This document shows, in pieces, positions 1-64,000 of a stretch of 64,000 nucleotides of DNA. The translations under genes were made by a program, and so were the position numbers. The notes beneath the pieces were generated by a model, which was not told where the DNA came from, ran no database searches, and worked only from the letters and a program-made list of their open reading frames with translations. Within the stretch, counting starts at the first letter, position 1. Each line of letters opens with the position of its first letter. Source of the DNA: Dehalococcoidia bacterium (lineage in GTDB: Bacteria; Chloroflexota; Dehalococcoidia; UBA2979); contig CBDHDI010000027.1 in assembly GCA_965261685.1 (NCBI GenBank), positions 344,808 to 408,807 on the forward strand, written 5' to 3'.

Positions 1-1
1 G

Positions 2-1306
2 GTGCTCGTCGCGAACGCGCTGCGCGGCCGCGTGCGGCTGCGCGCGGACGGCGGGTTCCACACCGGCCGCGACGTGCTCGTCGCCGCGATGCTCGGCGCC
101 GAGGAGTACGGCTTCGGCACCTCCGCCATGATCGCCGTCGGCTGCAAGATGGCGCGGCAGTGCCACATCAACACCTGCCCCGTCGGCGTGGCGACGCAGC
201 GCGAGGATCTGCGCGCGAAGTACTTCGGCAAGCCGGAGATGGTGATCAAGTACCTCACGCACGTCGGCGAGGAAGTGCGGGCGATCCTCGCCGAGCTTGG
301 CTACGAGCGTATCGATGACATCATCGGCCGCCCGGAGCTGCTCAAGCAGCTCCCGCCCGAGGGCGGGCGCGGGGACGGGATCGACCTCGCGAACGTGCTG
401 ATGCCCGCGGATCCAACAGGCCTCGAGCCCCGGCACTCGATCCAGGAGCGCAACGATCGCGGTGAGGCGTTGCTGGACGACAGGATCATCGCCGACGTCC
501 GCTCCGCCATCGTGGGCGGCCCGCCGGTGCAGCGCTCCTACGAGATCCGCAACACGGACCGCACGGTCGGAGCGCGGCTCTCCGGCGAAATCGCGCTGCG
601 CTACGGCAACACCGGGTTGCCCGAGGGCTCGATCGAGCTTGCCTTCCGGGGCTCGGCGGGGCAGTCGTTCGGCGCGTTCCTCTCCTCCGGGATGCGCCTG
701 CACCTCGTCGGCGAGGCCAACGACTATGTGGCGAAGGGCATGAACGGCGGCGAGATCACCGTCCGCCCACCCGATGACGCGGGGTTCCTCGGCGCAGACA
801 CCGAGGCCGTACTGATCGGCAACACCGTGCTCTACGGCGCGACCGGCGGGCACCTGTTCGTCGCGGGCAGCGCGGGCGAGCGATTCGCGGTCCGCAACTC
901 CGGCGCGCGCGCTGTCGTCGAGGGCATCGGGGACCACGGTTGCGAGTACATGACCGACGGGGTGATCGTGATCCTCGGCCGCACGGGCCGCAACTTCGGC
1001 GCCGGCATGTCGGACGGCATCGCCTACGTGCTGGACGAGGAAGGCGACTTCCGTACGCGCGTCAACCAGGAACTGGTCGGCCTCGAGCAGGTCACGACGC
1101 CGGACGCCATCAACCTGCTCGAGATGCTGGTGCGCCGCCACCTCGAGATGACCGGATCGCCGAGGGCGCGCCACGTTCTCAACGAGTGGCGGCAGTACCT
1201 GCCGAAGTTCTGGAAGGTCGTCCCCAGGTTCGCGCTGACCGAGGAGGGCCCGATGACCGTCGTGCGCCGCCACCTCGCGGGCCTGCGCGCGCAGACGGCG
1301 GACTAG
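2..1306 (+). CDS. gltB: glutamate synthase large subunit, C-terminal GXGXG/beta-helix domain (5' partial, runs off window)
   Basis: ORF open at window start; conserved GltB C-terminal motifs (CHINTCPVGVATQ, GXGXG-type repeats). Confidence 0.85.
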   Translation: MLVANALRGRVRLRADGGFHTGRDVLVAAMLGAEEYGFGTSAMIAVGCKMARQCHINTCPVGVATQREDLRAKYFGKPEMVIKYLTHVGEEVRAILAELGYERIDDIIGRPELLKQLPPEGGRGDGIDLANVLMPADPTGLEPRHSIQERNDRGEALLDDRIIADVRSAIVGGPPVQRSYEIRNTDRTVGARLSGEIALRYGNTGLPEGSIELAFRGSAGQSFGAFLSSGMRLHLVGEANDYVAKGMNGGEITVRPPDDAGFLGADTEAVLIGNTVLYGATGGHLFVAGSAGERFAVRNSGARAVVEGIGDHGCEYMTDGVIVILGRTGRNFGAGMSDGIAYVLDEEGDFRTRVNQELVGLEQVTTPDAINLLEMLVRRHLEMTGSPRARHVLNEWRQYLPKFWKVVPRFALTEEGPMTVVRRHLAGLRAQTAD

Positions 1307-1361
1307 CGCCGGTCCTTCATCCCGCGACGTTCACGGTCGTACTGCAAGCGGTAGGCGGCGC

Positions 1362-4300
1362 CTACTCGTACCTGAGCGCCTCGGCGACCGCAACGCGCGA
1401 GGCGGCGCGGGCGGGCAGCAGCGTCATCAGCGCGCTCGCGCCGTAGGCGACGGTGAGCACCACCGCCAGCCGCACCCACGGCACCTGGAAGTCGATCTCG
1501 GTGCCCCCGGTAAACTCCGGACTCGCCAGCAGGTTGTAGGAGACCGCCAGACCGAGCGTGACCCCGATCGCGATGCCCGCCAGCGCGATGAACGAAGACT
1601 CGAGGAAGTAGGAGATCGCCACGAGCCTGCGGGTGTAGCCGATCGCGCGCAGCATCCCGATCTGCTGACGCCGCTCCACCACCGTGCGGAACGCGATCAC
1701 CCCGAGCGCCGCGATGCCGACGATCAGCCCGAGCGCCATGAAGCCCTCGAACAGGAACTGGAACGAGCGCGACGTGCTGGCCTGATCGTCGATCAGCTTG
1801 TCGATCGAGTCCGCCTGCACGCCGAGCTCCAGCAGCGTCGACTCGATGTCGCGCGAGGCCTCGATCGCGGCCTCGTCCGTGGCCTCGGCGGTCACCACGA
1901 AGTACCGCTCCAGGTCGCCGCCCTCGAAGGCCTCTTCGATGACCGCGGCGTGCGTGAAGATGGCGAAGAAGGCGGGGATGACCGAGCTGACCTGCGGCTC
2001 CAGCACGGCGATGATCCGCAGCTCGGTCGTGTGACCGGTCGACGGGTCGCGGAACGTGAGCGGGATCGGCTCCCACTGCTCGTGACGGAGGTCGTGGTCG
2101 GTGACCCCGAGGTAGAAGTCGCCCGGCTGATTCGGGTCGCCGCCGAACTCGGCTGGTTCCTGCAGGCGCGAGGCGTCGACGATGGCGATGCCGGGATCGC
2201 TGCGGAGCGCCTCCCACACGGCCTCGTCGCTGTCGTAAGCGGCTGCGCGGTGCGCGAGGGGGAAGCGCTGCAGGTCGATGAGCTCGTCGTCCATGCCGGC
2301 GAGCTGGTACGTCTCGAAGCCGTCGTCGCCCGCCGGGTCGTCGCTGCGCCGCAGCTGCGGGAAGGCGGAGACGAGGCGCCCGACACCGGCGAGCGTCGTG
2401 TCGGGCTCGTAGCCGGCGGAGCGGAGCGCCTCGCGCAGGTCGGGGACGCGGTTGCCGGGATTGACGGCGACGGCGACGTCGAAGCCGCCATTGGCGTCCT
2501 CACTGAGGAATGCCTGGGTGAAGTTCGAGTTGAGCGTCGCCATCACGACGAGACTGAAGACGACGAGCCCGAACATCGCGAGGGTCATGCCGGTGCGGAA
2601 CTTCGAGGCCACCGGGTAAGCGATCGCCATCTTGATCGCGGGGGCGATCCCGCCGAGCAGGCCGCCGAGCCAGCGCACCGGCGTAAGCGCCAGCTCGGCG
2701 TTCAGGATGATGACGAGCACCGCCGACGCCGTGATCGCGATCCCGGAGACGAAGAACATCTCGATGTTGCCCTCGATGACTCCCGGGCGTGGCAGGCCGA
2801 GCAGCCGCAGCACGCCGTCGACCGGGTCGAGTTCGCCACCGACGACGCTCTCGAGTTCGAAGAAGAGCGAGAACGGGAGCGGGAGGACCCAGTACCAGAC
2901 CAGCCCGAGCCCGGCGACCGTGAAGGAGAGGCGCTCGTTCAGTCCGAAGTAGACGGCGAGCATCGCGACGGCGAACACGGCGAGGGTGAAGCCTCCCGTG
3001 TATGAGAACGCCTGGCCCTGGAAGAAGCTCAAGGCGTCGAGTCCCCAGCCGGACAGCCAGACGAGCACCGCGCCGAGGACCAGCATGATCACGGCCCAGC
3101 CACCTGCGTTGCGGTAGCGTCCCGCCCAGGCGCGCGAGAGCTGCAGCAGCCACACGCAGGCGGCAACGACGTTGAAGACGCTGATCCAGAGCGCCCAGAT
3201 CAGCCAGTTTCGCCAGCCCTGCATGTCGAGGAACCGCCCTGAGCGCACGGTTTGGGCGCCGAAGAACATCAGCGCGCCCACCGCCATGAGGGCGGCGCCG
3301 CTGAAGAGGCCGGACAGGATGAACGGCAGGTTCCCGAAGACCCCGACGATCGAGAGCACGGTGATGAGGACGGTCAGGTATCCCGCCACCACCAGCACCA
3401 CGATCCAGCCGACCATCCAGAGCGCGCCGACCGCGGCCTTGAGCAGCCCGCCGATCGAGCGGTCCGCGCCTCGCAGCGGCTGCGGCTCCGGCAGGTCGCG
3501 GATCGCGCGCACGATGTTGAGGTTCGCGATGCGGAAGGCGGAGAACGCGACGGTCGCGAACGTGAGGACCACACCCAGGCTGTAGGCGATCAGGAAGCCC
3601 TGCCAGTTGAAGTGGAACGTGATCCCGAAGCCCAGCGCCTCCCTGAAGATCCGCCCCAGCACGAGCACCAGCAGGAACGAGACCCCGAGGCCGAGCAGGG
3701 CGCCCACGGCTGCCGAGCCGACGTTGTAGGCCATGCCCTCGGCGAGGAACGACTCCGTGAGGTGCAGCCGCTGCATGCCGACCGCGCGGGCCATCCCCAT
3801 CTCCGACCGCCGCTCGGCGGCGAGCATCACGAAGATCAGGAAGATCAGGAGGATGCCCGAGGCGATCGCGAACAGCCCGAAGATCAGGAAGAAGGTGACG
3901 AAGATCGACCCGATGATCTCAGCCAGCAGGACGGCGTCCTTCTTCGTGAAGAAGATCTGGGCCTGGCTCTCCGGATGGGCCTCGATGAAGTCCTCCACCC
4001 GGTCCGCGACGGCGTCGTTCAGGTCCAGCGTGTCACGCACGCCGCCGGTGATGGACACAGCGACGGCGGTCAACTTGCCCTCGCGGCCGGTCAGTTCGCG
4101 AGCGACGTCGAGGCTCGTCACGAAACCGCCTCCGCCGCCCTGGGCCTGGGTGATCGAGGTGTTCTGGACGACGTCGATCACCTCGAACTCCGTCGGCTGG
4201 CCGTCCTTGAACACGCTGAACGTATCGCCGGGACCGACGTTGATCTGGTCGGCCAGTTCCTGGGAGACGTAGGCGCGGAATCCCCCGAGGGTGGAGCCGG

Positions 4301-4829
4301 GGATCAGATCGCCGTCGAGGGTCTTGAGGCCTTTGAAGGCGTCGACGGTGTCCGGATCGACGCCGATGACGCTGGCGTCCGCCTCCGCAAGGCGCCGTTC
4401 GAGATTGACTGCGGGCAGCACCTCGGCGAGCACGCCGGTGATGCCATCGATGTCCGGATCTTCGATGAACTCGGCAGTGAGCGCGTCGAGGAACTCGTCG
4501 GTCAGGAAGCGATCGCCGAACTCGGAGATATCGTCGTCGAACGCGATCAGGATGTCGGCTTCCTCGAACTGGTCGTAGACCTCGTTCGTGATCGAGTAGC
4601 CGACAGTGTCGCCGGTGGCGAAGGCGGCGCTGATGATCAGCGTCGAGAGCATCAGCCCGATGACGATCAGCGCGGTCTGCGGCTTGCGCCGGCCGATGTT
4701 GCGCAGCCCCATGCGGACCAGCAGCGGCTGACGCCAGGCGATGACGCCGAGGATCGCGAAGATCGCGCCGAGCGCGAGCAGCAGCGCGACGAGGATGCTG
4801 GTCAGCGGGATCCCGAAGAGACTATCCAA
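1362..4829 (-). CDS. ABC transporter permease, FtsX/MacB-like with duplicated permease modules (1155 aa)
   Basis: Long ORF with two blocks of 4 TM helices separated by large extracytoplasmic domains; 8-bp overlap with downstream ATPase gene. Confidence 0.75.
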
Positions 4830-5550
4830 CCAGCATCTCCTCGCGCTCGATCTCGCCGTCGCGCATGTGGACGATGCGGTGACAGCGCTCGGCGATCTCG
4901 CGCCCGTGCGTCACCAGTACGAAGGTCTGACCGTGCGACTCGTTGAGCCCGACGAGCAGGTCCATGATCTGGTTGGCGGTCACGGAGTCGAGGTCGCCGG
5001 TGGGCTCGTCGGCCCAGACGATCGCCGGGTCGTTCACGAGCGCGCGCGCGATGGTGACGCGCTGGCGCTGGCCGCCCGAGAGCTGTCCGGGCCGGTGCTC
5101 CGCCCAGTCGGCGAGGCCGACCTGTTCGAGGCCCGCCATCGCTCGTTCCCGGGCCTCGGACGGCGCCACGCCGGAGACCAGCAGCGGCAGCTCCACGTTC
5201 TCGACCGAGCTGAGCACGGGCAGCAGGTTGTAGAACTGGAAGATGAAGCCCATACGCCTCGCCCGGTACGAGGTCTTCGTGTTGTCGTCGAGGCTGTCGA
5301 GGTCGGTGCCCTCGATCATGATGTTGCCCTCGGTGGGGTCGTCGAGGCCGGAGGCGGTGTTGAGCAGTGTGGTCTTGCCGCAGCCGGAGGGGCCCATGAT
5401 GGCGACCATCTCGGCGGGCTGGACGGAGAGCGAGACGCCGCGCAGGGCGTGGACCTGGACCTCGCCCGTCTCGTAGGTTTTGACGAGGTCCGTGATCTCG
5501 ATGATCGCTTCGCTCATCCTGCCTCCTGACCCGGACGCTGCCTCATGCAC
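4822..5550 (-). CDS. ABC transporter ATP-binding protein (LolD/MacB type)
   Basis: Walker [13 protein letters not shown] signature LSGGQRQR, Walker B/D-loop; coupled to the permease. Confidence 0.9.
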
Positions 5551-5713
5551 GCTCGTGTCATTGTCGGACGGGGCTCAGGCGAGCGCCAGCAAACGGCAGC
5601 GCAGCTACTCCAACCCAGGTGCCAGCTTGGTTGGAGTACTGCGGAACAGCTTCGCAGAAGGCGAATAACGCGAGCGTAAGGTCGATCGGGCACCGCATCG
5701 GCGGCGTGCGCCC

Positions 5714-5971
5714 TTGGATGCTGGGGCGCTGCAGCGTCGCCGTACAATGGAGCGGCGCGGGTTGCCAGGACGCTGGCGCAGCATCGAGGCGGAAGGACGG
5801 ACCGTGGCGTTCGGGGTCGTACTCGTCATCATCGGACTGATCTTCCTCGCGGAGTCGCTCGGGATCACCGAGTTCGGCATCCGCGAGCTGTGGCCGCTCA
5901 TTCTGATCGGCGTCGGCGCCGTGATCCTCTACGAGCGGCTGCGGCGTGCCTGGCGGAGGCGAGGGCAATGA
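5714..5971 (+). CDS. small membrane protein with two predicted TM helices (start uncertain)
   Basis: Hydrophobic segments VVLVIIGLIFLAESLGI / LWPLILIGVGAVIL; stop overlaps the next start (ATGA). Confidence 0.4.
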   Translation: MDAGALQRRRTMERRGLPGRWRSIEAEGRTVAFGVVLVIIGLIFLAESLGITEFGIRELWPLILIGVGAVILYERLRRAWRRRGQ

Positions 5972-6534
5972 GCGCGCGCGCGCGCGACGTGGCCCCGGTC
6001 AGCGTCGCGCTCTATCTGATCACGCTCGGCGCGGTGCTGCTGATCGACAGTACCGGCGCGCACTCGCTCGGCCGCGCCGGCGCGATTGGCAGCGCCTTCG
6101 GCCTTGCCTTCGTCGCCCTCGGTGTGCTCGCCGTGCTCGCGGCCTGGCGGGTGCGGCGCTTCACGCGACGGCTGCGCCTGGCGGTCGGCCACGTGCGCTC
6201 CTCCGTGGACGGCTGGACCGTCGAGGACGACGCCGTGATCTCGACGGTCGTCGGCGACATCGAACTCGACCTGCGGGAGGCGGCGCTGCCGCCCGGGGAA
6301 ACGGAGCTGGCGCTATTCTGCTGGCTGGGCACGATCCAGGTGCGCGTCCCGCGCGGCATCGGCGTGGACGTCACCGCCCAGTCGATCGTCGGGAGCGTCG
6401 ACATCCTCGGTCGTCGCGAGGAGGGCATCGTGCGCGACATCCACCTGCGCAGCGATGGCTACGAGGAGGCCGAGCGCCGGGTGCGGATGCGCCTCTCGAC
6501 CTTCGTCGGCGAGCTGCTTGTCGTCCACGTGTAG
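5968..6534 (+). CDS. LiaF-like (DUF2154-type) cell-envelope stress membrane protein
   Basis: N-terminal TM helices plus a C-terminal beta-rich domain (DIELDLREA...GTIQVRVPRGIGVDV); ATGA overlap with upstream small gene. Confidence 0.5.
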   Translation: MSARARDVAPVSVALYLITLGAVLLIDSTGAHSLGRAGAIGSAFGLAFVALGVLAVLAAWRVRRFTRRLRLAVGHVRSSVDGWTVEDDAVISTVVGDIELDLREAALPPGETELALFCWLGTIQVRVPRGIGVDVTAQSIVGSVDILGRREEGIVRDIHLRSDGYEEAERRVRMRLSTFVGELLVVHV

Positions 6535-6555
6535 GTAGCAGCCCGGGCCTTCGCG

Positions 6556-7173
6556 CTACTCCCGCAGCGGGCAGGCGGCGCAGCGCTCGATCGCCGGCGG
6601 CGCGGCCTCGATGCACGCGACGCGCGCGAGCAGGCCGCGCACGGTCCAGAGCGGCAGCCCGATGACGGCACAGAGACAGCCGTCCACGCTCGCGGCCGGC
6701 GCGAACTCCGCATCCTGCACGGCGTAGCCGCCCGCCTTGTCGAACGGCTCGCCGCGGGCGATGAAGCGCCGGATCTCCTCGTCGCCGTAGTCGCGCATCG
6801 TGACGGCGGTCGTCGCCGCCTCGACGGCGTCCCGGCCCTCCGAGGCGACCGCGACCGCGCTCACCACCTCGTGGCTGCGGCCGCGCAGCGCGCCGAGCAT
6901 CGCCGCGGCCTCGTCCGCGCCGTCCGGCTTGCCGAGCACGCGCCCGTCGAGGACGACGATCGTGTCGGCGGCGATTACGGGCGCGCTCGGGTGCGCCGCC
7001 GCCGCGGCGCGCGCCTTGCGCAGCGCGAGTTGCGAGGCGCGGCGCTGCGGGTCGGGCTCCTCGCTGCTCTCCTCCACGTCGGTGGGGCGGACGACGAAGT
7101 CGAGGCCGAGCGCCGCGAGCAGGTCGCGACGGCGAGGGGAGGCCGAGGCGAGCACAGGCGTCGGCTGCCCCAC
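6556..7173 (-). CDS. maf: Maf-like nucleoside triphosphate pyrophosphatase
   Basis: Motif VLASASPRRRDLLAALG; GTG start chosen, overlapping the rlmD stop by a few bp. Confidence 0.8.
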   Translation of the reverse strand: MGQPTPVLASASPRRRDLLAALGLDFVVRPTDVEESSEEPDPQRRASQLALRKARAAAAAHPSAPVIAADTIVVLDGRVLGKPDGADEAAAMLGALRGRSHEVVSAVAVASEGRDAVEAATTAVTMRDYGDEEIRRFIARGEPFDKAGGYAVQDAEFAPAASVDGCLCAVIGLPLWTVRGLLARVACIEAAPPAIERCAACPLRE

Positions 7174-7177
7174 GCGC

Positions 7178-8464
7178 TCAGCTCGTGGCCCGGTCGAGGG
7201 TCGAGATGCACTCGATGTGCTGCGTGTGCGGGAACATGTCGATCGGCTGCAGCTCGCTGAGCTCCATGCCGCCGTCGGCAAGGCGGCGCAGATCGCGGGC
7301 GAGCGTCGCCGGATCGCACGAGACGTAGACGAGCCGCCGTACCCCCGACTCGACGATCGCGTCGATCACGGAAGCGTCGAGGCCCGCGCGTGGCGGGTCT
7401 ACGACGACGACGTCCGGAGCGGGATCGAGCGCGGGGAGCTGCTCCTCGACGGTGCCGACGATGCGGCGGACGTTGTCATACGGCGCGAGGTTGACCTCGG
7501 CGTCGTCGCCGGCGGCGGCGGACGCCTCGATCGTGACGACGTCGGGCACGACCTGTGCCAGTGCGACGGCGAACGTGCCGACGCCGGAGTAGGCGTCGGC
7601 GACGAGGCGGGGCTGGACGGCGCGGGCGCGCGCGACGACGAGCTCGATCAGGCGCTCCGCCTGGCGCGAGTTGACCTGGAAGAAGGCAGGCGAGGAGACG
7701 CGGTAGCGCGCGCCGCGCAGCAGCTCGTGGTAGTGGGGCTGGCCGCTGCGCGTGCGCCCTCGGCGGTGCGGGCGCCAGCGCAGCTTCGGCTGGACGAGCA
7801 GTTCATCGCTGTGCTCGCCCGCGCGGACGGTCAGCGCTCGCGTCTGCATCGTGCGGCCCTGCGCGTCCTGCAGCACGCGGTTGGCCGCCGGGAGCGCGAT
7901 CTCGCAGTGGTCGATGCGCAGGAAGCGATGGCTGCCGTGCTCCATGAAGCCGACCTCGCCGTCGCGCCGCACGGTGAAGCGCATGTGGTTGCGGTACGCC
8001 CAGGGGTCGGCCATGCCGATCATCTCCTGCAGCACGCCGTCGATCGCCTCGTCCTCGAAGCGGCCGATGCGGCGCAGCTGGTCGCGCACGATGCCGGTCT
8101 TGAGGCGCAGTTGCTCGCCGTACGAGATGTGCTGGAGCTGGCAGCCACCGCAGCGCCCGAAGTACTGGCAGCGCGGCTCGACACGATGCTCCGAAGGCTC
8201 GCGCACCTTGATCGTCGTGGCCTCGATGTAGGACGGCGACTCCGCCGCGATCTCGGCGAGGACGCGTTCACCGGGCATGGCGTAGTCGACGAATGCGATG
8301 CGGCCGTCGGGGGCGCGTCCGACGGCCTTGCCGCCCGCGGCGAAGCCGGTCAGCTCGATCTCGATCGGCTTGCGAGGGCGATCGAGCACGCGGCGGCGCC
8401 GCCGGCTCCTCTGGCGTCGGCGCTGGGGTGCGGGCTCTGGCGAAGCGGGATACTCGTTGCTCAC
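7178..8464 (-). CDS. rlmD: 23S rRNA (uracil-C5)-methyltransferase, RlmD/RumA family
   Basis: TRAM domain, Cys cluster CQYFGRCGGCQLQH, C-terminal class I SAM methyltransferase fold; GTG start at 8464. Confidence 0.8.
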   Translation of the reverse strand: MSNEYPASPEPAPQRRRQRSRRRRRVLDRPRKPIEIELTGFAAGGKAVGRAPDGRIAFVDYAMPGERVLAEIAAESPSYIEATTIKVREPSEHRVEPRCQYFGRCGGCQLQHISYGEQLRLKTGIVRDQLRRIGRFEDEAIDGVLQEMIGMADPWAYRNHMRFTVRRDGEVGFMEHGSHRFLRIDHCEIALPAANRVLQDAQGRTMQTRALTVRAGEHSDELLVQPKLRWRPHRRGRTRSGQPHYHELLRGARYRVSSPAFFQVNSRQAERLIELVVARARAVQPRLVADAYSGVGTFAVALAQVVPDVVTIEASAAAGDDAEVNLAPYDNVRRIVGTVEEQLPALDPAPDVVVVDPPRAGLDASVIDAIVESGVRRLVYVSCDPATLARDLRRLADGGMELSELQPIDMFPHTQHIECISTLDRATS

Positions 8465-8542
8465 GGTCTGATCGTACGCGCCGGAGGCGGCCGGGCGCGA
8501 GCGCGGGTAGCATCGGCGCTGCCGAGGCGGAAGGAATCGTCC

Positions 8543-9661
8543 GTGGTCGACGTGCCGGAACGGCTGCGCGAACTCGTGCGCGAGGTGGTCTCGATCCCGT
8601 CCGCGCCGTACCTCGAAGGGGGCGTGCGCGACTACCTGCGCGACTTCGCCGCCGCGCGCGGACTGACGCACGAGGAGGACGTGTACGGCAACGTGCGCAT
8701 CACCTACCGCCGCGGCCGCCGGCGCCGCCCCCTGGTCCTCGGTGCGCACATGGACCACCCCGGCTTCGTTGTCGAGCAGGTGCGGGGCGGGCGGCTGCGG
8801 CTCGAGTTCCGCGGCGGGCTCTCCGCCGAGTACGGCAAGGGCGAGCGCGTCGCCCTCTACCGCGAGGGCGAGCGAGCGCCGCACGCCCAGGCGCGCATCA
8901 CCTCGGTGCAGCGTGACGAGCGGCAGCGGCTGACTGGCGCCGCCGCCACGCTGGAGCGCGGCGGCGGCGAGGCTGCCGAGGGCGACCTCGCGCTCTGGGA
9001 CGTGCCCGTCTGCCGCTTCCGCGGCGACTTCGTGCAGGCGCGCGCCTGCGACGACCTCGCCGGCTGCGCCGCCGTGCTCGCAACGCTCGAACGCGTCGCC
9101 GCGGAACGGCGTAGCGGGCACCTGGTCGGTCTCTTCACGCGCGCCGAGGAGGTCGGGCTGCGAGGCGCCTCGGTCGTCGGTCGCGAGCGGCTGCTGCCGG
9201 AGGACGCGCTGGTGGTGGCCGTGGAGACATCCTCGTTCGCGGGCGGGCGGGCGGTGCAGGGCGGCGGACCGATCATCCGCGTCGGCGATGCGATCCACAT
9301 CTTCTCCCCGCTGCTGACGCAGTGGATGACGACGCTCGCGCAGGAGCTGGCGAGCGAGGAGCGCGACGGCTTCGCCTGGCAGCGGCGGTTGATGGACGGC
9401 GGCGTCACCGAGGCCACGGCCTACGACCTCTACGGCTACGAGACGGGCGCGGCCTGCATCGCACTGGGCAACTACCACAACGCCGGGCCGCGCGGCCGCG
9501 TGCGCGCGGAGACGGTGCGGCTCAGCGACCTCGAGGGCCTCGTGCGGCTCTTCGAGCGGATGCACCGCGAGGCGCCGCGCAGCGGGCGGGCGCTGCCCGC
9601 GCTGCTGCGCCGCTACGACCGGCTGGGACGCGAGGCGGCGCCGCTGCTGCGGGAGTCCTGA
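8543..9661 (+). CDS. M42-family metallopeptidase (FrvX/glutamyl aminopeptidase-like)
   Basis: GAHMDHPGF motif and metal-ligand pattern; transcribed divergently from rlmD. Confidence 0.7.
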   Translation: MVDVPERLRELVREVVSIPSAPYLEGGVRDYLRDFAAARGLTHEEDVYGNVRITYRRGRRRRPLVLGAHMDHPGFVVEQVRGGRLRLEFRGGLSAEYGKGERVALYREGERAPHAQARITSVQRDERQRLTGAAATLERGGGEAAEGDLALWDVPVCRFRGDFVQARACDDLAGCAAVLATLERVAAERRSGHLVGLFTRAEEVGLRGASVVGRERLLPEDALVVAVETSSFAGGRAVQGGGPIIRVGDAIHIFSPLLTQWMTTLAQELASEERDGFAWQRRLMDGGVTEATAYDLYGYETGAACIALGNYHNAGPRGRVRAETVRLSDLEGLVRLFERMHREAPRSGRALPALLRRYDRLGREAAPLLRES

Positions 9662-9688
9662 GCCGCGCCCGGCGAAGGGCGATCCGGC

Positions 9689-10273
9689 TCAGCGACCGAT
9701 CAGCGCCCAGACGGCTTCCTCGGTGTCGTGCTCGACGTGGCCCTCGCGCATCAGGCGGGTGAGCAGGCGGCTGTCGCACTCGCCGCTGGCCTCGATGTGG
9801 TCACGGATCGCCTCGCTGCGCGCCGTGTTGCCGAGCACGACGGCGAGCAGCAGCTCCCACTCGAGCGGCGTGGCGAGGACGGTGGCGCCCTCGAATGCGA
9901 TGTGTGCGCGCGCGTCCCAGAGCGAGGGGATCTCGAGCGGCGTCAGCGTGTCGTAGGCGCCGTGGAACGTCGGGTTCGCGTGCACGAAGACCGGCACGGC
10001 TCCGCGTTGGAACTGCAGCCGCGAGGCGGCCACGTGCGCGCCTCGCTCCCAGGTCGCGTCCACGCCGAGCATCTCGGCGAGGGAACGAATCGCCGGGTCG
10101 CTGGTGATGAACTCGATGTTGGCGGCGCTTACCTCGACGCCCTGCAACTGCGTCGCGGCGGCACCGACGAGGGCCCACGGCTGCGAGTCCGCGGCTTCCT
10201 CGATGATGCGCACGAGCGGGCCGAGCACGGCGTGCTGCTCGGCGTCGAGGCGAGAGCGTTCTTCTATGGTCAC
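9689..10273 (-). CDS. hypothetical protein (194 aa)
   Basis: Clean ORF with coding-like GC3; no motif recognised. Confidence 0.5.
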   Translation of the reverse strand: MTIEERSRLDAEQHAVLGPLVRIIEEAADSQPWALVGAAATQLQGVEVSAANIEFITSDPAIRSLAEMLGVDATWERGAHVAASRLQFQRGAVPVFVHANPTFHGAYDTLTPLEIPSLWDARAHIAFEGATVLATPLEWELLLAVVLGNTARSEAIRDHIEASGECDSRLLTRLMREGHVEHDTEEAVWALIGR

Positions 10274-10443
10274 CGCGCCTCCGGGTCGGGACGGCGGGAG
10301 CTATTTCGAGGGAATCATAACCTGTCGTCGATACACCGTCTCCCAGCGCTGACGGGTTGCTCACTGCTGGTGTCGAGGGGGGAGGCCCCTCGACCACTTG
10401 CGAGGGCGTGAACGCCCATGGAGTATCATGGCGCGGAGGAACG

Positions 10444-11103
10444 ATGCCCAAGCAGGTCACCAACGTCGCCGCCGACGATGCGCTGACGACGATCTACCGC
10501 CTCTCGCACGACGAGCAGGAAGAGGTGATCGCGGTACGGGTCGCCGAGCGCCTGGACATCAAGCCTGCCTCGGCGGCAGGCATGCTCACGCGCCTGCGCC
10601 GCGACAAGCTGGTCCGAATCGACGGGCGCAAGCGGATCTCGCTCAGCGGCACGGGCTTCGCGAGGGCGGAGCAGATGGTGCGCCGGCACCGCCTGGCCGA
10701 GTGCCTGCTGGTGGACACGCTCGGCCTCGAGTGGTGGCGTGCCTACGAGGAAGCGCACCTGATGGAGCATGCGATCTCGGACGTCACCGAGCCGCTGATC
10801 GTCGAGCGCCTGGGCAATCCGCACGTCTCCCCCTTCGGCTACCCGATCCCCGGCTCCCATCACGGCCACCCGCTGTCGATGCGGCGCCTCACGGACGTCG
10901 AAGCCGGCGACAGCACGACGGTCGATCGGGTCTACGAGGAAGACGAGCAGCTGCTGCGCTTCTTCGACGAAGAGGGTATCCGCCCGGGCGCGGGCTTCGA
11001 GGTAGCGGAGGTCGCCGCGTACCGGGGGACCGTGACGATTCAGCTGAACGACCGCGCGCTGGTCCTCGGTCTCGAGGCGGCGCGGCGGATTTGGGTGCCA
11101 TAG
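10444..11103 (+). CDS. ideR: DtxR/IdeR-family metal-dependent transcriptional repressor with C-terminal FeoA/SH3-like domain
   Basis: N-terminal wHTH, metal-site residues, C-terminal SH3-like domain; ATG at 10444. Confidence 0.8.
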   Translation: MPKQVTNVAADDALTTIYRLSHDEQEEVIAVRVAERLDIKPASAAGMLTRLRRDKLVRIDGRKRISLSGTGFARAEQMVRRHRLAECLLVDTLGLEWWRAYEEAHLMEHAISDVTEPLIVERLGNPHVSPFGYPIPGSHHGHPLSMRRLTDVEAGDSTTVDRVYEEDEQLLRFFDEEGIRPGAGFEVAEVAAYRGTVTIQLNDRALVLGLEAARRIWVP

Positions 11104-11122
11104 GCAGGACAGGAGCAGGACG

Positions 11123-11695
11123 ATGACACAGGTTCACGAAGCAGATGCCAGCCCGAGGGTGATCCCGAACCCGCGGAGTCTGGCCCCGGAAGCGCAGATG
11201 GCGTTTCAGTTGTTCCACGCGGCGTGGCAGGAGTTCACCTCGCTCGACCCGGTGACGGTCGACCTCTGCCGCCTGAAGTCGGCCAACCTCAACGACTGCA
11301 AGTGGTGAATCCCCGGTCGATCTGCTGCGGCGCAGCAGGATGGCATGGACGAGGAGATGGTCGCGAAGGTCCAGGACTTCGAGGCCTCTGACCTGACGGA
11401 GAAGACGAAGCTGGCGCTGCGCTTCACGGAGCGCTGGGTGGCCGCGCACGCGCAGGGCATCGACGGCGAGCTCCTGGAGCAGATGCGCGAGCACTACACG
11501 GACGAGCAGATCATCGAGCTGGCGTTGATCGTCGGCCGCTACGACACGGCGCATCGCTTCAACGTGGCGTTCGGGCTCGAGCGCGAGCTGGACGACTTCT
11601 ACAGCTTCGGCGGCCCGAAGATCCCGAAGCTGCTTGAGGACGCCCTCGAGACCCTGCGCGAGGCGCACCGGGAGCGCACGGCCCGCGAGGGGTAG
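11123..11695 (+). CDS. AhpD/carboxymuconolactone-decarboxylase-family protein interrupted by in-frame TGA (11306-11308) at the second Cys position of the CxxC motif (C-K-W-U): candidate selenoprotein, alternatively a pseudogene
   Basis: ORFs 11123-11308 and 11345-11695 are in the same frame; flanking sequence matches the CMD pattern (RLKSANLNDCKW[TGA]...EKTKLALRFTERWV); no other stop in frame. Confidence 0.55.
11322..11338 (+). promoter_or_regulatory. candidate SECIS-like stem-loop (ctgctgc-ggc-gcagcag) 13 nt downstream of the in-frame UGA
   Basis: Perfect 7-bp GC-rich inverted repeat with a G-containing apical loop at the spacing expected for bacterial SECIS. Confidence 0.35.
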
Positions 11696-11872
11696 CCGCT
11701 GGCGCGGGCGGGCGTATGGGCATGCCTGGGCTCGCCGGCGGCGGGATCCGGGCTCGTGTTGCGTGAGATCGTCCGGAGCACGACCTGAGGCTGGGGAATT
11801 GGCGACCGCGTCGCAGTTCATTGCTGCTGCGACCCATCTGCGTCACCCCAGCACGATGCCTGAGCAGCAGCG

Positions 11873-12790
11873 CTACCAGTGCCGGTTCGGCTGGTTCCAG
11901 TACTGGCTCTCCGGGTCGTCTGCCGCCGCGATCAGGCCGCTGATGTAGTCGGCGAAGTGGGTGCCGTCATCAATGAGGGCGAGCGCCTCCAACTGGGTCT
12001 CCATGCACTCGACTTCGGCGACCTTGCCGGAGCTTACGCGACCTTCAGCGTGCTGATTGCTGTGGCACGCGTCGTGAACAATCGTGCCGGCCAGCCACAC
12101 GACCTGTACTGCCCTGGAGAAGCCCGGCGCGAACGCGGTCTGGTCGCCCACGAGAAAGGTCCTGGAGAACACATCCATCCTCGAGCCGGTGCGCACGGAT
12201 CGGATCGTCGTGATCGCCTCGTGCACGCGGACGAACGCCGCCGGTGCGCGCTCGGCGATGAGTTGGAGCGCCGACAGCACCTGTGAGGTGAACTGATCGG
12301 AGCCGACGATTCTCGGCCAATCCTCCAGCGGGATCGGTAGGGGATCGGCCGGCGCGGTCGCTGTTGCGCTCGGGCTGGGCGTGGCGGTCGGGCTGGGTGT
12401 GGCGGTCGGGCTGGGTGTGGCGGTCGGGCTGGGTGTGGCGGTCGGGCTGGGTGTGGCGGTCGGGCTGGGTGTGGCGGTCGGGCTGGGTGTGGCGGTCGGG
12501 CTGGGTGTGGCGGTCGGGCTGGGTGTGGCGGTCGGGCTGGGTGTGGCCGTGGGGCTGGGTGTGGCGGTAGGGCCTGGCGTGGCGGTGGGGCTGGGTGTAG
12601 CCGTGGGGCTGGGTGTGGCGGTAGGAGCGGCCGTCCGACTGGGCCCGGACTCCGACACGGGTGGAGTCTCGGCCGTAGTTGGTGCGGTACCACCACTACA
12701 AGCAGCGGCGAGGGCCAGGGCAAGCAGAGCAAGCGCGACAAGTATCGCGCTTACAGGGATCCGCGATCTCAACCGACGGGTGGTCCGCAT
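11873..12790 (-). CDS. secreted lipoprotein with (TATPSP)n linker and C-terminal domain of unknown function
   Basis: Signal peptide plus lipobox (LALAAACSG), 14x TATPSP repeat, conserved-looking C-terminal domain (HDACHSNQH). Confidence 0.65.
   Translation of the reverse strand: MRTTRRLRSRIPVSAILVALALLALALAAACSGGTAPTTAETPPVSESGPSRTAAPTATPSPTATPSPTATPGPTATPSPTATPSPTATPSPTATPSPTATPSPTATPSPTATPSPTATPSPTATPSPTATPSPTATPSPSATATAPADPLPIPLEDWPRIVGSDQFTSQVLSALQLIAERAPAAFVRVHEAITTIRSVRTGSRMDVFSRTFLVGDQTAFAPGFSRAVQVVWLAGTIVHDACHSNQHAEGRVSSGKVAEVECMETQLEALALIDDGTHFADYISGLIAAADDPESQYWNQPNRHW
12364..12620. repeat. 18-bp tandem repeat (gggctgggtgtggcggtc) about 14 copies, encoding the TATPSP linker on the minus strand
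   Basis: Directly visible perfect or near-perfect tandem copies. Confidence 0.9.
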
Positions 12791-12981
12791 GCACGCAGTA
12801 TCATGCGAGCAGCGACTGCTTCACCAGATCCGCGAACGCTACGACGTTGCGCGGCCCGCGAGGGGTAGCGCGCGAACTCAGGCAGGCCCCTCGGCGAAGG
12901 TGGCGAGGAGGGCCGTAAGGCTCGCTGCGAATGGCGCCTCCGGGTATTGACGCCGAGAGGCGGGACCGTCCTGATGACCAC

Positions 12982-14379
12982 ATGACGCGCGAGCACGGGG
13001 CGGTCGCGACGGCGAACGCCGGCGACAACGGCGCCCCGTCCGTCGCGGCGCCTCCGCCGCGCAGGCCGGGCGGGCGCATCTTCTTCGGCTGGTACATCGT
13101 CGCGGGCGGATTCCTGCTCTCCGCGCTCCTCGGCGGGTTGATGTTCCACGCCTTCGGGCAGTACGTCGTGGTGTTCGAGGAAGAGTTCGGCTGGAGCCGC
13201 ACGGCGCTCTCCATCGCCTTCTCGATCCAGATGGTGGAGTCCGGCCTGCTCGGCCCCCTCCAGGGCTGGGCGCTCGACAGGTTCGGTCCGAGGCGGATCA
13301 TGCTGATCGGGATCACGATCTTCGGCATCGGCTTCCTCCTGCTGAGCCAGATCAACACGCTCATCGAGTTCTACCTCGCCTTCATCGTGATCGCGCTCGG
13401 CCTGAGCGTCGGCGCGGGCATGGGTGTCGCCGTCGCGGTCGTGAACTGGTTCAACCGCAAGCGTGCGCTGGCGATGGCGATCGCGACCATGGGATTCGCC
13501 GTCGGCGGTCTCCTTCAGCCGGGCGTCGCGTGGGCGCTCGAGCACATCGGCTGGCGCGAGACCGCGATGCTCTCCGGGCTGATCGTGATCGTCACCGGGC
13601 TCCCGCTCGCGGGGCTGATGCGCCACCGCCCCGGCCAGTACGGCTACCGCGCCGACGGCGACCCGCCGCGCCAGGGCATAGCCGGTAGCGGTGCGATGTC
13701 CGACTACGACCCGGACGAGATCAACTTCACGTGGCAGGAGGCGCTGCGGACGCGCGCGTTCTGGCTGATCTCGATCGGTCACGCCGCCTCGCTGCTCGTC
13801 GTCGGCGCCGTGATGGTGCACTTCGTCTCCCACGTCACGGACAGCCTCGGCTACTCGCTGAGCGAGGCGGCGAACCTGCTGCTCGTGATCACGGTGACGA
13901 CCGTGATCGGCATGCTCGTCGGCGGCTACCTCGGCGACCGCCTCCCGATGCGCCACATCCTCGCGGTGGCGATGATCGGACACATGACGTCGCTGCTCGT
14001 GCTGACGCTGTGGACCTCGGTCTGGGGAGCCGTCGCCTTCACCGTGATCCACGGGCTCTCGTTCGGGTCGCGGGGTCCGCTCACGCAGGCGATCCGCGCC
14101 GAGTATTTTGGCCGCGCCGCGTTCGGCACGGTCATGGGCTTCTCGTCGTTGATCATCGTCCTGGGGATGGTGCTCGGCCCGATCGTGGCCGGGCTGAGTT
14201 ACGACCTCACGGGCTCCTACCGAACCGGCTTCATCGCCCTCGCGCTCGTCGCGGGCCTTGGCTCGTTCGCCTTCCTCGCCTCCACGCGCCCGCCTCCGCC
14301 GCCGTCGCTGCGATCGCCTGTGACGGCTCTCGCGGGCTCAGTCAGCCCCCTCGGCGAGCGAGACGAGGAGCGCCGGTAG
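12982..14379 (+). CDS. MFS transporter (oxalate:formate antiporter-like)
   Basis: 12-TM organisation, MFS loop motifs; ATG at 12982 (alternative 12931). Confidence 0.8.
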   Translation: MTREHGAVATANAGDNGAPSVAAPPPRRPGGRIFFGWYIVAGGFLLSALLGGLMFHAFGQYVVVFEEEFGWSRTALSIAFSIQMVESGLLGPLQGWALDRFGPRRIMLIGITIFGIGFLLLSQINTLIEFYLAFIVIALGLSVGAGMGVAVAVVNWFNRKRALAMAIATMGFAVGGLLQPGVAWALEHIGWRETAMLSGLIVIVTGLPLAGLMRHRPGQYGYRADGDPPRQGIAGSGAMSDYDPDEINFTWQEALRTRAFWLISIGHAASLLVVGAVMVHFVSHVTDSLGYSLSEAANLLLVITVTTVIGMLVGGYLGDRLPMRHILAVAMIGHMTSLLVLTLWTSVWGAVAFTVIHGLSFGSRGPLTQAIRAEYFGRAAFGTVMGFSSLIIVLGMVLGPIVAGLSYDLTGSYRTGFIALALVAGLGSFAFLASTRPPPPPSLRSPVTALAGSVSPLGERDEERR

Positions 14380-15045
14380 CTCCGTCAACGCCTCGATGCG
14401 GTGCGCGCCTTCGGGCAGCGGGTTGCCGTCGCCGAAGCGGTCGATCCAGACCGCCGTGAGCCCGGCACTGAGCGCGCCCTGCACGTCGGCGATCAGGCTG
14501 TCGCCGACGTGGGCCGTCGTCGCGGCGTCCGCTTCGAGGGCATCGAGGCCGCGCTCGAAGGCCGCGGCTGCCGGCTTCTTGGTCTCGCCGAACACCGTCA
14601 CCACGTCGTCGAAGTAGTGCGCGAAGCCCATGCGCCGCAGCACGGACTCAGGCATCGGCCCGTTGGTGAGCACCCCCAGCGCGTAGTGCTCGCGCAGCTG
14701 CTCGAGGGCGGGATAGACATCGGCAAAGGGGACGGCGTCGAGCAGCTCGCGGAAGCGCGCGATCAGGGCGTCGAGGGGGCGCTGCGGAACCTCGGGCAGC
14801 ACCGCGCGCCAGACCGGCATCGGGTCGACATCGATCCAGTAGTGCCGCCGCTCGACGATGCGCCCGTCGCGGCGATCGATGAGCTGCTCGTCGATCGCGC
14901 GCCAGATGCGCGTATCGAGGTCGCCGCGCAACTCCTCGGGCAGCATCTCGGGCACCTCGGACATGAGCTCGGCGAGGGCGCGGGCGATCCCCGCCTCCCA
15001 GTCGCGCAGCGTCCCGTCGAGGTCGAACAGCAGCGTGTCGATCAT
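14338..15045 (-). CDS. HAD-superfamily hydrolase
   Basis: Motif I FDLDGTL and downstream HAD motifs. Confidence 0.8.
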   Translation of the reverse strand: MIDTLLFDLDGTLRDWEAGIARALAELMSEVPEMLPEELRGDLDTRIWRAIDEQLIDRRDGRIVERRHYWIDVDPMPVWRAVLPEVPQRPLDALIARFRELLDAVPFADVYPALEQLREHYALGVLTNGPMPESVLRRMGFAHYFDDVVTVFGETKKPAAAAFERGLDALEADAATTAHVGDSLIADVQGALSAGLTAVWIDRFGDGNPLPEGAHRIEALTELPALLVSLAEGAD

Positions 15046-15105
15046 CGGGCGCCACGATAGCGGGGATCGGCGCAGCGGTCAGGACACCCGCGGTCTTCGA
15101 TGCGT

Positions 15106-16293
15106 TTATCCGGCGGGGGCGGCCGCGTCCGCGGGCTCGGCCCGGATCTTCGGTGGCGGCTTGCGAGAGCTGAGGAGCAGCACGGCGCCGAGCGCCAGGA
15201 CGATGGCGAGGGTGAAGAACGCGCCGTTGTAGTCGCCGACCGAATCGAAGTAGACCCCGGTGAGGATCGGGCCCGTCACGGCGATCACTACGCTGATCGG
15301 GAATCCGGTGCTGCGCACTGCGCCGATGTGGCGGCGTCCGAAGTACCAGGCCCACACGAAGTCGAAGAGCGGGAACATCCCGCCGACTCCGAAGCCGAAG
15401 AGCGCGAACACCACCAGCAGGGCGCCGAGCGAGGCGTCCGCTGCCGGAATCAGCAGCGCCAGGGAGATGCCCATCATCGCGATAGCCAGCGCGGTCAAGG
15501 TGCGCGGCGCGCGCGTTTGCATCGCCCACGCCCAGAAGAACTTCGAGGCCATCGCCACGCCGCCCTGCACCGCGAATGCAAAGGCGGCCTGGGAGCGCGT
15601 GTAGCCGACATCGGTCATGAACGGGATCACGTGCGAGTACACGGACGCCACGCCTGCCACGGCGAGCGCGAACCCGAGGACCAGGAGCCACATCGCCCTC
15701 GTGCGCAGCGCCTCGCCTCGCGTGTACGAGTTGGCGTAGTCGCTCCGCAGCTCCTCCATCTGCGCGAGTTCGCGCACGGTCTGCTCCTCGTCGCCGGTCT
15801 TGCCGTCGGGGAGCAGGCCGTAGTCCTCGGGCTGCCTGCGCATCACGAGCGAGCAGGGGAGCATCAGCACGAGGGTGGCGATGCCCATCACCACCCATCC
15901 GGACTCCCAGCCCCAGCGATCGACGATCCCAGTGAGGGCGAGCGGCGGGATCACGCCGCCGAGCGAGCTTCCGAGCGAGGCCAGCGCGATCACGCGCCCG
16001 CGGTTGATGACGAACCACTTTGAGAGCGTGGTGTTGACGACGAACGGCCCGAGCATGAAGAGACCGACCTGCGTCAGGGCGCCCCGCACGAGGATGAACT
16101 GCCACAGCGACTCGATCTGCGAGACGGCCACCAGCGCGATCCCGCCAACGACGGTGCCAACCAGCATGATCGGCCGCGCACCGTAGCGGTCGATCAGCGG
16201 GCCGAAGAAGACCCCGCTGATCCCGCCGATGCCGAACCCCAGCGAGGACGCCAGCACGAACTCGGAGCGTGTCCAGCCGAGGTCCTCGGTCAT
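15106..16293 (-). CDS. MFS transporter; TM1 is encoded in-frame upstream (to about 16424) but without a canonical start codon
   Basis: MFS topology; upstream in-frame translation gives YWGWWIFAAAIVGQFVTIGFAAQVTGVFL (TM1) preceded by an in-frame TGA and no ATG/GTG/TTG; ATG at 16431-16433 is in another frame. Confidence 0.7.
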   Translation of the reverse strand: MTEDLGWTRSEFVLASSLGFGIGGISGVFFGPLIDRYGARPIMLVGTVVGGIALVAVSQIESLWQFILVRGALTQVGLFMLGPFVVNTTLSKWFVINRGRVIALASLGSSLGGVIPPLALTGIVDRWGWESGWVVMGIATLVLMLPCSLVMRRQPEDYGLLPDGKTGDEEQTVRELAQMEELRSDYANSYTRGEALRTRAMWLLVLGFALAVAGVASVYSHVIPFMTDVGYTRSQAAFAFAVQGGVAMASKFFWAWAMQTRAPRTLTALAIAMMGISLALLIPAADASLGALLVVFALFGFGVGGMFPLFDFVWAWYFGRRHIGAVRSTGFPISVVIAVTGPILTGVYFDSVGDYNGAFFTLAIVLALGAVLLLSSRKPPPKIRAEPADAAAPAG

Positions 16294-16463
16294 CGGCTTG
16301 AGGAAGACACCCGTGACCTGTGCGGCGAAGCCGATCGTGACGAACTGCCCGACGATCGCGGCCGCGAAGATCCACCAGCCCCAGTAGATGCGGGGGCGGC
16401 GTGTCGCCGCTGTCAGCGCGATCCGCCGGTCATGTGCGCTCCTTCACGAGGCAGCACCGCATG

Positions 16464-17291
16464 CTAGTCCTCCCCCAGACCCCAGGCGATGCCGTTGCGC
16501 AGCAGCGTGCGGAAGCCCTCGGTCTCCCATGAGCCGAGGAGCTTGAGAGGCGGCTTGCCGTCGGCCGCAACGTTCTCGTGCACGAGGCGCTGGCTGTTCG
16601 TCGTCGGCGTGTGGCAGTGCCCGAGCGTCGTGTAGGCGACCGCGCCCGTGCCGAGTTCGCGCACGAAGGCAATCGCACGACGCGTGCTGCCGCCGTTCGG
16701 GAGCAGCGTCGTGTCGCGCTCGAAGTAGAAACCGGTCGGCGCCCCGGGCTGCACCTCGCCCCAGTCGGCGGTGAGCAGCAGCTGGCTGCGCTCCGGCGCC
16801 TGCAGTTCGACCATGTACGGCTCGTCGATCGTCTCGAAGGACTCCGGCAGGCCGCGCGTGAGCGGGTGCTGCGCGTCCACGAGGTCGACACGGAACTTGC
16901 GGATCGGCGGGTGGCTGAGGAAGAAGCCGCCGAGCGTCTCGTGGTAGGGCATCTTCACCATCTCGCGCTTGCTCGAGTCGGGCCGGCGCACGGCCTTGCC
17001 GCCGCTGCTGCCGTGCAGCGCCAGCCAGCGGCCCCCGGCCTCGAGCCACTGGCGCAGCACCGTATTGCCGTGCTCATCGGCGAAGGGGCCGGCGACGTAG
17101 GTGACGAGCAGGCGGCACTCGGGCAGCCACTTCTCGATGTCCGTGTAGTCCCCGGATACCGAGGTGTGCACGTGGTCCCGCTCCTTGAGCTGCTCGAGGA
17201 TGCGCAGCCGCGCGTAGTCGTGGTCGTGTCCGGCGGGCTTGCCGGGCGGGAAGCCCCCGGCGATCACGTGTGCTCGGATCGGCTCGTTCAT
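16464..17291 (-). CDS. ThuA-like (type-1 glutamine-amidotransferase-like, trehalose-utilisation) protein
   Basis: Characteristic ThuA-family sequence pattern along the whole length. Confidence 0.75.
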   Translation of the reverse strand: MNEPIRAHVIAGGFPPGKPAGHDHDYARLRILEQLKERDHVHTSVSGDYTDIEKWLPECRLLVTYVAGPFADEHGNTVLRQWLEAGGRWLALHGSSGGKAVRRPDSSKREMVKMPYHETLGGFFLSHPPIRKFRVDLVDAQHPLTRGLPESFETIDEPYMVELQAPERSQLLLTADWGEVQPGAPTGFYFERDTTLLPNGGSTRRAIAFVRELGTGAVAYTTLGHCHTPTTNSQRLVHENVAADGKPPLKLLGSWETEGFRTLLRNGIAWGLGED

Positions 17292-17322
17292 CTGCTGCTC
17301 CCTCCGGCGCTGCCCCCAAGCG

Positions 17323-18162
17323 TCAGTCGAGCGGATCCCGGTCCGAGCGATCGAAGGCGCCGAGCAGCTCGCGCGCGTCCGCCTCGATGACCTCTCGTCG
17401 GTCCGGGTGGGTGATCACGTAGAACTGGTTCTCGCGGATCGCGCGCAGCACGTGGCGTCCGACTTCCAGCGGGCCGATCGAGCGCGATCGGGCGAGGCGG
17501 TCCGGCCACTCGTAGGTCTCGGGCCCGCCGCGCTCGGCCGGGCGGTTGCGCGCGGCCTGCCAGATGCCGGTGTCGACGCCGCCGGGGCAAAGCACGGACA
17601 CGCCGATGCCGCTCCCGGCCAGCTCGCCGCGCAGGTTCCGGCTCATGCTCACCACCGCGAACTTCGACGCGATGTAGGCGCTGATCCCCCACCCGTCACC
17701 CGCGATCAGGCCGCCGATCGACGCGGTGTTGACCACGTGCGCTTCGCCGCCCCGCTCGCCGACCCGGGCGCGCATGCGCGGCACGAAGGCGTTGATCACG
17801 TGCACGACGCCGAGGACGTTCACGTCCAGGATCCAGCGCCAGTTGTCGAGGCTGTCCGGTCCGATCGGGGTGGGGCCGAGGACTCCGGCGTTGTTGCAGA
17901 GCACGTCTACGCCGCCGTGCTGCTCATCGCAGCGTGCGGCGAGCGCCTCGACGGCTGCCGGGTCGGTGACGTCGATGGTCTCCGCGCTCGCTTCGCCGCC
18001 TGCGTCGGCGATCTCTGTCGCGACCGCCGAGGCGGCGTCGGGCTCGATGTCGGCGACCACCACGCGCATGCTCTCGCCGGCGAGCGTGAGGGCGATCCCG
18101 CGGCCGATGCCGCTGCCTCCCCCGGTTACGAGCGCCACGCGGCCGTCCAGCTCCAGCACCAT
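17323..18162 (-). CDS. SDR-family NAD(P)-dependent oxidoreductase (paralogue A)
   Basis: TGGGSGIG Rossmann motif, NNAG, catalytic YxxxK (YIASK). Confidence 0.85.
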   Translation of the reverse strand: MVLELDGRVALVTGGGSGIGRGIALTLAGESMRVVVADIEPDAASAVATEIADAGGEASAETIDVTDPAAVEALAARCDEQHGGVDVLCNNAGVLGPTPIGPDSLDNWRWILDVNVLGVVHVINAFVPRMRARVGERGGEAHVVNTASIGGLIAGDGWGISAYIASKFAVVSMSRNLRGELAGSGIGVSVLCPGGVDTGIWQAARNRPAERGGPETYEWPDRLARSRSIGPLEVGRHVLRAIRENQFYVITHPDRREVIEADARELLGAFDRSDRDPLD

Positions 18163-18240
18163 GCACCTCCGAACTCCGAACTCGCAGGGGCACTATACGG
18201 GCCGCATGGGGCGCGGCAGCGGCCTGCGGCGCGGCGAGCG

Positions 18241-19080
18241 TCAGTCCAGCGGCTCGCGCTCGGATCGATCGAAGGCGCCGAGCAGTTCGCCCGAGGCTTC
18301 CTCGATCTGCTCGCGCCGCTCGGTGTGGGTGATGATGTAGAGTGCGTCCTCGCGGATCGCGCGCAGCACGTGGCGGCCGACCACCAGCGGGTCGAGCACG
18401 CGGGCGGGCAGGAGTCGGTCCGGCCGCTCGTACGTGTCGGGGCCGCCGCGCTCTGCGGGCCGGTTGCGCCCGGCCTCCCAGATGCGCGTGTCGACGCCGC
18501 CGGGGCAGAGCACGGAGACGCCGATGCCGCTCCCGGCCAGCTCGCCGCGCAGGTTCCGGCTCATGCTCACGACGGCGAACTTCGAGGCGCCGTAGGCGCT
18601 GTGGGCCCACCCGTCGCCCGCCCGCAGTCCGGCCATCGACGCGGTGTTGACCACGTGCGCCTCGCCGCCCGTGTCGCCGACTCGGGCGACCATCCGAGGC
18701 ACGAAGGCGTTGATCACGTGCGCCACGCCGAGGATGTTGACGTCGACGATCCAGCGCCAGTTGTCGACGCTCTCGGGACCGAGCGGTGTCGGACCGATCA
18801 CGCCGGCGTTGTTGCAGAGCACGTCCACGCCACCGTGCCGCTCGAAGCAGCGCTCGGCCAGCGCCTCGACGGCGGCGGGGTCGGTGACGTCGACGCTGTC
18901 CGCGCTCGCCTCGCCTCCCGCGTCGGCGATCTCCGCCGCGACCGCCTCGGCGGCGTCCAACTCGATGTCGGCGACCACGACGCGCATACCCGCGCCGGCG
19001 AGCGCGAGCGCGATCCCGCGTCCGATGCCACTGCCTCCGCCGGTCACGAGGGCCACCCGGCCGTCCAGCTCCCGCATCAT
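18241..19080 (-). CDS. SDR-family NAD(P)-dependent oxidoreductase (paralogue B)
   Basis: About 75% identical to paralogue A by eye; same motifs. Confidence 0.85.
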   Translation of the reverse strand: MMRELDGRVALVTGGGSGIGRGIALALAGAGMRVVVADIELDAAEAVAAEIADAGGEASADSVDVTDPAAVEALAERCFERHGGVDVLCNNAGVIGPTPLGPESVDNWRWIVDVNILGVAHVINAFVPRMVARVGDTGGEAHVVNTASMAGLRAGDGWAHSAYGASKFAVVSMSRNLRGELAGSGIGVSVLCPGGVDTRIWEAGRNRPAERGGPDTYERPDRLLPARVLDPLVVGRHVLRAIREDALYIITHTERREQIEEASGELLGAFDRSEREPLD

Positions 19081-19146
19081 CCACCTCCGAGTCCGGAACC
19101 CACGGGGGCACTATACGGGCGGCGAGGAGCCGCTCGATGACTTCGG

Positions 19147-20421
19147 TCAGCGCGCTCTTCGCTGCAGCGGGTTGCCTGTGGCAGCCACATACAGGGCCCA
19201 CGCACCCGCCAGCAGCGCGGCTCCGACGAGGAACCCTCCCTGGAAGCCGATTCTGGCGGCAATCAGGAAGCCCGTGAGCGGGCCCAACGCCGCCCCCAGG
19301 TCCAACCACGTCGAGTACCTGCTCATCACGGCGGCGCGCCTGGAGTCGGGCGATGTTTCGCCTATGGACGCATCGAGTGTCGCGTTCACTCCGACGGATG
19401 CGATGAACAACAGCGGTATCCCTACGACTGCGGCAACCACGGAGTCAAATGCAACTATCAGCGCCAGCGAAGCCAGTATCGTGGCCATTCCGTAGGCGAT
19501 GGACGTCCGCCTGCCCACGCGGTCCGAGAGGTGCCCCAGCGGCACGCCCAGGCTGAGGTCGGAAAGCCACCTGAACCCAATCAGGAGGCCGGCAAGCGTG
19601 ACCACGGCGAGCGATCCTCCGAGTACCTTCTCATTCTCATCGGCGAATTCAGCGAGGTAAGGAGCCGTGGTAGCAATGGCCAGACCATTCGCCGCGAACG
19701 CCGTCGCGAAGCGCATCAAGCTAATCGAGAGCAGGCGGAACCTGAGCTTGCGCCCGTAGCCGGGCAGGCCGGATACAGCGAGGTCCCAGGGGTTCAGGCG
19801 GTTTCGCAAGCCTCCGCCCGAGGAGCGGATGCGCTCGGGCCTCAGGTCCGGGACGCGAGTGGCGATGATCACGCCGATCAGTCCGACGCCTGCCAGAGTT
19901 GCGAACGTCACCTCTCGTGAAGTGAGTTGGAACAGCATCGCGCCCGCCGTGACTGCGAGCAGGCTGCCGAGCCGCTGGCCGGAGTTGAAGAACCCCATCA
20001 GCCTGCCCCGCATCGCCGAGGTACCGACTCCAAACGCCGTCAGCTGCGCCGCGAGTCGCATGTGCGAGTACGCCACTCCCCAGACGGCACGGGCCAGGAG
20101 CAGCAGCACGAGACCGTTTCCCAGACCGTACGCAAGTGTGGTGAGGGAGCCGGTGGCGATGGAAGCAACGAACGGCCAACGCACACCAAACCGCTGGTAG
20201 ACGGAGGCAGCGAAGGCGTTGCTGATGAGGCGAATGAAGCGGTTGACGCTGAGTGCGAGCCCGATCCAGAAGGACGCGGCGAGGCCGAACTGGTCACCGG
20301 CCCCAAATTCCACCGCCGCCACAGGCAGGACGACGTACATCAGCGAGTCGCCCATGATCACCGCGGCGGTGGGGGCTACCGCAAACACCATCCCGGCCGG
20401 AACGATCGGTCTCATCCGCAT
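19147..20421 (-). CDS. MFS transporter
   Basis: 12-TM MFS pattern; start moved to internal ATG (20421) to remove overlap with the SDR gene. Confidence 0.75.
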   Translation of the reverse strand: MRMRPIVPAGMVFAVAPTAAVIMGDSLMYVVLPVAAVEFGAGDQFGLAASFWIGLALSVNRFIRLISNAFAASVYQRFGVRWPFVASIATGSLTTLAYGLGNGLVLLLLARAVWGVAYSHMRLAAQLTAFGVGTSAMRGRLMGFFNSGQRLGSLLAVTAGAMLFQLTSREVTFATLAGVGLIGVIIATRVPDLRPERIRSSGGGLRNRLNPWDLAVSGLPGYGRKLRFRLLSISLMRFATAFAANGLAIATTAPYLAEFADENEKVLGGSLAVVTLAGLLIGFRWLSDLSLGVPLGHLSDRVGRRTSIAYGMATILASLALIVAFDSVVAAVVGIPLLFIASVGVNATLDASIGETSPDSRRAAVMSRYSTWLDLGAALGPLTGFLIAARIGFQGGFLVGAALLAGAWALYVAATGNPLQRRAR

Positions 20422-20491
20422 GACTGGAGTATGCCAGTGGTGCAGATGGCCGACGCCCCGGAACGCATGGCGGAGTCCATGCGGGCGCGGG

Positions 20492-21325
20492 TCAGACGGG
20501 CGTCTTCGCCGCGAGGTCGAAGGCGTCGAGGAGATCGCGGGTGGTTGCCTCGACGGCATCCCGTCGCTCGGGGTGGGTGATCGCGTAGAGCTGGTTCTCG
20601 CGGATCGCGTGCAGGGTGCGGCGCCCGACCTCGAGCGGGTCGATCACGCGGCCGTCGAGGCCGCTCGGCCGCTGGTATGTCTCGGGTCCGCCGCGCTCGG
20701 CCGGGCGGTTCCGGCCCGCCTGCCACATGCGAGTGGCGACCGCGCCGGGGCAGAGCACGGTGACGCCGATCCCGCTCCCGGCCAGTTCGTTGCGCAGGTC
20801 CCGGCTCATGCCCACGATCGCGAGCTGCGAAGCGCGGTAGGCGGCGATCTCCCACCTTCCGCCCGCAAGCAGCCCGGCGATGGAGGAGGCGTTGACCACG
20901 TGCGCCTCGCCACCCTCGGCGCCGATCCGGGCGAGCATCCGCGGCACGAAGGCGTGGACCGCGTGCACGAGGCCGAGGACGTTGACGTCAAGCACCCAGC
21001 GCCAGTTGTCGAGGCTCTCCGGTCCGATCGGCGTCGGGCCGACCACGCCGGCGTGGTTGCAGAGCACGTCGACGCCGCCGTAGCGCTCGTCGCAGCGCTC
21101 GGCCAACGCCTCGACGGCTGCCACGTCGCTCACATCGACGGTCTCGGCGCTCGCCTCGGCGCCCGAGGCGACGAGCTCCGCGGCCACCGCCTCGGCGGCG
21201 CCGGACTCGACATCGGCGACCACGACGCGCATGCCCTCGCCGGCGAGCGTGAGCGCGATCGCGCGGCCGATGCCGCCGCCTCCGCCGGTGATGAGCGCGA
21301 CCCGGCCGTCCAGTTCCTGCATCAC
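20492..21325 (-). CDS. SDR-family NAD(P)-dependent oxidoreductase (paralogue C)
   Basis: Same motifs and high identity to A and B. Confidence 0.85.
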   Translation of the reverse strand: MMQELDGRVALITGGGGGIGRAIALTLAGEGMRVVVADVESGAAEAVAAELVASGAEASAETVDVSDVAAVEALAERCDERYGGVDVLCNHAGVVGPTPIGPESLDNWRWVLDVNVLGLVHAVHAFVPRMLARIGAEGGEAHVVNASSIAGLLAGGRWEIAAYRASQLAIVGMSRDLRNELAGSGIGVTVLCPGAVATRMWQAGRNRPAERGGPETYQRPSGLDGRVIDPLEVGRRTLHAIRENQLYAITHPERRDAVEATTRDLLDAFDLAAKTPV

Positions 21326-21393
21326 ACACCTCCGCGCTCAGCGCCTCAGGAGCACGCTGGCGCAGCCGGTCGACTTCCCTGCCGTTGCTGCGT

Positions 21394-21903
21394 TCAGGAA
21401 GTGATGAGTATCCCGCCAAACAGGCAGGAGCCTGTGACAGTGAGCCTGGCTCGTGGGTCGGAGGGCTCCGCCCGTCTGGATTCAATGCTTCCGAAGGTGG
21501 CGGAGGAGCGCACATCGACCGCCCAGTCGGGCGGAACGCGGAGGTTGATCTGGCCGAACAGCGCGCTGGCGTTGACTGCGGCCACACCGTCAATGGGAGC
21601 CGCAGCGCGGAGATCAATCTCGGCGTTGCCGAAGGTGGCGGAGACGTTGCCGCCACGGAAGTGCTCGCTGGCGGAGATCTGGTTGCTACTGGAGAAGAGG
21701 CAGGCGACGTTGAGCTCGTCGTCCGCCTCAGGAGCTCTGTTGGCGCCGAAGGGCGAGTAACCGACGATGATGGCCGCACCGATGGCGATGAGCGCTACTG
21801 GCCAGAGAGATGACCCGTCGAGTCCGAGAATGCCCAGGTTGTACAGCAGAAATGCGGCCGCTACGGCAATAATCGGCAGGCCGCCCTTCCAATTGCCGCT
21901 CAA
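21394..21903 (-). CDS. LiaF-like (DUF2154-type) membrane protein, TTG start
   Basis: Two N-terminal TM helices (SLWPVALIAIGAAIIV) plus beta-rich C-terminal domain, resembling the 5968-6534 product. Confidence 0.5.
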   Translation of the reverse strand: MSGNWKGGLPIIAVAAAFLLYNLGILGLDGSSLWPVALIAIGAAIIVGYSPFGANRAPEADDELNVACLFSSSNQISASEHFRGGNVSATFGNAEIDLRAAAPIDGVAAVNASALFGQINLRVPPDWAVDVRSSATFGSIESRRAEPSDPRARLTVTGSCLFGGILITS

Positions 21904-21931
21904 GGCGGTGGAGAGGCCGGCGACTGTCGTT

Positions 21932-23545
21932 GAGCAGCGATTCGGTCAGTAGTTAACGGAGCAGCGATTCTGTCAGTCCCCAGCCAGCGAGCAGGGGGTG
22001 ACAGGTGCAGCAGTCCGAAGAAGCACGACGCTACGTACTCGAAGGGGTGATGGCCGGAGATCTGCGGGCCTCGCAGGCCGCCGAGATCCTGGGCATCAGC
22101 GAGCGACACGCGTGGCGGCTCCTCGCCGCCTACCGTGCGCGCGGAACCGCCGCGTTGGAGCACGGCAACCGCGGGCGCCGTCCGCACAACGCCGTCCCGG
22201 CCGCCGTCGCCGCGGCCGTGGTGCGCTTCGCCAGCACCCGCTACCCGGGAGCGAACCACACCCACCTCGCCGAGTTGCTCTGGGAGCACGAGGACCTGGA
22301 CGTGAGCAGTTGGACCGTCCGCCGGATCCTGGCGCGGGCCGGCATCGCGAGTCCCCGCCGCCGCCGGCCCCCCGAGCACCGTGTCCGGCGTGAGCGGATG
22401 CCCCGCGAGGGGATGCTGCTCCAGGTCGACGGCAGCCACCACGCCTGGCTCGAGCAACGCGGTCCGCGCTTCGCCTTGCTGCTCGCCGTCGACGATGCGA
22501 CCGGCGCAGCCGTGCACGCCCTCTTCCGCCCCGTCGAGGACGCGCGCGGCTACTTCCTCCTGCTGGAGGAGATCGTCCGGCTCTGCGGCATCCCGCTCGC
22601 CCTCTACAGCGACCGCCACGGCGTCTTCAAAGCCTCCTCCGACGGACGGCGGGGCCTGAAGGTCGCAACCCAATTCGCACGGGCGATGCGGGAACTCGGG
22701 ATCACCCAGATCTTCGCCCGCTCACCGCAGGCGAAGGGCCGCGTGGAACGTGCCGCAGGGACGTTCCAGGACCGGTTGGTGACCGAACTCAGCGACGCCT
22801 CGGCTTCCACCATCGCCGAGGCCCAGACCGTGCTCGAGCGCTTCCTGCCGCGCTTCAACGCCCGCTTCCGGGTCCCTGCGGCAGAGCCCGCGGTGGCCTA
22901 CCGCCCGCTCGACCCCGCGCTCCCGCTCGCCTCCATCCTCGGCTTCCGGCACCCCCGCAGCGTCGCCCGCGACAACACGGTCAAGTATCGCTGGCGCACG
23001 CTCCAGCTGCTGCCCGGGCGCGAGCGGACCAGCTACGCCGGGGCACGGGTCGAGGTGCTGGAACGGCCGGGCGGCGAGCTCTCCGTCCTGCACCAGGGGG
23101 AGACGATCGCCTCGCGCGAGGCGCCGCCGCGCGCCGGGGTGTTGAGGGCGGCGCGCTCCGAGCTGGCCCGGAACCCCGACCACGAGCGCATCGCCTCAGG
23201 GCTCGGTTCCGGAGGAGCACCCCGGCGGCTCCCCGTGGCGCCTGCCGTCCCGGCGGCGGAGGGTGCGCCCAACGGGGCCGCCGTGAAGCCCGCGCCCGGG
23301 AGCAAGCAGCTCCGCCCACCCACGCCCCGACAGCGCGCCCGCTGGAAGGCGATCCAGCAGGCGCGGCTACAGGGACTCTCGATGCGGGCAACCGCCAGGC
23401 TGCTCGGGATCTCCCGCGACACCGTCAGCAGCTACGTCCGGGCCAACGGCGTGCCTGGACGCCAGACCGGCACCGCGGCATCCTCCGACGGAGACGGCGG
23501 GACTGACAAAGTCGCTGCTCTCTTGCACTGACGAAATCGCTGCTC
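21932..23545 (+). mobile_element. insertion sequence (about 1.6 kb) carrying one DDE transposase; each end has two copies of an 18-bp terminal inverted repeat (gagcagcgattcKgtcag)
   Basis: Left end 21932-21976 (gagcagcgattcggtcag...gagcagcgattctgtcag); right end 23503-23545 is the reverse complement (ctgacaaagtcgctgctc...ctgacgaaatcgctgctc). Confidence 0.75.
22005..23531 (+). CDS. DDE transposase (rve/integrase-core, IS481/ISNCY-like) with N-terminal and extra C-terminal HTH
   Basis: HTH (ILGISERHAWRLL), integrase core with DDE-type pattern, stop inside the right inverted repeat. Confidence 0.8.
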   Translation: MQQSEEARRYVLEGVMAGDLRASQAAEILGISERHAWRLLAAYRARGTAALEHGNRGRRPHNAVPAAVAAAVVRFASTRYPGANHTHLAELLWEHEDLDVSSWTVRRILARAGIASPRRRRPPEHRVRRERMPREGMLLQVDGSHHAWLEQRGPRFALLLAVDDATGAAVHALFRPVEDARGYFLLLEEIVRLCGIPLALYSDRHGVFKASSDGRRGLKVATQFARAMRELGITQIFARSPQAKGRVERAAGTFQDRLVTELSDASASTIAEAQTVLERFLPRFNARFRVPAAEPAVAYRPLDPALPLASILGFRHPRSVARDNTVKYRWRTLQLLPGRERTSYAGARVEVLERPGGELSVLHQGETIASREAPPRAGVLRAARSELARNPDHERIASGLGSGGAPRRLPVAPAVPAAEGAPNGAAVKPAPGSKQLRPPTPRQRARWKAIQQARLQGLSMRATARLLGISRDTVSSYVRANGVPGRQTGTAASSDGDGGTDKVAALLH

Positions 23546-23718
23546 GTCGACACGGCGACCGCAAGGAATAGTGGCCACCACTGCCCCAGCGGCAATTCGA
23601 CGCTGCTTACGAGTGGCACCAGGAACAGTGCCCCCAACACGATGAGCGCAACCCCGGCAAGTCTGTTGTTGGCCATGGCAGAGTGCCTCCGCATTCCGAG
23701 GTGCCCGTAACCAAGCAT
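23546..23718 (-). pseudogene. N-terminal fragment (2 TM helices) of a LiaF-like gene, truncated by the IS insertion
   Basis: ANNRLAGVALIVLGALFLVPLV...QWWPLFLAVAV matches the N-termini of the LiaF-like genes, then the reading frame runs into the IS right inverted repeat. Confidence 0.5.
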
Positions 23719-23784
23719 AGCCCAGAGGCTGAAGACGCCGGGTTGCCTGCATGGACGCGGACCGTGCGTGACCCGCGACGCGGG

Positions 23785-24624
23785 TCAGACGGGGGTGTTC
23801 GCCGCCAGGTCGAAGGCGTCGAGCAGTTCCTCGGCGCCCGCCTCCACCTGGTGCTTTCGCTCCGGGTGGGTGATCGCGTAGAGCTCGTTCTCGCGGATCG
23901 CATGCAGCACGCGACGTCCGACCTCGAGCGGGCCGATCACGCGCTCGCCCTCGAGGCGGCCCGGCCGCTCCCATGTCTGCGGCCCGCCGTGCTCGGCCGG
24001 CCGGTTGCGCCCGGCCTGCCAGATGCGCGTCTCGACGCCGCCGGGGCAGAGCACCGAGACGCCGATGCCACTCCCGGCCAGCTCGGCGCGGAGGTCCCGG
24101 CTCATCGCCACGATCGCGAACTTCGAGGCGCGGTAGGCGGTGATCTCCCATCCACCGCCCGCAAGCAGGCCGCCGCCGAGGGACGAGGTGTTGACCACGT
24201 GCGCCTCGCCGCCGCTCTCGGCCACCCGGGCGCGCATCCGCGGCACGAAGGTGTTGATCGCGTGCACGACGCCGAAGAGGTTGACGTCGAGGATCCAGCG
24301 CCAGCTATCGAGGCTCTCCGGTCCGATCGGCGTGTGGCCAACCACGCCCGCGTTGTTGCAGAGCACGTCGACGCCGCCGTAGCGTTCGTCGCAGCGGTCG
24401 GCGAGCGCCTCGACGGCCGCGACATCGCTCACGTCGACGGTCTCGGCGATCGCCTCACCGCCCGCGGCGGTAGTCTCCGCCGCCACCGCCTCGGCGGCGT
24501 CCGACTCGACATCGGCGACCACGACGCGCATGCCCTCGCCGGCGAGTGCGAGCAGGATCCCGCGGCCGATGCCGCTGCCGCCCCCGCTGACCAGCGCCAC
24601 GCGACCCTCGAGCTCCCGCATCAT
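23785..24624 (-). CDS. SDR-family NAD(P)-dependent oxidoreductase (paralogue D)
   Basis: Same motifs and high identity to A-C. Confidence 0.85.
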   Translation of the reverse strand: MMRELEGRVALVSGGGSGIGRGILLALAGEGMRVVVADVESDAAEAVAAETTAAGGEAIAETVDVSDVAAVEALADRCDERYGGVDVLCNNAGVVGHTPIGPESLDSWRWILDVNLFGVVHAINTFVPRMRARVAESGGEAHVVNTSSLGGGLLAGGGWEITAYRASKFAIVAMSRDLRAELAGSGIGVSVLCPGGVETRIWQAGRNRPAEHGGPQTWERPGRLEGERVIGPLEVGRRVLHAIRENELYAITHPERKHQVEAGAEELLDAFDLAANTPV

Positions 24625-24814
24625 GCACCTCCTCGCGCAGAACCAGCGGAGGCACTATACGAGGCGTGGCGAGGCCGGGGACGGCGGGCTGCGGGCGAGC
24701 CGTCGGCCCGCAGCCCGCGAGCAGCGCTTGCCTCCGCCCCGGGGCGCCCTCGCTGACAGGACATGGGCCGGGGAGTAATAAACCGAGTGGTTATTAAACC
24801 GGATGGTGTAGCAC

Positions 24815-25201
24815 ATGCCGACCGCCACAACCCATCGAGACCCGCTCAGCGTCACCTTCGCGGCGCTTGCCGACCCGACGCGGCGCGCGATCCTCGCTCG
24901 GCTGGTCGAGGGGGAGGCGCCCGTAACCGAACTCGCGAGGCCGTTCGAGATCAGCTTGCCGGCGGTGTCAAAGCACCTCAAGGTACTTGAGCGTGCGGGC
25001 CTGATTGAGCGCAGCCGCCACGCCCAGTGGCGTCCCTGCCGGCTTGAGGCGGCCCCGCTCAGGGAGGTGGCCGACTGGGTGACACGCTACCGCCGATTCT
25101 GGCAAGAGGGCTTCGATCGCCTCGACGATTACCTCACCGAGATGCAGCAGGAGCCGGCGCAAGGCCGACGGCAGACGGAGCACGATGACGGCAAGCGATA
25201 G
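24815..25201 (+). CDS. ArsR/SmtB-family transcriptional regulator
   Basis: wHTH (ADPTRRAILARL...ELARPFEISLPAVSKHLKVLERAGLI). Confidence 0.85.
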   Translation: MPTATTHRDPLSVTFAALADPTRRAILARLVEGEAPVTELARPFEISLPAVSKHLKVLERAGLIERSRHAQWRPCRLEAAPLREVADWVTRYRRFWQEGFDRLDDYLTEMQQEPAQGRRQTEHDDGKR

Positions 25202-25694
25202 CAGCGGCGCGAGCACAGAGGCGCAGGCCGTCACGATCGAGCGCGTCTTCGACGCCCCGCGCGAGGTCGTCTGGCGGGCCTTCACGGAGCCCGAGCACTT
25301 CATGCGCTGGTATGGGCCACAGGGCGTGGCCATGTCCGCTTGCGAGATTGACCTCCGGGTGGGCGGCCGCCACCTCTTCGGCTTGCGCATGCCCGATGGC
25401 CGGGACTACTGGACCAGCGGCGTCTACCTCGAGATCGTGCCGCTCGAGCGCTTCGTCTGCACGGACTCGATGACGGACGAGCACGGCAACATCGTTAGCC
25501 CGGCGCACTACGGGATGGGCGGGGACACCCCGATCGAGACGACGGTCACCGTCTCGCTCGATGACCTCGGCGACGGCAAGACGATGGTCACGCTCAGCCA
25601 GGCGGGGTGGCCGGACCCGAACATGGCAGCCGGCGCCGGCGGCGGCTGGAATCAGGCCTTCGACAAGCTCGCGGAGCTGCTCGCGGCTGCCTGA
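25185..25694 (+). CDS. SRPBCC/Aha1-domain protein
   Basis: Aha1-like pattern (RVFDAPREVVWRAFTEPEHFMRWYGP); typical ArsR partner. Confidence 0.75.
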   Translation: MTASDSSGASTEAQAVTIERVFDAPREVVWRAFTEPEHFMRWYGPQGVAMSACEIDLRVGGRHLFGLRMPDGRDYWTSGVYLEIVPLERFVCTDSMTDEHGNIVSPAHYGMGGDTPIETTVTVSLDDLGDGKTMVTLSQAGWPDPNMAAGAGGGWNQAFDKLAELLAAA

Positions 25695-25705
25695 GGCGCG
25701 CCCCG

Positions 25706-28015
25706 CTAGCCGCCGCTCCGCACCGCGCGCGCGGCCTCGACCATGTGCTCGAGGGCGGGGACGACCTCGTCGTAGCGGCGGGTCTTGAGGCCGCAGTCGG
25801 GGTTCACCCAGAGGCGATCGGGGTCGAGCACGGACGCGGCGTCGCGCAGGCTGCTCGCCATCTCCGCCGTCGAGGGCACGCGCGGCGAGTGGATGTCGTA
25901 GACGCCGAGGCCGACTTCCTTGTCATAACCGTGGTCACGGAACGCATCGAGGCCCTCGGCGTCGGAGCGGGCGTTGAAGAGCAGCATCACGTCGGCCTCC
26001 ATGTCGGAGACCGCGTCCAGCACGTCGCGCAGCGGCACGTAGCACATGTGCGACTGGATCTGCGTCGTGTCGGCGGCCCCGGCGGTGGCGAGGCGGAAGC
26101 AGGGGACCGACCAGCCGAGGTAGGCGGGCCAGTCCGCGCGCCGTAGCGGGACGCCCTCGCGCAGCGCCGGTTCGTCCACCTGGATGACGGCGATGCCGGC
26201 CGCCTCGAGGTCGGCGACCTCCTCGCGGATGGCGAGCGCGATCTGGCGGCAGGTCTCGCTGCGCGGCTGGTCGTCGCGCACGAACGACCAGTTGAGGATC
26301 GTGACCGGTCCGGTCAGCATGCCCTTCACCGGGCGGTCCGTCAGCGACTGCGCGTAGGCGGACCAGCGCACGGTCATCGGGCCGGGCCGCGCCACGTCGC
26401 CGTAGATGATCGGCGGCTTCACGTTGCGCGAGCCGTAGGACTGCACCCAGCCGAAGCGCGTGAAGGCGAAGCCGGCGAGCTGTTCGCCGAAGTACTCGAC
26501 CATGTCGTTGCGCTCGGACTCGCCGTGCACGAGCAGGTCGAGGCCGGTCTCCTCCTGCAGCCGGATCACGCGCTCGATCTCGGCCTCGATGAAGGTCTCG
26601 TACTCCGCGTCGTTGATCTCGCCGCTGTTGCGGCGGCGGCGGGCGCGGCGGATCTCGGGCGTCTGCGGGAACGAGCCGATCGTCGTCGTCGGGAACTCCG
26701 GCAGCCGCAGCCGCTCGCGCTGGGCCTGGCGGCGCTCCTCGACGGAGCCGTCGCGGCTGTAGTCGGCCTCCGAGGTGGCGGCGACGCGCTCCCGCACGTC
26801 CGGGTCGTGCGTGCGCGGCGAGCTGCGGCGCGACTCGAGGGCGGCGCGGTTGGCGGCCAGTTCGCCGGCCGCGGCGCCGGGGTTGCCGAAGGAGCGAGCC
26901 AGCGTGGCGACCTCGTCGACCTTCTGGTTGGCGAAGGCGAGCCAGGAGCGCAACTCGGGGTCGAGCCTGGTCTCCAGCTCGAGCTCGAGCGGGACGTGCA
27001 GCAGCGAGCACGAGGTGCCCGCGATCACGCGGTCGTCGCCGACGGCCGCGCCGACCTCGCGCAGCGTCGCGAGCGAGGCGTCGAGGTCGTTGATCCAGAC
27101 GTTGCGCCCGTCCACGACGCCCGCGACGACGTGCTTGCCGCCGGGCAGCCCGTGGCGTTGCAGCAGCCCGAGGTTGCGCCCGCCTCGCACGAGGTCGAGG
27201 CCGATCGCGGCGACGGGCAGCGCGACCAGCGCGCCGAACGACTCGTCCACGTCGCCGAAGTAGGTCTGCACCAGCAGCTTCGTCCCGCCCGCGGCTCCCG
27301 CAAGGCGGTCGTACGCCATCGCGAGGGCGGCGAGGTCCTCGGGCGAGCGGTCCTGCACCAGCACCGGCTCGTCGAGCTGCACCCACTGCGCGCCGGCGTC
27401 ACGCAGCAGCGCGATCACCTGCTCGTAGACGTCGAGCAGGGCGGGCAGCAGCGAGAGCCGGTCGAAGCCGGGATCCTGGTGGCCGTCGCTGCCGACGCCC
27501 TTGCCGAGCAGCAGCAGCGAGAGCGGGCCGAGCAGCACCGGCACGGTCTCGATGCCCGCCTCGCGCGCCTCGAGGTACTCGTCGAGCGGCTTGCGCGAGG
27601 CGAGGCGGAAGCGCGTGGAGGCGCTGAGTTCGGGGACGATGTAGTGGTAGTTCGTGTCGAACCACTTGATCATCTCCATCGCGGTCACGTCGAGGCCCTC
27701 GCGCTGCGCCCCGCGCGCCATCGCGAAGTAGGTCTCCGCATCCACCTCGCCCTCGCCGCTGTCGCCGTAGCGAGGCGGGACCGCGCCGACCATCGCGATC
27801 GCGTCGAGCACGTGGTCGTAGTGGGAGAAGGTGTTCGAGGGAATGAGGTCGATGCCCGCCTCGCGCATGCGCTGCCAGCCCTCGAGGCGCAGCGCGCGCC
27901 CGGTCTCGTCGAGGGCGTCGCGGTCCACCCTGCCGTCCCAGTAGCCCTCGACGGCGCTCTTCAATTCGCGCCGCGGGCCGATGCGCGGGTAGCCGGTGAT
28001 GGCGGACAGGGTCAT
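25706..28015 (-). CDS. metE: cobalamin-independent methionine synthase
   Basis: Full-length two-domain MetE with conserved N- and C-terminal motifs. Confidence 0.95.
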   Translation of the reverse strand: MTLSAITGYPRIGPRRELKSAVEGYWDGRVDRDALDETGRALRLEGWQRMREAGIDLIPSNTFSHYDHVLDAIAMVGAVPPRYGDSGEGEVDAETYFAMARGAQREGLDVTAMEMIKWFDTNYHYIVPELSASTRFRLASRKPLDEYLEAREAGIETVPVLLGPLSLLLLGKGVGSDGHQDPGFDRLSLLPALLDVYEQVIALLRDAGAQWVQLDEPVLVQDRSPEDLAALAMAYDRLAGAAGGTKLLVQTYFGDVDESFGALVALPVAAIGLDLVRGGRNLGLLQRHGLPGGKHVVAGVVDGRNVWINDLDASLATLREVGAAVGDDRVIAGTSCSLLHVPLELELETRLDPELRSWLAFANQKVDEVATLARSFGNPGAAAGELAANRAALESRRSSPRTHDPDVRERVAATSEADYSRDGSVEERRQAQRERLRLPEFPTTTIGSFPQTPEIRRARRRRNSGEINDAEYETFIEAEIERVIRLQEETGLDLLVHGESERNDMVEYFGEQLAGFAFTRFGWVQSYGSRNVKPPIIYGDVARPGPMTVRWSAYAQSLTDRPVKGMLTGPVTILNWSFVRDDQPRSETCRQIALAIREEVADLEAAGIAVIQVDEPALREGVPLRRADWPAYLGWSVPCFRLATAGAADTTQIQSHMCYVPLRDVLDAVSDMEADVMLLFNARSDAEGLDAFRDHGYDKEVGLGVYDIHSPRVPSTAEMASSLRDAASVLDPDRLWVNPDCGLKTRRYDEVVPALEHMVEAARAVRSGG

Positions 28016-28049
28016 GCGTGGCCTCCGGGCGTCGGAGTTGGTGGGCTGC

Positions 28050-28355
28050 TCAGCCGGATCGTACCGGCCCGCTGTCGGACGGGCTATCCGCGCGCGCCGT
28101 ATCGCCCGTCGCGAGGCGCAGTTCGGCGAAGGCGAGCCACGCCTCGCCTCCGTCCGGCGGCGGCGCGAGCCGCACCCCGGCGAGCGTCACGGCGCGCCCG
28201 TCCTCGGCGAACGAGTACCCCTCGAGGAGCCGTAACGCCTCGGGCGGCCCCTTGAGCAGCACGCGCCCGGAGCCGCCCTCGTCGCGCGTCTGCTGCTGCA
28301 CCCGCACGAGGACGCGCTCTCCGCGCACGCGGATCGGGAGCACTCGGTCGATCAT
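28050..28355 (-). CDS. small hypothetical protein (101 aa) in the metE leader region
   Basis: ORF with coding-like GC3; no motif recognised; could be non-coding. Confidence 0.3.
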   Translation of the reverse strand: MIDRVLPIRVRGERVLVRVQQQTRDEGGSGRVLLKGPPEALRLLEGYSFAEDGRAVTLAGVRLAPPPDGGEAWLAFAELRLATGDTARADSPSDSGPVRSG

Positions 28356-28362
28356 GGGGGCG

Positions 28363-29337
28363 TCAGCTCTGACTCGGTATCCCGAGAGCGACGAGGAGGC
28401 GCGCCCGGAACGACTCCCAGTCCGACCCCTCGGCGGCGCTGATCTGAGCGTAGTCGAAGAACTGGGTGGTCGACGGCGACTCGCGGGTGATCCGGTCGCG
28501 ATCGAGGCCCATCAACGCGATCAGGGTCCAGCGATGTTCAAAGTGAGCCTGCCGAGCCTTGATGTGGCTCTTCTCGGCCTCGCCGACGCGGTTGTGGGCG
28601 TTGGAAATATCGCTGCCACCCTTGATCTCCATTGCAACCTTGGGCTCGCGCCCGCCCTCGATTACTTCGTAGATTCGTACGTCGGGATCACTCGAGAACT
28701 CGATAGCCACGGGGCGATCAGCTGCGTTGCGCAGGCGAAGGTGCGTCTTGGACTTAAACTCCAGGAACTCCCCGGCTATCGCGCGGATACGCTCGTGGAC
28801 GACGAGGACTGCGTCACTTCCGATCGCCACGTTTCGCTGTCCTTGGAGTGTTGGGCCGAGTGTCAGCAGCGCCAGGTCCTGGAGGTCCCGATCCGTGAAC
28901 GAGAACATCGCGTCGGCGAGTCTGCTCAAAGCGTCCGCCATGGTGCGGCAGAGTTCCGGAATCTCGGCGTCCCGGTCAGGGGTCAGGACGCCGTTGACTT
29001 CTGCGCCCTCGAAGCGCTGGTAGCCGTAGGTCTGTCGCCACGCCTTGCGCGAGATACCAAGCAGCATCCGGTAGTAGCCGATGAGCGTCGGCCTGGCGCG
29101 GATGACGCTGGGCACGGGGAACACCCGCTCGCCACGGATCCCGAGCGCGGCGAGCCGGGTCAGTGGCCCGTCCGCCACGAACTCGGCCAGTTCGCGGTCT
29201 ACGGTCCGCGCGCCTGCGGCTTCGACGGCCTCAGCAACGCCCTCCTGGAGGTACAGCGGGCGGAGCGCCAGCAGCGAGTCGAACAGATGGATCGCGATGT
29301 CTGGTTCGAGCTTCTCAAAGTTGCCCTGAGTCGTCAC
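28363..29337 (-). CDS. putative type II restriction endonuclease (324 aa), translationally coupled to the upstream methyltransferase
   Basis: GTG start overlaps MTase TGA stop (GTGA at 29334-29337); PD-(D/E)xK-like DVRIYEV...EIKGG; size and gene order resemble CCCGGG-type Cfr9I/XmaI/XcyI systems (inference). Confidence 0.55.
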   Translation of the reverse strand: MTTQGNFEKLEPDIAIHLFDSLLALRPLYLQEGVAEAVEAAGARTVDRELAEFVADGPLTRLAALGIRGERVFPVPSVIRARPTLIGYYRMLLGISRKAWRQTYGYQRFEGAEVNGVLTPDRDAEIPELCRTMADALSRLADAMFSFTDRDLQDLALLTLGPTLQGQRNVAIGSDAVLVVHERIRAIAGEFLEFKSKTHLRLRNAADRPVAIEFSSDPDVRIYEVIEGGREPKVAMEIKGGSDISNAHNRVGEAEKSHIKARQAHFEHRWTLIALMGLDRDRITRESPSTTQFFDYAQISAAEGSDWESFRARLLVALGIPSQS

Positions 29338-30234
29338 AGCAGCGTCGCGGTGGCTTCCGCCTCGAATCGCCGCCGGGCGATCTCCAGGTACGCTGGCTGA
29401 AGCTCGATACCGAGGAAGCGCCGACCTTGGCGCGCCGCTTCGATTCCTACCGTGCCGGATCCGAAGAACGGGTCGAGGATTACGTTTCCGCGCTCGCTTG
29501 CGAGGGCGATGCAGGGGCGGATGAGTTCGGGCGGGAACGTCGCGAAGTGGGCGCCAGGGAACGGGCGCGTCGGGACATCCCAAACTGTCCGGAGGTTGCG
29601 ATCGTTCTCGCCGCGGACGGCCGTGTTGTCGTAGAGGTAGCGCTCGGACTTCGAGAACAGGAACAGGTACTGCGTGTGATCGCGTCGGACGGTCCCTGAC
29701 TGATTCCGGCATACAGTTCGGCTTGTTCCAGACGATGTCCGACCGCAGATACCAGCCCGCATTCTGCAGAGCGAACGCAACGAGCCAGGGGATGCCGACG
29801 AGATCCTTGGGCTTCAGGCCTTTCGGCGTGGGCGGGCGCGTGTCCATCGCCCGCACGGGGTTCTTGCGGTCCGCGTCGCGCCACTTGCGCCCACCGGACG
29901 TGTATGAATCCCCGAGGTTCAGCCAGAGCGTCCCGTCGGAGCGTGTCACTCGATGGACCTCAGTGAAGATGGCGGCGAGCGTAGCCACGTAGTCGCGCGG
30001 ATCGTCCTCAAGGCCGATCTGTCCAGCTGCGCCGTAGTCGCGCAATCCCCAGTAGGGGGGCGACGTGATCGTTGTCTGAACGAAGTCGCCGGGCAACCGG
30101 GACAGGATCGTCCGTGCATCGCCGAGCAAGCCGATTGAAGCCCAACGCTCCGGCGGCAACACATCGCTGGCGAGCGATGCGACGCTGCCGTTCAGCGCTC
30201 CAAATTCGCCCCAGTCAACTCTCATCGCGCCCAC
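29334..30234 (-). pseudogene. beta-class N4-cytosine/N6-adenine DNA methyltransferase (motif IV SPPY N-terminal, motif I DPFFGSGT C-terminal) split by a frameshift near 29700
   Basis: N-terminal 178 codons in one frame (…ESVRDRPTRSHA) and C-terminal 148 codons in another (…RRDHTQYLFLFSKSERY…DPFFGSGT); total 901 nt is not a multiple of 3. Confidence 0.7.
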
Positions 30235-30276
30235 CCTGCGGCGCTAACAATAGCAGAATGGGTGTTCTATCGCTAG

Positions 30277-30504
30277 TCAACGCCCGCCTGGCGGGGTGCC
30301 TTTCCGTTGGCGCTTCTCCCATGCGCGCGCCGCATCCTCGGTTGTTGCGCGGCCGACCTGATCGAGGTGTCCGCTTTGGTTCACCTTGCGCTGAAGCTCG
30401 CGTTCCCGAATTTCCGGATCGCGCCTGGTGATGCCGCTGCGGATGATCGTCCCGTCGGGCCTCTTGAACTGGTACTTGCGGTGGTCCCGTGGCTGACTCG
30501 CCAT
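30277..30504 (-). CDS. small basic hypothetical protein (75 aa) between nrdJ and the RM genes
   Basis: ATG at 30504 preceded by strong SD GAGGAGGAG; same strand as flanking genes; no motif recognised. Confidence 0.45.
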   Translation of the reverse strand: MASQPRDHRKYQFKRPDGTIIRSGITRRDPEIRERELQRKVNQSGHLDQVGRATTEDAARAWEKRQRKGTPPGGR

Positions 30505-30515
30505 CTGTCTCCTCC

Positions 30516-33500
30516 TCAACTACACCCGGACGTGCTCCCGCAGGACATGCACTTCAGGCAGGTGCCGTTGCGCACCATCATCATCTGGCCGCACTCCGGG
30601 CAGGGGTCGCCCTCGAAGCCGTAGTGGCGCGCTGTCGTGGGCTGGATGGCCGGGGCGGCTGCCACGGCGGTCGCGGCCACAGCTGCGGCCGAGGGCGCCT
30701 CGGGGGCCGGGCCGGCGGGGGCGGGGGCTGCCTCGGCGGCTGCGGGGGTTCCGTGGCCGTTCGAGCCGCCTGCGATCGGGGTCAGCACGTACTCGCGCGG
30801 GTCGGGCGCCGGCAGTGGCTGCGGCGCCGGCGCCGGCCACGCGCCAGCCTCGTCCTCGTCCTCCGCCGTCGAGGTGCTCGACAGGTCGACCGGCCCGAGG
30901 TGGGCGAGGTCGCCGCGGCCGAGGTAGCTGACGGCCAGCTCGCGGAAGACGTAGTCGATGATTGAGGTTGCCATGTGGATGCGGTCGTTGCCGGTGACGA
31001 TGCCGTTCGGCTCGAACTTCGTGAACAGGAAGGAGTCCACGTAGGCCTCGAGCGGCACGCCGTGCTGCAGCCCGATCGAGACGGCGATCGCGAAGCAGTT
31101 CATCAGCGAGCGGAAGGCCGCGCCGTCCTTGGACATCGAGATGAAGATCTCGCCGAGGCGCGCGTCCTCGAACTCGCCCGTGTGCAGGTAGATCGTGTGG
31201 CCACCGACCTTGGCCTTCTGCGCGAAGCCGGGACGCCGCGAGGGCAGCGGCTCGCGCTCGCCGCGCTGCAGCCCGACCAGCTTCCGCGCCAGCACGCGCG
31301 CGTCCTCCCGAGGCAGCGAACGGATGATCCGCTCCACCTCGTCCAGCGCCTGCTTCGGGTCGAGCTCCGCCGCCGCGGGCTGCTCGTCGAGGTCGTCGAG
31401 GTCGTCGAAGTCCTCGAAGTCGTCGCCGAGCACGGTGGCGGCGAGGGGCTGCGAGAGCTTGGAGCCGTCGCGGTAGAGCGCGAGCGCCTTCAGCATCGAG
31501 GCGGCTCCGGCCTCGTAGACGGCGGCGACGTCGCCGACGCTGGCGTCGTCGGGCAGGTTGATCGTCTTGCTGATCGCGCCGGAGAGGAACGGCTGCGCGG
31601 CGGCCATGATGCGCACGTGCGCCATCGCCTCGATGTAGCGCGTGCCGTAGCGGCCGCAGCGGTTGGCGCAGTCGAAGACGGCGTAGTGCTCCTCGCGCAG
31701 GTGCGGGGCGCCCTCGATCGTCATGCGGCCGACGATGTAGTCGTTGGCCTCCTCGATCTGCTCGCGCGTGAAGCCGACCGCCTCCAGCAGGTTGACGCCG
31801 GCAAGCTGCTCGTCGCTCAGGCCGAGCACGTCGCGGCAGAACTCGTCGCCGAGCACGAAGCGGTTGAAGGCGAAGGTGATGTCGAACGCCGAGCCGAGCG
31901 CCTCGTCGACCGCGTCGAGGGCGCGGCGGTTGAAGCCGTGCTGGGCGAGCGTGTGGCGGTTGATGTGCGGGGCGCCCTCGAGGCGGCCACTGCCGACGCA
32001 GTAGGTAACGATCTCCTCGACCTGCGCGGGCGTGTAGCCGAGCGTCCCCAGCGCGCCGGGGACGGACTGGTTGATGATGCGGAAGTAGCCGCCGCCGGCC
32101 AGCTTCTTGAACTTCACGAGTGCGAAGTCCGGCTCGACGCCCGTGGTGTCGCAGTCCATGAGCAGGCCGATCGTGCCGGTGGGCGCGATCAGCGTGGTCT
32201 GCGCGTTGCGGAAGCCGTGCTCCTCGCCGAGGGCGAGCGCGCGGTCCCAGGAGGCCTGCGCGGCCTCCAGCAGCGCCCTGGGGCAGTGTTTGGCGTCGAG
32301 GCTCACCGGGAGCGTTGTCAGCTCCTCGTAGTCCTCGGCGGGTGCGTCGTAGGCGGCGCGGCGGTGGTTGCGGATCACGCGCAGCATCGCGTCGCGGTTC
32401 GGCTCCCAGGCGGGGAAGGGGCCGAGCTCCGCGGCGATCTCGGCTGAGGTCGCGTAGGAGACGCCGGTCAGCAGCGCGCTGTAGCCGCCGGTCTGGGCCA
32501 GCGCCTCGGGCGAGTCGTAGGGCACGCCCTGGTGCATCAGCAGCGCGCCGAGGTTGGCGTAGCCGAGGCCGAGCGTGCGGTACTCGTGGGAGAGCCGGGC
32601 GATCACGGGGCTCGGGTACTGCGCCATCAGCACCGAGATCTCGAGCACGATCGTCCACAGCCGGGCGGCGTGCTCGTACGCGGCCACGTCGAACTCGTTG
32701 CTCTCCTCGTCGTGGAAGCGCATCAGGTTGAGCGAGGCGAGGTTGCAGGCCGTGTCGTCGAGGAACATGTACTCGGAGCAGGGGTTGGAGCCGCGGATCG
32801 GGCCGCCTGCCGGCGAGGTGTGCCACTCGTTGATCGTCGTGTCGTACTGCACGCCGGGGTCGGCCGACTGCCAGGCCGCGCGCGCGATGCGCTCCCACAG
32901 ATCGCGGGCGCGCACGGTCTTCGAGGGCTTGCCGTCGACGCGGCGGTAGAGCGTCCATTCGCGGTCCTGCTCGACGGCCTCGAGGAAGTCGGCGCTGACG
33001 CGCACGGAGTTGTTGGCGTTCTGGCCTGAGACGGTCTGGTAGGCCTCGCCCTGCCAGTCCGTGTCGAACTCGCGGAAGTCGATCGGCGCCTCGCCGGCCT
33101 CGGCGAGCTGGAGGACGCGCTGGACGCAGCCGTCCGGCACGCCGTCGCGGCGCGCGCGAGCGATGGCGCGGCGCAGCGCGCGGTTCTGCGTGGGGTCGAA
33201 GCCCTCGGCGGTCGCATCGAGGACCGCGGCCAGGCGGCGGCGGATCGTGCGCGAGCCGGCGACGAGGGCGGCGACCTTCTGCTCCTCGGCCACCTTCCAG
33301 TCGATGAACTCCTCGATATCGGGGTGGTCGACGTCGACGATCACCATCTTGGCAGCGCGGCGGGTGGTGCCGCCGGACTTGATCGCGCCGGCGGCGCGGT
33401 CGCCGATCTTGAGGAAGGACATGAGGCCGGAGGACTTGCCGCCGCCGGAGAGGAACTCGTTCTCGCCGCGGATGCGGGAGAAGTTGGAGCCCGTACCGGA

Positions 33501-34163
33501 GCCGTACTTGAAGATCCGCGCCTCGCGGGTCCAGAGGTCCATGATGCCGCCCTCGTTGACGAGGTCGTCGGCGACGGACTGGATGAAGCAGGCGTGCGGC
33601 TGCGGGCGCTCGTAGGCGCTCGTCGACTGGCGCACCTCGCCGCGCTCCGGGTCGAAGTAGGAGTGGCCCTGCGAGGGGCCGGCGATGCCGTAGGCCCAGT
33701 GCAGGCCGGTGTTGAACCACTGCGGCGAGTTGGGCGCGGCGCGCTGCGTCGCCATCATCAGGATCAGCTCGTCATGGAAGGCGCGGGCGTCTTCCTCGCT
33801 GTCGAAGTAGCCGTGCTTCCAGCCCCAGTAGGTCCAGGTGCCGGCGAGGCGGTGGAAGACCTGGCCCGCGTCGCTCTCGCCGCCGGAGTCGTCGGAGCCC
33901 GCGGCGGGCTCGGAGCGCCAGAGCCACTCCGGCACGCCGTCCTCCTCGAGGGCGACGAGGTCGTCGGCGATGCCGGTCTTGCGGAAGTACTTCTGCGCCA
34001 TGATGTCGACGGCGACCTGCGACCAGCCGGCGGGCATGCGGATGCCGGCCGCCTCGAAGACGGCCGACCCGTCGGGGTTGACGATGCGCGAATCCCTGGG
34101 CGCGAAGGCGACTCCTTCGAGCGGATCCTGACCCGAGGTGGTGAAGTGTCGTTCGATGCGCAT
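30516..34163 (-). CDS. nrdJ: adenosylcobalamin-dependent (class II) ribonucleotide reductase
   Basis: Class II RNR core motifs, C-terminal Cys-rich zinc ribbon CPECG...[13 protein letters not shown]; start taken at MRIERHF. Confidence 0.9.
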
Positions 34164-34392
34164 AGCCTGCTCCCGCGACTCGGCAGTATTCGCGGTCGGC
34201 GGCAGTACGCCTCCCGCGCCCCCCATACCCCCTGGGCCCGAAAAATCACCGCGGGCAGGCGCCTGTTGGCACTGCGCACCTGCATGAGCGGGTGAGCGTC
34301 AAGGGACGGCAGATTAGCCTTTTTCGGGGCGACCTGTCAATGCGCGAACACGCCTGAGCAATTGCTCTGCGGAGCCGATCCCGAACGCCCGA

Positions 34393-35715
34393 TCAGCCGC
34401 TGCCGACGATCGCCTCGAGGCTATCGGGATCCTTCGGGATCGCCCCGGAGAGCACGCGGTGGCCGTTGCGCGTGACGAGCACGTCGTCCTCGATGCGCAC
34501 GCCGATGCCGCGCAGGCGGCGCGGGACGCCGCGCAGGCCGGGCGCGAAGTAGAGACCCGGCTCCACGGTCAGCACCATGCCCGGCCGCAGCTCCAGCGAT
34601 TCGCCGTCCTTGCGGTAGGGTCCGGCGTCGTGCACGTCCATCCCCAGCCAGTGCGAGGTGCCGTGCATGAAGTAGGGCCGGCTCGCCTCCTGCTTGAGCA
34701 GCGTCGGCACGCGGCCCTCGAGGACGCCGAGGTCACGCAGTCCCTCGGTGATCACGCGCTGCGCGCGCTCGTGCACCTCGTGGAAGCGCACGCCCGGTGC
34801 GACGATCTCGATCGCCTCGCGCTGGGCGGCGAGCACGACCTCGTAGACGTCGCGCTGGGCGGCGCGGAAGCGTCCGTTGGCGGGGAAGGTGCGGCTCACG
34901 TCCGCGCCGTAGTAGTCGACTTCCGCGCCGACGTCGAGCAGCAGCAGGTCGCCGTCCTCGATCCGCGCGCGGTTGTCGGTGTAGTGCAGCGTGCAGGAGT
35001 TGACGCCCGCCGCGACGATCGAGGGGAAGCCGTCGCGCGGCGATCCGAGGCGGCGGAACTCGGCCTCGAGGACGGCCTGCACCTCGTACTCGTGCAGGCC
35101 GGGGCGGGTCGCGCGCATCGCCGCCTTGATGCCCGCGCCGGTCACGTCGATCGCCTGCTGGAGCGCGGCGATCTCCTCGCGTGTCTTGATCAGGCGCAGC
35201 GCGTCGACGAGCGGGGCGGGGTCGATCAGCTGCTCGATAGCCGCCGCGCCGCGCTGCGCCCCGGCACGCCGCCCGGCGACGATGCGCGAGATCAGCCCCT
35301 CCAGGCGCTCGTCGCTGCCGAGCGAGAAGGCGACGGTCCGCGCCTCGCCGAGCAGCTTCGGCAGTTGCGCCTCGAGCTCGCCGATCGGGTAGGCGGCGTC
35401 CGCGCCGAGCTCGCCGGTCGCGCCCTCGACGCCGAGGCGGGGGCCGTCCCAGACGGCGGTCTCGGGGTCGTAGGGGCGCACGAACAGGACGAAGGGCTGC
35501 TCGTGCGCGGGGCGGAGCACGGCGACGGCGTCGGGCTCCTCGAACCCGGTGAGGTAGTAGAAGCTCGAGCGCTGGCGGAAGGGGTAATCGACGTCGCCGT
35601 TGCGTCGCGCCTCGTGGCCGGCGCCGAAGATCGCGGCGCTGTCGCGCGGCAGGCGGCGCAGCAGGCGCGCGCGTCGCCTCGCGAAGGCGGCCGCCGGGAC
35701 GGCGGGCGCGGTCAT
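34393..35715 (-). CDS. pepP: Xaa-Pro aminopeptidase (M24B)
   Basis: N-terminal AMP_N domain and C-terminal pita-bread fold with metal ligands (HGTSHWLGMDVHD). Confidence 0.85.
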   Translation of the reverse strand: MTAPAVPAAAFARRRARLLRRLPRDSAAIFGAGHEARRNGDVDYPFRQRSSFYYLTGFEEPDAVAVLRPAHEQPFVLFVRPYDPETAVWDGPRLGVEGATGELGADAAYPIGELEAQLPKLLGEARTVAFSLGSDERLEGLISRIVAGRRAGAQRGAAAIEQLIDPAPLVDALRLIKTREEIAALQQAIDVTGAGIKAAMRATRPGLHEYEVQAVLEAEFRRLGSPRDGFPSIVAAGVNSCTLHYTDNRARIEDGDLLLLDVGAEVDYYGADVSRTFPANGRFRAAQRDVYEVVLAAQREAIEIVAPGVRFHEVHERAQRVITEGLRDLGVLEGRVPTLLKQEASRPYFMHGTSHWLGMDVHDAGPYRKDGESLELRPGMVLTVEPGLYFAPGLRGVPRRLRGIGVRIEDDVLVTRNGHRVLSGAIPKDPDSLEAIVGSG

Positions 35716-37079
35716 CGCTCTTCGGGCGAGGGGAGCATGAACCGCAGCATCAGCAGGCCGATCAGCCCCGCCACGACCGAGGCGAGAAAGATGCCGACCT
35801 TGGCCTGCGTCAGCAGCGCCTCCTCAACGAACGACAGCTCGGTCACGAACAGCGCCACCGTGAAGCCGATGCCGGCGACCAATCCCGTCGCGAAGACGCC
35901 GGGCCAGGTGACGCCGGACGGCAACTCGGCCCCGAGGCGCACGGCGAGCCAGGTCGCGATCGTGACCCCGATGGGCTTGCCGATGAGCAGCCCGAGCCCG
36001 ACGCCGAGCGCGAGGGACGATGAGGCAGCTTCCTGGAACGCCCCGCCGCGCAGATCGACGCCGGCGTTCACGAAGGCGAAGAGCGGGACGACGAGGAACG
36101 CCGACCACGGCAGCAGGCGGTGCTCGATGCGGTCCAGCGGAGAGATCGCCTGCTCGCTGAGGTCGCTCAGCGTGAGCAGGGCGCCGACCCGGTCGTGGTG
36201 CGCGGGCTCCTCGCTGGGCGCGGACTCGCTGGCGCGGATGCGGCTGAGCAAGGCCTCGGCAAGATCCGGGAGCGCGCCGCGGCGGTACCAGGGCTGCAGG
36301 GGCGTCATCAGCCCCAACGCGACGCCGAGGATGGTTGGATGGACGCCGGATTGGTGCGCCGCCATCCAGCCGATGAGTCCGACCGCGAGATAGAGCGGCA
36401 CCAGCTTGATGCCGTTGAAGTTCATCAGCATCACAAGGGCGAGCATCGCGACCGTGAGCGCGAGTGCCGCGAGGTCGATGTTGTCCGTGTAAAACACGGC
36501 GATGACGGCGATCGCCCCGATGTCGTCGACGATCGCGAGGGCGAGCAGCAGCACCTTCAGCCCGGTGGGAACCCGCGACCCGACGAGCGTCACGACGCCG
36601 ACGGCGATGGCGATGTCGGTCGCCATCGGGATCGCCCAGCCCTGGCGGGCGGTTTCGCCATCGACGAGGGCGAGGAAGATGATGACGGGGACGATCATCC
36701 CGCCCGCCGCAGCGGCGATCGGCGCCCAGACCTTGCGCCCTCCGGACAGCTCGCCCACGACGACCTCGCGCTTGATCTCCATCCCGACGACGAAGAAGAA
36801 GATCACCATCAGGCCGTCGTTGACCCACTCCTTCAGCCCGGCTTCAAGGTGGAAGAACCCGGCGTTGATGGCGATGTGGTGATGGATGAAGTCTTCGTAG
36901 AGGCCGGAGAGTGGCGTGTTGGCGGCGATCAGTGCGAACAGCACCGCGCTGGTGATGGCGATGCCGCTGGCAGCCTCAGTCCGGCCGAATTCCTGGAAGG
37001 GGCGGACGAGGCGGATGATGCGCGCGCGCCGCTCGGCCCGCGCATGGTTCAGCGCCACGTCGTCGACCGGTTGGCTCAT
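35712..37079 (-). CDS. nhaA: Na+/H+ antiporter NhaA
   Basis: NhaA-family TM pattern and conserved acidic pair region; 4-bp overlap with pepP. Confidence 0.9.
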   Translation of the reverse strand: MSQPVDDVALNHARAERRARIIRLVRPFQEFGRTEAASGIAITSAVLFALIAANTPLSGLYEDFIHHHIAINAGFFHLEAGLKEWVNDGLMVIFFFVVGMEIKREVVVGELSGGRKVWAPIAAAAGGMIVPVIIFLALVDGETARQGWAIPMATDIAIAVGVVTLVGSRVPTGLKVLLLALAIVDDIGAIAVIAVFYTDNIDLAALALTVAMLALVMLMNFNGIKLVPLYLAVGLIGWMAAHQSGVHPTILGVALGLMTPLQPWYRRGALPDLAEALLSRIRASESAPSEEPAHHDRVGALLTLSDLSEQAISPLDRIEHRLLPWSAFLVVPLFAFVNAGVDLRGGAFQEAASSSLALGVGLGLLIGKPIGVTIATWLAVRLGAELPSGVTWPGVFATGLVAGIGFTVALFVTELSFVEEALLTQAKVGIFLASVVAGLIGLLMLRFMLPSPEER

Positions 37080-37100
37080 GGGATCGGCATCGCTTCTGTG

Positions 37101-37304
37101 CTAGCCGGCGAGGCGGTAGACGCGCTTGCTGCCGTCGCTGCTGACGACGATGCTGCGCCCGCGCTTGAGCGTGCGCAGCGCCGTGGCGAGGTGCGCGGCC
37201 TCGACATCGGGGATGCGCTTCGCGAGGTCGGCCTTGCTCTGGTCCTCGCCCTCTGCGAGGGCCTCGAGGATCTGCTGTTCCAGTTCCTGGGCGATGATCG
37301 CCAT
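37101..37304 (-). CDS. small putative winged-helix DNA-binding protein (67 aa)
   Basis: wHTH-like pattern (KADLAKRIPDVEAAHLATALRTLKRGRSIVVSSDGSKRVYRLA). Confidence 0.4.
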   Translation of the reverse strand: MAIIAQELEQQILEALAEGEDQSKADLAKRIPDVEAAHLATALRTLKRGRSIVVSSDGSKRVYRLAG

Positions 37305-37403
37305 GCCGTTCTCCCGGACTTGTCGCGGCGTCTGCGCACAGTCTGCCGAGCGCGCGGCGCTCGGTCCAGCGGCGCGGGGCGGGTGCGCCTTCCGGCCAGC
37401 GGT

Positions 37404-37478
37404 TGGCGCCCTCGGGAGGACTCGAACCTCCGCACAGGGATTAGGAATCCCATGCTCTGTCCCCTGAGCTACGAGGGC
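37404..37478 (-). tRNA. tRNA-Arg (anticodon CCT), CCA encoded
   Basis: Manual cloverleaf: acceptor GCCCUCG/CGAGGGC, U8, anticodon loop UUCCUAA, T-loop TTCGAGT. Confidence 0.85.
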
Positions 37479-37571
37479 GCTCCTTCCAATTTATGCGCCG
37501 TCGGCCTCGAACGCACTTTCCCGCGCTTGGCCAAGCTCGAGGGGGAGTCGTCCTATGTGGAGGCGGCGTAC

Positions 37572-38197
37572 CTATCTGGAGGCCGCGTAGTCGGTGTCAT
37601 CGTGCACACGCTCGTAGTCCTCACGCGAGAGCCAGTGGCACCAGAGATTCTGACTCTTGATGCTGAGTCTTTGCCCGAAGCGGCCAGCGCGCCATCCCGC
37701 GACCTCTACTTGGGTCTCGCGGTCTCCATCAAGCACCTCGTCGATGGCGGGAATCAGATCGGTGTCGGCGGAGCACACAACTCCCACGTCGTACTGGCCC
37801 TTGTACGCGAGAAGCGCAATGTCGAGCGCCATCCTCACGTCGATCCCCTTCTCCTGTGGCCGCTGACCGTCGGCGTTGTCAGGCCACCCGTACGGGTATC
37901 TCAGTTGGCGCGTGAACACGTGGCAGCCTCCCGCTCCCAAGCCTGACATTGGAGGACGTTCGCCCGGTGTGCCGTTGGTTGCAGGTACGCGTCAGGGCGT
38001 CCCGTGTACAGCCTGACTTCTGCCAGCGTCCGACCGGCGTCGCGAGAGGACAGCAGTTCACCCAGAGTCCACGGGTGAAACTGTCCGAACCTGTATGGGT
38101 CGATCGCATCGTCGAAGAATGCTCGGCGCGCGCCCCGGTAGAAGTTCTGGGCGTCCACGAAGACGATGACGCGGCTCATAGTGAAACCTTCAGACAA
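37572..38197 (-). pseudogene. NYN/LabA-like (PIN-fold) nuclease domain gene split by a frameshift (ORFs 37901-38197 and 37572-37949)
   Basis: N-terminal VIVFVDAQNFY and C-terminal DVRMALDIALLA...VVCSADTDLIP are NYN hallmarks but lie in different frames overlapping by about 50 nt. Confidence 0.6.
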
Positions 38198-38234
38198 AGC
38201 AAAACCCCGCCAGCTCCCGAAGGAGCGGCGGGGA
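38188..38234 (-). terminator. putative intrinsic terminator downstream of the halogenase gene
   Basis: GC-rich hairpin ccccgccgctcc-ttcg-ggagctggcgggg followed by UUUUGCUUUG on the minus strand. Confidence 0.4.
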
Positions 38235-38295
38235 GGATTGACGCAAGTATCTAGTGGACGATGCCCGAAGTCAATGTGGTCGACGCGCAGCTACG

Positions 38296-39903
38296 TCAGC
38301 GGCCGCGCGAGCGGCGGCGGCGTTCCGCGCGGCTGAGCCTCGGCGGGCGCGGCGGCGGCGGGGGCTGGGAGGCGACCTCGGGGGCTGAGGAGGCCTGCTC
38401 CAGGTAGCGGGCGTGCGGGATCGCGTGGCGCACGAAGCGGTCGCACTTCGCGCGCTGCTCGCGGCGGGCGCGGTTCGCCTCGTCCCAGAGGCCGTAGTAG
38501 TCCATCTCGCGCCTCGCGACCGCGGAGTCGAGCAGGCCGAGGCCGTCCAGTGTGAAGAACCACAGCTTCATGTCGATCGCCCCGAAGTACGGGTCGAGGT
38601 CGGTCGTGAGCGGGGTTTTCACCCGCCACAGGTCGAGGCGCTCGCGGGCCGAGTCGTTCATCGAGATCGATCGCCAGAACTCGGTGTCGTCGCGTCCGCC
38701 CTGGTAGTGCATTACCAGGAAGTCGCGGAAGTCGTCGTACATGCGCCCCATGCGCCGGTTGTAGCGATCGAGGATCGGCGTGGCGTCGAAGTCGAAGTGC
38801 TCCGTGAGGTACTCCTGCATCAGCACCAGCAACTGCACGAGCTGGCCGTGGATCGAGGTGGACTCGAGCGGCTCGCTGAAGGCGCCGGAGAGGCCGATCG
38901 CGACGCAGTTCTTGATCCAGAGCCGGCGGAAGCGTCCGCTCGCGATGCGGATGTCGCCCCAGGGCTCGATAGGGTGGCCGAGCACGGCCTCGACCTCGGC
39001 CTGCGCCTCTTCCGGGCTGATGAAGTCGTCGCAGTAGGCGTAGCCGCAGCCCAGCCGCTCCTGCGTCGGGATCTGCCACAGCCAGCCGGCGGAGAGCGCC
39101 CGGGCGTGCGTGTACGAGGGGATCGAGGCGCCCTCCTCGTGCGCCACGGAGAAGGGCAGCGCGCGGTTGACCGGCAGGTGCTCGGCGTACGAGATCCACT
39201 CCTCCTCGTATGCCCCGCCGATGATCAGCTTGCGGAAGCCCGAGCAGTCGACGAAGAAGTCGCCCTCGATCTCGCGGCCGTCGGCGAGCGTGACGCTGCG
39301 CACGTGCCCGTTGTCCGGCTCGATGTTGACGGCCTCGACCGTGCCCTCGATGTGCGTGACGCCCTCGCACTTCGAGCGCAGGTAGGCGCCGACGATGTGC
39401 GTGTCGAAGTGGTAGGCGTAGTCCCAGGCGCTCTCTTCGGGCTGTCCGGGCGGGCGGCTGTAGGGCGCGAGCTGGTCGAGCATGAGGCGCGAGTTGAGCA
39501 CGTTTGTCCAGGCCGGTTCGCCCTCGGCGACGGAGGCGGCGAAGAAGTAGGGGTACGTCTCCGGGGGCACCGCGGGGATCCCGAGCTGGCGGTCGTCGTT
39601 GAGCGGACCGAGGTAGTACGAGCCGTCGCCCGTCCAGTTGCGGTGCAGGATGCCGAGCTTGAACGAGGCCTTCGTCTCGCGCAGGAACTCGCGCTCGTTC
39701 GAGAGGTTGCGGATGAAGGTCGTGAACAGGCCGGTGGTCGCCTCGCCGACGCCGACGATCGGGATGTCGGGCGCCTCGACGACCGTGATCTCGAGGTCGC
39801 CCGCTCCCCGGCCGCGCTTCCAGAAGCGCGAGAGGTGGATGGCGGAGAGCCAGCCGGCGGTCCCGCCGCCGACGATCACGATCTTCTTGATCTGCGTGTG
39901 CAT
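38296..39903 (-). CDS. flavin-dependent halogenase (tryptophan halogenase family)
   Basis: GGGTAGW FAD motif, WxWxIP motif (AGWLWQIP), FSEPLESTS, about 535 aa; ATG at 39903. Confidence 0.8.
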   Translation of the reverse strand: MHTQIKKIVIVGGGTAGWLSAIHLSRFWKRGRGAGDLEITVVEAPDIPIVGVGEATTGLFTTFIRNLSNEREFLRETKASFKLGILHRNWTGDGSYYLGPLNDDRQLGIPAVPPETYPYFFAASVAEGEPAWTNVLNSRLMLDQLAPYSRPPGQPEESAWDYAYHFDTHIVGAYLRSKCEGVTHIEGTVEAVNIEPDNGHVRSVTLADGREIEGDFFVDCSGFRKLIIGGAYEEEWISYAEHLPVNRALPFSVAHEEGASIPSYTHARALSAGWLWQIPTQERLGCGYAYCDDFISPEEAQAEVEAVLGHPIEPWGDIRIASGRFRRLWIKNCVAIGLSGAFSEPLESTSIHGQLVQLLVLMQEYLTEHFDFDATPILDRYNRRMGRMYDDFRDFLVMHYQGGRDDTEFWRSISMNDSARERLDLWRVKTPLTTDLDPYFGAIDMKLWFFTLDGLGLLDSAVARREMDYYGLWDEANRARREQRAKCDRFVRHAIPHARYLEQASSAPEVASQPPPPPRPPRLSRAERRRRSRGR

Positions 39904-39931
39904 GGGCAGAGTGTAGCGCGGCAGCCGCGCG

Positions 39932-41122
39932 CTACCGCGGCGCGCGCGGCTCCAGCCGCACGCCCGCCTCGGAGTCGGGGTCGGCGACCAGCGCCGCCTC
40001 GCCGCCGAGCCAGGCGAGGATCGCGTCGCCGGCCAGCACGCCGCGCCAGCCCTCGAGCAGCGGCAGCGGCGGACGGGCGTCGCGGTCGCCCTCGATCCAC
40101 CAGCGCACGACCGCCTCGATCTCGCTGCGCGGCCCGAGGAAGCGCGAGGCGATCCCGGCCTCCAGCGCGAGCGCGCGGACGAGCCCGTGCAGCGCCGCAG
40201 CCCAGACCTCGCCCGAGGGCGGCAGCGGCGCGCGCGAGGGCTCACGTTCGATCGGGCGCGCCGCGCCGTGCTCGATTGCTTCTATCAAGCGCCTGCCGTG
40301 GCGTCGCACCATGCCCTCGTCGACGCCGCGGACGGCGCGCAGGCCGTCCTCGCTCGACGGCCCGGCACGCGCCAGTTCGAGCATCGATCGGTCGTTGAGC
40401 ACGCGCGAGGGCGGGCGGTTGCCGCGGGCGGCCTCGCGCTCGCGCCAGGCGGCGAGCTCGCGCAGCGCGCCGCGCTCCGGGCCGTCGAGGCGCGCCCAGC
40501 CCTTCACGCGGCGGTAGCTCTCGTCGGGCGCGGGCCGCCGCCAGGCCGTGGCGGCGAGCTGCTCGCACTCCTCGAGCGCCCACGCGAGCCGGTCGCTACC
40601 GGTGAGGCGGGCGTGCAGCTCGCCCCAGACGCGCGCGAGGTAGCGCACGTCGTCGAGGGCGTACGCGAGTTGCTTCTGCGAAAGCGGCCGGCGCAGCCAC
40701 TCCGTGTACTGCGAGCCCTTGTGCAGCCGCACGCCGAGCACGCTCTGCACGAGTGGGGCGTAGCCGATCTGGTCGCCGTAGCCCGCGAAGGCGGCCGCGA
40801 TCTGCGTGTCGCGGACGGCGCGGCCCGCCGTCGCGTAGCTGCCTGCGAGGATCGCGAGGTCCGCCTGCGCGGCGTGCACGATCGTCTCGAGGCCCTCGTC
40901 GGCGACGAGCCCGGCGAAGGGCGTCACATCGACCTCGAGCGGGTCGATGGCGGCGAGTTCGGGGTCGTCGGGGTCGCCCCAGGCGACCTGCACGAGCGCC
41001 AGTTCGGGGATGTAGCGGCCCTCGGGCACGAACTCGAGGTCGAAGGCGAAGCTGCCGGCGTCGCGAATACGCTCGACGATCTCGTCGAGTTCGCGTGCGG
41101 TTGTTGCGAGGACGCCGTCCAT
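39932..41122 (-). CDS. rnd: ribonuclease D (3'-5' exonuclease + HRDC)
   Basis: DEDDy exonuclease motifs (FAFDLEF..., HAAQADL), HRDC-like C-terminus; start at MDGVLATT. Confidence 0.8.
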   Translation of the reverse strand: MDGVLATTARELDEIVERIRDAGSFAFDLEFVPEGRYIPELALVQVAWGDPDDPELAAIDPLEVDVTPFAGLVADEGLETIVHAAQADLAILAGSYATAGRAVRDTQIAAAFAGYGDQIGYAPLVQSVLGVRLHKGSQYTEWLRRPLSQKQLAYALDDVRYLARVWGELHARLTGSDRLAWALEECEQLAATAWRRPAPDESYRRVKGWARLDGPERGALRELAAWREREAARGNRPPSRVLNDRSMLELARAGPSSEDGLRAVRGVDEGMVRRHGRRLIEAIEHGAARPIEREPSRAPLPPSGEVWAAALHGLVRALALEAGIASRFLGPRSEIEAVVRWWIEGDRDARPPLPLLEGWRGVLAGDAILAWLGGEAALVADPDSEAGVRLEPRAPR

Positions 41123-41157
41123 GAGCTGTCCGGACGTTCGCGAGCGGTCGGGTTGGG

Positions 41158-41233
41158 TGGTGGAGGCGAGGGGACTCGAACCCCTGACCTCGGCATTGCG
41201 AACGCCGCGCTCTCCCAACTGAGCTACGCCCCC
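41158..41233 (-). tRNA. tRNA-Ala (anticodon CGC), CCA encoded
   Basis: Acceptor GGGGGCG with G3:U70, anticodon loop UUCGCAA. Confidence 0.85.
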
Positions 41234-41313
41234 ACGAAATCCGAGTATGAGACGCCCACTCGCGAGCGGCAAACGGCGCGCGTCGCGCCGCGAGTGGAGG
41301 CGAACGCCGCCGA

Positions 41314-41820
41314 TCAGCCCTCGATCAGCCCCGGCAGCAGCTCGATCCGCATCCGGCCCGCGGCCGGGTCGACCTCGAGGATCACCTCGGGGATGGCGGG
41401 AATCAGCAGGTCGCGCGCGCCCTCGCGGCGCACGAGGTAGACGTCGTTCGCGCCGGTGCGCAGCACCTCGACGAGCTCGCCGAGGGCGTCCCCGTCCGCG
41501 TCGACGATGGTGAGGCCGACGAGGTCGTGGACGTAGAACTCGCCCTCCGGCAGCGCGGGCAGCTCCTCCTCGGCGATCTCGATCAGCGAGCCGCGCAGCA
41601 CGTCGGCGGCGTTCGCGTCCTGGTAGCCCTCGAAGACGATGCAGGGATAGCCGCGCGGGTAGACGACCTCGAGGATGCGCCGCGGCTCGCCGCGCACGAA
41701 CAGCACGGCGCCCGGCTCGAAGCGCTGCGGGTTCGAGCTGAGCGCCGTGACCTTGACGTGCCCGCGCAGCCCCCAGGTGCTGTTGATGAGCCCGACGGCG
41801 ATGCGGCCCTCGGCGCCCAC
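41314..41820 (-). CDS. rimM: ribosome maturation factor RimM
   Basis: RimM N-terminal beta-barrel motif (RIAVGLINSTWGLRGHVKV) and PRC domain; GTG start chosen (ORF extends to 41943). Confidence 0.7.
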   Translation of the reverse strand: MGAEGRIAVGLINSTWGLRGHVKVTALSSNPQRFEPGAVLFVRGEPRRILEVVYPRGYPCIVFEGYQDANAADVLRGSLIEIAEEELPALPEGEFYVHDLVGLTIVDADGDALGELVEVLRTGANDVYLVRREGARDLLIPAIPEVILEVDPAAGRMRIELLPGLIEG

Positions 41821-41950
41821 GGTGTCGGCAGCGTCGGGCGCGCTATCGCGGCGGCGGGCAGGTTGGGCAGTGCGGGCGCTGGAACGGGAGCCGGCGGGGC
41901 CGCGCCGCGGGCGCGTCCGGGACGGCCGGGACGGCGAAGGCACGGTCGTG

Positions 41951-42178
41951 CTACTCGATGTTGAGCGAGGCGCGCACGCCGGTGCGGATGCTGGCGACGT
42001 GCAGCAGCGAGCGCATCGCGTTCACCACGCGGCCCTCGCGGCCGATGATGCGCCCCTTGTCCTCCTCGGCGCATTCGAGGTGGAAGACGATCTGGTCGCC
42101 GCGCTGCTCCTCCTCGACGACAATCTCGTCGGGCCGGGAGGCGAGTGCGCGCGCGAGGTACTCGATCAGTTCTTTCAT
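41951..42178 (-). CDS. KH-domain RNA-binding protein (UPF0109/YlqC family)
   Basis: GRIIGREGRVVNAMR KH motif; conserved position between rpsP and rimM. Confidence 0.85.
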   Translation of the reverse strand: MKELIEYLARALASRPDEIVVEEEQRGDQIVFHLECAEEDKGRIIGREGRVVNAMRSLLHVASIRTGVRASLNIE

Positions 42179-42191
42179 CGGTGTCGTTTCG

Positions 42192-42512
42192 CTATGCGTC
42201 CTCGGCGGCGGCTGCGGCGGCAGCCTCGCGCTCGGCGCGGCTGGGCTTGGTCAGGCGCTGCGGCGGTGGCTCGTCGATCAGGCCCTCGCGGTGGAGCAGG
42301 CGGTGCACGGTCTCGCTGGGGCGGGCGCCCACGGAGAGCCAGTGGCGGACGCGATCTTCCTTGAAGACCAGCTCCTTCGGCTCCGAGCGCGGGTTGTAGT
42401 GCCCGATGATCTCGACGAAGTCGCCGTCGCGCGGCGCGCGCTGGTCGGCGACGACCACGCGGTAGTGCGGGGCCTTGGAGCGGCCGGTGCGGCGGAGCCG
42501 GATACGGAGCAC
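42192..42512 (-). CDS. rpsP: 30S ribosomal protein S16
   Basis: [23 protein letters not shown]... canonical S16. Confidence 0.95.
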
Positions 42513-42984
42513 GCGTTTGCCTCTCGCTCTCGCCCGCCATCGCGGGCGCTGTGAGCAGCCTACCGCGCGGGCGCGCTAACGTCAGCCTCGCGGTTGGTGG
42601 GCGATTACCCCCTCGCCCTCTGGGAGAGGGTTGGGGTGAGGGTCCGGCTGCCCCGTCGCCCGCGGTCGACACGTGACGTACGCGATGCCACGCTGGGTCT
42701 CGCTGCCGAGCGACGAGTGGAGTCCGGCCTGTGCCAACCCCGCCCCGAGAGCGACCCCCGGGCGACCCCGGCGACGTCTACTGCGACCGCCTCCAGATCT
42801 GGCTGCCCGACACCAGCTCACCGGAGTTCGCTGCCGAGGCGCATCGCCAGTCGCTGCTGGCGGCACGCAGCCCGCACGCCGAGGACGACCAGGCTTTCGT
42901 CGATTCCATCTCCGACGCGTTCGCCGACTGAGGAGGGGCCCGCGCGCCCTCGGCCCCGGCAGCGCGTCACAGCCTAGCGCTGCG

Positions 42985-43836
42985 TCAGAGTCCTTCGAAC
43001 TCCGCGAAGCTATCCGAGCCGTCGGCCTGGATGGCGTACCGAAATCGGAGTTCATCCTCAGGGTGGCCTCGGCTGTCGTCCTTGATCCCGGTCACGTGCA
43101 AGGCGGCATAGAAGCCTGCGGTGTTGCGGAGGACAGCGACCCCCCCTAACCCGACAGTTCTGGCAGGCGACGTGTAGTCGAGCGTCTCGGCATTGCTCAC
43201 CGACGAGATGGATGTGCATCTAGGCGCGAGTGCGACACCGTGGATCGATGCGGGATCGTTGTACAAGTGTATGGCGGTGTTGCTGCCCTTGCTCCACTTG
43301 GTCTCGAACTCCAGAGTCCCGTTCCCTATGACATATCTGCCGTTGTAGCTGCTGTAGTCGAACACTGCTTCGCCGGTCAAAGAACTCATTCGCGGTGGCG
43401 GTACTTCGTGAGCCTTGCCGGAGAGTCGAGGGACGCCGACCTTCTCGGCAATCATCGCTGCAAGGCCCGCTGGTGTGTGCTCCTCGGCGCGTTCGTAGAG
43501 GACATCACTCGGAAGACCTGGAACGCGTGTGTCGTCAAAGCGCACTGGCAGGATGTACTCCCTTGACTCTTGCACGGCTCGGCTCAGCGCTGCCCTTCTC
43601 TCGTGGATGGGCCACGCGCGCTCGACATAGTCCTTCGAAATGAACATAACGACGTACCCGGATCCCCGAGCGAAGACCTCCTCGAAGACCTCAGAACCGT
43701 GGGCCCCCCACAGTTGGACTCGCTCGAACCCGTCGTAGAAGACGGGTATGCCGCGAGCCTGAAGTGCGCGTGCTACTCCTTCCGCATAGGGACGTTGTGC
43801 GCCAGCAAAAGACAGCGCGACTTGGTACCGCTCCAT
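42985..43836 (-). CDS. TIR-domain protein with about 130-aa C-terminal domain of unknown function
   Basis: Bacterial TIR pattern (YQVALSFAGAQR...GIPVFYD...VVMFISKDYVERAWPIHE with conserved catalytic-position Glu); start at MERYQV. Confidence 0.65.
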   Translation of the reverse strand: MERYQVALSFAGAQRPYAEGVARALQARGIPVFYDGFERVQLWGAHGSEVFEEVFARGSGYVVMFISKDYVERAWPIHERRAALSRAVQESREYILPVRFDDTRVPGLPSDVLYERAEEHTPAGLAAMIAEKVGVPRLSGKAHEVPPPRMSSLTGEAVFDYSSYNGRYVIGNGTLEFETKWSKGSNTAIHLYNDPASIHGVALAPRCTSISSVSNAETLDYTSPARTVGLGGVAVLRNTAGFYAALHVTGIKDDSRGHPEDELRFRYAIQADGSDSFAEFEGL

Positions 43837-43885
43837 GGACCCCACCGTCACATCTGAGAGTCGGACCGGATTGCCACTCGCCGCC

Positions 43886-45220
43886 CTACAGCCCGAGCAG
43901 CCGGCCGAGGCCGCCCGCACCCTTGCCCGAGGTCATCGCCACCATCAGCTTCTTCGCCTCGCGGTACTGGTTGAGCAGGCGGTTCACGTCCGCCGGCTGC
44001 TTGCCGGACCCGGCGGCGATGCGGCGTCGGCGCGAGCCGTCGATGATCTCGGGGCGGCGGCGCTCGCCCGGGGTCATCGAAAGGATGATCGCCTCGTTGT
44101 GCTTCCAGAAGTCCTCGCCGACATCCGGGATGGCGAACTGATCCTTCATCCGGCCCGCGCCCGGCAGCATGTCGAGCAGGCCCGAGATCGGGCCCATCTG
44201 CTGCATCTGCTGCATCTGCGTGAGGAAGTCCTCGAGGTCGAACTGGCCGCGCTGCATGCGCCGCGCGACGTCCTTCATGTCGCGCTCGCCGATCGTCTCC
44301 TTCGCCTTCTCGACCAGCGACACCACGTCGCCCATGCCGAGGATGCGCGAGGCGAAGCGGTCCGGGTGGAAGGCTTCCAACGCCTCGAGGCGCTCGCCGG
44401 TGGTGATGAACTTGATCGGCAGCCCGGTCACCTGGCGCACGGACAGCACGGCCCCGCCGCGCGTGTCGGAGTCGACCTTGGTGACGACGATGCCGGTGCC
44501 CTCGACGGCGTCGTCGAAGTCGCGGGCGAGCGTCACCGCCTCCTGCCCCGTCATCGCATCGACGACGATCAGCACCTCGGTCGGGTCGATCTCGTCGGCG
44601 AGGTCCGCCAGCTCGTCGGCGAACTCGTCGTCGAGGGCGACGGCGCCGCGGGTGTCGACGATGACCGCGGTCGCGCCGGTGCGCTGCGCCTCGGCGAGCG
44701 CGCGCTTGCCGACCTGCGGCGCGGGCGCAGCGGTCTCCTCGGCGTAGACGGGCACGCCGATCTGATCGCCGAGGACGCGCAGCTGCTCGGAGGCGGCGGC
44801 GCGCTGGAAGTCGGTGGCGACGAGCAGGGGGCGCAGGCCGTCCTTCTGCAGGTGCAGCGCGAGCCGCGCCGCGAGGGTGGTCTTGCCCGAGCCCTGCACA
44901 CCGCAGACGAGGATCTTCGTCGGCCCTCGCTGCGCGCGCAGCAGCGGCTCGTTGTTGCCGCCGAGGATCTCGACCAGCTCGTCGTTGACGGCGCCGATCA
45001 CCTGCTGTCCGGGCGTGATCGACTGCAGCAGCGCGCTGCCGGAGGTGCGCTCCCGCACCCGCGCGACGAACTCGCGCACGACCTGGAAGTTCACGTCCGC
45101 CTCGAGCAGCGCGATGCGCACCTCGCGCAGCGCCGTATCGAGGTCGTCCTCGGTAATCCGCCCGCGGCTGCCGAGGCGGCCGAAGGTGGCCTGGAGTCGG
45201 GAGCTCAGGGTTTCCAGCAT
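43886..45220 (-). CDS. ffh: signal recognition particle protein Ffh (SRP54)
   Basis: N, G (GTPase motifs GVQGSGKTT) and Met-rich M domains. Confidence 0.95.
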   Translation of the reverse strand: MLETLSSRLQATFGRLGSRGRITEDDLDTALREVRIALLEADVNFQVVREFVARVRERTSGSALLQSITPGQQVIGAVNDELVEILGGNNEPLLRAQRGPTKILVCGVQGSGKTTLAARLALHLQKDGLRPLLVATDFQRAAASEQLRVLGDQIGVPVYAEETAAPAPQVGKRALAEAQRTGATAVIVDTRGAVALDDEFADELADLADEIDPTEVLIVVDAMTGQEAVTLARDFDDAVEGTGIVVTKVDSDTRGGAVLSVRQVTGLPIKFITTGERLEALEAFHPDRFASRILGMGDVVSLVEKAKETIGERDMKDVARRMQRGQFDLEDFLTQMQQMQQMGPISGLLDMLPGAGRMKDQFAIPDVGEDFWKHNEAIILSMTPGERRRPEIIDGSRRRRIAAGSGKQPADVNRLLNQYREAKKLMVAMTSGKGAGGLGRLLGL

Positions 45221-45283
45221 CGTGGGGAGTTTAGCAGCGCAGCCAGATGCGAGGTGTTATGGTGAACGTCAAGGGGACTGGAT

Positions 45284-46156
45284 ATGGTTAACGAATCAAG
45301 CGATAGTACAAATCCGTCGCGAGGCAGGGTGCCAAAGCGCCTTATATTCATCAGTCACGCGCACGCCGACCGGAAACTTGCGCAGGCGCTGCAGCGCCTC
45401 GTGCGTGCCGTCTTCGCGGGCGTCGTTGAGCCGTACGCTTCGTCGGATCCGACGCCAGGTGGCGGAATCCAGCCGGGGGAGGAGTGGGATCCGGCGATCC
45501 ACGAGCACTTGGACCGCGCTGAGGCAGTTTGGGTATTGGCCACGCCGACATCGATCACTCATCCGTGGCTCTACTGGGAGGCGGGAATAGGCCGAGCCAG
45601 AAGCCCGCACGGCGTGACCGTCCTCCGGGTGGGACTCGCTCAGGAGGAAATCCCCAGCCCGCTAAGCGCGTTCCAAGGCTTTGATGGCTTGGCCGAGGGC
45701 GACGGCGGCATGGGAGAACTGCTCAAGAAGGTCGCGGGTCAGATTGACATGGCACCTACTGCGGCACTTTTGGCCGAAGAGGTGAAGACCTGGGTCGCCG
45801 CAGCCGAAGCACACCAACCTGATGAACCAGCCTCCGAGGCGGGCTTGTCACTCACACCCGAGCACGTCAACAAGATTGAAGCTTTGATGTCCCGTATGGA
45901 ACAGTCATCCCGGGCGGTGGAGGAGTTGGTACGCATCGAAGTACACCGCCGAATCGCCCGCGAGGTTGACATGCGGATGCGTCCGCCTGTAGCGGCACCT
46001 CCCCCTCTCGAACAGCCCGTCCCCGTCGCGTCGCCTAGCCGCTTCGCGCCATCTCCCGCAGCGGTGCCGCCGGCCCCGGCCGTGCCGCGTGGTCGGCTTG
46101 GCTTGGGATTCGGCGGCGAAGATCAGTCATTGGACACTGATGATCTTCCCTTCTGA
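45284..46156 (+). CDS. TIR-like (DUF1863/TIR_2-like) domain protein with low-complexity C-terminal half
   Basis: RLIFISHAHADRKLAQAL...AVWVLATPTSITHPWLYWEAGIG pattern. Confidence 0.45.
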   Translation: MVNESSDSTNPSRGRVPKRLIFISHAHADRKLAQALQRLVRAVFAGVVEPYASSDPTPGGGIQPGEEWDPAIHEHLDRAEAVWVLATPTSITHPWLYWEAGIGRARSPHGVTVLRVGLAQEEIPSPLSAFQGFDGLAEGDGGMGELLKKVAGQIDMAPTAALLAEEVKTWVAAAEAHQPDEPASEAGLSLTPEHVNKIEALMSRMEQSSRAVEELVRIEVHRRIAREVDMRMRPPVAAPPPLEQPVPVASPSRFAPSPAAVPPAPAVPRGRLGLGFGGEDQSLDTDDLPF

Positions 46157-46170
46157 CTTGGGAGATTGAT

Positions 46171-46668
46171 ATGCCAAAGGAGAACATACGGCGCGTGGTC
46201 CGGAACGGTGATAGGGGTGGGTGGGACGTGATAAAGCCGATCGCGCATCGCGCCAGCTCGTATCACAGGACGCAATCAAAGGCCGAGGCGCGAGCGAAAC
46301 AGATCGTGTCCAACCTCGGCGGTGGCAGAGTCTTGGTAGAGGACCATGATGGCGCCCTTCATCGGGCCGTTGGCGCTCATATGACACGACTGAACTATAC
46401 TGCGCCTGCAAGAGCGGCATCCGGGAGCGAGCGCCCGTGGAGGTCCACTTCCGCACGCGCCGCCTCGAGCGCTGCTTCGAGCGCCTCGACCTCGCCATAC
46501 GCGAGTGGGGACCCGAGGTCGGTGACCGCTACGTCGAGCGAGTCAGAGCGATCCAGCGGGCGCGTGGACTCGAGTACCTCTACGGATTCCGGGCTCTCGG
46601 GCTCCATCCACTCAGAGGCGATCGGCGAGGGCAGTATGCGCTGCGGCTCACCGGCCGGATGCGGTTGA
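46171..46668 (+). CDS. DUF2188-like small protein; only the first 70 codons look genuine, 3' end uncertain because the ORF runs on and overlaps higB
   Basis: N-terminus matches the DUF2188 pattern (VVRNGDRGGWDVIKP...RTQSKAEARAKQIVSNLGGGRVLVEDHDG); the tail is low complexity. Confidence 0.4.
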   Translation: MPKENIRRVVRNGDRGGWDVIKPIAHRASSYHRTQSKAEARAKQIVSNLGGGRVLVEDHDGALHRAVGAHMTRLNYTAPARAASGSERPWRSTSARAASSAASSASTSPYASGDPRSVTATSSESERSSGRVDSSTSTDSGLSGSIHSEAIGEGSMRCGSPAGCG

Positions 46669-46733
46669 TCATCGAACAGGGAGACGATCCAGACACTGTG
46701 ATCGTCGTCGAGGTGGTGGACTATCATGGCTAG
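46437..46733 (+). CDS. higB: HigB-family toxin (RelE/ParE superfamily)
   Basis: HigB pattern (…GDRRGQYALRLTGRMRLII…VVEVVDYH); 8-bp overlap with downstream antitoxin. Confidence 0.75.
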   Translation: MEVHFRTRRLERCFERLDLAIREWGPEVGDRYVERVRAIQRARGLEYLYGFRALGLHPLRGDRRGQYALRLTGRMRLIIEQGDDPDTVIVVEVVDYHG

Positions 46734-47031
46734 CATGACAAGCATGGCGAAGCGCGTGGCAGTCTCGGACGCGGTGATCCATCCAGGCACGCTCCTCGCC
46801 GAGGAGATCGAGGCGCGCGGGATGTCGCAGCGCGAACTCGCGCTCGCCATGGGCCGGCCGCCGCAACTGATCAGCGAGATCGTCCGCGGCCGCCGAGGCA
46901 TCTCCGCGGAGACGGCCCTTCAACTCGAAGCCGCGCTCGGCACGGCCGCTCACATCTGGGTCGGCCTCGACGCCGATTACCGCCTCGCCCTTGCTCAGCG
47001 GCAGTCGCGTAGCGGCGTCTCGGTTGGGTAG
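46726..47031 (+). CDS. higA: HigA antitoxin (XRE-family HTH)
   Basis: HTH (RGMSQRELALAMGRPPQLISEIVRGRRGISAETALQLEAAL). Confidence 0.8.
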   Translation: MASMTSMAKRVAVSDAVIHPGTLLAEEIEARGMSQRELALAMGRPPQLISEIVRGRRGISAETALQLEAALGTAAHIWVGLDADYRLALAQRQSRSGVSVG

Positions 47032-47032
47032 C

Positions 47033-47302
47033 GTGGCACGGCAAAAGATCGTCCCCGACATCGCGATCCCGCCCGGCGAGCTGCTCGCCGAGGAGATCGA
47101 GGTGCGCGGGATGACACAGCGCGAATTGGCGACCCTCATGGGCCGCCCGCCGCAGGTGGTCAACCTGATCATCAACGGTAAGAAGGCAATTACACCGCAA
47201 ACCGCGATCCAGTTGGAGCGCGCACTGGGAATAGCCGCAACAATCTGGGTCGGGCTCGAGGCGCAGTACCGGCTCGCCCTCGCGCGGCGCGAGGTGGCGT
47301 AG
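47033..47302 (+). CDS. second HigA-like antitoxin (tandem paralogue)
   Basis: Same HTH pattern (RGMTQRELATLMGRPPQVVNLIINGKKAITPQTAIQLERAL); GTG start 2 nt after the higA stop. Confidence 0.7.
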   Translation: MARQKIVPDIAIPPGELLAEEIEVRGMTQRELATLMGRPPQVVNLIINGKKAITPQTAIQLERALGIAATIWVGLEAQYRLALARREVA

Positions 47303-47306
47303 CCCG

Positions 47307-48335
47307 CTACTCCAGACCGCGCTCCGCGATCAGCGCGCAGAGGTCCGCGAGGCGGCACGAGTAGCCGTACTCGTTGTCGTACCAGGCCATCGTCTTCGCC
47401 ATCCGGCCACCGTCCACCACCATCGTCGACGGCACGTCGAAGATCGAGGATCCGGGGTGGCTCTTGAAGTCCGTCGAGACCAGCTCCTCGCGCTCGGCGT
47501 AGAGGATGCCCTTCATCGGGCCGTCCGCCGCCGCCTGGAAGGCCTCGTTGATCTCCTCGACCGAGGCGGGGCGCTTCAGATCCGTTGCCAGGTCCACCAC
47601 CGAGACGGTCGGCGTCGGCACGCGGTAGGCGATGCCGGTCAGCTTGCCCTTCAGCTCCGGGACGATCTGCGCCACCGCGCCGGCCGCGCCCGTCGAGGTC
47701 GGCACGATGTTGAGGCCGGCCGCCCGCGCGCGCCGCAGGTCGCTGTGCTTCGAGTCGACGAGGTTCTGGTCGCGCGTGTAGGCGTGGATCGTGGTCATCA
47801 TCCCGCGCTCGATGCCGAACGCGTCGTGCAGCACCTTGACCACGGGCACGACGCAGTTGGTGGTGCAGGAGCCGGCGCTGATCACGTGGTGGCGGGCGGG
47901 GTCGTACTCGTCCTGGTTGACGCCGAGGATGACCATCCAGTCCTCGTTCTTGCCCGGCGCCGAGATGATCACCTTGCGCACCGAGTCGCGCAGGTGCTGG
48001 CCCGCGGTCTCGCGGTCGCGGAACGCGCCGGTCGATTCGACGACGACGTCGGCGCCCACGCTGCCCCAGTCGATCCGCGACGGGTCGTCCTCCTCGAAGA
48101 CACGCACCTCGTGGCCCTCGACGAGGAAGCGGCCCTCGCCGTTCGTGACCTCGGCGGGGAAGCGGCCGTAGTCGGAGTCGTAGCGCAGCAGGTGTGTGTG
48201 CATCGCGACCGGGCTGCGGCCGTTGATGGCGACCACATCGAAGTTGTCGCGATGGCGTTCCCACCAGGCGCGCAGGAACTGGCGTCCGGTGCGGCCGAAG
48301 CCGTTGATGCCGACACGGAGCTTCGAGGTGGTCAT
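47307..48335 (-). CDS. gap: glyceraldehyde-3-phosphate dehydrogenase, type I
   Basis: NGFGRTGR NAD motif, active site SCTTNC. Confidence 0.95.
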   Translation of the reverse strand: MTTSKLRVGINGFGRTGRQFLRAWWERHRDNFDVVAINGRSPVAMHTHLLRYDSDYGRFPAEVTNGEGRFLVEGHEVRVFEEDDPSRIDWGSVGADVVVESTGAFRDRETAGQHLRDSVRKVIISAPGKNEDWMVILGVNQDEYDPARHHVISAGSCTTNCVVPVVKVLHDAFGIERGMMTTIHAYTRDQNLVDSKHSDLRRARAAGLNIVPTSTGAAGAVAQIVPELKGKLTGIAYRVPTPTVSVVDLATDLKRPASVEEINEAFQAAADGPMKGILYAEREELVSTDFKSHPGSSIFDVPSTMVVDGGRMAKTMAWYDNEYGYSCRLADLCALIAERGLE

Positions 48336-48428
48336 GCGGTCATCCTCTCGCGGCCCGGGGAGAGGGAAGCGACGGCCTGCCCCGATTCTACCGCCTTGGC
48401 CTCTGTCCGCGAGGGGGAGGGCGGCCAG

Positions 48429-49325
48429 TCAGAGCAGGATGCGCTTCGGGGCGTCACCGGGGCGGCGGCGGAAGTTGACGATCAGGTGCCGGCGCCGCTC
48501 CTCGGCGTCCGTGTACTCCTCGAGGCGGCAGCGATCGCCGCCGGCGAGCAGCTGCTCGTTGGCGCGGACGTGCGCGACCGCCTCGTCGCGCAACTCCTGC
48601 GCTGCGGGGAAGTGCTCGCGCGCGTGCAGCGCGAGGTGCAGCTGGCTGGCGTCGATCTGCAGCAGCCAGCCGAGCAGCAGCTGCGCCCAGCCGAGGTGGA
48701 ACGCCTCGTCGGCGAAGACGAGCGGATAGCGGCGCTGGCCGGCGTCCCCGGCCGTGAACAGCGCCGTCGGCCCGAAGTTGGGACGCCCGAGGTCGCCCGC
48801 GGCGCGATAGATCGGGCGCAGCGCGGCGTCGCGGGCGATCGCCTCGCCGCCGAAGAAGTGGCCGAGGCCAACGTGCTCGGCGCGCGCCGCCTCGTCGCGC
48901 TCGTAGGCCGCGACGGCCCAGTGAGCGAAGGCGTCGGGCTCCTCGTGCAGCGCCGCCTGCGCGGCGACGTGCTCGATCGCCTGGCGGATCAGCGGGGCGG
49001 CGCTCTGGTAGGCGCCGCGGCGCACGAGGGCGACGGCGTCCGAGGCGCTGAGCAGCGCGCGGCTCCAGAGGCTGGCGAGCGCGGCCATCCGCATCGTGCG
49101 CGCCGAGGGCGTGTAGCCGCTGGCGGCGATCCGCACCTGCACGTCGAGCCCGGCCTCGAGGCGCTGCAGCTCCTCGCCGAGCAGGAAGCCGCTTTGCCGC
49201 CAGGCGTCGGCGGCCGCGGTCGAGAGCCCGTCGGGCTTGCCGGGCAGCGTCCAGCCCTCGGGCACGCGCATCCCGGACACACGCTGCGGCGGGTCGAGGG
49301 CGGGCAGGCCGCCGTTGCTGGTCAT
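48429..49325 (-). CDS. hypothetical protein (298 aa, helical)
   Basis: ORF with coding-like composition; start set at internal ATG 49325; no motif recognised. Confidence 0.4.
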   Translation of the reverse strand: MTSNGGLPALDPPQRVSGMRVPEGWTLPGKPDGLSTAAADAWRQSGFLLGEELQRLEAGLDVQVRIAASGYTPSARTMRMAALASLWSRALLSASDAVALVRRGAYQSAAPLIRQAIEHVAAQAALHEEPDAFAHWAVAAYERDEAARAEHVGLGHFFGGEAIARDAALRPIYRAAGDLGRPNFGPTALFTAGDAGQRRYPLVFADEAFHLGWAQLLLGWLLQIDASQLHLALHAREHFPAAQELRDEAVAHVRANEQLLAGGDRCRLEEYTDAEERRRHLIVNFRRRPGDAPKRILL

Positions 49326-49434
49326 GCCGGCATTGTGGCGGATCGGCGGGGAACGGGGCAGGCTCGCGCCCTCCCGGTCGCCGCCGATGCTACGATCCGC
49401 CGTGCGACCGCTCTCACGCCGAACGGAGCTGCCG

Positions 49435-49821
49435 ATGACGACCGCAGCGGCCGATGCCACCCGCGTCTTCGCCGACGCCCGCCGGATGCAAGAGTCCGCC
49501 CTGCGGCGGATGGCGGCCGGTGACATCCGCGACGCGGCGGAAAAGGCGTGATGCGCAGCCAAACGCGCCACCGACGCGCTGATCCTCGCCCGTACCGGCG
49601 AGGAGCCCCGGCGCTCCACGGACACAGGCAGCGGACTGCGCGCACTTGAGCGGGTCGAGCCGGACGCCGGTTCCCTGCGCGCTCGCTACTACGAGCGGCA
49701 GGGCGCCCTCCACGGCGAGTGCTTCTACATCGGCCTGTGTGAGCCCGTCGAGGGTATCGAACGCCTGATCCGCGAGACCGCCGACTATATCGAGGACGCC
49801 CGGCGGCTCGCCGAGGTGTGA
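49435..49821 (+). pseudogene. HEPN-domain gene with an in-frame TGA (49549-49551) at the conserved AEKA[W] position
   Basis: Continuous frame either side of the TGA gives a HEPN pattern (DIRDAAEKA*CAAKRATDALILARTGEE...); TGA is one substitution from TGG. Confidence 0.5.
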
Positions 49822-49843
49822 ACGAGGCCGTGCCGGGGCGCCG

Positions 49844-52970
<3,127 letters not shown>

Positions 52971-52992
52971 GGGGCGGCGATCCTGCGGCGCG

Positions 52993-54876
52993 CTACAGGG
53001 AGCGCTTGACCGTCTCGGCCAGACGGCTGCTGAGGCCCTCGGTGGCGGCGATCTCCTCGATCGAGGCGGCACGCAGCGCCTTCACCGAGCCGAACTTGCG
53101 CAGCAGCGCGCGCTTGCGCTTCGGCCCGATGCCCGGCACGGCGTCGAGGGCGGACTGGCGCACGCGCTTGCCGCGGACGGTGCGGTGGTAGGTGACGGCG
53201 AAGCGGTGCGCCTCGTCGCGGACGCGCTGCAGCAGGTAGAGCGCCTGCGAGCTGCGCGGCAGCCGCACCGGTTCGGCGAGGTCGGCGACGTAGATCTCCT
53301 CCTCGCGCTTGGCCAGCCCGCAGGCCGGCACGTCGCCGAGCCCGAAGTCGCGCAGCACGTCGAGCGCCGCGCCGAGCTGCCCCCGGCCGCCGTCGATGAC
53401 CACGAGGCCGGGCAGCGTGTCCCACGGCGCGTCCGGCGCCTCGGAGGCGTCCGGCTCCTGCTCGCCACCCTGCTCGACCTCCGGGGTGCGGTGCTCGGCG
53501 AGGCGCTTGAAGCGGCGGGTCAGCACCTCGCGCATCGAGGCGAAGTCGTCCTGGCCCTCGACGGTGCGGATGCGGAAGCGGCGGTACTGATCGCTGCGCG
53601 GGCGGCCGTCCTCGAACACCACCATCGAGGCCACCGTGTCGCTGCCCTGGATCGTCGAGATGTCGTAGCACTCGATGCGGCGCGGGCGCTCCGGCAGGTC
53701 GAGCTCATCCTGCAGCATGGAGAGCGCCGACTCGGTCTTGTCGCGGTCGGCGAGCCAGCGCACGCGGTGCATCGCGAGCGCCTCGCGCGCGTTCTCCTCG
53801 GCGGTCGCGACGAGGGCGCGCAGCTCGCCGCGTTCGGGGACGGCGATCTCGACCGCGCCGCCGCGCTTCGAGCGCAGCGCCTCGCGCAGCTGCTCGCGGT
53901 CGGCCGGTGCGTGCGAGAGCAGGACGCTCCGCGGCACGTAGGTCGCCGACTCGAAGAACTGCGCGAGGAACGCGCCCAGCACCTCGCCGTCGCTGGCGTC
54001 GGGCGCCTCGCGCGCGCCGTCGAGCATGAACGAGTCGGTGTCGGCGACGACGGTGCCGCGCACGAAGAAGACCTGCACGCAGGCCTCGTCGTCGCTGCGC
54101 GCGAGGGCGAAGACATCGGCGTCGAGGGCGGTGGTGGTCGCCATGCGCTGGCGCTCGGTGACGCGGCGGATCGCCTCGGCCTGGTCGCGCAGGTGTGCGG
54201 CGCGCTCGAACTCGAGCCCCGCGGAGGCCTCGCCCATCTCCCGCTCGACGTGTCGCAGCACGTCGTTGCTGCGGCCTTCGAGGAAGAGCAGCGTCTGGTC
54301 GATCACTGCGCGGTATTCCTCGGGCGTGCAGTAGGCGGTGCAAGGGGCGATGCAGCGCTTGATGTAGTAGTCGAGGCAGGGGCGGGGGTCGGTGCCGGTG
54401 ATCGTCTTCGTGCAGGAGCGCCAGGGGAAGAGCTTCTTGACGACATCGAGCGTGCGGCGCACCGAGCCCGCCGAGGCGTAGGGCCCGAAGTAGCGCGCGC
54501 CGTCCTGCTCGACGCGGCGGGTGATGGTGACGCGCGGCCACTCGTGCTGCACGTCGACCTTGAGGTAGGGGTAGTGCTTGTCGTCCTTGAGCCGGACGTT
54601 GTAGGTGGGCTGGTGGCGTTTGACGAGCGTCGCCTCCAGCAGCAGCGCGTCGGCCTCGGAGGCGGTCACGACGTGGTCGAGGGTGACGATCTGATCGACG
54701 AGCGCGTGGATGCGGCGCTCCATGCTGCGGCCGGACCCGAAGTAGGAGCGCACGCGCGAGCGCAGCCGGCGCGCCTTGCCGATGTAGAGCACTTGCCCGC
54801 GGGCGTCCTTCATCAGATAGACGCCGGGACGCTCCGGCAGCGCCCTCGCCTGTTCGAGGACGGCAGATTCGGTCAC
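52993..54876 (-). CDS. uvrC: excinuclease ABC subunit C
   Basis: GIY-YIG N-terminus (GVYLMKDARGQVLYIGKA), UvrBC domain, RNase H-like and HhH C-terminus. Confidence 0.95.
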   Translation of the reverse strand: MTESAVLEQARALPERPGVYLMKDARGQVLYIGKARRLRSRVRSYFGSGRSMERRIHALVDQIVTLDHVVTASEADALLLEATLVKRHQPTYNVRLKDDKHYPYLKVDVQHEWPRVTITRRVEQDGARYFGPYASAGSVRRTLDVVKKLFPWRSCTKTITGTDPRPCLDYYIKRCIAPCTAYCTPEEYRAVIDQTLLFLEGRSNDVLRHVEREMGEASAGLEFERAAHLRDQAEAIRRVTERQRMATTTALDADVFALARSDDEACVQVFFVRGTVVADTDSFMLDGAREAPDASDGEVLGAFLAQFFESATYVPRSVLLSHAPADREQLREALRSKRGGAVEIAVPERGELRALVATAEENAREALAMHRVRWLADRDKTESALSMLQDELDLPERPRRIECYDISTIQGSDTVASMVVFEDGRPRSDQYRRFRIRTVEGQDDFASMREVLTRRFKRLAEHRTPEVEQGGEQEPDASEAPDAPWDTLPGLVVIDGGRGQLGAALDVLRDFGLGDVPACGLAKREEEIYVADLAEPVRLPRSSQALYLLQRVRDEAHRFAVTYHRTVRGKRVRQSALDAVPGIGPKRKRALLRKFGSVKALRAASIEEIAATEGLSSRLAETVKRSL

Positions 54877-55031
54877 GCATCCAGTGTAGCGCCGCGTGCC
54901 GCGCGCCGCGGAAGCGGTTCGGGCGGCGGCGTGCTTCGGGCGCGCGCCACCCGGACTCGGGCTTGCCAGCCTCGTGCGGCATATCTACAGTCGTGTTGAG
55001 TGGCTCACGGGCCAACGAGGAGGGTGACGTT

Positions 55032-55463
55032 GTGAGATTCGCTGTAAGCGTGCTGGTCGGTCTTGTCTGCGTCCTCGCGGTGAGCTGTGGGCAGGGTTCC
55101 GCATTCTCGCTGGAAGTTGGAGACTGCCTCGACGAGCCGCGGGGCGGTGAGTTCTCGGATGTCGACAAGGTTTCGTGTGACGAGCCGCACGAGCTGGAGG
55201 TCTTTGCACTCGTTGACTACCCGGGCGGGAACGATGCCTCCTTCCCTGGGACGGGTCGTATCGAGCAAGCGGCCCTGGATCTCTGCTTTGCGTTCTTCGA
55301 GGACTACGTGGATCGGCCCTATCCGGAGTCCCTTCTGGACATCGCCACGTTCAACCCAACCCGGGAATCCTGGGACGACATCGACGATCGCGAGATCGTT
55401 TGCCTGTTGTACGACCTGGAGTCTCAATACATGGACGAGAGCATGAAGGACAGTGGCCGCTAG
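55032..55463 (+). CDS. septum-formation-family lipoprotein
   Basis: Signal peptide plus lipobox (LAVSCG), Cys pattern GDCLDEP...VSCDEPHELEVFALVDYPG...EIVCLLYD; GTG start with AGGAGGG RBS. Confidence 0.55.
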   Translation: MRFAVSVLVGLVCVLAVSCGQGSAFSLEVGDCLDEPRGGEFSDVDKVSCDEPHELEVFALVDYPGGNDASFPGTGRIEQAALDLCFAFFEDYVDRPYPESLLDIATFNPTRESWDDIDDREIVCLLYDLESQYMDESMKDSGR

Positions 55464-55652
55464 CCTCCCCCCAGCGAACTCGGGAGCACTCGCGCACGAG
55501 CTTGAGGCATCCAGGATCCAGTAGGCGCCAGGCGCGCCCCGCGTCCCGTCCGCCTTGAGGCGCGCGTACTCCTCTTGCTGAAGCCGGGGAGGCCGCAGAG
55601 CCCTGCGTGGTATCCTCCAGCGAGGTCACGCGACATCGCCGGGGGCGTGGGG

Positions 55653-55889
55653 ATGCCGAAGCAGTACAGGTTGCCGTACACCCTCAGAGCGCCATCCGAG
55701 GAGACAGAGGACATGTACCTCGCGGAAGTTCCCGTGCTCCCGGGCTGCCGGGCGTGGGGGGCGACCGCCGAGGAGGCCCTGTTCAACCTCGAGGGTGTGG
55801 CGGCAGACTTCATCGCATCCTGCAAGCGCCACGGCGATGAGCTTCCCGCCGCCATCGCGGCTGCCGGGGAGTTCATCGTCGCCGTGTGA
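55653..55889 (+). CDS. hicB: HicB-family antitoxin
   Basis: YLAEVPVLPGCRAWGATAEEALFNLEGVAADFI pattern; ATG at 55653 (ORF opens 55575). Confidence 0.65.
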   Translation: MPKQYRLPYTLRAPSEETEDMYLAEVPVLPGCRAWGATAEEALFNLEGVAADFIASCKRHGDELPAAIAAAGEFIVAV

Positions 55890-56095
55890 GGTACCGCGAA
55901 CTCACTCGCAAGTTGAGGGCGCTCGGCTGCGAATTCGACCGCCAGTCACGGGGCTCTCACGAGATCTGGCGCAATCCCGCCAACGGCGCGCGGACCACGA
56001 TCCCGAATTGGGGCGGCAGCGATCTCCGAACCGGGGCGATCCGCGCGATCGTGCGAGACCTTCGTGTGGACGCGAGCGCCTTCGACCGGGCCTGA
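55886..56095 (+). CDS. hicA: HicA-family toxin
   Basis: YcfA/HicA pattern (…FDRQSRGSHEIWRNP…TTIPNWGGSDLRTGAIRAIVRDL); 4-bp overlap with hicB. Confidence 0.7.
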   Translation: MRYRELTRKLRALGCEFDRQSRGSHEIWRNPANGARTTIPNWGGSDLRTGAIRAIVRDLRVDASAFDRA

Positions 56096-56201
56096 TGCGC
56101 CCGGCGTGCCGTACATGTCGCACGATCGGGGAGCCTGCGAGGTGGCGCGAGCGCTCGGCATCGAGGTGCTGACCGCCCTGCAGGACGACTGAGCACGCCC
56201 G

Positions 56202-57545
56202 CTACGTCGCGTCCTCCGTGTAGACGGTGCCGATGATCCCGTCCGCCTCGAGGCTGCGGTACTCCGCCTCGCTGAGGCCGATCAGGTCGCAGAGCAGCTC
56301 GTGGTTGTGCTGGCCGAGGGTGGGGGCGGGGCCGCGCACCGGGCTCAGCGGCTGCTCGGAGAAGCGGGCGAGCGGGCCGGGGTAGAGGTGCGTGCCCGCC
56401 TCGGGATGCTCGATGCGCTCGAAGAAGCCGCGCGCCTGCAGGTGCGGGTCGCCGTGCATCAGCGTCTGGCGGTTCACCATCGTCGCGGGCACGCCCGCGG
56501 CCTGGAGCAGCAGCATCAGCTCGCGGCCCGTGCGCTGCCGCGTCCATGCTGCGATTCGCGGCTCCAGTTCTTCCTGGTTCCGGTAGCGCGCGACCACGTC
56601 GGCGTAGCGCTCGTCCGCGGCCAGCGCCGGCTCGCCCATCGCCTCGCAGAGCGCGACCCAGGCGCGGTCGTCCGGCACGGCGAGGGCGACGTAGGGCGGC
56701 AGGTCGTGCTCCACGCCGGACTCCTCGGCGGCGGGGAAGACGCCGTACGGGGCCATCGAGGGGTGATGGTTGCCCCAGTGCGGCTGCAGCCGCCCGTTCA
56801 GCTGGTGGTCCATCCAGGCGTGCGCGACGTGGTGCATCACCACTTCCGACTGCGCCATCTCGATCAGCCGCCCCTCGCCGCTGCGCTCGCGCTGGTAGAG
56901 CGCGGCCTGCAGCGCGAACGCCATGTGTGCGCCGGCGTTCGGATCGGCGTGGTAGGTGGGCGGCGTCTGCGAGGGGTCGGAGTCGCGGTAGCCGCGGATC
57001 GCGGTGTGGCCGGCCAGCGCCTCCATCGCCGCCCCGAAGCCCTTGAAGTCGCGGTAGGGGCCGCTCAGGCCGAAGCCCGGGAAGCGGATCATGATCAGCT
57101 GCGGATTGACTTCGGACAGCGTCGGCCAGTCGATGCCGAGGTGCCCGGCGACGGCCTCCGCGTTGTTCTCGACGAAGGCGTCCGAGTGGCGCACGAGCTC
57201 CAGGAACAGCTCGTGCCCACGCTCGCTGTGCAGATCGAGCGTGACACTCTTGTGGGCGCGCTTCGCGTAGTTGAAGAAGGTGTAGCGGTTCCAGAAGCCC
57301 TCGCTCGTGTCGCGGTTCACGAGGCCCGCCCCGGTCGTGCCCTCGCGCTGCCGCGGCGAGATGTGCCGGTAGAAGGCTCGCGTCGGGTTGAGGTGCTGGA
57401 TCGACTCGATCTCGATCACTTCCGCCCCGAGGTCCGCGAGGATCATCGAGCCGAACGGGCCCGCCCAGACGATCGCCTGCGCGAGCACGCGCACGCCTTC
57501 CAGGGGCAGCCCCGCGGACGGCTGGCCCGCGGCCTGCGAGGCCAT
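56202..57545 (-). CDS. CoA-transferase family III (CaiB/BaiF) protein
   Basis: Family III pattern (…FGSMILADLGAEVIEIE…). Confidence 0.8.
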   Translation of the reverse strand: MASQAAGQPSAGLPLEGVRVLAQAIVWAGPFGSMILADLGAEVIEIESIQHLNPTRAFYRHISPRQREGTTGAGLVNRDTSEGFWNRYTFFNYAKRAHKSVTLDLHSERGHELFLELVRHSDAFVENNAEAVAGHLGIDWPTLSEVNPQLIMIRFPGFGLSGPYRDFKGFGAAMEALAGHTAIRGYRDSDPSQTPPTYHADPNAGAHMAFALQAALYQRERSGEGRLIEMAQSEVVMHHVAHAWMDHQLNGRLQPHWGNHHPSMAPYGVFPAAEESGVEHDLPPYVALAVPDDRAWVALCEAMGEPALAADERYADVVARYRNQEELEPRIAAWTRQRTGRELMLLLQAAGVPATMVNRQTLMHGDPHLQARGFFERIEHPEAGTHLYPGPLARFSEQPLSPVRGPAPTLGQHNHELLCDLIGLSEAEYRSLEADGIIGTVYTEDAT

Positions 57546-58801
57546 CAGACGACGTTCCGCTGGCGCAGCCGGACGACCTGCTCGCGCGTGTAGCCAAGCC
57601 GTTCGGTCAGCACCTCGACGGTGTGCTGGCCGAGCAGCGGCGCGGGACGCAGCGCGACGGGCGTCCCGTGCAGCGCGAAGGGCGGGCCGAAGTACTCGAG
57701 GCGTCCGGCTTCCGGGTGCTCGACGGTCCGGAAGTAGCCGCGTTCGCGCAGGTGAGGGTCGCTGTGGAGATCCTCCATCGTGTAGATCGCCGTCGCGCCT
57801 AGGCCGTATGCCTGGGCCTCGATCATCGCCTCGCGCTTCGTGCGCGAGAGCGCCCAGGGGAGGAAGAGCGCGTCGACCTGCGGGCCGATCGCGGGGTCGT
57901 CAAGGCGCTCGACATAATCGGGATCATCGATCAGGTCGGGCCGCCCCAGCAGGCGGCAAAGCCGGTCCCACCAGCGAATCGAGGCGTTGATGTGGAAGTA
58001 GCCGTCCTTGCACGGGTAGACCCCGGTCGGCAGCGCCTGGTTGCCGACCGAGGCAATCGGGTGCCCGAGCGCGCCCGTGTACTGCGCCGAGACGAGGTTC
58101 GTGCCTCCGCGATCCATCGAGCCCGCCAGCACCTCCATCAGCGAGATGTCCGCGCGCTCGCCGTGGCCCGTCCGCCGTCCCCCCGTGAACGCGCCGAAGG
58201 CGAACGCCGCCACCACGCCGCCCGCGAGGAAGAGCGGCGCATAGATGCCGAGCTTCACCGGCTCGCGCCCCTCCATCGCGGTGACCGAGAGCACGCCGCC
58301 CATCGCGTAGGCGAGCATGTCGTCCGCTGCGAAGTCGCGGTAGGGGCCGTCCTGCCCGAAGTTTGAGATGCGCACGAGCGAGAGCGCGGGGTTGGCCTCG
58401 CGCAACGCCGGGTCGCCGATGCCGAGCCGCTCGAGCGTGCCGGGCCGGAAGCTCTCGACGGCGAGATCGGCCTGCTCCGCGAGACGCAGCAGGATCGCCC
58501 GGCCGCTCCGTGTCTTGAGGTTGAGCGTGACGCTGCGCTTGCCGGTGTTCAGTTCCAGGAACATGCCGCTGCGCTCGCGGTGCGGCTCGTCGCCGGGGAA
58601 GGGGCCGAAGCGGCGTGAGACGTCGCCGCGGTCGGGGTGCTCGATCTTCGTGACCTCGGCCCCGTAGTCGGCGAACAGCTTCGTGCAGTAGGGCCCGGTG
58701 ATCCCCTGGCTGAGGTCGAGGATGCGGATGCCCTCGAGGGGTCCGGCGTCGGCGGGCGAGGCAGCGCTGGCTTCTGGGGACACGGGCGCCTCCGGGGACA
58801 C
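57545..58801 (-). CDS. CoA-transferase family III (CaiB/BaiF) protein, paralogue
   Basis: GIRILDLSQGITGPYCTKLFADYGAEV…; stop/start abut. Confidence 0.8.
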   Translation of the reverse strand: MSPEAPVSPEASAASPADAGPLEGIRILDLSQGITGPYCTKLFADYGAEVTKIEHPDRGDVSRRFGPFPGDEPHRERSGMFLELNTGKRSVTLNLKTRSGRAILLRLAEQADLAVESFRPGTLERLGIGDPALREANPALSLVRISNFGQDGPYRDFAADDMLAYAMGGVLSVTAMEGREPVKLGIYAPLFLAGGVVAAFAFGAFTGGRRTGHGERADISLMEVLAGSMDRGGTNLVSAQYTGALGHPIASVGNQALPTGVYPCKDGYFHINASIRWWDRLCRLLGRPDLIDDPDYVERLDDPAIGPQVDALFLPWALSRTKREAMIEAQAYGLGATAIYTMEDLHSDPHLRERGYFRTVEHPEAGRLEYFGPPFALHGTPVALRPAPLLGQHTVEVLTERLGYTREQVVRLRQRNVV

Positions 58802-58923
58802 AGGTGTTAGCGGTTCTAGCGGATCGCGCCGCGAACCTCAAAGCGGACGCTCGCCCGGACCGGACGTGCGGGCGGCCCGAACGCTTGTATCGTGGCGGCG
58901 AGGCGTGGCCTGGAGGAGCAGCG

Positions 58924-59787
58924 ATGTCCGATGCGAGCGGCCGCATTGTCGTGCTCAGCGGCGCCACCTCGGGGATCGGCAAGGCGGCCGCGCGGGCGCT
59001 GGCGGGGGCCGGCGCTCGGCTCACGCTCGTCGGCCGCAACGAGGAGCTGCTGCGCGAGCTGGCGTCCGGGCTCGGCTCGGCGACCGACTGGGTGGTCGCC
59101 GATCTCGTCAGCCTCGAACAGACGCGGCGCGCCGCCGAGGAGATCCGCGAGCGCCACGATCGCATCGACGTGCTGATCAACAACGCGGGCGGCATGTTCA
59201 GCCGTCGGCGCGAGAGTGCCGAGGGGCTGGAGCTGTCACTCGCACTCAATCACCTCTCGCCGTTCGTGCTGACCTCGGAGCTGCTGCCGCTGCTGTGCGC
59301 CTCTGCCGAGGCCAACCGCCAGTCCGGCGCGCGCATCGTCAACGTGGCCTCGGTTGCGCACGGCTCCGGGGTGCAGTGGGACGACATCGCCTTCGAGCGT
59401 GGGTACCGGATGATGCGCGCCTACGGCCAGGCCAAGGCACTGATGATCATGACCACGAACGAGCTGGCGAGGCGGCTCGCTGGCTCGGGAGTGACGGCCA
59501 ACAGCGTCCACCCGGGCGTCGTGCGCACCGGCATCATCCGCAAGTCCGGGAACCGCATCCTGGGCGTGCTGTTCGACCTGGTCGCCCCCCTCGTGCTCAT
59601 GTCGCCCGAGCGGGGTGCGTCGCACCTGCTGCGCCTCGCGACCTCGGACGAGGTCGCCGGCGTCAGCGGGACCTACTGGAGCAAGAGTCGCATCGAGGAG
59701 CCTGCCGGGGAGGCGGGCGACCGCGCCGCGCAGGAGCGCGCCTGGAGGCTGAGCGAGCAGCTTGCGGGGATGACCGCGGCGGACTGA
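58924..59787 (+). CDS. SDR-family oxidoreductase (distinct from the A-D array)
   Basis: SGATSGIGKA Rossmann motif, NNAG, YxxxK. Confidence 0.8.
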   Translation: MSDASGRIVVLSGATSGIGKAAARALAGAGARLTLVGRNEELLRELASGLGSATDWVVADLVSLEQTRRAAEEIRERHDRIDVLINNAGGMFSRRRESAEGLELSLALNHLSPFVLTSELLPLLCASAEANRQSGARIVNVASVAHGSGVQWDDIAFERGYRMMRAYGQAKALMIMTTNELARRLAGSGVTANSVHPGVVRTGIIRKSGNRILGVLFDLVAPLVLMSPERGASHLLRLATSDEVAGVSGTYWSKSRIEEPAGEAGDRAAQERAWRLSEQLAGMTAAD

Positions 59788-59814
59788 TCTCGCCGCGGTC
59801 TCGGGGGAGCCGGT

Positions 59815-61098
59815 CTACGCCTCGGAGACGGGCCGTATCTCGTGCAGCGGGGCGAGTGCGGCGATCACGGCGGCGAGGGCTGCGATGCAGCCGGCGTAGA
59901 CGACCACGCCGTGGAAGTCCCACTGCGAGTTGATAGCGCCGGCGACGACGGGCGAGATCGCGCCAACGATCGCGCCGCCGGTGAACAGCATCGCCACCGC
60001 CGAGCCCTCGCTGCCCCCGGCGACCGACTCCATCGCGGCGGCCATCATGATCGAGTTCACGGAGAACAGCACGATGCCGAGCAGCGCGAGGGTGAGCGTC
60101 AGCTCGATCCCGCTGTCCGCCCAGAGGAAGGCGAAGGTCAGCGCGGACATCGTGATCAGCCCGAAGAGGATCACCGGCCGCCGCCCGATGCGATCGGAGA
60201 CCGCGCCCATGAGCGGTCCGGCGAGGATCCCGAGCAGCGTGAGCAGCCCAAGGTGCGCGCCCACGACCACGTCGGAGTAGCCGAGGTCCTCGGCCATGTA
60301 GAGCACGAGGAAGACGGCGAAGGCGTTGTGCGCCATCCCGCGCAGCGCCGTGACGGAGACGAGCGCGATCACGGTCCGGTTGCGGAACAACGGTCGCGCC
60401 GAGCCGAGGTAGTCGCGCAGCCGCACGCGCGCCTGCGCCCCGGCGCCGGCGGACTTGAAGCGCAGCAGGATCACGACCCCGGTGACGACGGCCGGCCCCA
60501 CGTGCAGCAGCGCCACCGTGCGCCAGCCCAGCCCGGCCCACTCGAGGCCCGCAAAGCTGATCCCGCCGAGCAGCACGCCGATCAGGAACGGCGCCGAGGA
60601 GTCGCCGACCGATCCGCCGGAGCGGTGCGCGGCAATCGCGAACGCGCGCCGCTCCGGGTAGCGCACGGCCAGCTCCGTGAACGCGGGCGCGTGCCACATC
60701 GAGGTGCCGGCCCCGGCGATCGCGACGGCGAGGAGGATCAACCAGTAGTTGGAGGCGAGCCCGATCGCCGCGTAGCCGATGGCGAGGCAGGTCATGCTGC
60801 CGGCGAGCATGATCGCGATGCGGCTGCGGAACATGTCGGTGAGCACGCCGGCCGGGATGTTCATCGCGCCCATCGCCGCCGCGCGCGCGCCGATGATCCC
60901 CCCGGCGGCCACGTCGCTGAGCAGCAGCGTCTCCTTGATGTGGGGGAGCAGCAGCAGCAGCGTCTGCTGGTAGAAGTGCTTCACACCGTGGCCCGCGGAC
61001 AGCCCGACCATCAGCCGCATGCTTTCGTGTGACTGCGGCGTCACGTCGGGTCTCTCGGCGGGCGCGCGCGCATCGGGCGATCGCTCGGCGCTGGTCAT
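59815..61098 (-). CDS. MFS transporter
   Basis: 12-TM MFS pattern. Confidence 0.8.
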   Translation of the reverse strand: MTSAERSPDARAPAERPDVTPQSHESMRLMVGLSAGHGVKHFYQQTLLLLLPHIKETLLLSDVAAGGIIGARAAAMGAMNIPAGVLTDMFRSRIAIMLAGSMTCLAIGYAAIGLASNYWLILLAVAIAGAGTSMWHAPAFTELAVRYPERRAFAIAAHRSGGSVGDSSAPFLIGVLLGGISFAGLEWAGLGWRTVALLHVGPAVVTGVVILLRFKSAGAGAQARVRLRDYLGSARPLFRNRTVIALVSVTALRGMAHNAFAVFLVLYMAEDLGYSDVVVGAHLGLLTLLGILAGPLMGAVSDRIGRRPVILFGLITMSALTFAFLWADSGIELTLTLALLGIVLFSVNSIMMAAAMESVAGGSEGSAVAMLFTGGAIVGAISPVVAGAINSQWDFHGVVVYAGCIAALAAVIAALAPLHEIRPVSEA

Positions 61099-61206
61099 GG
61101 CGCAAGGGTAACGCCAGCGCCGGGCAGACGCCTCAGAGGCGGCGGAGCAGCCCTCGAGGCACCGCGGAGCGGGTCAGGCGAAGGCGGGGCGATTGGCTGG
61201 GAGTGA

Positions 61207-61282
61207 TGGCGCGCCCGGAAGGATTCGAACCTTCGGCCTCAGCCTCCGCAGGGCTGCGCTCTATCCCCTGAGCTACGGGCGC
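61207..61282 (-). tRNA. tRNA-Arg; anticodon reads GCG in my manual fold (unusual, verify)
   Basis: Acceptor GCGCCCG/CGGGCGC, U8, anticodon stem CAGCC/GGCUG, loop CUGCGGA, T-loop TTCGAAT, CCA encoded. Confidence 0.7.
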
Positions 61283-61313
61283 GTGTCGGTAAGTATGCGG
61301 GATATCCGGGTTA

Positions 61314-61401
61314 TGGTGCCGAAGGTGAGATTTGAACTCACACGGGGTTTAACCCCACTGCGCCCTGAACGCAGCGCGTCTGCCGTTCCGCCACTTCGGC
61401 A
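61314..61401 (-). tRNA. tRNA-Leu (anticodon CAG), long variable arm, CCA encoded
   Basis: Acceptor GCCGAAG, anticodon loop UUCAGGG, variable arm GUGGGGUUAAACCCCGUG. Confidence 0.85.
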
Positions 61402-61498
61402 CGATACGTGGCGCCGCTTGCGACAGGTGCTGCGCACGCGGCCCACGACGCGACCATTATACTGCACGCCTCGAATAACCTAGCGAGGAGTTCGGCAG

Positions 61499-62641
61499 AT
61501 GTTCATTCGCTTCATCAAGTCCGGCTGGCTCGCCGCCATCGCCCTGACGCTCGCGATCACCGCGCTCGCTGCCGCCTGTGGGGGCGACGACGACCCCGAG
61601 CCGACGCCGGCCGCGACCACCGCGCCGGCCGCCACCCCGGCGGCGACTCCGACCCCAACGCCGACTCCGCCGCCGCCCACTCCGACGCCAACTCCGACCC
61701 CGCCGCCAGCGACCCCGGCCGCGACGCCCGCACCCACCGAGGCCCCGGCACCCTCGGCGACCCAGCCTGCCGAGGGCGTCGCGAGCCTGGTGATGACGGC
61801 GGGGACCACCGGCAAGGACATCATGGACAGGATCTCCGAGGCCGAGCAGGCCTGCGTCCGTGAGGCCTTCGGCGACTTCGTCTATGACATCATGCTCGCC
61901 ACTCCGATCCTGCTGGCCGCCTCCGACGCCGCTGCCGGGGCGCCGCTGTTCGGCTGCCTCGAAGTCGAGAACCTCGTGACGCTGGGCGTCGCATTCATTG
62001 CGGCGCAGGCCGGTGGGTGGAGCGCGGACACCGTCACGTGCATGATCGGAGCCGGCCTGGAGCATCCGGAGGCGATCCTGATCGGGCTCGGCGTGCCGGC
62101 CAGCGACGAGGCCAGCGCAGCGGCCGCTGCGCACCCGTACTTCATCGAGTTCTACGGCTGCATGAGCGTGCAGGAGAAGGTGGACTACCTGCTGGGCCTC
62201 CAGGAGGTGATCGACGCCATGACGACCGCCGAGCATGACCTGATCGGTGCGATCCCCGAGGCCGACGTCGCCTGCATCCGTGACGCCCTCAGCGACGACG
62301 AGTACAACACGCTCCTCGCCGGCACGGTCCACGAGGCCTTCGACGTCTCGGACGCGGTGGCCGACTGCATGACGGATGACGGCTACGTCCAGGCCTTCGT
62401 CACCATCACCGTGACGACGACCGGCGAGCTGACCGATGAGACCAAGGCCTGCCTCGCGGACTTCGCCCGGGCGCATCCGCACTACACGGCGCTGATCAAC
62501 GCGCACGCGTACGATCCGTCGACGGTGGACCCGGCCGATCTCGCCGAGATCGCCGACGATGGCCTCGGGACCTCGGCCTGCATGACGGCCGAGGAGCTCC
62601 AGCGGTCGCAGCAGACGTCGCTCGCCGCACTGGGGCAGTAG
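61499..62641 (+). CDS. secreted lipoprotein with Pro/Thr-rich linker and three Cys-containing repeats
   Basis: Signal peptide plus lipobox (LAAACGG), PT-rich linker, three AC(V/I/L)R(E/D)A... repeats; GCGAGGAG RBS. Confidence 0.6.
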   Translation: MFIRFIKSGWLAAIALTLAITALAAACGGDDDPEPTPAATTAPAATPAATPTPTPTPPPPTPTPTPTPPPATPAATPAPTEAPAPSATQPAEGVASLVMTAGTTGKDIMDRISEAEQACVREAFGDFVYDIMLATPILLAASDAAAGAPLFGCLEVENLVTLGVAFIAAQAGGWSADTVTCMIGAGLEHPEAILIGLGVPASDEASAAAAAHPYFIEFYGCMSVQEKVDYLLGLQEVIDAMTTAEHDLIGAIPEADVACIRDALSDDEYNTLLAGTVHEAFDVSDAVADCMTDDGYVQAFVTITVTTTGELTDETKACLADFARAHPHYTALINAHAYDPSTVDPADLAEIADDGLGTSACMTAEELQRSQQTSLAALGQ

Positions 62642-62809
62642 CGGACGGCGCGGTCGCACGGCACGACCGCGACCGCATCCCGGACGGGTGCGGCCGCTTC
62701 ACGTACTCGAGAGATCGCGGGGGCGGCACGACGATTCGCTCCGCAGGAACAGCACCGCGTGGGCCGGCGCCAAGCCGTGCCGGCGAAGGTGTTGCCCGGA
62801 GGTCCGGTC

Positions 62810-62886
62810 TGGTGGGCGGTACTGGACTTGAACCAGTGACCTCTCGCGTGTGAAGCGAGCGCTCGTACCAACTGAGCTAACCGCCC
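62810..62886 (-). tRNA. tRNA-Val (anticodon CAC), CCA encoded
   Basis: Acceptor GGGCGGU/ACCGCCC, anticodon loop UUCACAC. Confidence 0.85.
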
Positions 62887-63084
62887 GGCGATCCGCCGGC
62901 TGGCTCGATGGCCCTCCGGCACGCCGATTCAGCGTACCGACGCCGCTGTCGCGCGGCAACCGATGCGCACCGGCACTGCGAGCGCCCGCGCGGTTGCCCG
63001 GCGGCGTGCTGACGTGCTACAACCCGCGAGGCTCGCGCACCAGTCGCGCGGGGCAATGCCGACAGGACGCCGGAGGGGGCATAT

Positions 63085-63588
63085 ATGCCGCAGTACCACG
63101 GGCTTGAGGTCGCTATTCCCGAGAACGACCGGCCGCACATCGAGTACTTCGAGCAGGCCGCGTCCGGCACGCTGCACCTGCAGTCGTGCGCCGACTGCGA
63201 CCTCATGCGCTACCCGCCCGGCCCGATGTGCCCCGAGTGCGGCGGCACGGACCTCGCGTGGTCGCCCATCTCCGGCAAGGGCACCATCCACTCCTACTAC
63301 TACGTCCCGCACGCCGTGAACCCGGCGTTCCGCGACTGGACCCCGTACCCGATCATCCTCGTCGAGATCGACGAGCAGCGCGGCCAGCCCACGGCCGACC
63401 GCTCCGTGCGTATCATCGCCAACTGCATCGACGCGGACGGCGGTCCGGAGCTGGAAGCCAACGTCGCCATCGGCAAGCGCGTCGAGGTGGCGATGATCGA
63501 CATGGGCGACGGCATGGCCCTGCCCCAGTTCCGCCTCAGCGACGAGGACCCGGAGCACGAGATCTGGCAGTTCCCCGTGGACGCCTAG
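63085..63588 (+). CDS. Zn-ribbon/OB-fold protein (DUF35 family, thiolase-associated type)
   Basis: C4 zinc ribbon CADC...CPECG followed by OB-fold region; GGAGGGGG RBS. Confidence 0.7.
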   Translation: MPQYHGLEVAIPENDRPHIEYFEQAASGTLHLQSCADCDLMRYPPGPMCPECGGTDLAWSPISGKGTIHSYYYVPHAVNPAFRDWTPYPIILVEIDEQRGQPTADRSVRIIANCIDADGGPELEANVAIGKRVEVAMIDMGDGMALPQFRLSDEDPEHEIWQFPVDA

Positions 63589-63800
63589 CTCCGCGAGCAC
63601 CAACGGACACCTGCGGTCGAGGCCCGAGCACAAACACTCGGGCCTCGTAGCGTCCGGGACAGCGCCTCGTTGATGTAGCTGCCGTGTCGCACTGTGCGTC
63701 CGGGGCGGCGCGCGACTGACGGGCGCAGTCGGTACGATAGCCACGAACCGGTGCGGGCTGGCGGCCGCCTGAACGCGGGCGGCGAGGGAGGGTGTGGCCC

Positions 63801-64000
63801 ATGGCTGTGGGATTCGAGTCGCTGGACAGCTTCGGCGCGCGAGCGAGCCTCGAGGCCGGCGGCGCATCGCACACGATCTACCGGCTCGACCGCGCCGCCG
63901 AGGCGCTCGGCTGCGATCTCGCGCGGCTGCCCTTCACGCTGCGCATCCTGCTCGAAAACCTGCTGCGCGGCGAGGACGGCACCGCCGTCAGCGCAGACTC
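63801..64000 (+). CDS. acnA: aconitate hydratase, N-terminal part (3' partial)
   Basis: AcnA N-terminal pattern (LPFTLRILLENLLRGEDG); runs off window end. Confidence 0.8.
   Translation, partial: MAVGFESLDSFGARASLEAGGASHTIYRLDRAAEALGCDLARLPFTLRILLENLLRGEDGTAVSAD

Follow-up and report, generated by a model that had tools for sequence, protein, structure and literature searches.

Two open reading frames on the forward strand of the window (the whole 64-kb stretch of DNA analyzed here, which has a G+C content of 70%) share one frame at positions 11123–11308 and 11345–11695, and the sole separator between them is a TGA at 11306–11308. The first runs from an ATG at 11123 to this TGA (61 codons) and the second from an ATG at 11345 to a TAG at 11693–11695 (116 codons). 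When the TGA is read through, the two frames become one coding sequence for a putative AhpD/CMD-like selenoprotein (11123–11695; 190 codons including Sec62), whose 190-residue product contains ...NLND-C59-K-W-*62-I-P-G-R66-SAAAQQDG-M75-DEE.... These coordinates and this translation agree with those of an earlier, sequence-only reading of the same DNA, which had described the region as two ORFs in one frame separated by a TGA. A Shine-Dalgarno-like AGGAG, which would serve the first ATG, can be read from the sequence at 11111–11115, 7 nt 5′ of it. The in-frame TGA, which we read as Sec62, closes the predicted redox motif C59-K-W-U62 (TGC AAG TGG TGA; 11297–11308). The TGA is followed by a linker of 12 codons (IPGRSAAAQQDG; 11309–11344) that extends to the ATG chosen by gene callers and that is itself translated within the protein. 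Two further features of the coding sequence are the Asp47 codon (11261–11263), which aligns with the Glu of the AhpD signature E-x11-CxxC, and a SECIS-type hairpin (11322–11338).

Immediately upstream on the same strand lies a gene for an ideR/dtxR-family regulator (10444–11103; 219 codons from the ATG at 10444), with Pfam matches to Fe_dep_repress, Fe_dep_repr_C and FeoA. The ideR stop is followed after 19 nt by the start of the selenoprotein gene, and because of this short gap we consider it probable that the two genes are co-transcribed. The gene order around this pair (M42 peptidase, hypothetical protein, ideR, selenoprotein, MFS transporter) recurs in 17 related loci, and the adjacency to ideR is absent from relatives with 60–66% identity and from all distant ones. 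The proximity to ideR that had been remarked upon in the earlier reading is therefore both real and conserved in the closest clade, but since it is found in that clade only, it constitutes weak functional evidence. A search of the window for the 19-bp IdeR box, with up to 3 mismatches allowed, gave no match; the consensus used is actinobacterial and may not be that of the host. No promoter- or terminator-like sites were detected in 10200–12000, and an inverted repeat upstream of ideR (10372–10394) was not conserved in relatives. The conserved pairing would nonetheless be compatible with a regulatory link between ideR and the selenoprotein gene.

A protein search with the read-through product returned 16 close relatives, all of them 108–120 aa long and corresponding to the C-terminal half alone. 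The contigs that encode these relatives repeat the layout seen in the window, with an ORF of 61–70 codons, a gap of 36–48 nt and an ORF of 112–116 codons. When these loci are read through, they display a TGA in the same column, conserved N-terminal halves, and a gap conserved as IPGR[SA][AV]AAQ[QR]xG. Ten further loci, with 86–95% identity, came from a scan of species-representative genomes; their MAGs bear the label Dehalococcoidia or Chloroflexi bacterium, several are chromosomes of ~3.2–3.6 Mb, and all ten loci carry the TGA. Genes 92–95% identical to the present one lie on the complete chromosomes OZ252046.1 and OZ250164.1, with 95% identity for the protein from OZ252046.1. Across ~25 Dehalococcoidia/Chloroflexi loci with 60–95% aa identity, the TGA is invariant and the protein is conserved both 5′ and 3′ of it. 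A metagenome scan extended the comparison to many distant relatives, a large share of which have TGA at the same column, within Sec-type motifs that include CATU-KLSR, CRTU-QRSR, CFTU-KRGR, CKQU, CQYU/CDYU-LASH, CSTU and CPTU. The same column also holds TGA in a Dormiibacterota MAG (L025) and a Solirubrobacteraceae MAG (L031), and the codon is invariant in all Sec-type relatives.

We compared thirteen length-matched Dehalococcoidia loci codon by codon and scored their pairwise codon differences. The synonymous share of these differences was 63% in codons 1–61 and 70% in codons 13–61. The twelve linker codons of the same thirteen loci showed 106 synonymous and 47 non-synonymous pairwise differences (69% synonymous), and the most variable codon positions in this set were third positions. 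Linker variants comprised GGT and GGG for Gly, CGA, CGG, CGC and CGT for Arg, and TCT and TCC for Ser, while the more distant loci L002, L007 and L009 contributed further synonymous variants (GGA, GGC and AGG). Arg66, which lies in the linker, is nearly invariant family-wide. Since the codon changes in the linker are mostly synonymous, the linker is evidently translated in this frame, and ribosomes must therefore pass the UGA. With the UGA conserved among orthologues and coding constraint acting on either side of it, the comparison of these sequences establishes the in-frame UGA as both conserved and functional.

Homologues with Cys (TGC or TGT) at the UGA column are single unbroken ORFs. They carry motifs such as CKMCQVSR (P0021), CGYCGTVR (P0017), CRIC (L026), CDYCSHYH (L033) and CQFC (L059), and derive from proteobacterial loci (CGYCGTVR), an actinomycete (CRIC), a planctomycete (CDYCSHYH) and a marine group (CQFCVNSH); the closest full-length Cys relative is P0021 (...DLCRIKSAFLNGCKMCQVSR...). 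To assign a fold, we matched the family profile to PDB structures, and obtained strong matches to PA0269 (2o4d; E = 2.6e-24 over ~135 residues), Atu0492 (E = 1.6e-20), the debrominase Bmp8 (6ohi; E = 1.4e-16) and the AhpD structure 6k40 (E = 1.1e-12). The read-through protein also matched the Pfam CMD family (PF02627), marginally, at 23.9 bits against a cut-off of 23, and together these matches place it in the AhpD/CMD superfamily. In the alignments, C59-x-x-U62 occupies the same columns as the CxxC within NGCAYCVNMH of PA0269 and the CMYC of Bmp8. The sequence-only reading had proposed that the UGA stands at the second redox Cys of the CxxC motif, and this correspondence of columns is confirmed both by the Cys homologues, among them PA0269 with its CAYC, and by the solved AhpD-like structures.

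The canonical AhpD signature, E-x11-C-x2-C-x3-H, is not matched in full by this protein, which instead reads D47-x11-C59-x2-U62-x3-R66. The spacing of the signature is kept, as is an acidic residue, which lies 12 positions ahead of the first Cys; beyond this clade, the column of Asp47 holds Glu in almost every relative, whether of Cys or Sec type. Where the motif has His, this clade and the majority of Sec- and Cys-type relatives have Arg, and His persists only in the LASH and NSH groups.

A perfect hairpin, CTGCTGC-GGC-GCAGCAG, follows the TGA at a distance of exactly 13 nt. Its 7-bp stem (11322–11328/11332–11338) encloses a GGC loop (11329–11331) at a UGA-to-loop distance of 23 nt, and can be lengthened by a G-U pair (11321/11339) together with a weaker lower stem. 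In this single sequence, the hairpin is unremarkable. The 61-nt fold was no more stable than its dinucleotide-shuffled controls (z = −0.57), a result that we attribute to the 70% GC content; perfect 7-bp hairpins occur in the window at 1.5 per kb; and 6 of the 676 TGAs in the window (0.9%) are followed by a perfect 7-bp hairpin beginning 8–20 nt downstream. The case for the hairpin therefore rests on comparison with relatives, which covered 40 Sec-type and 21 Cys-type downstream sequences, all distinct, with the Sec-type ones drawn from several lineages.

The geometry of UGA, 13 nt, 7 bp, 3-nt loop and 7 bp was found without gaps in 33 of 35 distinct Sec contexts, most of which have GGC as the loop, and the first loop G is invariant. 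The stem itself varies, with pairs of arms that include CUGCUGC/GCAGCAG, CCGCUGC/GCAGCGG, CUGUUGC/GCAACAG and CUGCACA/UGUGCAG as well as CCGCCUU/AAGGCGG, UUGCAUC/GAUGCAA and CCGCUGA/UCAGCGG. In an alignment of 34 distinct Sec-type sequences, 95% of cells were paired, compensatory double changes were seen at 7/7 pairs (61 cells), and the covariation score was 0.684 compared with 0.204 in shuffles, none of the 500 shuffles scoring as high. As a control, the partner strand was slid by 1–3 columns, upon which pairing fell to 17–53% of cells. Certain of the compensatory changes are not silent at the protein level (Ala to Val, Gln to Arg), and such changes indicate selection on the RNA structure. 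No hairpin was fixed at this position among the 21 distinct downstream sequences of Cys-type relatives, and an Rfam search of the hairpin region gave no family match, only hits at chance level. The hairpin that had earlier been noticed downstream of the UGA is thus predicted by RNAfold and is, in addition, conserved and covarying at a fixed distance.

SECIS elements of the Escherichia coli fdhF type have a GGUC loop and a bulged U. The hairpin described here resembles the fdhF SECIS in being located within the coding sequence directly 3′ of the UGA and in having a small, G-containing apical loop, but differs from it in that the loop is a 3-nt GGC and the stem a plain 7 bp without a bulged U. 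A small apical loop with a G, just 3′ of the UGA, is a common feature of bacterial SECIS elements (PMC1088965), and the stem-loop in the present family is of this kind and is supported by covariation.

Given these observations, we think it very probable that 11123–11695 forms one gene, whose 190-residue product is a thiol-selenol oxidoreductase of the AhpD/CMD fold, and that the UGA at 11306–11308 within it is recoded as Sec62. Under the mechanism that we propose, the hairpin at 11322–11338 would serve as a bacterial SECIS, recruiting SelB-GTP with Sec-tRNA(Sec) to a ribosome paused at the UGA, and translation would then go on through IPGRS... up to the TAG at 11693. The putative redox pair of the resulting protein would be Cys59-x-x-Sec62, with Sec at the second-Cys position of the AhpD CxxC. 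Sec62 may attack an oxidized substrate or partner, for example a peroxide or an oxidized peroxiredoxin-type protein, whereupon a Cys59-Sec62 selenenylsulfide would form and be re-reduced by a thiol donor. The insertion of Sec at this codon, the selenenylsulfide cycle and the nature of the substrate are all proposals.

We weighed this reading against other accounts of the same codon. If translation stopped at the UGA (11306) and restarted at the ATG at 11345, the locus would encode proteins of 61 aa and 116 aa, acting separately or in a complex, and this is indeed the form of every public gene call that we retrieved (61–70 aa plus 112–116 aa); the Dehalococcoidia clade also has an ATG and an AGGA-like purine run before residue 75. 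Such a split gene is nevertheless very unlikely in our estimation, as it leaves unaccounted for the conservation of the 12 linker codons as protein, with their mostly synonymous variation, and the near-invariance of Arg66 within them. Moreover, the position of Met75 is occupied by Leu, Val, Trp or Ile in other Sec-type subfamilies, which therefore have no start codon there, the Cys-type homologues are unbroken, and a stop at the UGA would sever the active site, leaving only the first Cys of CxxC upstream of the break. An in-frame stop inside a conserved domain, viewed in isolation, also resembles a lesion, and the sequence-only reading had named a fresh nonsense mutation as the alternative to recoding. 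A pseudogene or an assembly artefact, brought about by a recent nonsense mutation or a sequencing error, is however refuted by the occurrence of the identical TGA in ~25 independent assemblies and in dozens of distant metagenomic relatives, and by purifying selection on either side of it. Because the linker is translated through an invariant TGA, we regard both a nonsense mutation and an assembly error as excluded, with a probability close to nil.

The UGA could alternatively be decoded as a residue other than Sec, be it through a reassigned code (Trp/Gly), a suppressor tRNA, or near-cognate insertion of Cys or Trp. This would fit with the lack of Sec machinery within the 64 kb, where tblastn with E. 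coli SelA, SelB and SelD found no selA, selB or selD in the window or in the loci retrieved from relatives (the genome being ~3.5 Mb in close relatives), and where ARAGORN and Rfam found no tRNA-Sec in the window and the short flanks that were fetched. Since 64 kb is a small part of a genome on the ~3.5-Mb scale, we take this absence as uninformative and not as a negative result. Arguing against a general change in decoding, TGA is the stop codon of 12 of the window's 24 confident long, high-GC3 ORFs. A conserved gene just upstream of ideR (9689–10273, minus strand) likewise ends in TGA, both here and in four genomes of relatives, and in all five the conservation of the protein halts exactly at that TGA, the opposite of what is seen at 11306. 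When the window was scanned for TGAs with coding-like flanks (a high-GC3 open frame), the TGA at 11306 was the only one recovered, with no second candidate, which makes it the single TGA in the window with protein-like conserved sequence on either side. Finally, a covarying hairpin at a fixed distance is a signature of SelB-dependent recoding and not of general suppression. In view of this, we hold decoding as a non-Sec residue to be extremely unlikely, and recoding as Sec remains our preferred reading.

Elsewhere in the window, a same-frame pair on the minus strand (47307–49685) was considered as a selenoprotein gene and rejected, as it consists of two adjacent genes encoding a hypothetical protein and GAPDH. 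A feature reported by ARAGORN as ‘tRNA-???’ (33636–33730) was considered as a tRNA-Sec and dismissed as a false positive, as it has a 4-base anticodon, is without an Rfam tRNA hit, and lies inside a long, high-GC3 ORF.

AhpD-like selenoproteins with a CMD domain and a CxxU motif form an established family, known since the Sargasso Sea study of 2005 (PMC1088965, PMC2398784, PMC13188914). The sequence-only reading had noted that such proteins were reported from metagenomes, and they are indeed documented there as CxxU proteins (PMC1088965, PMC2398784). In the GOS data, AhpD-like 1 (COG2128) with 299 sequences and AhpD-like 2 (pfam02627) with 70 sequences were among the most abundant families (PMC2398784). 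A 2026 review gives several curated AhpD-type Sec families, and TIGR01926 is listed as ‘AhpD-like protein’ with a CxxU motif (PMC13188914). The protein described here has in common with the Sargasso/GOS CxxU families, which also include a ‘CMD domain-containing protein’, the PF02627 domain, Sec in place of the second Cys, widespread Cys homologues, and a G-loop hairpin after the UGA. By comparison of descriptions, it differs from those AhpD-like families in its CxxUxxxR motif, with Arg replacing the AhpD His, and in having ideR as a neighbor.

NCBIfam NF053654 and TIGR01926 were the curated families with the highest scores, both against this protein and against its relatives of Sec and Cys type. 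The former, the equivalog ‘YciW-related (seleno)protein’, scored 43.7 bits against a cut-off of 310 (31–80 bits for the relatives), and the latter, ‘peroxidase-related enzyme’, scored 21.7 bits against a cut-off of 81.8. The sole score near a cut-off was that of TIGR01926 on the CQYU-LASH relative (81.4 vs. 81.8 bits). Both are models of the AhpD superfamily that include selenoproteins, and with these scores the window protein is a relative of the two families and not a member of either.

With PA0269 (PDB 2o4d/2ijc) and AhpD of the Mycobacterium tuberculosis type, which are CxxCxxxH alkylhydroperoxidases, the present protein shares the placement of its CxxU on the CxxC motif and the retention of an acidic residue. 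It differs from them in having Sec for the second Cys, Arg for His and Asp for Glu, and its activity is putative; furthermore, in comparison with AhpD, no AhpC/peroxiredoxin gene is adjacent here. The tetrabromopyrrole debrominase Bmp8 (6ohi) is also a CMD-fold protein, with CMYC in the same columns, and matches less closely than the PA0269-type proteins; its halogenated substrate is a feature of Bmp8 that finds no support in the present protein. Bmp8 reportedly shares a strategy with the selenoenzyme thyroid deiodinase. One could speculate that the CxxUxxxR clade represents a Sec-dependent reductive dehalogenase or some other non-peroxide reductase, and that an operon with ideR ties the selenoprotein to metal status in these Dehalococcoidia. 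We consider this idea very improbable; what speaks for a non-peroxidase is the fold-level similarity to Bmp8 together with the loss of the AhpD His, and nothing more specific.

The clade belongs to a known kind of selenoprotein, as a branch that curated models do not cover, and to a class already noted for large selenoproteomes: Dehalococcoidia MAGs rank among the bacteria richest in selenoproteins, and BSepDB lists some with 46–49 selenoprotein genes (PMC13326102). The finding leaves knowledge of Sec decoding unchanged, and its value lies mainly in annotation. Its small biological additions are an AhpD site of the variant form CxxUxxxR, a clear instance of a putative SECIS whose position and GGC loop are fixed while its stem covaries across phyla, and a conserved ideR-selenoprotein gene pair that is a candidate for metal-responsive control. 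As no curated model reaches its cut-off, an annotation pipeline would be expected to miss the Sec codon, and the public gene calls that we retrieved fit with this, in that they break up the gene, like its Sec-type relatives, into one “hypothetical protein” of 61–70 aa and another of 112–116 aa. Split calls and the lack of a curated model together imply that the selenoproteomes of these Dehalococcoidia and of soil and marine metagenomes are undercounted. The same truncation is visible in protein clusters: among 50%-cluster representatives matching the C-terminal half, 18 of the best 20 have their first residue no more than 14 positions from the truncation point.

Many distant relatives of the selenoprotein gene, recovered from soil, freshwater and marine metagenomes, carried a TGA at the column of the second Cys of the CxxC motif. 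This set comprised L025, a Dormiibacterota MAG, L031, a Solirubrobacteraceae MAG, and the metagenome contigs L035–L056, L060, L065, L070, L080, L082 and L083. In these TGA-bearing relatives we also found a hairpin downstream of the TGA, with the 13-nt spacing identical in nearly all of them. Given the combination of TGA and downstream hairpin, we concluded that Sec use in this AhpD branch spans several phyla, and standard gene callers would split the genes of these relatives too. Within the CATU-KLSR motif group, the reading frame changed identically in four independent contigs (L065, L070, L082 and L083, all from marine metagenomes), directly after ...EREKLALRFA, to give ...DGAFGSHHR and a stop. 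The shared change may reflect a genuinely truncated variant, or a fusion or overlap of genes, and not assembly errors arising at random.

Comparison of 16 related loci showed a conserved block directly upstream of ideR (10398–10446, + strand), consisting in order of TTGCGA (10398–10403), GAGTATCAT (10421–10429) and GGAGG-N4-ATG. The block was near-identical base by base in most of these loci, while the DNA farther upstream was divergent. A simple sigma-70 scan made no call on the block, which is likely to serve the ideR-selenoprotein pair as promoter and leader. On the other side of the pair, a stretch of ~1.2 kb separates the selenoprotein gene from the MFS gene and houses a 305-codon ORF (11873–12790, − strand), the product of which has a signal/lipoprotein-like segment at its N-terminal end. 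This ORF contains a tandem repeat (12362–12622) of ~14.5 copies of an 18-bp unit, encoding (PTATPS)n. The syntenic loci L091 and L001 lack the stretch, and there the MFS gene lies 70–80 nt past the selenoprotein gene.

Two other features of the window were considered as Sec-related and rejected. One was a pair of high-GC3 ORFs in the same frame (47307–49685, − strand) with a single TGA (48429–48431) between them, a second Sec candidate by layout; translation showed the first ORF to encode a hypothetical protein and the next to be a distinct GAPDH gene, which has a start of its own (MTTSKLRVGINGFG...), so that the two genes are mere neighbors. The other, a candidate tRNA-Sec, was an ARAGORN prediction at 33636–33730 (+ strand), labeled “tRNA-???”, 95 nt long and with an anticodon of four bases (gcga). 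This is most likely a false positive, since Rfam found no tRNA at these positions and the prediction sits within a 1261-codon high-GC3 ORF on the opposite strand (30516–34298, −).

ORF length alone is no evidence of gene status in this window. Two very long ORFs overlap on opposite strands (6800–9661, +, versus 7178–9565, −), as is typical for DNA of 70% G+C. Synteny with L091 suggests which genes of this region are real: on the plus strand a gene for an M42 peptidase, and on the minus strand one of the tRNA U5-methyltransferase family.

Follow-up and report, generated by a model that had tools for sequence, protein, structure and literature searches.

Sequence Evidence for an Ancient Tandem Array of Four SDR Paralogs in an Uncultured Dehalococcoidia Clade

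Results

The 64-kb stretch of Dehalococcoidia DNA that we analyzed, hereafter the window, carries four SDR genes on its minus strand, here named D (23785..24624, 279 aa), C (20492..21325, 277 aa), B (18241..19080, 279 aa) and A (17323..18162, 279 aa) in the order in which they are read. These ORFs had been called in an initial annotation made from the sequence, and all four were confirmed, although the true start of C is probably the ATG at 21322. In a profile search, A–D match the Pfam family adh_short (PF00106) with 155–169 bits, D scoring 155, against a gathering cutoff of 26.6. When they are compared with one another by tblastn, E-values range from 1e-109 to 1e-135, a similarity far beyond chance; tblastn detects no fifth family member in the window, the SDR at about 58.9–59.7 kb being unrelated (∼28% identity to A–D). 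Pairwise identity is 68–80% for the proteins, close to the 70–80% estimated by eye in the initial annotation, which nevertheless contradicted its own figure by calling the genes near-identical in its title. The DNA identity of 81–85% is inflated because the GC content at third codon positions (GC3) is 93% (∼0.92–0.93 in the array genes), and the longest identical run between paralogs is 53 nt. A 633-aa antisense ORF covering A and B (17239..19140, plus strand) does exist and is, as already proposed, a ghost and no gene: its GC content peaks at codon position 1 (0.90), the mirror of the GC3 of the true genes, and the frame is closed in orthologous loci, with a longest open stretch of 342–639 aa.

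A ThuA-like gene (16464..17291, minus strand, 275 aa) lies 31 nt downstream of A and always adjoins the array in syntenic loci; its product matches PF06283 with 62.2 bits against a cutoff of 33.4 and has no NCBIfam match. It is followed by the transporter gene MFS1 (15106..16293, minus strand) and by a gene for a HAD-family hydrolase (14338..15045, minus strand), both conserved members of the locus, and then by the convergent MFS3 (12931..14379, plus strand), a conserved flank whose product is 31% identical to MFS1. MFS1 resembles lactate, oxalate-formate and monocarboxylate carriers, and MFS3 too best resembles carboxylate carriers by profile search, in both cases with scores below the cutoffs. 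On the other side, the array is bordered by conserved genes for an ArsR-type regulator (24815..25201, plus strand), an AHSA1/SRPBCC protein (25185..25694, plus strand) and MetE (25706..28015, minus strand). Between C and B lies MFS2 (19147..20421, minus strand, 424 aa), a lineage-specific insertion that is unrelated to MFS1 and MFS3 and has a GC3 of 0.80 vs. 0.92–0.93 in the adjoining genes. The initial annotation listed ThuA-like, LiaF-like and two MFS genes as interspersed with the SDRs, and an IS, within 16464–24624; all are present except the second transporter, since MFS1 lies beyond the ThuA-like gene, outside that range, and MFS3 further out still. Scans of positions 14000–25500 with promoter and terminator consensus sequences gave no matches, fewer than in shuffled sequences, the consensus being uninformative for this organism, and an Rfam scan of the whole window returned five tRNAs and no rRNA.

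An ISNCY-family insertion sequence (IS) of 1,628 bp (21925..23552, plus strand) was delimited by the break in alignment with loci L002, L026, L036 and L004. Whereas it had been described as disrupting the SDR array genes, it splits a LiaF-like gene at about codon 40, outside any SDR, leaving a 5′ fragment of codons 1–41 (23553..23676, minus strand; translation MANNRLAG...LFLAVA) and a 3′ fragment (21394..21924, minus strand). The 7-bp target duplication CGGCGAC stands at 21918–21924 on the left and 23553–23559 on the right, and the terminal inverted repeats of 26 nt (21925–21950 and 23527–23552) show 85% complementarity, with the repeat motif occurring twice per end. Its 508-aa transposase (22005..23531, plus strand) carries HTH domains at its N terminus, a DDE core and a further HTH at its C terminus; it scores 372.6 bits with NF033594 (transpos_ISNCY_2; cutoff 250), matches Pfam HTH_23/28/29/32 and has, by protein search, a homolog in L053 that is 70% identical over 497 aa. 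In silico excision of the IS together with one duplication copy restores a 215-aa LiaF-like ORF that matches that of L002 almost exactly. The element is absent from all relatives, the site being uninterrupted in the same four loci, and we found no further copies in the window and no DNA matches in the relatives' loci compared. By these comparisons the IS is a recent, strain-specific insertion.

The initial annotation had proposed that the four SDR genes arose by recent duplication. We addressed their age with two trees, both by neighbor joining only, one built from 113 homologs and the other, bootstrapped, from 46 genes of the array in 12 genomes. In the first, each copy in the window falls within its own ortholog clade; in the second, these clades are recovered in 189 (A), 199 (B), 200 (C) and 197 (D) of 200 replicates, that is, with 94.5–100% support, and the topology is ((A,B),(C,D)), with the AB|CD split found in 200 of 200. 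The window copies are up to 97% identical to orthologs in other species, above their identity to their own neighbors. At least 10 species-level Dehalococcoidia MAGs preserve the order MetE...D-C-B-A-ThuA-MFS-HAD, D-C-B-A-ThuA-MFS1-HAD being seen in L002, L026, L036, L005–L010, L028, L048 and L054, and ThuA homologs with identities of 79% and below lack SDR neighbors of this kind. These results speak against a recent origin and are the outcome that the initial annotation itself had named as refuting it; by sequence, the array is an ancient, stably inherited set of paralogs common to an uncultured Dehalococcoidia clade. Taken with the physical order D-C-B-A, the topology ((A,B),(C,D)) fits single-gene rather than block duplications, and duplication of an SDR+MFS module was rejected, MFS2 being unrelated to MFS1 and MFS3. 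Because GC3 is 93%, dS is compressed, and an absolute date for the duplications is not derivable.

The comparison of array size among relatives that had been recommended shows four copies in identical order in 11 of 13 genomes, closed chromosomes among them, while L006 lacks A and L009 lacks B. The suggestion that the repeats serve as substrates for recombination and copy-number change thus stands weakly, on the loss of one copy each in 2 of 12 genomes, and it meets with no chimeric genes. As a test for unequal crossing-over, the single A/B gene of L006 and L009 was compared in sliding windows with the A and B clades; the gene was cleanly B or A throughout and no chimera. Across loci, the genes found between the SDRs encode LiaF-like, MFS2, methyltransferase, DUF1801, DUF2177 and ERG4/24 proteins. 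The position of the LiaF-like gene varies, after D in the sublineage of the window and after C in L005 and L006; a search for D/C chimeras left by such a shift found none, D and C being nearly alike over the last ∼40 nt only. Ortholog comparisons gave ω values of 0.29 (A), 0.23 (B), 0.29 (C) and 0.21 (D), which indicates purifying selection on all four clades. Together with conserved, clade-specific differences in the active sites, these values fit the earlier proposal that selection for diversified function has retained the copies.

The most pronounced of these differences concerns C. D has canonical TGxxxGxG, NNAG, Ser and YRASK motifs, and A and B are likewise canonical. In C, which by the catalytic Lys of YxxxK and by NNAG is not a catalytically canonical SDR, the Lys site is occupied by Gln (YRASQ) in 29 of 29 clade proteins, against Lys in 58 of 58 A, B and D proteins and 22 of 22 outgroup proteins; two further partial C sequences likewise read YRASQ. 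This Gln aligns with Lys162 of LigL. The NNAG motif is mostly NHAG in C, the Gln and the surrounding substitutions are invariant in the 29 homologs, and the cofactor motifs and the Asn, Ser and Tyr are retained. At the DNA level, C is full-length and intact in 12 of 12 genomes. D and C, whose products are 77% identical, are both present in 13 of 13 genomes, neither ever being lost, and the D stop overlaps the C start by 1 nt in 8 of the 13. Such coupling is not universal: a LiaF-like gene separates D and C in the sublineage of the window, the IS adding to it in the window itself, and another gene lies between them in L008 as well.

All four clades have the cofactor motif TGGG(S/G)GIG and, in VVVAD(I/V)E at the end of β2, an acidic residue indicating NAD preference, this Asp aligning with Asp36 of LigL, the residue of NAD preference there (PMC4858972). 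An Arg aligned with LigL Arg222 is also present in all four, in a gapped loop where the alignment is uncertain. The best characterized relatives in the PDB are LigO, LigL and LigD (E-values from 3.5e-43, 38% identity over residues 4–270, including the C-terminal extension), and the uncharacterized SDRs 3ioy, 5ig2 and 3tjr have equal or higher scores, above all against C. A–D stay below every NCBIfam equivalog cutoff, their best scores being 217–226 bits with PRK06194 (NF004843; cutoff 308).

Discussion

Taken together, these observations are best explained by an old, vertically inherited array in which C has been remodeled and beside which an IS has recently inserted, A, B and D acting as NAD(H) alcohol/ketone oxidoreductases and C working with D. 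We consider this joint reading, which combines phylogeny, synteny and motif analysis, probable. The array comprises four classical NAD-type SDR genes (D-C-B-A), then ThuA-like, MFS and HAD genes, beside metE in a high-GC Dehalococcoidia clade. It originated by successive single-gene tandem duplications, the first giving an AB and a CD ancestor, each of which then duplicated once more; both steps predate the divergence of the clade's known species, and every copy thereafter formed its own ortholog lineage under purifying selection. The genes between the SDRs are later, lineage-specific insertions, and the ISNCY element entered the LiaF-like gene recently and in this strain. For A, B and D we predict NAD(H)-dependent secondary-alcohol/ketone oxidoreductases of a LigD/PRK06194-like subgroup with a C-terminal extension; their specificities for substrates or stereoisomers may have diverged, with imported organic acids or alcohols as the probable substrates. 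C carries a remodeled active site, with N-S-Y-Q for N-S-Y-K fixed in all orthologs and mostly NHAG for NNAG; it is predicted to be catalytically impaired or altered, probably still binding the cofactor, and most likely to work together with D, with which it would be translationally coupled in most genomes.

The replacement of Lys by Gln in C, together with the 1-nt stop/start overlap, suggests a D/C pair with a noncanonical subunit. A more specific version, which we put forward tentatively, is that D and C assemble into an obligate heteromeric SDR, e.g., D2C2, with D catalytic and C a noncatalytic or regulatory pseudoenzyme by which either the assembly or the substrate pocket is completed. In its favor, C lacks the catalytic Lys in all orthologs and is still under purifying selection, D and C are sister clades that are always adjacent in order, their reading frames overlap in most genomes, and precedents exist in PhBS and BbsCD (PMC13418739). 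Against it, other genes lie between D and C in the sublineage of the window and in L008, and the retained cofactor motifs, Asn, Ser and Tyr would also suit an enzyme of altered chemistry rather than a scaffold. Slightly more doubtful is the wider proposal that a heteromeric SDR made of ancestrally coupled D (canonical) and C (an Asn-Ser-Tyr-Gln pseudoenzyme or altered-chemistry subunit) operates within a four-paralog set dividing the stereoisomers or substrates of imported organic matter.

Could the substrates be those of the nearest characterized relatives? The paralogs would then be stereospecific Cα-dehydrogenases for lignin-derived or similar aromatic dimers, one stereoisomer per paralog. 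LigO, LigL and LigD are indeed the best characterized solved relatives, Sphingobium likewise divides four SDR paralogs by substrate chirality, and the four clades conserve an Arg that aligns with LigL Arg222, a residue indispensable for GGE turnover (PMC4858972). We nevertheless judge this assignment unlikely, as identity is only 38%, uncharacterized structures score as well or better, chiefly against C, the Arg sits in a loop of uncertain alignment and C has no catalytic Lys. In addition, among the genes called within ∼10 kb in L001–L004 and L054 we found no GST-domain genes (LigE/F/G), that is, no glutathione-transferase β-etherase genes at any of these loci. The lig genes of Sphingobium are not known to be all clustered either.

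Less likely again is that the locus oxidizes imported sugars or polyols of the trehalose type, as the initial annotation hinted. This would account for the above-cutoff ThuA match and the adjacent MFS genes; however, neither a ThuB-like Gfo/Idh/MocA protein, nor a sugar ABC system, nor an MFS of the Sugar_tr type is encoded within ∼10 kb, either in the window or in its relatives. The best resemblance of MFS1 and MFS3 is to carriers of carboxylates, the ThuA homologs of other lineages occur without these SDRs, and the nearest characterized SDRs act on aromatic benzylic alcohols rather than on sugars.

That C is a relic in decay, without function, in a simply redundant array, as the loss of the catalytic Lys, the altered NNAG and a slightly longer branch (dN to A and B of 0.18–0.20 for C vs. 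0.17–0.18 for D) might suggest, is very improbable given its intact reading frame in all 12 genomes, an ω equal to that of canonical A and the invariance of the Gln and nearby substitutions across 29 homologs. A recent local amplification, new in this strain or species, selected for dosage or substrate range and unstable in copy number, would suit the equal length, shared strand and clustering of the genes and the missing copies in L006 and L009, but is hardly credible with proteins only 68–80% identical, copies nearer to the orthologs of other species than to their neighbors, four copies in the same order in most genomes, closed chromosomes included, and no chimeric genes; the ortholog-clade topology already refutes it.

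The locus is thus an ordinary conserved paralog array with a routine IS insertion, and the D/C pair is its one modest lead. It illustrates that clustered, equal-length paralogs in a high-GC genome can mimic a fresh amplification when, as here, they form an ancient, stable family, and it offers a clean case, in an uncultured Dehalococcoidia clade, of the long-term retention of four tandem SDR paralogs. If D and C do form a heteromer, the pair would be a bacterial addition to the short list of such SDR complexes and a handle on the substrates that these organisms oxidize. If the wider proposal holds too, D/C would give Dehalococcoidia an equivalent of BbsCD and of the benzaldehyde synthase of plants, within a paralog set much like LigD/L/N/O.

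Several features of the locus can be set beside known systems. In its above-cutoff transposase, inverted terminal repeats, target duplication of 7 bp and length of 1.6 kb, the IS resembles ISNCY (NF033594), but its transposase extends beyond the ISNCY model by a C-terminal HTH region of ∼140 aa, conserved in the L053 homolog; by size and duplication length, the element presumably fits the ISDol1 group of ISfinder. Like the ThuA/ThuB trehalose-utilization system, the locus encodes a ThuA domain, but the adjacent ThuB and sugar ABC transporter of that system are absent from the window region and from the syntenic loci; literature searches on ThuA/ThuB and on HSD17B8/CBR4 yielded nothing usable on mechanism. 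An expansion of SDR paralogs, a likeness drawn at the level of uncultured Chloroflexota, is also known from marine SAR202 Chloroflexi, whose many paralogs are proposed to oxidize alcohol groups of recalcitrant organic matter; the comparison made there was with cyclopentanol and hydroxysteroid dehydrogenases, and, unlike for A–D, no conserved four-gene array was described (PMC5395668). In another Chloroflexota genome, L055 (8001–10485) carries an independent head-to-tail triplet of the same SDR family, with 45–50% identity to A–D; in contrast to the array, it has three copies, all with YxxxK, and SnoaL, cupin, hydrolase and thiolase neighbors, with no ThuA.

Closer in kind are LigD, LigL, LigN and LigO of Sphingobium sp. 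SYK-6 (PDB 4Y98, 4YAE, 4YA6; PMC4858972), which like the array genes are classical SDRs of the NAD type, extended by C-terminal helices, and likewise number four paralogs in one organism. They share the N-S-Y-K tetrad with A, B and D, and the NAD-preference Asp with all of A–D, in which an Arg also aligns with LigL Arg222 within the gapped loop. Unlike the array, the Lig genes show no conserved tandem with ThuA, MFS and HAD genes, and identity is only ∼38%; the array, in turn, lacks nearby β-etherase GST genes and has one member with Gln for the catalytic Lys.

For this last feature, the comparison is with two heterotetrameric SDRs that have an inactive subunit: with PhBS, the petunia benzaldehyde synthase (α2β2), whose β subunit carries Leu for the catalytic Lys, is inactive and is required for assembly (PMC13418739), and with BbsCD of Thauera aromatica, which is cited in the same source as having inactive pseudoenzyme subunits (its reference 30). 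The top PDB matches of the array SDRs include no close sequence relationship to either. The PhBS subunits are ∼30% identical vs. 77% for D and C, and C differs further in keeping its cofactor motifs. As in BbsCD and PhBS, a canonical SDR is accompanied by a paralog lacking a residue of the catalytic tetrad (Gln for Lys in C), its putative partner here, and as in these systems the two genes appear to be kept together and are both constrained, D and C being, by their overlap, probably translationally coupled in most genomes.

Age and conservation of the SDR array

ORF calling confirmed the four minus-strand SDR genes of like length (277-279 aa) listed in the initial annotation, namely A (17323-18162), B (18241-19080), C (20492-21325) and D (23785-24624), each of which matches adh_short at 155-169 bits (cutoff 26.6). 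A tblastn search of the 64-kb window returned exactly four family members, with mutual E-values of 1e-109 to 1e-135. An SDR-like gene on the opposite strand (58924-59736, +) is unrelated, with ~28% identity to A-D. The paralogue array is thus real, but its headline reading as a recent amplification is wrong. The copies had been called near-identical, while global protein identity is only 80% for A-B, 78% for C-D and 68-74% for the cross pairs; DNA identity (81-85%) is high relative to protein identity because GC3 reaches 92-93%.

Using a neighbour-joining tree of 113 full-length homologues, we found each window copy in a separate clade of proteins from other genomes, with the topology ((A,B),(D,C)) and a gap down to outgroup SDRs of ~50% identity. 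In a second tree of 46 array genes from 12 genomes, array position defined a clade without exception (bootstrap support of 189 for A, 199 for B, 200 for C and 197 for D out of 200 replicates), and the AB|CD split was recovered in 200/200. The paralogues cluster with their orthologues from other genomes, which is the outcome that the initial annotation had itself named as refuting a recent origin. Given the physical order D-C-B-A, this topology fits tandem duplication of single genes in two rounds, rather than of a block of two genes. By the Nei-Gojobori method, orthologue omega is 0.29 for A, 0.23 for B, 0.29 for C and 0.21 for D. Among the window paralogues dN is 0.12-0.20 and dS 0.33-0.43, the latter being compressed by the extreme GC3 and unusable as a clock.

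A look-up of the exact SDR A protein gave no record; its nearest homologues belong to MAGs that carry the label Dehalococcoidia or Chloroflexi bacterium. With the single-copy ThuA-like gene as anchor (48 loci in species-representative genomes), the order D-C-B-A-ThuA-MFS1-HAD beside MetE was found in all ten loci whose ThuA is at least 81% identical, and loci at or below 79% have no such SDRs nearby. Four more metagenome or NCBI contigs show the same layout, the most compact being MetE-D-C-DUF2177-B-A-ThuA-MFS-HAD in contig L054. Copy number is stable across relatives: four copies are present in 11 of 13 genomes, locus L006 lacking A and L009 lacking B. In L003 and L004 (long-read contigs of low coverage, 4x and 10x) several SDRs are called as fragments (e.g., 90 + 52 aa for B and 177 + 105 aa for C), which may be sequencing error rather than pseudogenisation. 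Taken together, these results show that the array is ancient, vertically inherited and selectively maintained in a Dehalococcoidia clade.

The repeats had also been proposed as substrates for recombination. The longest identical runs are 53 nt (A-B), 44 nt (C-D) and 21-27 nt (other pairs), and we found no chimerism in the sole remaining A/B gene of L006 and L009, nor D/C chimerism in D and C of the window; as substrates for recombination, the repeats are therefore poor and seldom used. A local identity peak common to A-B and B-D reflects constraint rather than gene conversion, because it falls on the conserved SRNLRGELAGSGIGVSVLCPGG segment.

Another Chloroflexota genome (L055, 8001-10485) carries a tandem triplet of the A-D family, all with YxxxK, whose members are 57-77% identical to each other and 45-50% to A-D, amid SnoaL-like, cupin, alpha/beta-hydrolase and thiolase genes. 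This triplet is independent of the window array, and tandem arrays therefore recur in this SDR family. Expansions of SDR paralogues are also on record for SAR202 Chloroflexi (PMC5395668).

Later insertions and a strain-specific IS

On the minus strand, the locus runs from an ArsR/AHSA1/MetE flank through D, a 5′ fragment of the LiaF-like gene, an IS, the LiaF-like 3′ fragment, C, MFS2, B, A, ThuA-like and MFS1 to HAD, which is followed by MFS3 on the opposite strand. Only one MFS gene, MFS2 (19147-20421, -), thus lies inside the array. It is unrelated to both MFS1 and MFS3, which share 31% identity with each other, and this rules out duplication of an SDR+MFS module. At 0.80, its GC3 is below that of the flanking genes (0.92-0.93), and it is confined to the closest relatives of the window (L002, L026, L036 and L004). 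MFS2 thus resembles an insertion, later and possibly foreign, that separated C from B. Among the SDRs, the window's sublineage has LiaF-like and MFS2 genes and in some cases a methyltransferase gene; L005 and L006 have a LiaF-like gene between C and B, and L001/L008 have DUF1801, DUF2177 and ERG4/24. All these genes were inserted later, into a core of four SDRs that is older than they are.

Divergent from D, genes for an ArsR-family regulator and an AHSA1/SRPBCC protein (24815-25694, +) overlap by 17 nt. The closest relatives retain the two as a pair, flanked by the array on one side and MetE on the other, and the ArsR protein may regulate the array. In L004, an inserted FRG-domain gene separates ArsR from D.

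Alignment to four relatives that lack the interruption stops at 21924/23553, where the relatives show an overlap of 7 bp, and delimits an IS of 1,628 bp (21925-23552) with 26-nt terminal inverted repeats, a repeat motif present twice at each end, and a perfect flanking CGGCGAC duplication. The initial annotation was right to place an IS in the array region, but the gene hit is LiaF-like (fragments 23553-23676 and 21394-21924), split at about codon 40, and no SDR is touched. In-silico removal of the element and one duplication copy restores a 215-aa LiaF-like ORF that is almost the same as that of L002. The 508-aa transposase scores 372.6 bits against NF033594 ISNCY (cutoff 250). As the target duplication and both gene halves are intact and the element is absent from every relative, the data point to a recent and strain-specific insertion. 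No second copy was found within the window, and a homologue 70% identical over 497 aa occurs in the IS-rich metagenome contig L053 (15669-17135). Positions 1-20855 of that contig are crowded with transposase and resolvase genes (IS110, IS21, rve, Transposase_mut), and it also carries P0079, a deep-branching SDR of a fifth type, basal to C+D, that keeps the Lys. The window thus combines an ancient four-paralogue SDR array with a recent ISNCY insertion in a neighbouring accessory gene.

The LiaF-like gene and its upstream spacer follow C in L005/L006 and D in the window's sublineage. D and C are nearly alike over their last ~40 nt, so recombination at the gene ends could conceivably have moved it; comparison of D and C in the window revealed no chimeric coding signature of such an event.

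The antisense ORF at 17239-19140 (+), suspected to be a ghost, proved to be one: like the ORF at 23683-24756 (+), its GC content is highest at codon position 1 (0.90), a mirror image of GC3 in the true genes, and orthologous loci do not preserve the open antisense frame over B-A (longest open stretch 342-639 aa). A third ghost, at 20219-21760 (+), has no Pfam match.

Elsewhere in the window, a single 623-aa ORF (28363-30234, -) resembles a fused restriction-modification protein, with an N6_N4 DNA methylase domain at residues 52-187 and a complete XcyI-type restriction endonuclease domain at residues 320-620 (E 6.6e-78). Five tRNA genes lie on the minus strand (37407-37478, 41161-41233, two adjacent at 61210-61400, and 62813-62886); no rRNA was found in the 64 kb.

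Predicted function and the D-C pair

A role in sugar or polyol oxidation, hinted at by the ThuA/MFS context, was not borne out: no ThuB or sugar transporter was found at the locus, the ThuA match is modest (62 bits), ThuA homologues occur elsewhere without these SDRs, and MFS1 and MFS3 resemble carboxylate carriers, with scores below cutoffs. No NCBIfam equivalog cutoff was reached either (best PRK06194, 217-226 bits vs 308). The best matches among solved structures are the Sphingobium C-alpha-dehydrogenases LigO (4YA6, E 3.5e-43, 38% identity across 261 aligned positions that include the C-terminal extension), LigL (4YAE, E 3.2e-40) and LigD (4Y98, E 2.5e-30), as assigned in PMC4858972, and, at comparable E-values, the uncharacterised SDRs 3ioy, 5ig2 and 3tjr. 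An Arg aligned with the essential Arg222 of LigL is present in all four clades, in a loop region where the alignment is less certain. We conclude that A, B and D are predicted NAD(H)-dependent secondary-alcohol/ketone oxidoreductases of a Lig-related subgroup, whose substrate set has probably diversified.

Copy C departs from this pattern. In its clade the YxxxK motif carries Gln for Lys (YRASQ) in 29/29 database proteins and two more partial sequences; the Lys is kept in 58/58 A, B and D proteins and 22/22 outgroup proteins. This Gln aligns with Lys162 of LigL, and the positions of Asn115, Ser144, Tyr158 and Asp36 are unchanged. NNAG is mostly NHAG in C, and several neighbouring residues show changes conserved in the clade (KF -> QL, PGGV -> PGAV and NTAS -> NASS). 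An intact C is present in 12/12 genomes and has the same omega as A; it is therefore no pseudogene but a maintained gene whose active site has been remodelled. The D stop and C start overlap by 1 base (TGATG or TAGTG) in 7 of 12 aligned genomes and, from gene calls, in L054; B-A and A-ThuA are separated by 25-114 and 18-50 nt, respectively. Since the overlap occurs in both near (L005, L006) and far (L048, L054) relatives, it is probably ancestral. Insertion of the LiaF-like gene separated D from C in the window's sublineage. Only two features seem to us worth following up, the fixed Lys-to-Gln change in C and the coupling of C to D.

The Lig enzymes are NAD+-dependent, stereospecific benzylic-alcohol dehydrogenases, and in Sphingobium four paralogues are divided by substrate chirality (PMC4858972). 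No GST-type etherase genes were found within ~10 kb of the array in L001-L004 and L054. By analogy, the coupling of a canonical SDR, D, to a conserved paralogue without the catalytic Lys, C, may resemble heterotetrameric SDRs in which one subunit is inactive. The beta subunit of petunia benzaldehyde synthase, with Leu at the position of the catalytic Lys, is inactive yet required for assembly (PMC13418739), and BbsCD of Thauera is cited in that paper as another SDR with inactive pseudoenzyme subunits.

Follow-up and report, generated by a model that had tools for sequence, protein, structure and literature searches.

Can a restriction endonuclease gene that appears to be intact persist beside a cognate methylase gene that has lost its reading frame? 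The question is raised by a gene pair on the minus strand of the 64,000-nucleotide stretch of DNA analysed here (the window), which comes from an uncultured high-G+C Dehalococcoidia lineage and covers <2% of the roughly 3.5-Mb genome. Strong selection would be expected against a methylase-null allele whose endonuclease gene is intact, and this expectation weighs against accepting the lesion as a real allele. The locus is an ordinary two-gene restriction-modification (RM) cassette of the XcyI/XmaI/Cfr9I (CCCGGG) family, with one extra base breaking the methylase gene. We place at roughly 0.5 the probability that this base marks a genuine and very recent loss-of-function allele that leaves the module disarmed and the cell alive. 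The cassette and its small upstream ORF are located as follows.

28362-30510, minus strand: variable cassette (orf80, methylase and endonuclease), between the nrdJ stop and the orf101/metE start.
30277-30504, minus strand: orf80/orf75, small ORF, outermost on the upstream side of the cassette and annotated in the relatives L001 and L083 as a gene of 75 aa.

The first-pass annotation had described the RM pair as inserted between metE and nrdJ, and comparison with sister genomes agrees with this. Flanking homology to L084 and L085 (96-97% at the nucleotide level) ends at 30511-30514 and restarts at 28357-28361, and exactly the same nrdJ-metE slot in these genomes is occupied by different genes, either an NYN-domain gene or an 88-aa ORF with a VanZ-like gene. 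GC3 in the cassette is 0.66-0.81 as compared with 0.96-0.97 in nrdJ and metE, and G+C drops to 0.61-0.68 across it. The same cassette is present at the same site in four close relatives, all Dehalococcoidia MAGs (L001, L002, L082 and L083), where it encodes an intact 296-aa methylase and a 324-aa endonuclease. An Rfam scan of 27500-31000, which included the region upstream of metE, identified no regulatory RNA, and a promoter and terminator scan gave nothing above chance.

28363-29337, minus strand: XcyI-family type IIP restriction endonuclease gene (PF09571), 324 aa, apparently intact.
28689-28681 and 28629-28621, minus strand: PD...ExK core of the endonuclease, D217-P218-D219 and E237/K239, respectively, with the catalytic residues kept.

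The endonuclease matches the Pfam profile RE_XcyI (PF09571; E 9.6e-79) with 265.2 bits, the curated cut-off being 25 bits, and its residues 21-321 align with profile positions 3-305 of 305. This full-length match, together with the retained PD...ExK residues, bears out the earlier proposal of a PD-(D/E)xK endonuclease of the Cfr9I/XmaI/XcyI type. The protein also matches PADLOC REase_II (E 6.9e-64) and has 162 homologues at E <= 0.001; among the matches listed (120), PF09571 is present throughout, and several bear the name "XcyI family restriction endonuclease." In a 63-sequence family alignment, it keeps 32 of 32 invariant columns, and its sole window-specific deviation at columns conserved at >=70% is L126I, so the suggestion that the endonuclease might be dead as well finds no support. 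The best match of the AlphaFold2 model (pLDDT 94.9) among solved structures is BsoBI (PDB 1dc1, both chains; Foldseek E 8.7e-5, probability 1.00); other restriction nucleases are among the weaker matches that rank next. From this model, the endonuclease is predicted to have a PD-(D/E)XK nuclease fold, the TM-score to BsoBI being only a modest 0.46-0.48 and the sequence identity 14%. A sequence search of solved structures gave chance matches only. The model matches BsoBI over its whole length, with a helical N-terminal part followed by the PD-(D/E)XK core, and BsoBI resembles XmaI in that its site (C^YCGRG) includes CCCGGG and is cut after the first C; it differs in belonging to another Pfam family and in having a degenerate rather than a strict hexamer site.

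29673-30225, minus strand: methylase 5' of the frameshift, from the ATG at 30225 through codon 184 to the first base of codon 185.
29334-29671, minus strand: methylase 3' of the frameshift, from the second base of codon 185 through codon 296 to the TGA stop, out of the frame of the start codon.
30063-30052, minus strand: methylase motif IV, SPPY, N-terminal.
29474-29451, minus strand: methylase motif I, DPFFGSGT, C-terminal.

When base 29672 is removed, the methylase gene encodes 296 aa that match PF01555 (E 3.7e-47, profile positions 1-220 of 221) and PADLOC MTase_II, and the 296-aa genes annotated in L001, L082 and L083 begin at the same ATG. With SPPY first and DPFFGSGT last, the enzyme is of the beta-class N6/N4 type. 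The first reading of the sequence, which gave a protein of about 300 aa with SPPY N-terminal and DPFFGSGT C-terminal in different frames, is correct: the two motifs are not in one uninterrupted reading frame in the window. Its guess of a beta-class, N4C-type enzyme is likewise consistent with the PF01555 match and with many close homologues (64-70% identity) that JGI names cytosine-N4-specific. Among relatives of solved structure there are both N4C and N6A enzymes, so that sequence alone is insufficient to fix the chemistry.

Cfr9I and XcyI, of the XmaI family, cut C^CCGGG, and their methylases produce C-m4C-CGGG (PMC1920265, Table 1); recognition of CCCGGG with cleavage at C^CCGGG is the specificity of all characterised XcyI-family members (PMC1920265). 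By analogy, the window endonuclease is predicted to recognise CCCGGG and cut C^CCGGG, and the product of the methylase is probably C-m4C-CGGG. The likeness to XcyI, XmaI and Cfr9I includes the full-length match to a Pfam family built on XcyI, the sizes (methylase about 296 aa, endonuclease 324 aa), the beta-class SPPY methylase, and a gene order in which the methylase comes first and the endonuclease start overlaps the methylase stop. The window copy differs in its broken methylase frame and in its host, which is proteobacterial in the known systems. CCCGGG is mildly depleted in the window: there are 23 sites as compared with 43.5 +/- 7.5 in dinucleotide shuffles (at least 23 in 100 of 100 shuffles) and with 37.1 expected from an order-4 Markov model. 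The resulting O/E of 0.62 is the lowest of eight G+C-only palindromic hexamers, which favours assignment to the CCCGGG family. An earlier statement that CCCGGG is not avoided thus stands insofar as sites are present, but their number is below the 37-44 expected; three sites quoted at 2763, 22996 and 23286 are 9-19 nt off and lie at 2782, 23013 and 23295.

29672, minus strand: single inserted base, C on the minus strand, absent from relatives.

The break in the methylase, which the first-pass annotation had placed near 29700 between ...RPTRSHA and DHTQYLFLF, is real, but the extra C lies slightly downstream of that position, at 29672. It turns GAG, the codon for the Glu of the conserved motif RSHEYLFLFSKS, into GCAG within the SHEY motif. 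None of the seven homologues compared has the extra base, neither the close relatives L001, L002, L082 and L083 nor the more distant L086-L088, and no second frame-breaking in-gene indel occurs in the 8.6 kb that align with both L001 and L002. Metagenomes scanned with a frameshift-spanning pattern that permitted either allele gave no match. The bases that flank the insertion are G and A, with no run of >=3 at the site; Tandem Repeats Finder returned 0 rows for 28300-30600; and C6 at 30060, the longest run in the methylase gene, is unchanged. A GC3-phase scan of the whole 64-kb window, with spot checks, revealed no other broken gene. Apparent frame changes at 6000-9700 coincide with normal boundaries between genes (Maf, a tRNA-U5-methyltransferase-like gene and an M42 peptidase).

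29334-29337, minus strand: GTGA, in which the endonuclease GTG start (29337-29335) overlaps the methylase TGA stop (29336-29334).
28363-30225, minus strand: fusion ORF of 620 codons, comprising methylase residues 1-184, 112 out-of-frame residues and the whole endonuclease.

The overlap of the endonuclease GTG with the methylase TGA, and the end of the 324-aa ORF at 28363, are as first described. An NTGA overlap is kept in 22 of 38 related loci with the same methylase type, from several phyla, with the methylase gene preceding that for the endonuclease. There is no Shine-Dalgarno core 3-12 nt upstream of the endonuclease start in the window or in 18 of the 24 NTGA-overlap loci examined. A hairpin that hides the endonuclease start reportedly occurs in Cfr9I. 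At the window junction, the fold of -36.8 kcal/mol has a z of -0.8 and gives no support for a hairpin over the endonuclease start, a point against the explanation proposed below for this locus. Translational control of the endonuclease has been described for Cfr9I (Lubys 1994, as cited in PMC12707154). The open endonuclease frame extends upstream through the junction, and 28363-30234 is one uninterrupted ORF of 623 codons if begun at the upstream GTG at 30234, features that had gone unnoticed on first reading. The 112 out-of-frame residues are Arg/Pro-rich. In the four close relatives, the shifted frame has one TGA (AAT GAT); the window reads AAC GAT there (third base 29604), as do L086-L088.

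29422-29715, minus strand: mosaic tract in the methylase, codons 171-267, which holds the inserted base.

There has been no decay after the break. The dN/dS ratio is 0.11-0.13, and the window-specific codon changes downstream of the break comprise 5 non-synonymous and 18 synonymous, from which it follows that purifying selection has acted on the original frame. With no decay, a very recent lesion and an assembly error are about equally likely when judged from these sequences. The substitutions are unevenly placed, 33 of the 50 that are window-specific in the 1,862-bp methylase-endonuclease cassette lying in a 292-bp mosaic tract with a divergence of 11.3% as compared with 1.1% elsewhere. For this tract, which was chosen post hoc, the Fisher p is 4.5e-16 and the log-likelihood ratio is 33. 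Changes in the tract are mostly synonymous, and the L086-L088 alleles, at 72-80% identity, are too divergent to polarise it, that is, to indicate which lineage received it.

We suggest the following explanation for a genuine lesion. In the intact form, the methylase would be translated from its own start, and the endonuclease, without a ribosome-binding site of its own, would be made only by ribosomes that had just finished the methylase at GTGA; such coupling would keep the endonuclease low and dependent on methylase expression. The extra base at 29672 would take the AdoMet-binding half of the methylase out of the reading frame, and would also move ribosomes straight into the open endonuclease frame. 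The first-pass annotation had the endonuclease translated by coupling. In this allele, the shifted ribosomes would already be in the endonuclease frame, so they would not terminate at the TGA but read through to make the fusion, and the endonuclease domain would be present only as the tail of a 620-residue polypeptide behind half a methylase and 112 nonsense residues. The module would be disarmed and the cell not killed because free endonuclease would no longer be produced. This account takes the extra base to be truly in the DNA, the endonuclease to depend on coupling and the fusion to be inactive. The fusion step is weakened by P0245 and P0249, natural single-chain fusions of 625 aa in the same family (L014; Rubrobacteraceae/Chloroflexota MAGs), from which it follows that an N-terminal extension need not inactivate the endonuclease. 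They resemble the 620-codon ORF in length and domain order but contain a whole methylase, including DPFLGSGT, in frame and a short linker, whereas in the window the second half of the methylase is out of frame.

The main competitor of a genuine loss-of-function allele is an error of the consensus or assembly, the cell itself having an intact, working XcyI-type module organised as in its relatives; we regard this as a serious possibility a little short of an even chance. The intact state of all four syntenic relatives favours an error, as do the signs that selection is not relaxed in either gene, and the paradox of a methylase-null genome with an intact endonuclease would vanish. Single-base indels are the typical residual fault of long-read metagenome assemblies, from which the relatives all stem by their record names, and among the 38 loci with beta-class methylases there is one other MAG, L059, with a frameshifted methylase beside an intact endonuclease. 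The inserted base lies in the tract of tenfold higher divergence, which could reflect second-strain reads in a strain-chimeric consensus, and the inserted C duplicates neither neighbour, which is unusual for a spontaneous slippage insertion. Against an error, the site is neither a homopolymer nor a repeat, where such errors concentrate, even though an intact C6 run is present in the same gene. Moreover, the finding of no other broken gene in 64 kb implies that indel errors are at most roughly a few per 100 kb, so that a chance strike in the 891-bp methylase is improbable; together with the single frame-breaking indel in 8.6 kb, this argues for a real mutation. The low dN/dS, the 5:18 ratio downstream and the unblemished endonuclease are what a very recent mutation would leave, although an assembly error predicts the absence of decay equally well.

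If the mutation is genuine, it might exemplify a more general route, in which a single-base insertion in the methylase under the NTGA geometry would be a one-step exit from an addictive RM module; we consider this rather unlikely. With the 4-bp NTGA overlap conserved, any single-base methylase insertion would put ribosomes into the endonuclease frame, and, off-frame stops being rare in G+C-rich genomes, one mutation might both end methylation and swap free endonuclease for a fusion. Similarly, the natural 625-aa single-chain enzymes could have arisen through an indel close to the methylase 3' end. Were this so, the window would have caught a single-base exit event in the act.

It is highly unlikely that the frameshift is real and the endonuclease active, either in the fusion or by occasional initiation at the GTG, with CCCGGG covered by a second chromosomal methylase; such a methylase might, for example, be an orphan m4C or m5C enzyme with CCGG or CCCGGG as its target. 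The fully conserved endonuclease is compatible with this, the natural methylase-endonuclease fusions suggest that an N-terminal extension may be tolerable, and the 23 CCCGGG sites in 64 kb would need protection. However, no other amino- or C5-methylase motif occurs in a credible gene within the window, which is a small part of the genome, and the 112 nonsense residues would make correct folding of an active fusion less likely.

We give very little weight to a regulatory frameshift, whether a phase-variable switch, as the first-pass annotation had considered, or programmed +1 frameshifting or transcriptional slippage that restores the methylase. The shifted frame opens with codons that are rare in a GC3-rich genome (GCA GUA CCU GUU) and could slow ribosomes, but there is no slippery motif for re-pairing of the P-site tRNA in the +1 frame (CAC-GCA-GUA), and none of the seven homologues has the insertion, so that it is not conserved. 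Phase-variable methylases and RM systems (phasevarions) rely on homopolymers or on tracts of short tandem repeats (PMC12707154). The window resembles phasevarions in that a change in length switches off a methylase reading frame, but no homopolymer, simple-sequence repeat or short tandem repeat lies at the site or close to it, and the proposal of a switch is not supported. Naturally split methylases exist in other families (M.AquI and M.EcoHK31I), and a second-frame ORF of 148 aa starts upstream of the break (29334-29780), but a split methylase with a C-terminal part made from TTG 29780 or ATG 29762 has a negligible probability since no relative is so organised, neither internal start has an evident ribosome-binding site, and the break cuts the conserved SHEY motif.

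For annotation, the locus is better described as an XcyI-family (predicted CCCGGG) RM cassette with a methylase pseudogene or a possible sequencing error than as a 620-aa hypothetical protein. A real extra base would provide a clean natural example of a coupled, methylase-first module lost without the expected self-restriction, and a link to the naturally fused enzymes of the same family. The locus has little importance beyond its correct annotation, and current understanding of restriction-modification biology is unchanged either way.

Two small ORFs adjoin the pair, and neither orf80 nor orf101 has a match in Pfam, NCBIfam or PADLOC. Members of cluster P0001 with 85-142 aa on megabase contigs were considered as broken endonucleases and rejected, four of them being homologues of orf101 lumped by clustering. 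The orf101 gene is native because it still adjoins metE in genomes that lack the cassette. In orf80, which has a GC3 of 0.75, identity to the copies in relatives is only 77% as compared with 94-96% in the flanks.

The locus is a restriction-modification system of a well-known type in which the methylase gene carries a single-base frameshift, either a real mutation or an assembly artefact. It comprises the following features.

ATG 30225 to about 29673, minus strand: first half of the methylase gene, with SPPY (motif IV) at 30063.
29672, minus strand: single extra base, located by DNA alignment with L001 (a close relative that has the cassette) and other homologues.
29671 to TGA 29336–29334, minus strand: second half of the methylase gene, in a different frame from the first half, with DPFFGSGT (motif I) at 29474.
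GTGA junction, minus strand: the methylase TGA overlaps the GTG of the downstream endonuclease.
GTG 29337 to stop 28363–28365, minus strand: endonuclease ORF of 324 codons, from the ORF call and PF09571.

The endonuclease is a full-length match to Pfam PF09571 (RE_XcyI), scoring 265 bits (cut-off 25; E = 9.6e-79), and the XcyI-type system proposed in the first-pass annotation is borne out, together with its layout, coordinates and motifs. A PADLOC model for type II endonucleases recognizes it as well (6.9e-64). A database search gave 162 homologues at E ≤ 0.001; PF09571 is present in all 120 of those listed, several of which are named "XcyI family restriction endonuclease." In an alignment of 63 sequences, the protein keeps 32 of 32 invariant residues, including the PD...ExK core (Asp217-Pro218-Asp219 and Glu237-x-Lys239); the sole window-specific departure at columns conserved at ≥70% is L126I, and no damaging change was seen in this alignment. 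The AlphaFold2 model is confident (pLDDT 94.9) and has only one significant match among solved structures, BsoBI (Foldseek E = 8.7e-5, probability 1.00, TM 0.46–0.48), which cleaves C^YCGRG and belongs to the PD-(D/E)XK enzymes.

Removal of one base restores a 296-residue methylase that aligns to 220 of the 221 positions in the PF01555 profile (E = 3.7e-47). Database matches to the repaired methylase at E ≤ 1e-40 number at least 7,995, many at 60–70% identity, and a good number of them bear the JGI name "cytosine-N4-specific methyltransferase." The XmaI-family enzymes Cfr9I and XcyI cut C^CCGGG, and their partner methylases form C-m4C-CGGG (PMC1920265, Table 1); because characterized members of the family have that specificity, the CCCGGG recognition guessed earlier is supported by homology as the predicted specificity of this system. 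The window contains 23 CCCGGG sites, as compared with 43.5 ± 7.5 in dinucleotide shuffles and 37.1 expected from an order-4 Markov model (O/E 0.62); the sites had been described as not avoided, and they are indeed present but mildly depleted. This ratio is the lowest among palindromic hexamers composed only of G and C, several palindromes containing A or T being as low or lower, and such mild avoidance would fit a resident CCCGGG system without being proof of one. A stretch of 14.4 kb that includes the cassette (24743–39099) has no CCCGGG site, the mean spacing being 2.8 kb; with the number of gaps taken into account, this gap is by estimate not significant (about 0.13). No other methylase motif occurs in a credible gene in the 64-kb window.

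The cassette consists of orf80, the methylase and the endonuclease (about 2.15 kb), contains no mobility gene, and is foreign in composition: GC3 is 0.66–0.81 as compared with 0.96–0.97 for nrdJ and metE, and G+C falls to 0.61–0.68. In two sister genomes, L084 and L085, the flanks are 96–97% identical and the cassette is absent, the same position being occupied by an NYN-domain gene in L084 (3013–3999) and by an 88-residue ORF and a VanZ-like gene in L085 (3046–3995). Homology to these genomes breaks at 30511–30514 and resumes at 28357–28361. Each breakpoint is only a few bases from a gene boundary, the nrdJ stop on one side and the orf101 start on the other. A variable slot (28357–30514) thus separates nrdJ from orf101/metE, and the 101-residue ORF adjoining metE is native. 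The small ORF of the cassette (orf80/orf75, 30277–30504, minus strand) has 77% protein identity to its counterparts as compared with 93–97% for neighboring genes, with dN/dS of 0.24–0.35, and has no family match in Pfam, NCBIfam or PADLOC.

On a 2.0-Mb ENA contig, L001 has the gene order of the window (nrdJ, a 75-residue ORF, an intact 296-residue methylase, a 324-residue endonuclease, the 101-residue ORF and metE) and an endonuclease 95% identical to that of the window. In the DNA alignment with L001, CACGAGTAC of the relative reads CACGCAGTAC in the window at 29672, within the Glu codon of ..RSHEYLFLFSKS... The extra base is absent from L001, L002 (OZ250164.1, a Dehalococcoidia MAG chromosome), the close relatives L082 and L083, and the more distant alleles L086–L088, and the 8.6 kb that align to both L001 and L002 contain no other indel that breaks the frame of a gene. 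Tandem Repeats Finder reported no tandem repeat at the site, and no base occurs there three or more times in a row; the inserted C has G and A as its neighbors and is therefore not a simple duplication, and the one C6 run of the methylase (30060) is unaffected. Pairwise dN/dS of the repaired methylase is 0.11–0.13, similar to that of MetE (0.16–0.17), and downstream of the break the window-specific codon changes are 5 non-synonymous and 18 synonymous. These values and the undamaged endonuclease indicate that the out-of-frame half evolved as coding sequence over essentially the whole divergence from its relatives, so that the extra base either arose very recently or is absent from the DNA.

We slightly favor a real, very recent allele, at near-even odds. 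An assembly artefact is nearly as probable: all relatives have an intact methylase, neither gene has decayed, the base lies inside a locally mosaic tract, and long-read metagenome assemblies, the source of the relatives, typically retain errors in the form of single-base indels. However, the site is not a homopolymer, and a GC3-phase scan of the whole 64 kb, backed by spot checks, revealed no further broken gene, which puts an upper bound of roughly a few per 100 kb on the error rate. The counter-selection expected against a methylase-null allele with an intact endonuclease gene also speaks for an artefact, but this lethality argument is lessened because the lesion itself takes away the means of making free endonuclease. 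A switch or programmed recoding is unlikely, since the insertion is not conserved and the site has neither a repeat nor a slippery sequence. The 1,862-bp methylase-endonuclease cassette has 50 window-specific substitutions, of which 33 lie in the mosaic tract (29422–29715, 292 bp). Divergence in the tract is 11.3%, mostly synonymous, as compared with 1.1% elsewhere; the tract may stem from gene conversion with a diverged allele as donor or may reflect a strain-chimeric consensus, and alleles L086–L088 did not polarize it. Besides the window, one of 38 loci, L059 (5171–5945, a Gemmataceae MAG), has a frameshifted beta-class methylase beside an intact 329-residue endonuclease, the break lying just before DPFIGSGT, again outside a homopolymer, and followed by a premature TGA; the combination thus occurs at a few per cent, whatever its cause.

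The frame entered after the insertion is stop-free and is that of the endonuclease, so that 30225–28363 forms a single ORF of 620 codons (623 residues if begun at an upstream GTG). It would encode methylase residues 1–184, 112 Arg/Pro-rich nonsense residues and the whole endonuclease. In the four close relatives the shifted frame contains one TGA (AAT GAT), which reads AAC GAT in the window and in L086–L088. Ribosomes on the window allele would therefore never terminate at the GTGA junction. The coupled translation of the endonuclease proposed earlier was correct as to the overlap, but the open fusion ORF had been missed. For the intact module, termination-reinitiation coupling fits the NTGA overlap and the missing Shine-Dalgarno core. 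Wherever this methylase type occurs among the related loci (38 of 38), it lies directly upstream of the endonuclease on the same strand, with an NTGA overlap of its stop and the endonuclease start in 22; no such core lies 3–12 nt upstream of the start in the window or in 18 of 24 NTGA-overlap loci examined. A fold test at the window junction found no significant hairpin. Cfr9I is reported to be under translational control (Lubys et al. 1994, as cited in PMC12707154). In natural single-chain proteins of 625 residues (P0245, P0249; L014, 2–1123), a complete SPPY...DPFLGSGT methylase is followed in the same frame by an XcyI-type endonuclease; such proteins are found in assemblies from JGI, ENA and NCBI (Rubrobacteraceae/Chloroflexota). 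The in-frame read-through and the existence of these relatives are the only two mildly unusual points of the locus.

The beta-class methylase has no homologue in about half of the XcyI-family loci L003–L081, mostly from Acidobacteriota, which instead have another upstream methylase-like gene with motif I before motif IV and a DPPH sequence (e.g. L005, 4991–5899); the endonuclease family thus has partner methylases of at least two unrelated kinds. Elsewhere in the window, a gene between ffh and rpsP (42985–43920, minus strand) encodes a 311-residue protein that contains a TIR_2 domain (E = 3.4e-14) and weakly matches PADLOC PDC-S66. The gene failed the GC3 ≥ 0.80 filter passed by its neighbors and may be another small defense-type insert in a conserved operon.

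Follow-up and report, generated by a model that had tools for sequence, protein, structure and literature searches.

A conserved flavin-dependent halogenase-family gene between RNase D-like and tRNA genes in Dehalococcoidia

A 64,000-nt stretch of a Dehalococcoidia genome (hereafter the window) carries a gene for a flavin-dependent halogenase directly behind genes for tRNA-Ala and an RNase D-like protein. What does a halogenase do among housekeeping genes, how did it come to lie there, and is its substrate tryptophan, as the label "tryptophan-type" in the initial annotation suggests?

Identity of the gene and layout of the locus

The window gene is a real, intact member of the flavin-dependent halogenase family with the PrnA/RebH fold. 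Its product matched Pfam PF04820 (Trp_halogenase) over residues 7-440 with an E-value of 4.8e-105 and 352.5 bits (cut-off 21). Among solved structures it matched RebH, Thal, PyrH and BrvH with E-values of about 1e-70, RebH being the best relative by sequence (4e-72). The AlphaFold2 model (pLDDT 90.3, pTM 0.88) was compared with known structures by Foldseek and matched Thal, RebH, PyrH, BorH, Xcc4156 and BrvH with E-values of about 1e-42 and TM scores of 0.78-0.83. The ORF was intact in 12 of 12 sequences (the window and 11 related loci). An exact database look-up of the window halogenase and of clade cluster P0003 found no record.

The initial annotation described a 535-aa minus-strand ORF with the motifs GGGTAGW, AGWLWQIP and FSEPLESTS, and all of these sequence-level statements were confirmed. 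GGGTAGW occupies residues 12-18 and contains GxGxxG (G12-G17); G12-G14, T15 and W18 were invariant across 71 relatives. AGWLWQIP spans residues 272-279 with WxWxIP as W274-L-W276-Q-I278-P279, of which W274, W276 and P279 were invariant in the same set. FSEPLESTS (residues 342-350) includes the catalytic Glu, E347 in EPLESTS (PrnA E346, RebH E357), which was at least 90% conserved in the 71 relatives. The halide-binding backbone pair is T349-S350, the same Thr-Ser pair as in the BrvH halide site (T351-S352; PMC5945002). The catalytic Lys is K82 in ASFKLGI, aligned with ASYKVAI of RebH and ATCKLGI of BrvH (K79 in PrnA/RebH), and it was invariant in the 71 relatives. Loss of the catalytic Lys or of other active-site residues had been named beforehand as the mark of a non-halogenating relative; K82 and E347 are both present.

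The features of the locus are listed in Table 1. The halogenase gene had been placed 28 bp behind rnd, and rnd 35 bp behind tRNA-Ala, all on the minus strand; both gaps are exact. The rnd product has both the DEDD 3'-5' exonuclease and the HRDC domains, but it scored 275.3 bits against TIGR01388, just below the cut-off of 298.95, so it is best called RNase D-like. The terminator-like hairpin reported behind the halogenase was also found, as a G+C-rich 12-bp stem (38233..38205) followed by the T-run TTTTGCTTTG, about 60 bp past the stop codon. It was kept in 8 related loci, and the alignment folded into a 12-pair stem with one compensatory change from C-G to U-A.

Table 1. Coordinates of features in the window
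Feature	Position	Strand	Remarks
tRNA-Ala(CGC)	41158..41233	minus	ARAGORN; 35 bp upstream of rnd
rnd, RNase D-like 3'-5' exoribonuclease gene	39932..41122	minus	396 aa; Pfam DNA_pol_A_exo1 (1.4e-27) and HRDC (4e-17)
Invariant 13-nt block CGCGCTACACTCT in rnd-halogenase spacer	39908..39920	minus	TACACT at -12..-7 from the A of ATG
Flavin-dependent halogenase gene	38296..39903	minus	535 aa and stop codon; Pfam PF04820
Clade-specific C-terminal extension, residues 506-535	38299..38388	minus	Pro/Ala/Ser-rich linker, then basic motif
Basic motif LSRAERRRRSRGR, residues 523-535 of halogenase	38299..38337	minus	
Sigma-70-like promoter TTGACT-17 nt-GATACT	38246..38274	minus	Between halogenase stop codon and hairpin
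Intrinsic-terminator-like hairpin	38195..38233	minus	CCCCGCCGCTCC, loop TTCG, GGAGCTGGCGGGG, then TTTTGCTTTG
NYN-domain gene, frameshifted in window	37572..38179	minus	Frames 38179..37901 and 37949..37572; Pfam NYN on second
tRNA-Arg(CCT)	37404..37478	minus	ARAGORN; Rfam tRNA 62.6 bits; closes the rnd-halogenase pair downstream

The block CGCGCTACACTCT in the rnd-halogenase spacer was identical in 12 of 12 sequences, whereas the rnd stop codon and the remaining spacer varied. Its TACACT is a candidate -10 box and could give a leaderless halogenase transcript. The same geometry was also seen at ffh, uvrC and one MFS start (4 of 39 ORFs; TANNNT background 0.00085 per base), and it was not found at the annotated starts of three paralogues (L012, L015 and L018). 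Downstream of the halogenase, TTGACT-17-GATACT was the sole promoter-like match in 5.4 kb, with 0.2 expected. In 8 loci GATACT was identical and the first hexamer was TTGACT or TTGAAT, with a spacer of variable sequence. The promoter-plus-hairpin element matched no RNA family in Rfam. An Rfam search of 36900..43000 returned just the two tRNAs, a sub-threshold tmRNA match on the tRNA-Ala gene and a chance miRNA match.

The NYN-domain gene is part of a variable segment between the halogenase and tRNA-Arg. Three loci (L004, L005 and L009) have intact copies of about 203-206 aa; other loci lack the segment. In about 54 ORFs spread over the 64-kb window, Pfam detected no flavin reductase (Flavin_Reduct), NRPS, PKS or tailoring gene, in agreement with the initial annotation, and the Pfam annotation already computed for an orthologous locus likewise had none.

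Conservation and inheritance

In 11 of 11 related Dehalococcoidia loci, rnd is followed by the halogenase gene, and the order tRNA-Ala, rnd, halogenase, variable segment, tRNA-Arg recurs in most of them. Of 10 related loci scanned, 8 have the same tRNA-Ala upstream of rnd (locus L003 starts too near rnd to hold it), and 9 have tRNA-Arg behind the halogenase, L001 being rearranged. Across the 11 loci the halogenase was the more conserved of the two proteins, with 91-97% identity compared to 86-94% for rnd. The median dN/dS was 0.174 for the halogenase and 0.218 for rnd, and the halogenase GC3 of 0.94 is host-like.

The halogenase is a vertically inherited resident, under purifying selection, of a housekeeping stretch that consists of rpsP, KH, rimM, tRNA-Ala, rnd, the halogenase and tRNA-Arg. 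In the loci compared, its lineage is restricted to a narrow group of Dehalococcoidia. A horizontally acquired singleton had been suggested earlier. A recent event of this kind does not fit the rnd-halogenase pair at every related locus, the flanking tRNAs in most, the dN/dS of 0.17 and the host-like GC3.

A metagenome scan for rnd returned only distant homologues (30-55% identity, no shared synteny), and none of these 62 loci had a halogenase, a result that bears on the generality of the module and not on the date of insertion. Halogenase paralogues sit in unrelated contexts. From these two observations, the rnd/tRNA-Ala position of the halogenase looks like lineage-specific synteny rather than functional coupling.

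A stand-alone halogenase in a tRNA/RNase D setting was at first considered unusual. This view did not hold, since lone halogenases are common: among 103 flavin-dependent halogenases from 2,787 surveyed genomes, 83 were outside biosynthetic clusters (PMC8269204), and marine Dehalococcoidia have been reported to carry such enzymes (bioRxiv 10.1101/2025.05.17.654656). A lone halogenase beside housekeeping genes is unsurprising in itself.

Relatives, sister-group operons and the C-terminal tail

In a neighbour-joining tree with few characterised sequences (RebH, SttH, Th-Hal and 9luq partial and rebuilt from printed HMMER alignments, BrvH from OCR text one residue short of the published numbering), the window clade grouped with a Devosia-type group at a bootstrap of 90. 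BrvH and 9luq grouped apart from the window clade (bootstrap 100), and RebH, SttH and Th-Hal grouped together with the window clade excluded (bootstrap 100). BrvH is included in S3 Table of PMC5945002, which has 42 metagenomic genes. A phylogeny against characterised tryptophan halogenases had been proposed as a check of the annotation; in this small tree the window clade falls outside RebH, SttH and Th-Hal. Judged from these comparisons of sequence, the window halogenase belongs to a separate, uncharacterised lineage of a known family and is an ordinary new member of that family.

The closest proteins outside the clade are annotated as "tryptophan halogenase family protein" (about 513 aa) in Devosia, Sulfitobacter, Thiolinea and others, with 40-46% identity. 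They have the signatures EATT[GA], GP[LI], NRA[LM]PF and IPTQxRxGCGY in common with the window clade. The named members are Pseudomonadota, not Chloroflexota. Unlike the window protein, they lie in operons with GH4 glycosidases and Opp-type ABC transporters, and they have no C-terminal basic tail. These sugar-uptake operons could hint at a function outside classic natural-product halogenation, and further work on the link would bear on the role of the numerous orphan genes with this family name in marine bacteria.

By analogy with the sister group, the window halogenase could act on an ABC-imported compound, a glycoside or peptide, in nutrient processing, the window copy being unlinked from its transporter. 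Of six relatives sampled, five lie in operons that also encode GH4 glycosidases and an ABC importer of the SBP_bac_5/Opp type. Identity to the window protein is 40-46%, except that the Sulfitobacter plasmid copy has a score against P0013 only (49%). In Sulfitobacter the halogenase gene has a GH4 gene on either side and shares 4 bp with each. Two different paralogues of the window clade, P0005 and P0008, each adjoin an SBP_bac_5 protein, the two SBPs being 37% identical. Against this, neither a transporter nor GH4 was found within 10 kb of the window copy and its 11 orthologues, the GH4/ABC context was absent from neighbour P0118, no known chemistry joins a halogenase to GH4 substrates, and the argument spans a gap of about 45% identity. 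The literature searched offered nothing useful that connects tryptophan halogenases to GH4, to PULs, or to TonB or polysaccharide loci. We consider an imported substrate unlikely for the window enzyme.

The window clade differs from these relatives by its tail, which ends in the conserved motif LSRAERRRRSRG. Each of the eight clade clusters, P0001-P0008 (60-96% identity), has the tail, and so do the paralogues among them; none of the 50 full-length neighbours with listed ends (about 45% identity) does. The last 12 codons carry 12 or more synonymous changes and yet encode an invariant peptide. The model has residues 507-524 disordered and residues 525-533 helical. The tail was the only one of its kind among 38 window proteins. 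Two explanations for the motif were rejected. A general sorting signal was dismissed, as the motif occurred only in halogenases (window and 19 loci) and no other window protein was so basic-tailed. A by-product of a conserved DNA element was dismissed as well, as synonymous sites vary and paralogues elsewhere keep the motif.

A broader proposal is that the window protein belongs to a distinct halogenase-fold lineage whose subfamily acts on ABC-imported compounds, and that the conserved arginine-rich tail helix of the Chloroflexi members tethers the enzyme to a polyanionic partner. We know of no tested member of the halogenase family with an imported-substrate role or a tethering tail, and we regard the proposal as unlikely. 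If it were true, the translational coupling of the sister-group genes to GH4 would mean halogenase chemistry in nutrient processing and not in natural-product tailoring. Possible partners of the tail include nucleic acids (RNA or DNA), membrane lipids, polyphosphate and an acidic protein (a carrier or a reductase), and the halogenase would thereby be spatially targeted.

Substrate contacts, proposed function and host

We compared the window protein with the Trp motifs defined in PMC8269204 (Trp1, GEAT followed by I/V/F and P/S; Trp2, HxF), in which groups A and B are the free-L-Trp halogenases. The initial annotation had advised a check of the substrate-binding residues, and both contacts turned out to be replaced. 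At Trp1, GEAT is followed by T57-G58 instead of I-P (EAT-IP to EAT-TG); the sister group has T-A. At Trp2, the indole-stacking HxF is replaced by G99-P100-L101, aligned with HPF in SttH, Th-Hal and BrvH and with HSF in RebH. G99 and P100 were at least 90% conserved across the subfamily. The Trp4 loop, which in the free-L-Trp halogenases contacts the amino-acid moiety, was full length, with P-Y-F-G compared to P-Y-Y-H-G in SttH and Th-Hal, and RebH E461 aligned with a Lys, both in a region of low-confidence alignment. Since the Trp4 region partly resembles the group-B Trp halogenases, an indole- or Trp-like substrate is possible. Because the contacts to free L-tryptophan have been replaced, the enzyme most likely acts on a different free small molecule, as far as the aligned residues tell.

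RebH, PrnA, Thal, PyrH and SttH (Trp 7-, 6- and 5-halogenases) have the Pfam family, the fold (TM about 0.8), GxGxxG, the catalytic Lys, WxWxIP and the catalytic Glu in common with the window protein, and their C-terminal substrate module is of similar length. In contrast, the window protein is only 29-35% identical to them, has T-G and G-P-L in place of I-P and HxF, carries an extra 30-residue basic tail, lies outside their clade and has no partner reductase or pathway genes nearby. BrvH (Brevundimonas BAL3), the Xcc4156-type enzymes and the Pseudoalteromonas L11 halogenase (PDB 9luq) are orphan, non-Trp, indole-type halogenases. Like the window protein, the marine BrvH has a Thr-Ser halide pair and is unlike a free-Trp enzyme. 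However, BrvH keeps the indole contacts EATIP and HPF and a short, open Trp4 loop, whereas the window protein has a long loop and neither EATIP nor HPF. The pair BrvH and 9luq branches as a clade of its own (bootstrap 100), at 31-34% identity to the window protein. Only the T-S halide pair is held in common with the BrvH type (group C).

A genuine free-L-tryptophan 5-, 6- or 7-halogenase, feeding halotryptophan to a pathway encoded elsewhere, would agree with RebH, Thal and PyrH as the top solved-structure matches by sequence, with the NCBI name "tryptophan 7-halogenase" for the orthologues, and with a Trp4 loop that resembles PYYHG of SttH/Th-Hal and is not shortened as in BrvH. It does not agree with the replacement of Trp1 and Trp2, the latter by nearly invariant G99/P100, nor with an identity of about 30-35% that is equal to all characterised enzymes, the branch outside the Trp-halogenase clade and the lack of downstream pathway genes in the window. 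We consider it quite improbable, and the public name is probably wrong. The label "tryptophan-type" therefore stands at the level of the Pfam family and fails for the Trp contacts and for the branch, which lies outside both the Trp halogenases and BrvH. Of the earlier idea that a free metabolite is halogenated, a free, non-carrier-bound substrate is retained as the most reasonable reading; the Trp contacts are replaced.

The reading that we prefer, with a probability of about 0.6, is a functional FADH2-dependent halogenase of the PrnA/RebH fold with a free substrate other than Trp, vertically inherited and positioned by synteny. We infer its mechanism from the halogenase family, and its activity, non-Trp substrate, promoter and bromide preference, if any, are likewise inferred. 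A reductase encoded elsewhere would supply FADH2, which with O2 and halide would give hypohalous acid. This would pass through an internal tunnel to K82/E347 and there halogenate an electron-rich substrate held by the C-terminal module. Transcription would probably use the gene's own leaderless promoter, with read-through from rnd.

It is very unlikely that the window protein is a non-halogenating, monooxygenase-like relative or a functionless relic. Clade member P0008 has lost the EPLEST motif, so not all copies in the clade stay catalytic, and many orphan halogenases are feeble in vitro, such as BrvH on indole (PMC5945002). On the other hand, K82, WxWxIP and E347 are conserved across the subfamily, the dN/dS is below that of rnd, and every one of the 12 ORFs is intact.

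Coupling to RNA metabolism, with an arginine-rich C-terminal helix that binds RNA and acts with RNase D and the flanking tRNAs, is extremely improbable: in most of the 11 related loci the gene is next to rnd, with a tRNA gene on either side of the pair, and the terminal SRAERRRRSRGR motif of its product presumably resembles arginine-rich RNA-binding peptides, but paralogues with the same tail are in unrelated contexts, the 62 loci with rnd homologues of 30-55% identity had no halogenase, the gene appears to possess its own promoter, and no such halogenated RNA nucleoside pathway is known.

The host group of Dehalococcoidia is probably sponge-associated. Sponges are rich in brominated metabolites whose makers are mostly unknown. 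In PCR surveys, abundant sponge "tryptophan halogenase" amplicons were tied to Chloroflexi, by correlation only (PMC6644159). The locus provides a genome-resolved, strongly conserved halogenase from Dehalococcoidia that appear to live in sponges, and this enzyme is a tangible candidate to be expressed and screened for substrates. L003 and L005 are from SB066x sponge samples, and at least two of the genomes carry a halogenase paralogue.

The halogenase gene and its conservation

The window halogenase belongs to a known enzyme family, of which it is a new and well-conserved member. Further points of note are the replacement of its tryptophan-binding motifs, a basic tail that is conserved, and the sugar-operon setting of its sister group. 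The ORF with all three sequence motifs is real (Table); it matched Pfam Trp_halogenase at E 4.8e-105 in a profile search, and about 30 solved halogenases match the protein at E 1e-46 to 4e-72. The spacers of 28 bp (rnd to halogenase) and 35 bp (tRNA-Ala to rnd) are exact, and the terminator-like hairpin follows the gene as described. The RNase D-like protein encoded by rnd scored 275 bits against TIGR01388, slightly below the cut-off. When the ~54 ORFs across the whole window were scanned against Pfam, no flavin reductase, NRPS, PKS or tailoring enzyme turned up. The observation made in the initial annotation was confirmed, and its interpretation was partly supported.

Table. Features of the halogenase region and of loci compared with it (window positions unless a locus is named)
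Feature	Position	Strand	Remarks
Halogenase ORF	38296..39903	minus	535 aa; GGGTAGW (residues 12-18), AGWLWQIP (272-279), FSEPLESTS (342-350)
rnd	39932..41122		upstream of halogenase; DEDD exonuclease and HRDC domains of RNase D (Pfam)
tRNA-Ala(CGC)	41158..41233
Hairpin	38233..38195		12-bp G+C stem and T-run, 3' of halogenase stop codon
Promoter-hairpin unit	38195-38274	minus	TTGACT-17 nt-GATACT, hairpin, T-run
NYN-domain gene	37572-38179	minus	frameshifted near '…QCQAWE'
ffh, uvrC, MFS starts	45220, 54876, 61098	minus	TANNNT ends 7-8 nt before start
TIR_2-domain proteins	42985-43932; 45284-46156	minus; plus	either side of ffh
XcyI/methylase frame	28363-30243	minus	XcyI-type match at E 6.7e-78
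1,632-bp element	21921-23552		copy at L012 ~1221-2852
'tRNA-???' call	33636-33730	plus	95 nt, four-base anticodon
Dehydrogenase/MFS regions	17323-24654; 56202-58837
P0008, divergent clade member	L018 10001-11614
Operon loci of relatives	L087 7619-11975; L019, L020, L021, L086		Sulfitobacter, Devosia, Thiolinea, metagenome contigs

When one genome was scanned for each bacterial species, 10 orthologous loci were recovered (90-96% protein identity), every one in a Dehalococcoidia/Chloroflexi MAG, together with a 74% paralogue in one of the genomes holding an orthologue. An eleventh locus, L014, was found by exact look-up of protein cluster P0001. Two of the MAGs are SB0661 and SB0662 bins; because bins from these samples appear among the sponge-associated Entoporibacteria (PMC7883664), a sponge habitat of the halogenase-bearing MAGs is likely. 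Flavin-dependent halogenase genes have been reported in marine Dehalococcoidia (bioRxiv 10.1101/2025.05.17.654656), and sponge halogenase amplicons were previously tied to Chloroflexi by correlation (PMC6644159).

DNA comparison gave the common gene order RNR, pepP, nhaA, tRNA-Arg, [variable], halogenase, rnd, tRNA-Ala, rimM, KH, rpsP, [variable], ffh. It is kept in most orthologous loci; L001 is rearranged downstream of the halogenase. Across orthologues the halogenase is more conserved than rnd (91-97% versus 86-94% identity), with a median Nei-Gojobori dN/dS over 66 pairs of 0.174 compared to 0.218. Its GC3 of 0.94 is similar to that of adjacent genes. The identity, dN/dS, GC3 and kept order argue for a resident gene under purifying selection, neither a recent import nor decaying, and against the horizontally acquired singleton proposed earlier, as a recent event. 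The halogenase does not vary; variable material adjoins it, in the window a NYN gene between it and tRNA-Arg. Other junctions hold TIR, toxin-antitoxin and restriction genes. Nor is a stand-alone halogenase unusual, as had been claimed. Outside biosynthetic clusters is the rule for flavin-dependent halogenases, with 83 of 103 found there in 2,787 genomes (PMC8269204).

Active site, tryptophan contacts and C-terminal tail

The initial annotation had named loss of the catalytic Lys or other active-site residues as the point that would speak against a halogenase. No such loss was seen. K82 corresponds in the alignment to K79 of PrnA and RebH and E347 to RebH E357, and the halide site is held by T349-S350, the same Thr-Ser pair as in BrvH. 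K82, W274, W276 and P279 are unchanged throughout 71 relatives. Catalysis therefore looks intact from these residues. The AlphaFold2 model (pLDDT 90.3, pTM 0.88) superimposes on all solved family members with TM ~0.8 at 28-32% identity, and no single one is closest.

The label "tryptophan-type" holds for the Pfam family and not for the substrate contacts. Using the motif definitions of PMC8269204, we found Trp1 to be EAT-T57-G58 instead of EAT-I-P and Trp2 to be G99-P100-L101 instead of H-x-F. The Trp4 region reads PYFG versus PYYHG, and this reading is ambiguous. BrvH brominates indole and does not accept Trp; in this enzyme Trp1 and Trp2 are retained, and the Trp4 loop is short (PMC5945002). 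The window protein, in contrast, lacks the Trp1/Trp2 contacts of BrvH, so neither pattern fits it. A bootstrapped neighbour-joining tree gave three groups: the window clade with Devosia-type proteins (90), BrvH with 9luq (100), and RebH with SttH and Th-Hal (100). This tree holds few characterised sequences, three of them partial and rebuilt from printed alignments, and its BrvH sequence is OCR text one residue shorter than the published numbering. Other characterised non-Trp enzymes scored below RebH against the query (Xcc4156, 215 bits; VirX1, 183; the 5uao entry, 166), and no characterised member of the window lineage was found. Orthologues are already in NCBI under the name "tryptophan 7-halogenase", which is probably over-specific.

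In the Chloroflexi clade, all eight clusters formed at 90% identity (P0001-P0008, which span 60-96% identity and include paralogues) extend ~30 residues beyond the usual family end (…H-A-x-Y-L-E). A variable Pro/Ala/Ser linker leads into a basic end that is conserved, reading LSRAERRRRSRG[RG] in orthologues and resembling SRA[EQ]RRR in paralogues. This tail is absent from all 50 full-length neighbours (~45% identity) with listed ends. The AlphaFold2 model shows residues 507-524 disordered and 525-533 as a helix. Over the last 12 codons of the 12 orthologues the protein is invariant with at least 12 synonymous differences, so selection acts at the peptide level. Apart from the halogenases, no ORF of the window or of the 19 loci searched carries the motif, and none of the other window proteins is comparably basic at its end. 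P0008 is the most divergent clade member (60% identity). It keeps the basic tail and has NDTATT in place of EPLEST, thus lacking the catalytic Glu and halide-site residues, and may be a non-catalytic paralogue.

The rnd/tRNA setting and a putative promoter

The rnd/tRNA setting probably has no functional role. No halogenase lies near the rnd homologues (30-55% identity) of any of 62 metagenome loci, and halogenase paralogues (60-75% identity) occupy other contexts. One is followed by two BPD_transp_1 permeases and an SBP_bac_5 protein, a second adjoins DUF3179, cupin and enoyl-CoA hydratase genes, and a third has a molybdopterin oxidoreductase and a further SBP_bac_5 protein in its vicinity.

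A 13-nt block, CGCGCTACACTCT, is identical in 12 of 12 rnd-halogenase spacers; the rnd stop codon and the remaining spacer differ. It puts TACACT at -12 to -7 relative to the A of the halogenase ATG, a placement that matches the -10 box of a leaderless mRNA. We infer from this geometry that the halogenase has its own promoter. Read-through from rnd is also possible. The same geometry recurs at the starts of ffh, uvrC and one MFS gene, 4 of 39 ORFs compared to a background of 0.00085 per base for TANNNT; the hexamer ends 7-8 nt before the start codon, like in the halogenase, and the uvrC start also has GCGCTACACT in common with it. This suggests that a subset of this organism's genes use leaderless transcripts. 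No Shine-Dalgarno sequence is visible.

A good sigma-70-like promoter match lies directly upstream of the hairpin and T-run behind the halogenase. Its hexamers and the stem are kept in 8 loci with a variable spacer, including loci without the downstream NYN gene. The transcript would be only ~45 nt, starting near AAUCCUCCCC, and might act as a tiny RNA or as a leader/attenuator; Rfam gave no family match. The NYN gene, in the variable segment beside tRNA-Arg(CCT), is intact in L004, L005 and L009 (~203-206 aa) and missing from several other loci. In the window it is split, as either a pseudogene or an assembly indel.

Sugar-uptake operons of relatives and other window features

Six nearest relatives were sampled. 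Identities to the window protein were 40-46%, and the sixth, a Sulfitobacter plasmid copy, was scored only against cluster P0013 (49%). Five of the six lie in a GH4/importer operon; this context is missing at one neighbour. The operons hold one or two GH4 glycosidases of the alpha-glucosidase/alpha-galactosidase type, an Opp-type ABC importer (SBP_bac_5, two permeases, ATPase) and mostly an AraC regulator. In the Sulfitobacter plasmid copy, each end of the halogenase-family gene shares 4 bp with a GH4 gene, and the Thiolinea locus continues into galactonate-pathway genes and a GH42 beta-galactosidase. The SBP_bac_5 proteins beside two Chloroflexi paralogues share 37% identity, and neither closely resembles the Devosia-type binding protein. 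No transporter or GH4 gene lies within 10 kb of the window copy. In the literature we found nothing tying "tryptophan halogenase" to GH4 or explaining a halogenase-fold enzyme in a sugar-uptake operon. The context is a lead to the function of the subfamily and no evidence on the window copy.

The TIR_2 stretches have a G+C of 0.62-0.64 (window ~0.70) and are probably small defence islands inserted among core genes; where the first one lies, related genomes have a PemK/MazE pair or different genes. A single frame located between metE and the gene for the class II ribonucleotide reductase combines matches to an XcyI-type restriction endonuclease and to an N6/N4 DNA methylase domain; at this junction the related genome of L014 has an AbiJ-like gene. 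Antisense within the reductase coding region, ARAGORN called a "tRNA-???". Similar calls recur in L002, L006 and L011; this one is most likely a spurious hit inside conserved coding sequence.

The 1,632-bp element has imperfect terminal inverted repeats of ~56 bp and codes for a multi-HTH protein of 509 aa. It is 96.7% identical to a copy beside a halogenase paralogue in OZ250164.1 and is probably an active insertion sequence common to these MAGs. Four paralogous short-chain dehydrogenase genes lie amid MFS transporters in two regions, with two adjacent family III CoA-transferase genes. Genes for CoA-transferase, enoyl-CoA hydratase and acyl-CoA dehydrogenase are also abundant at the paralogue loci L012 and L015.
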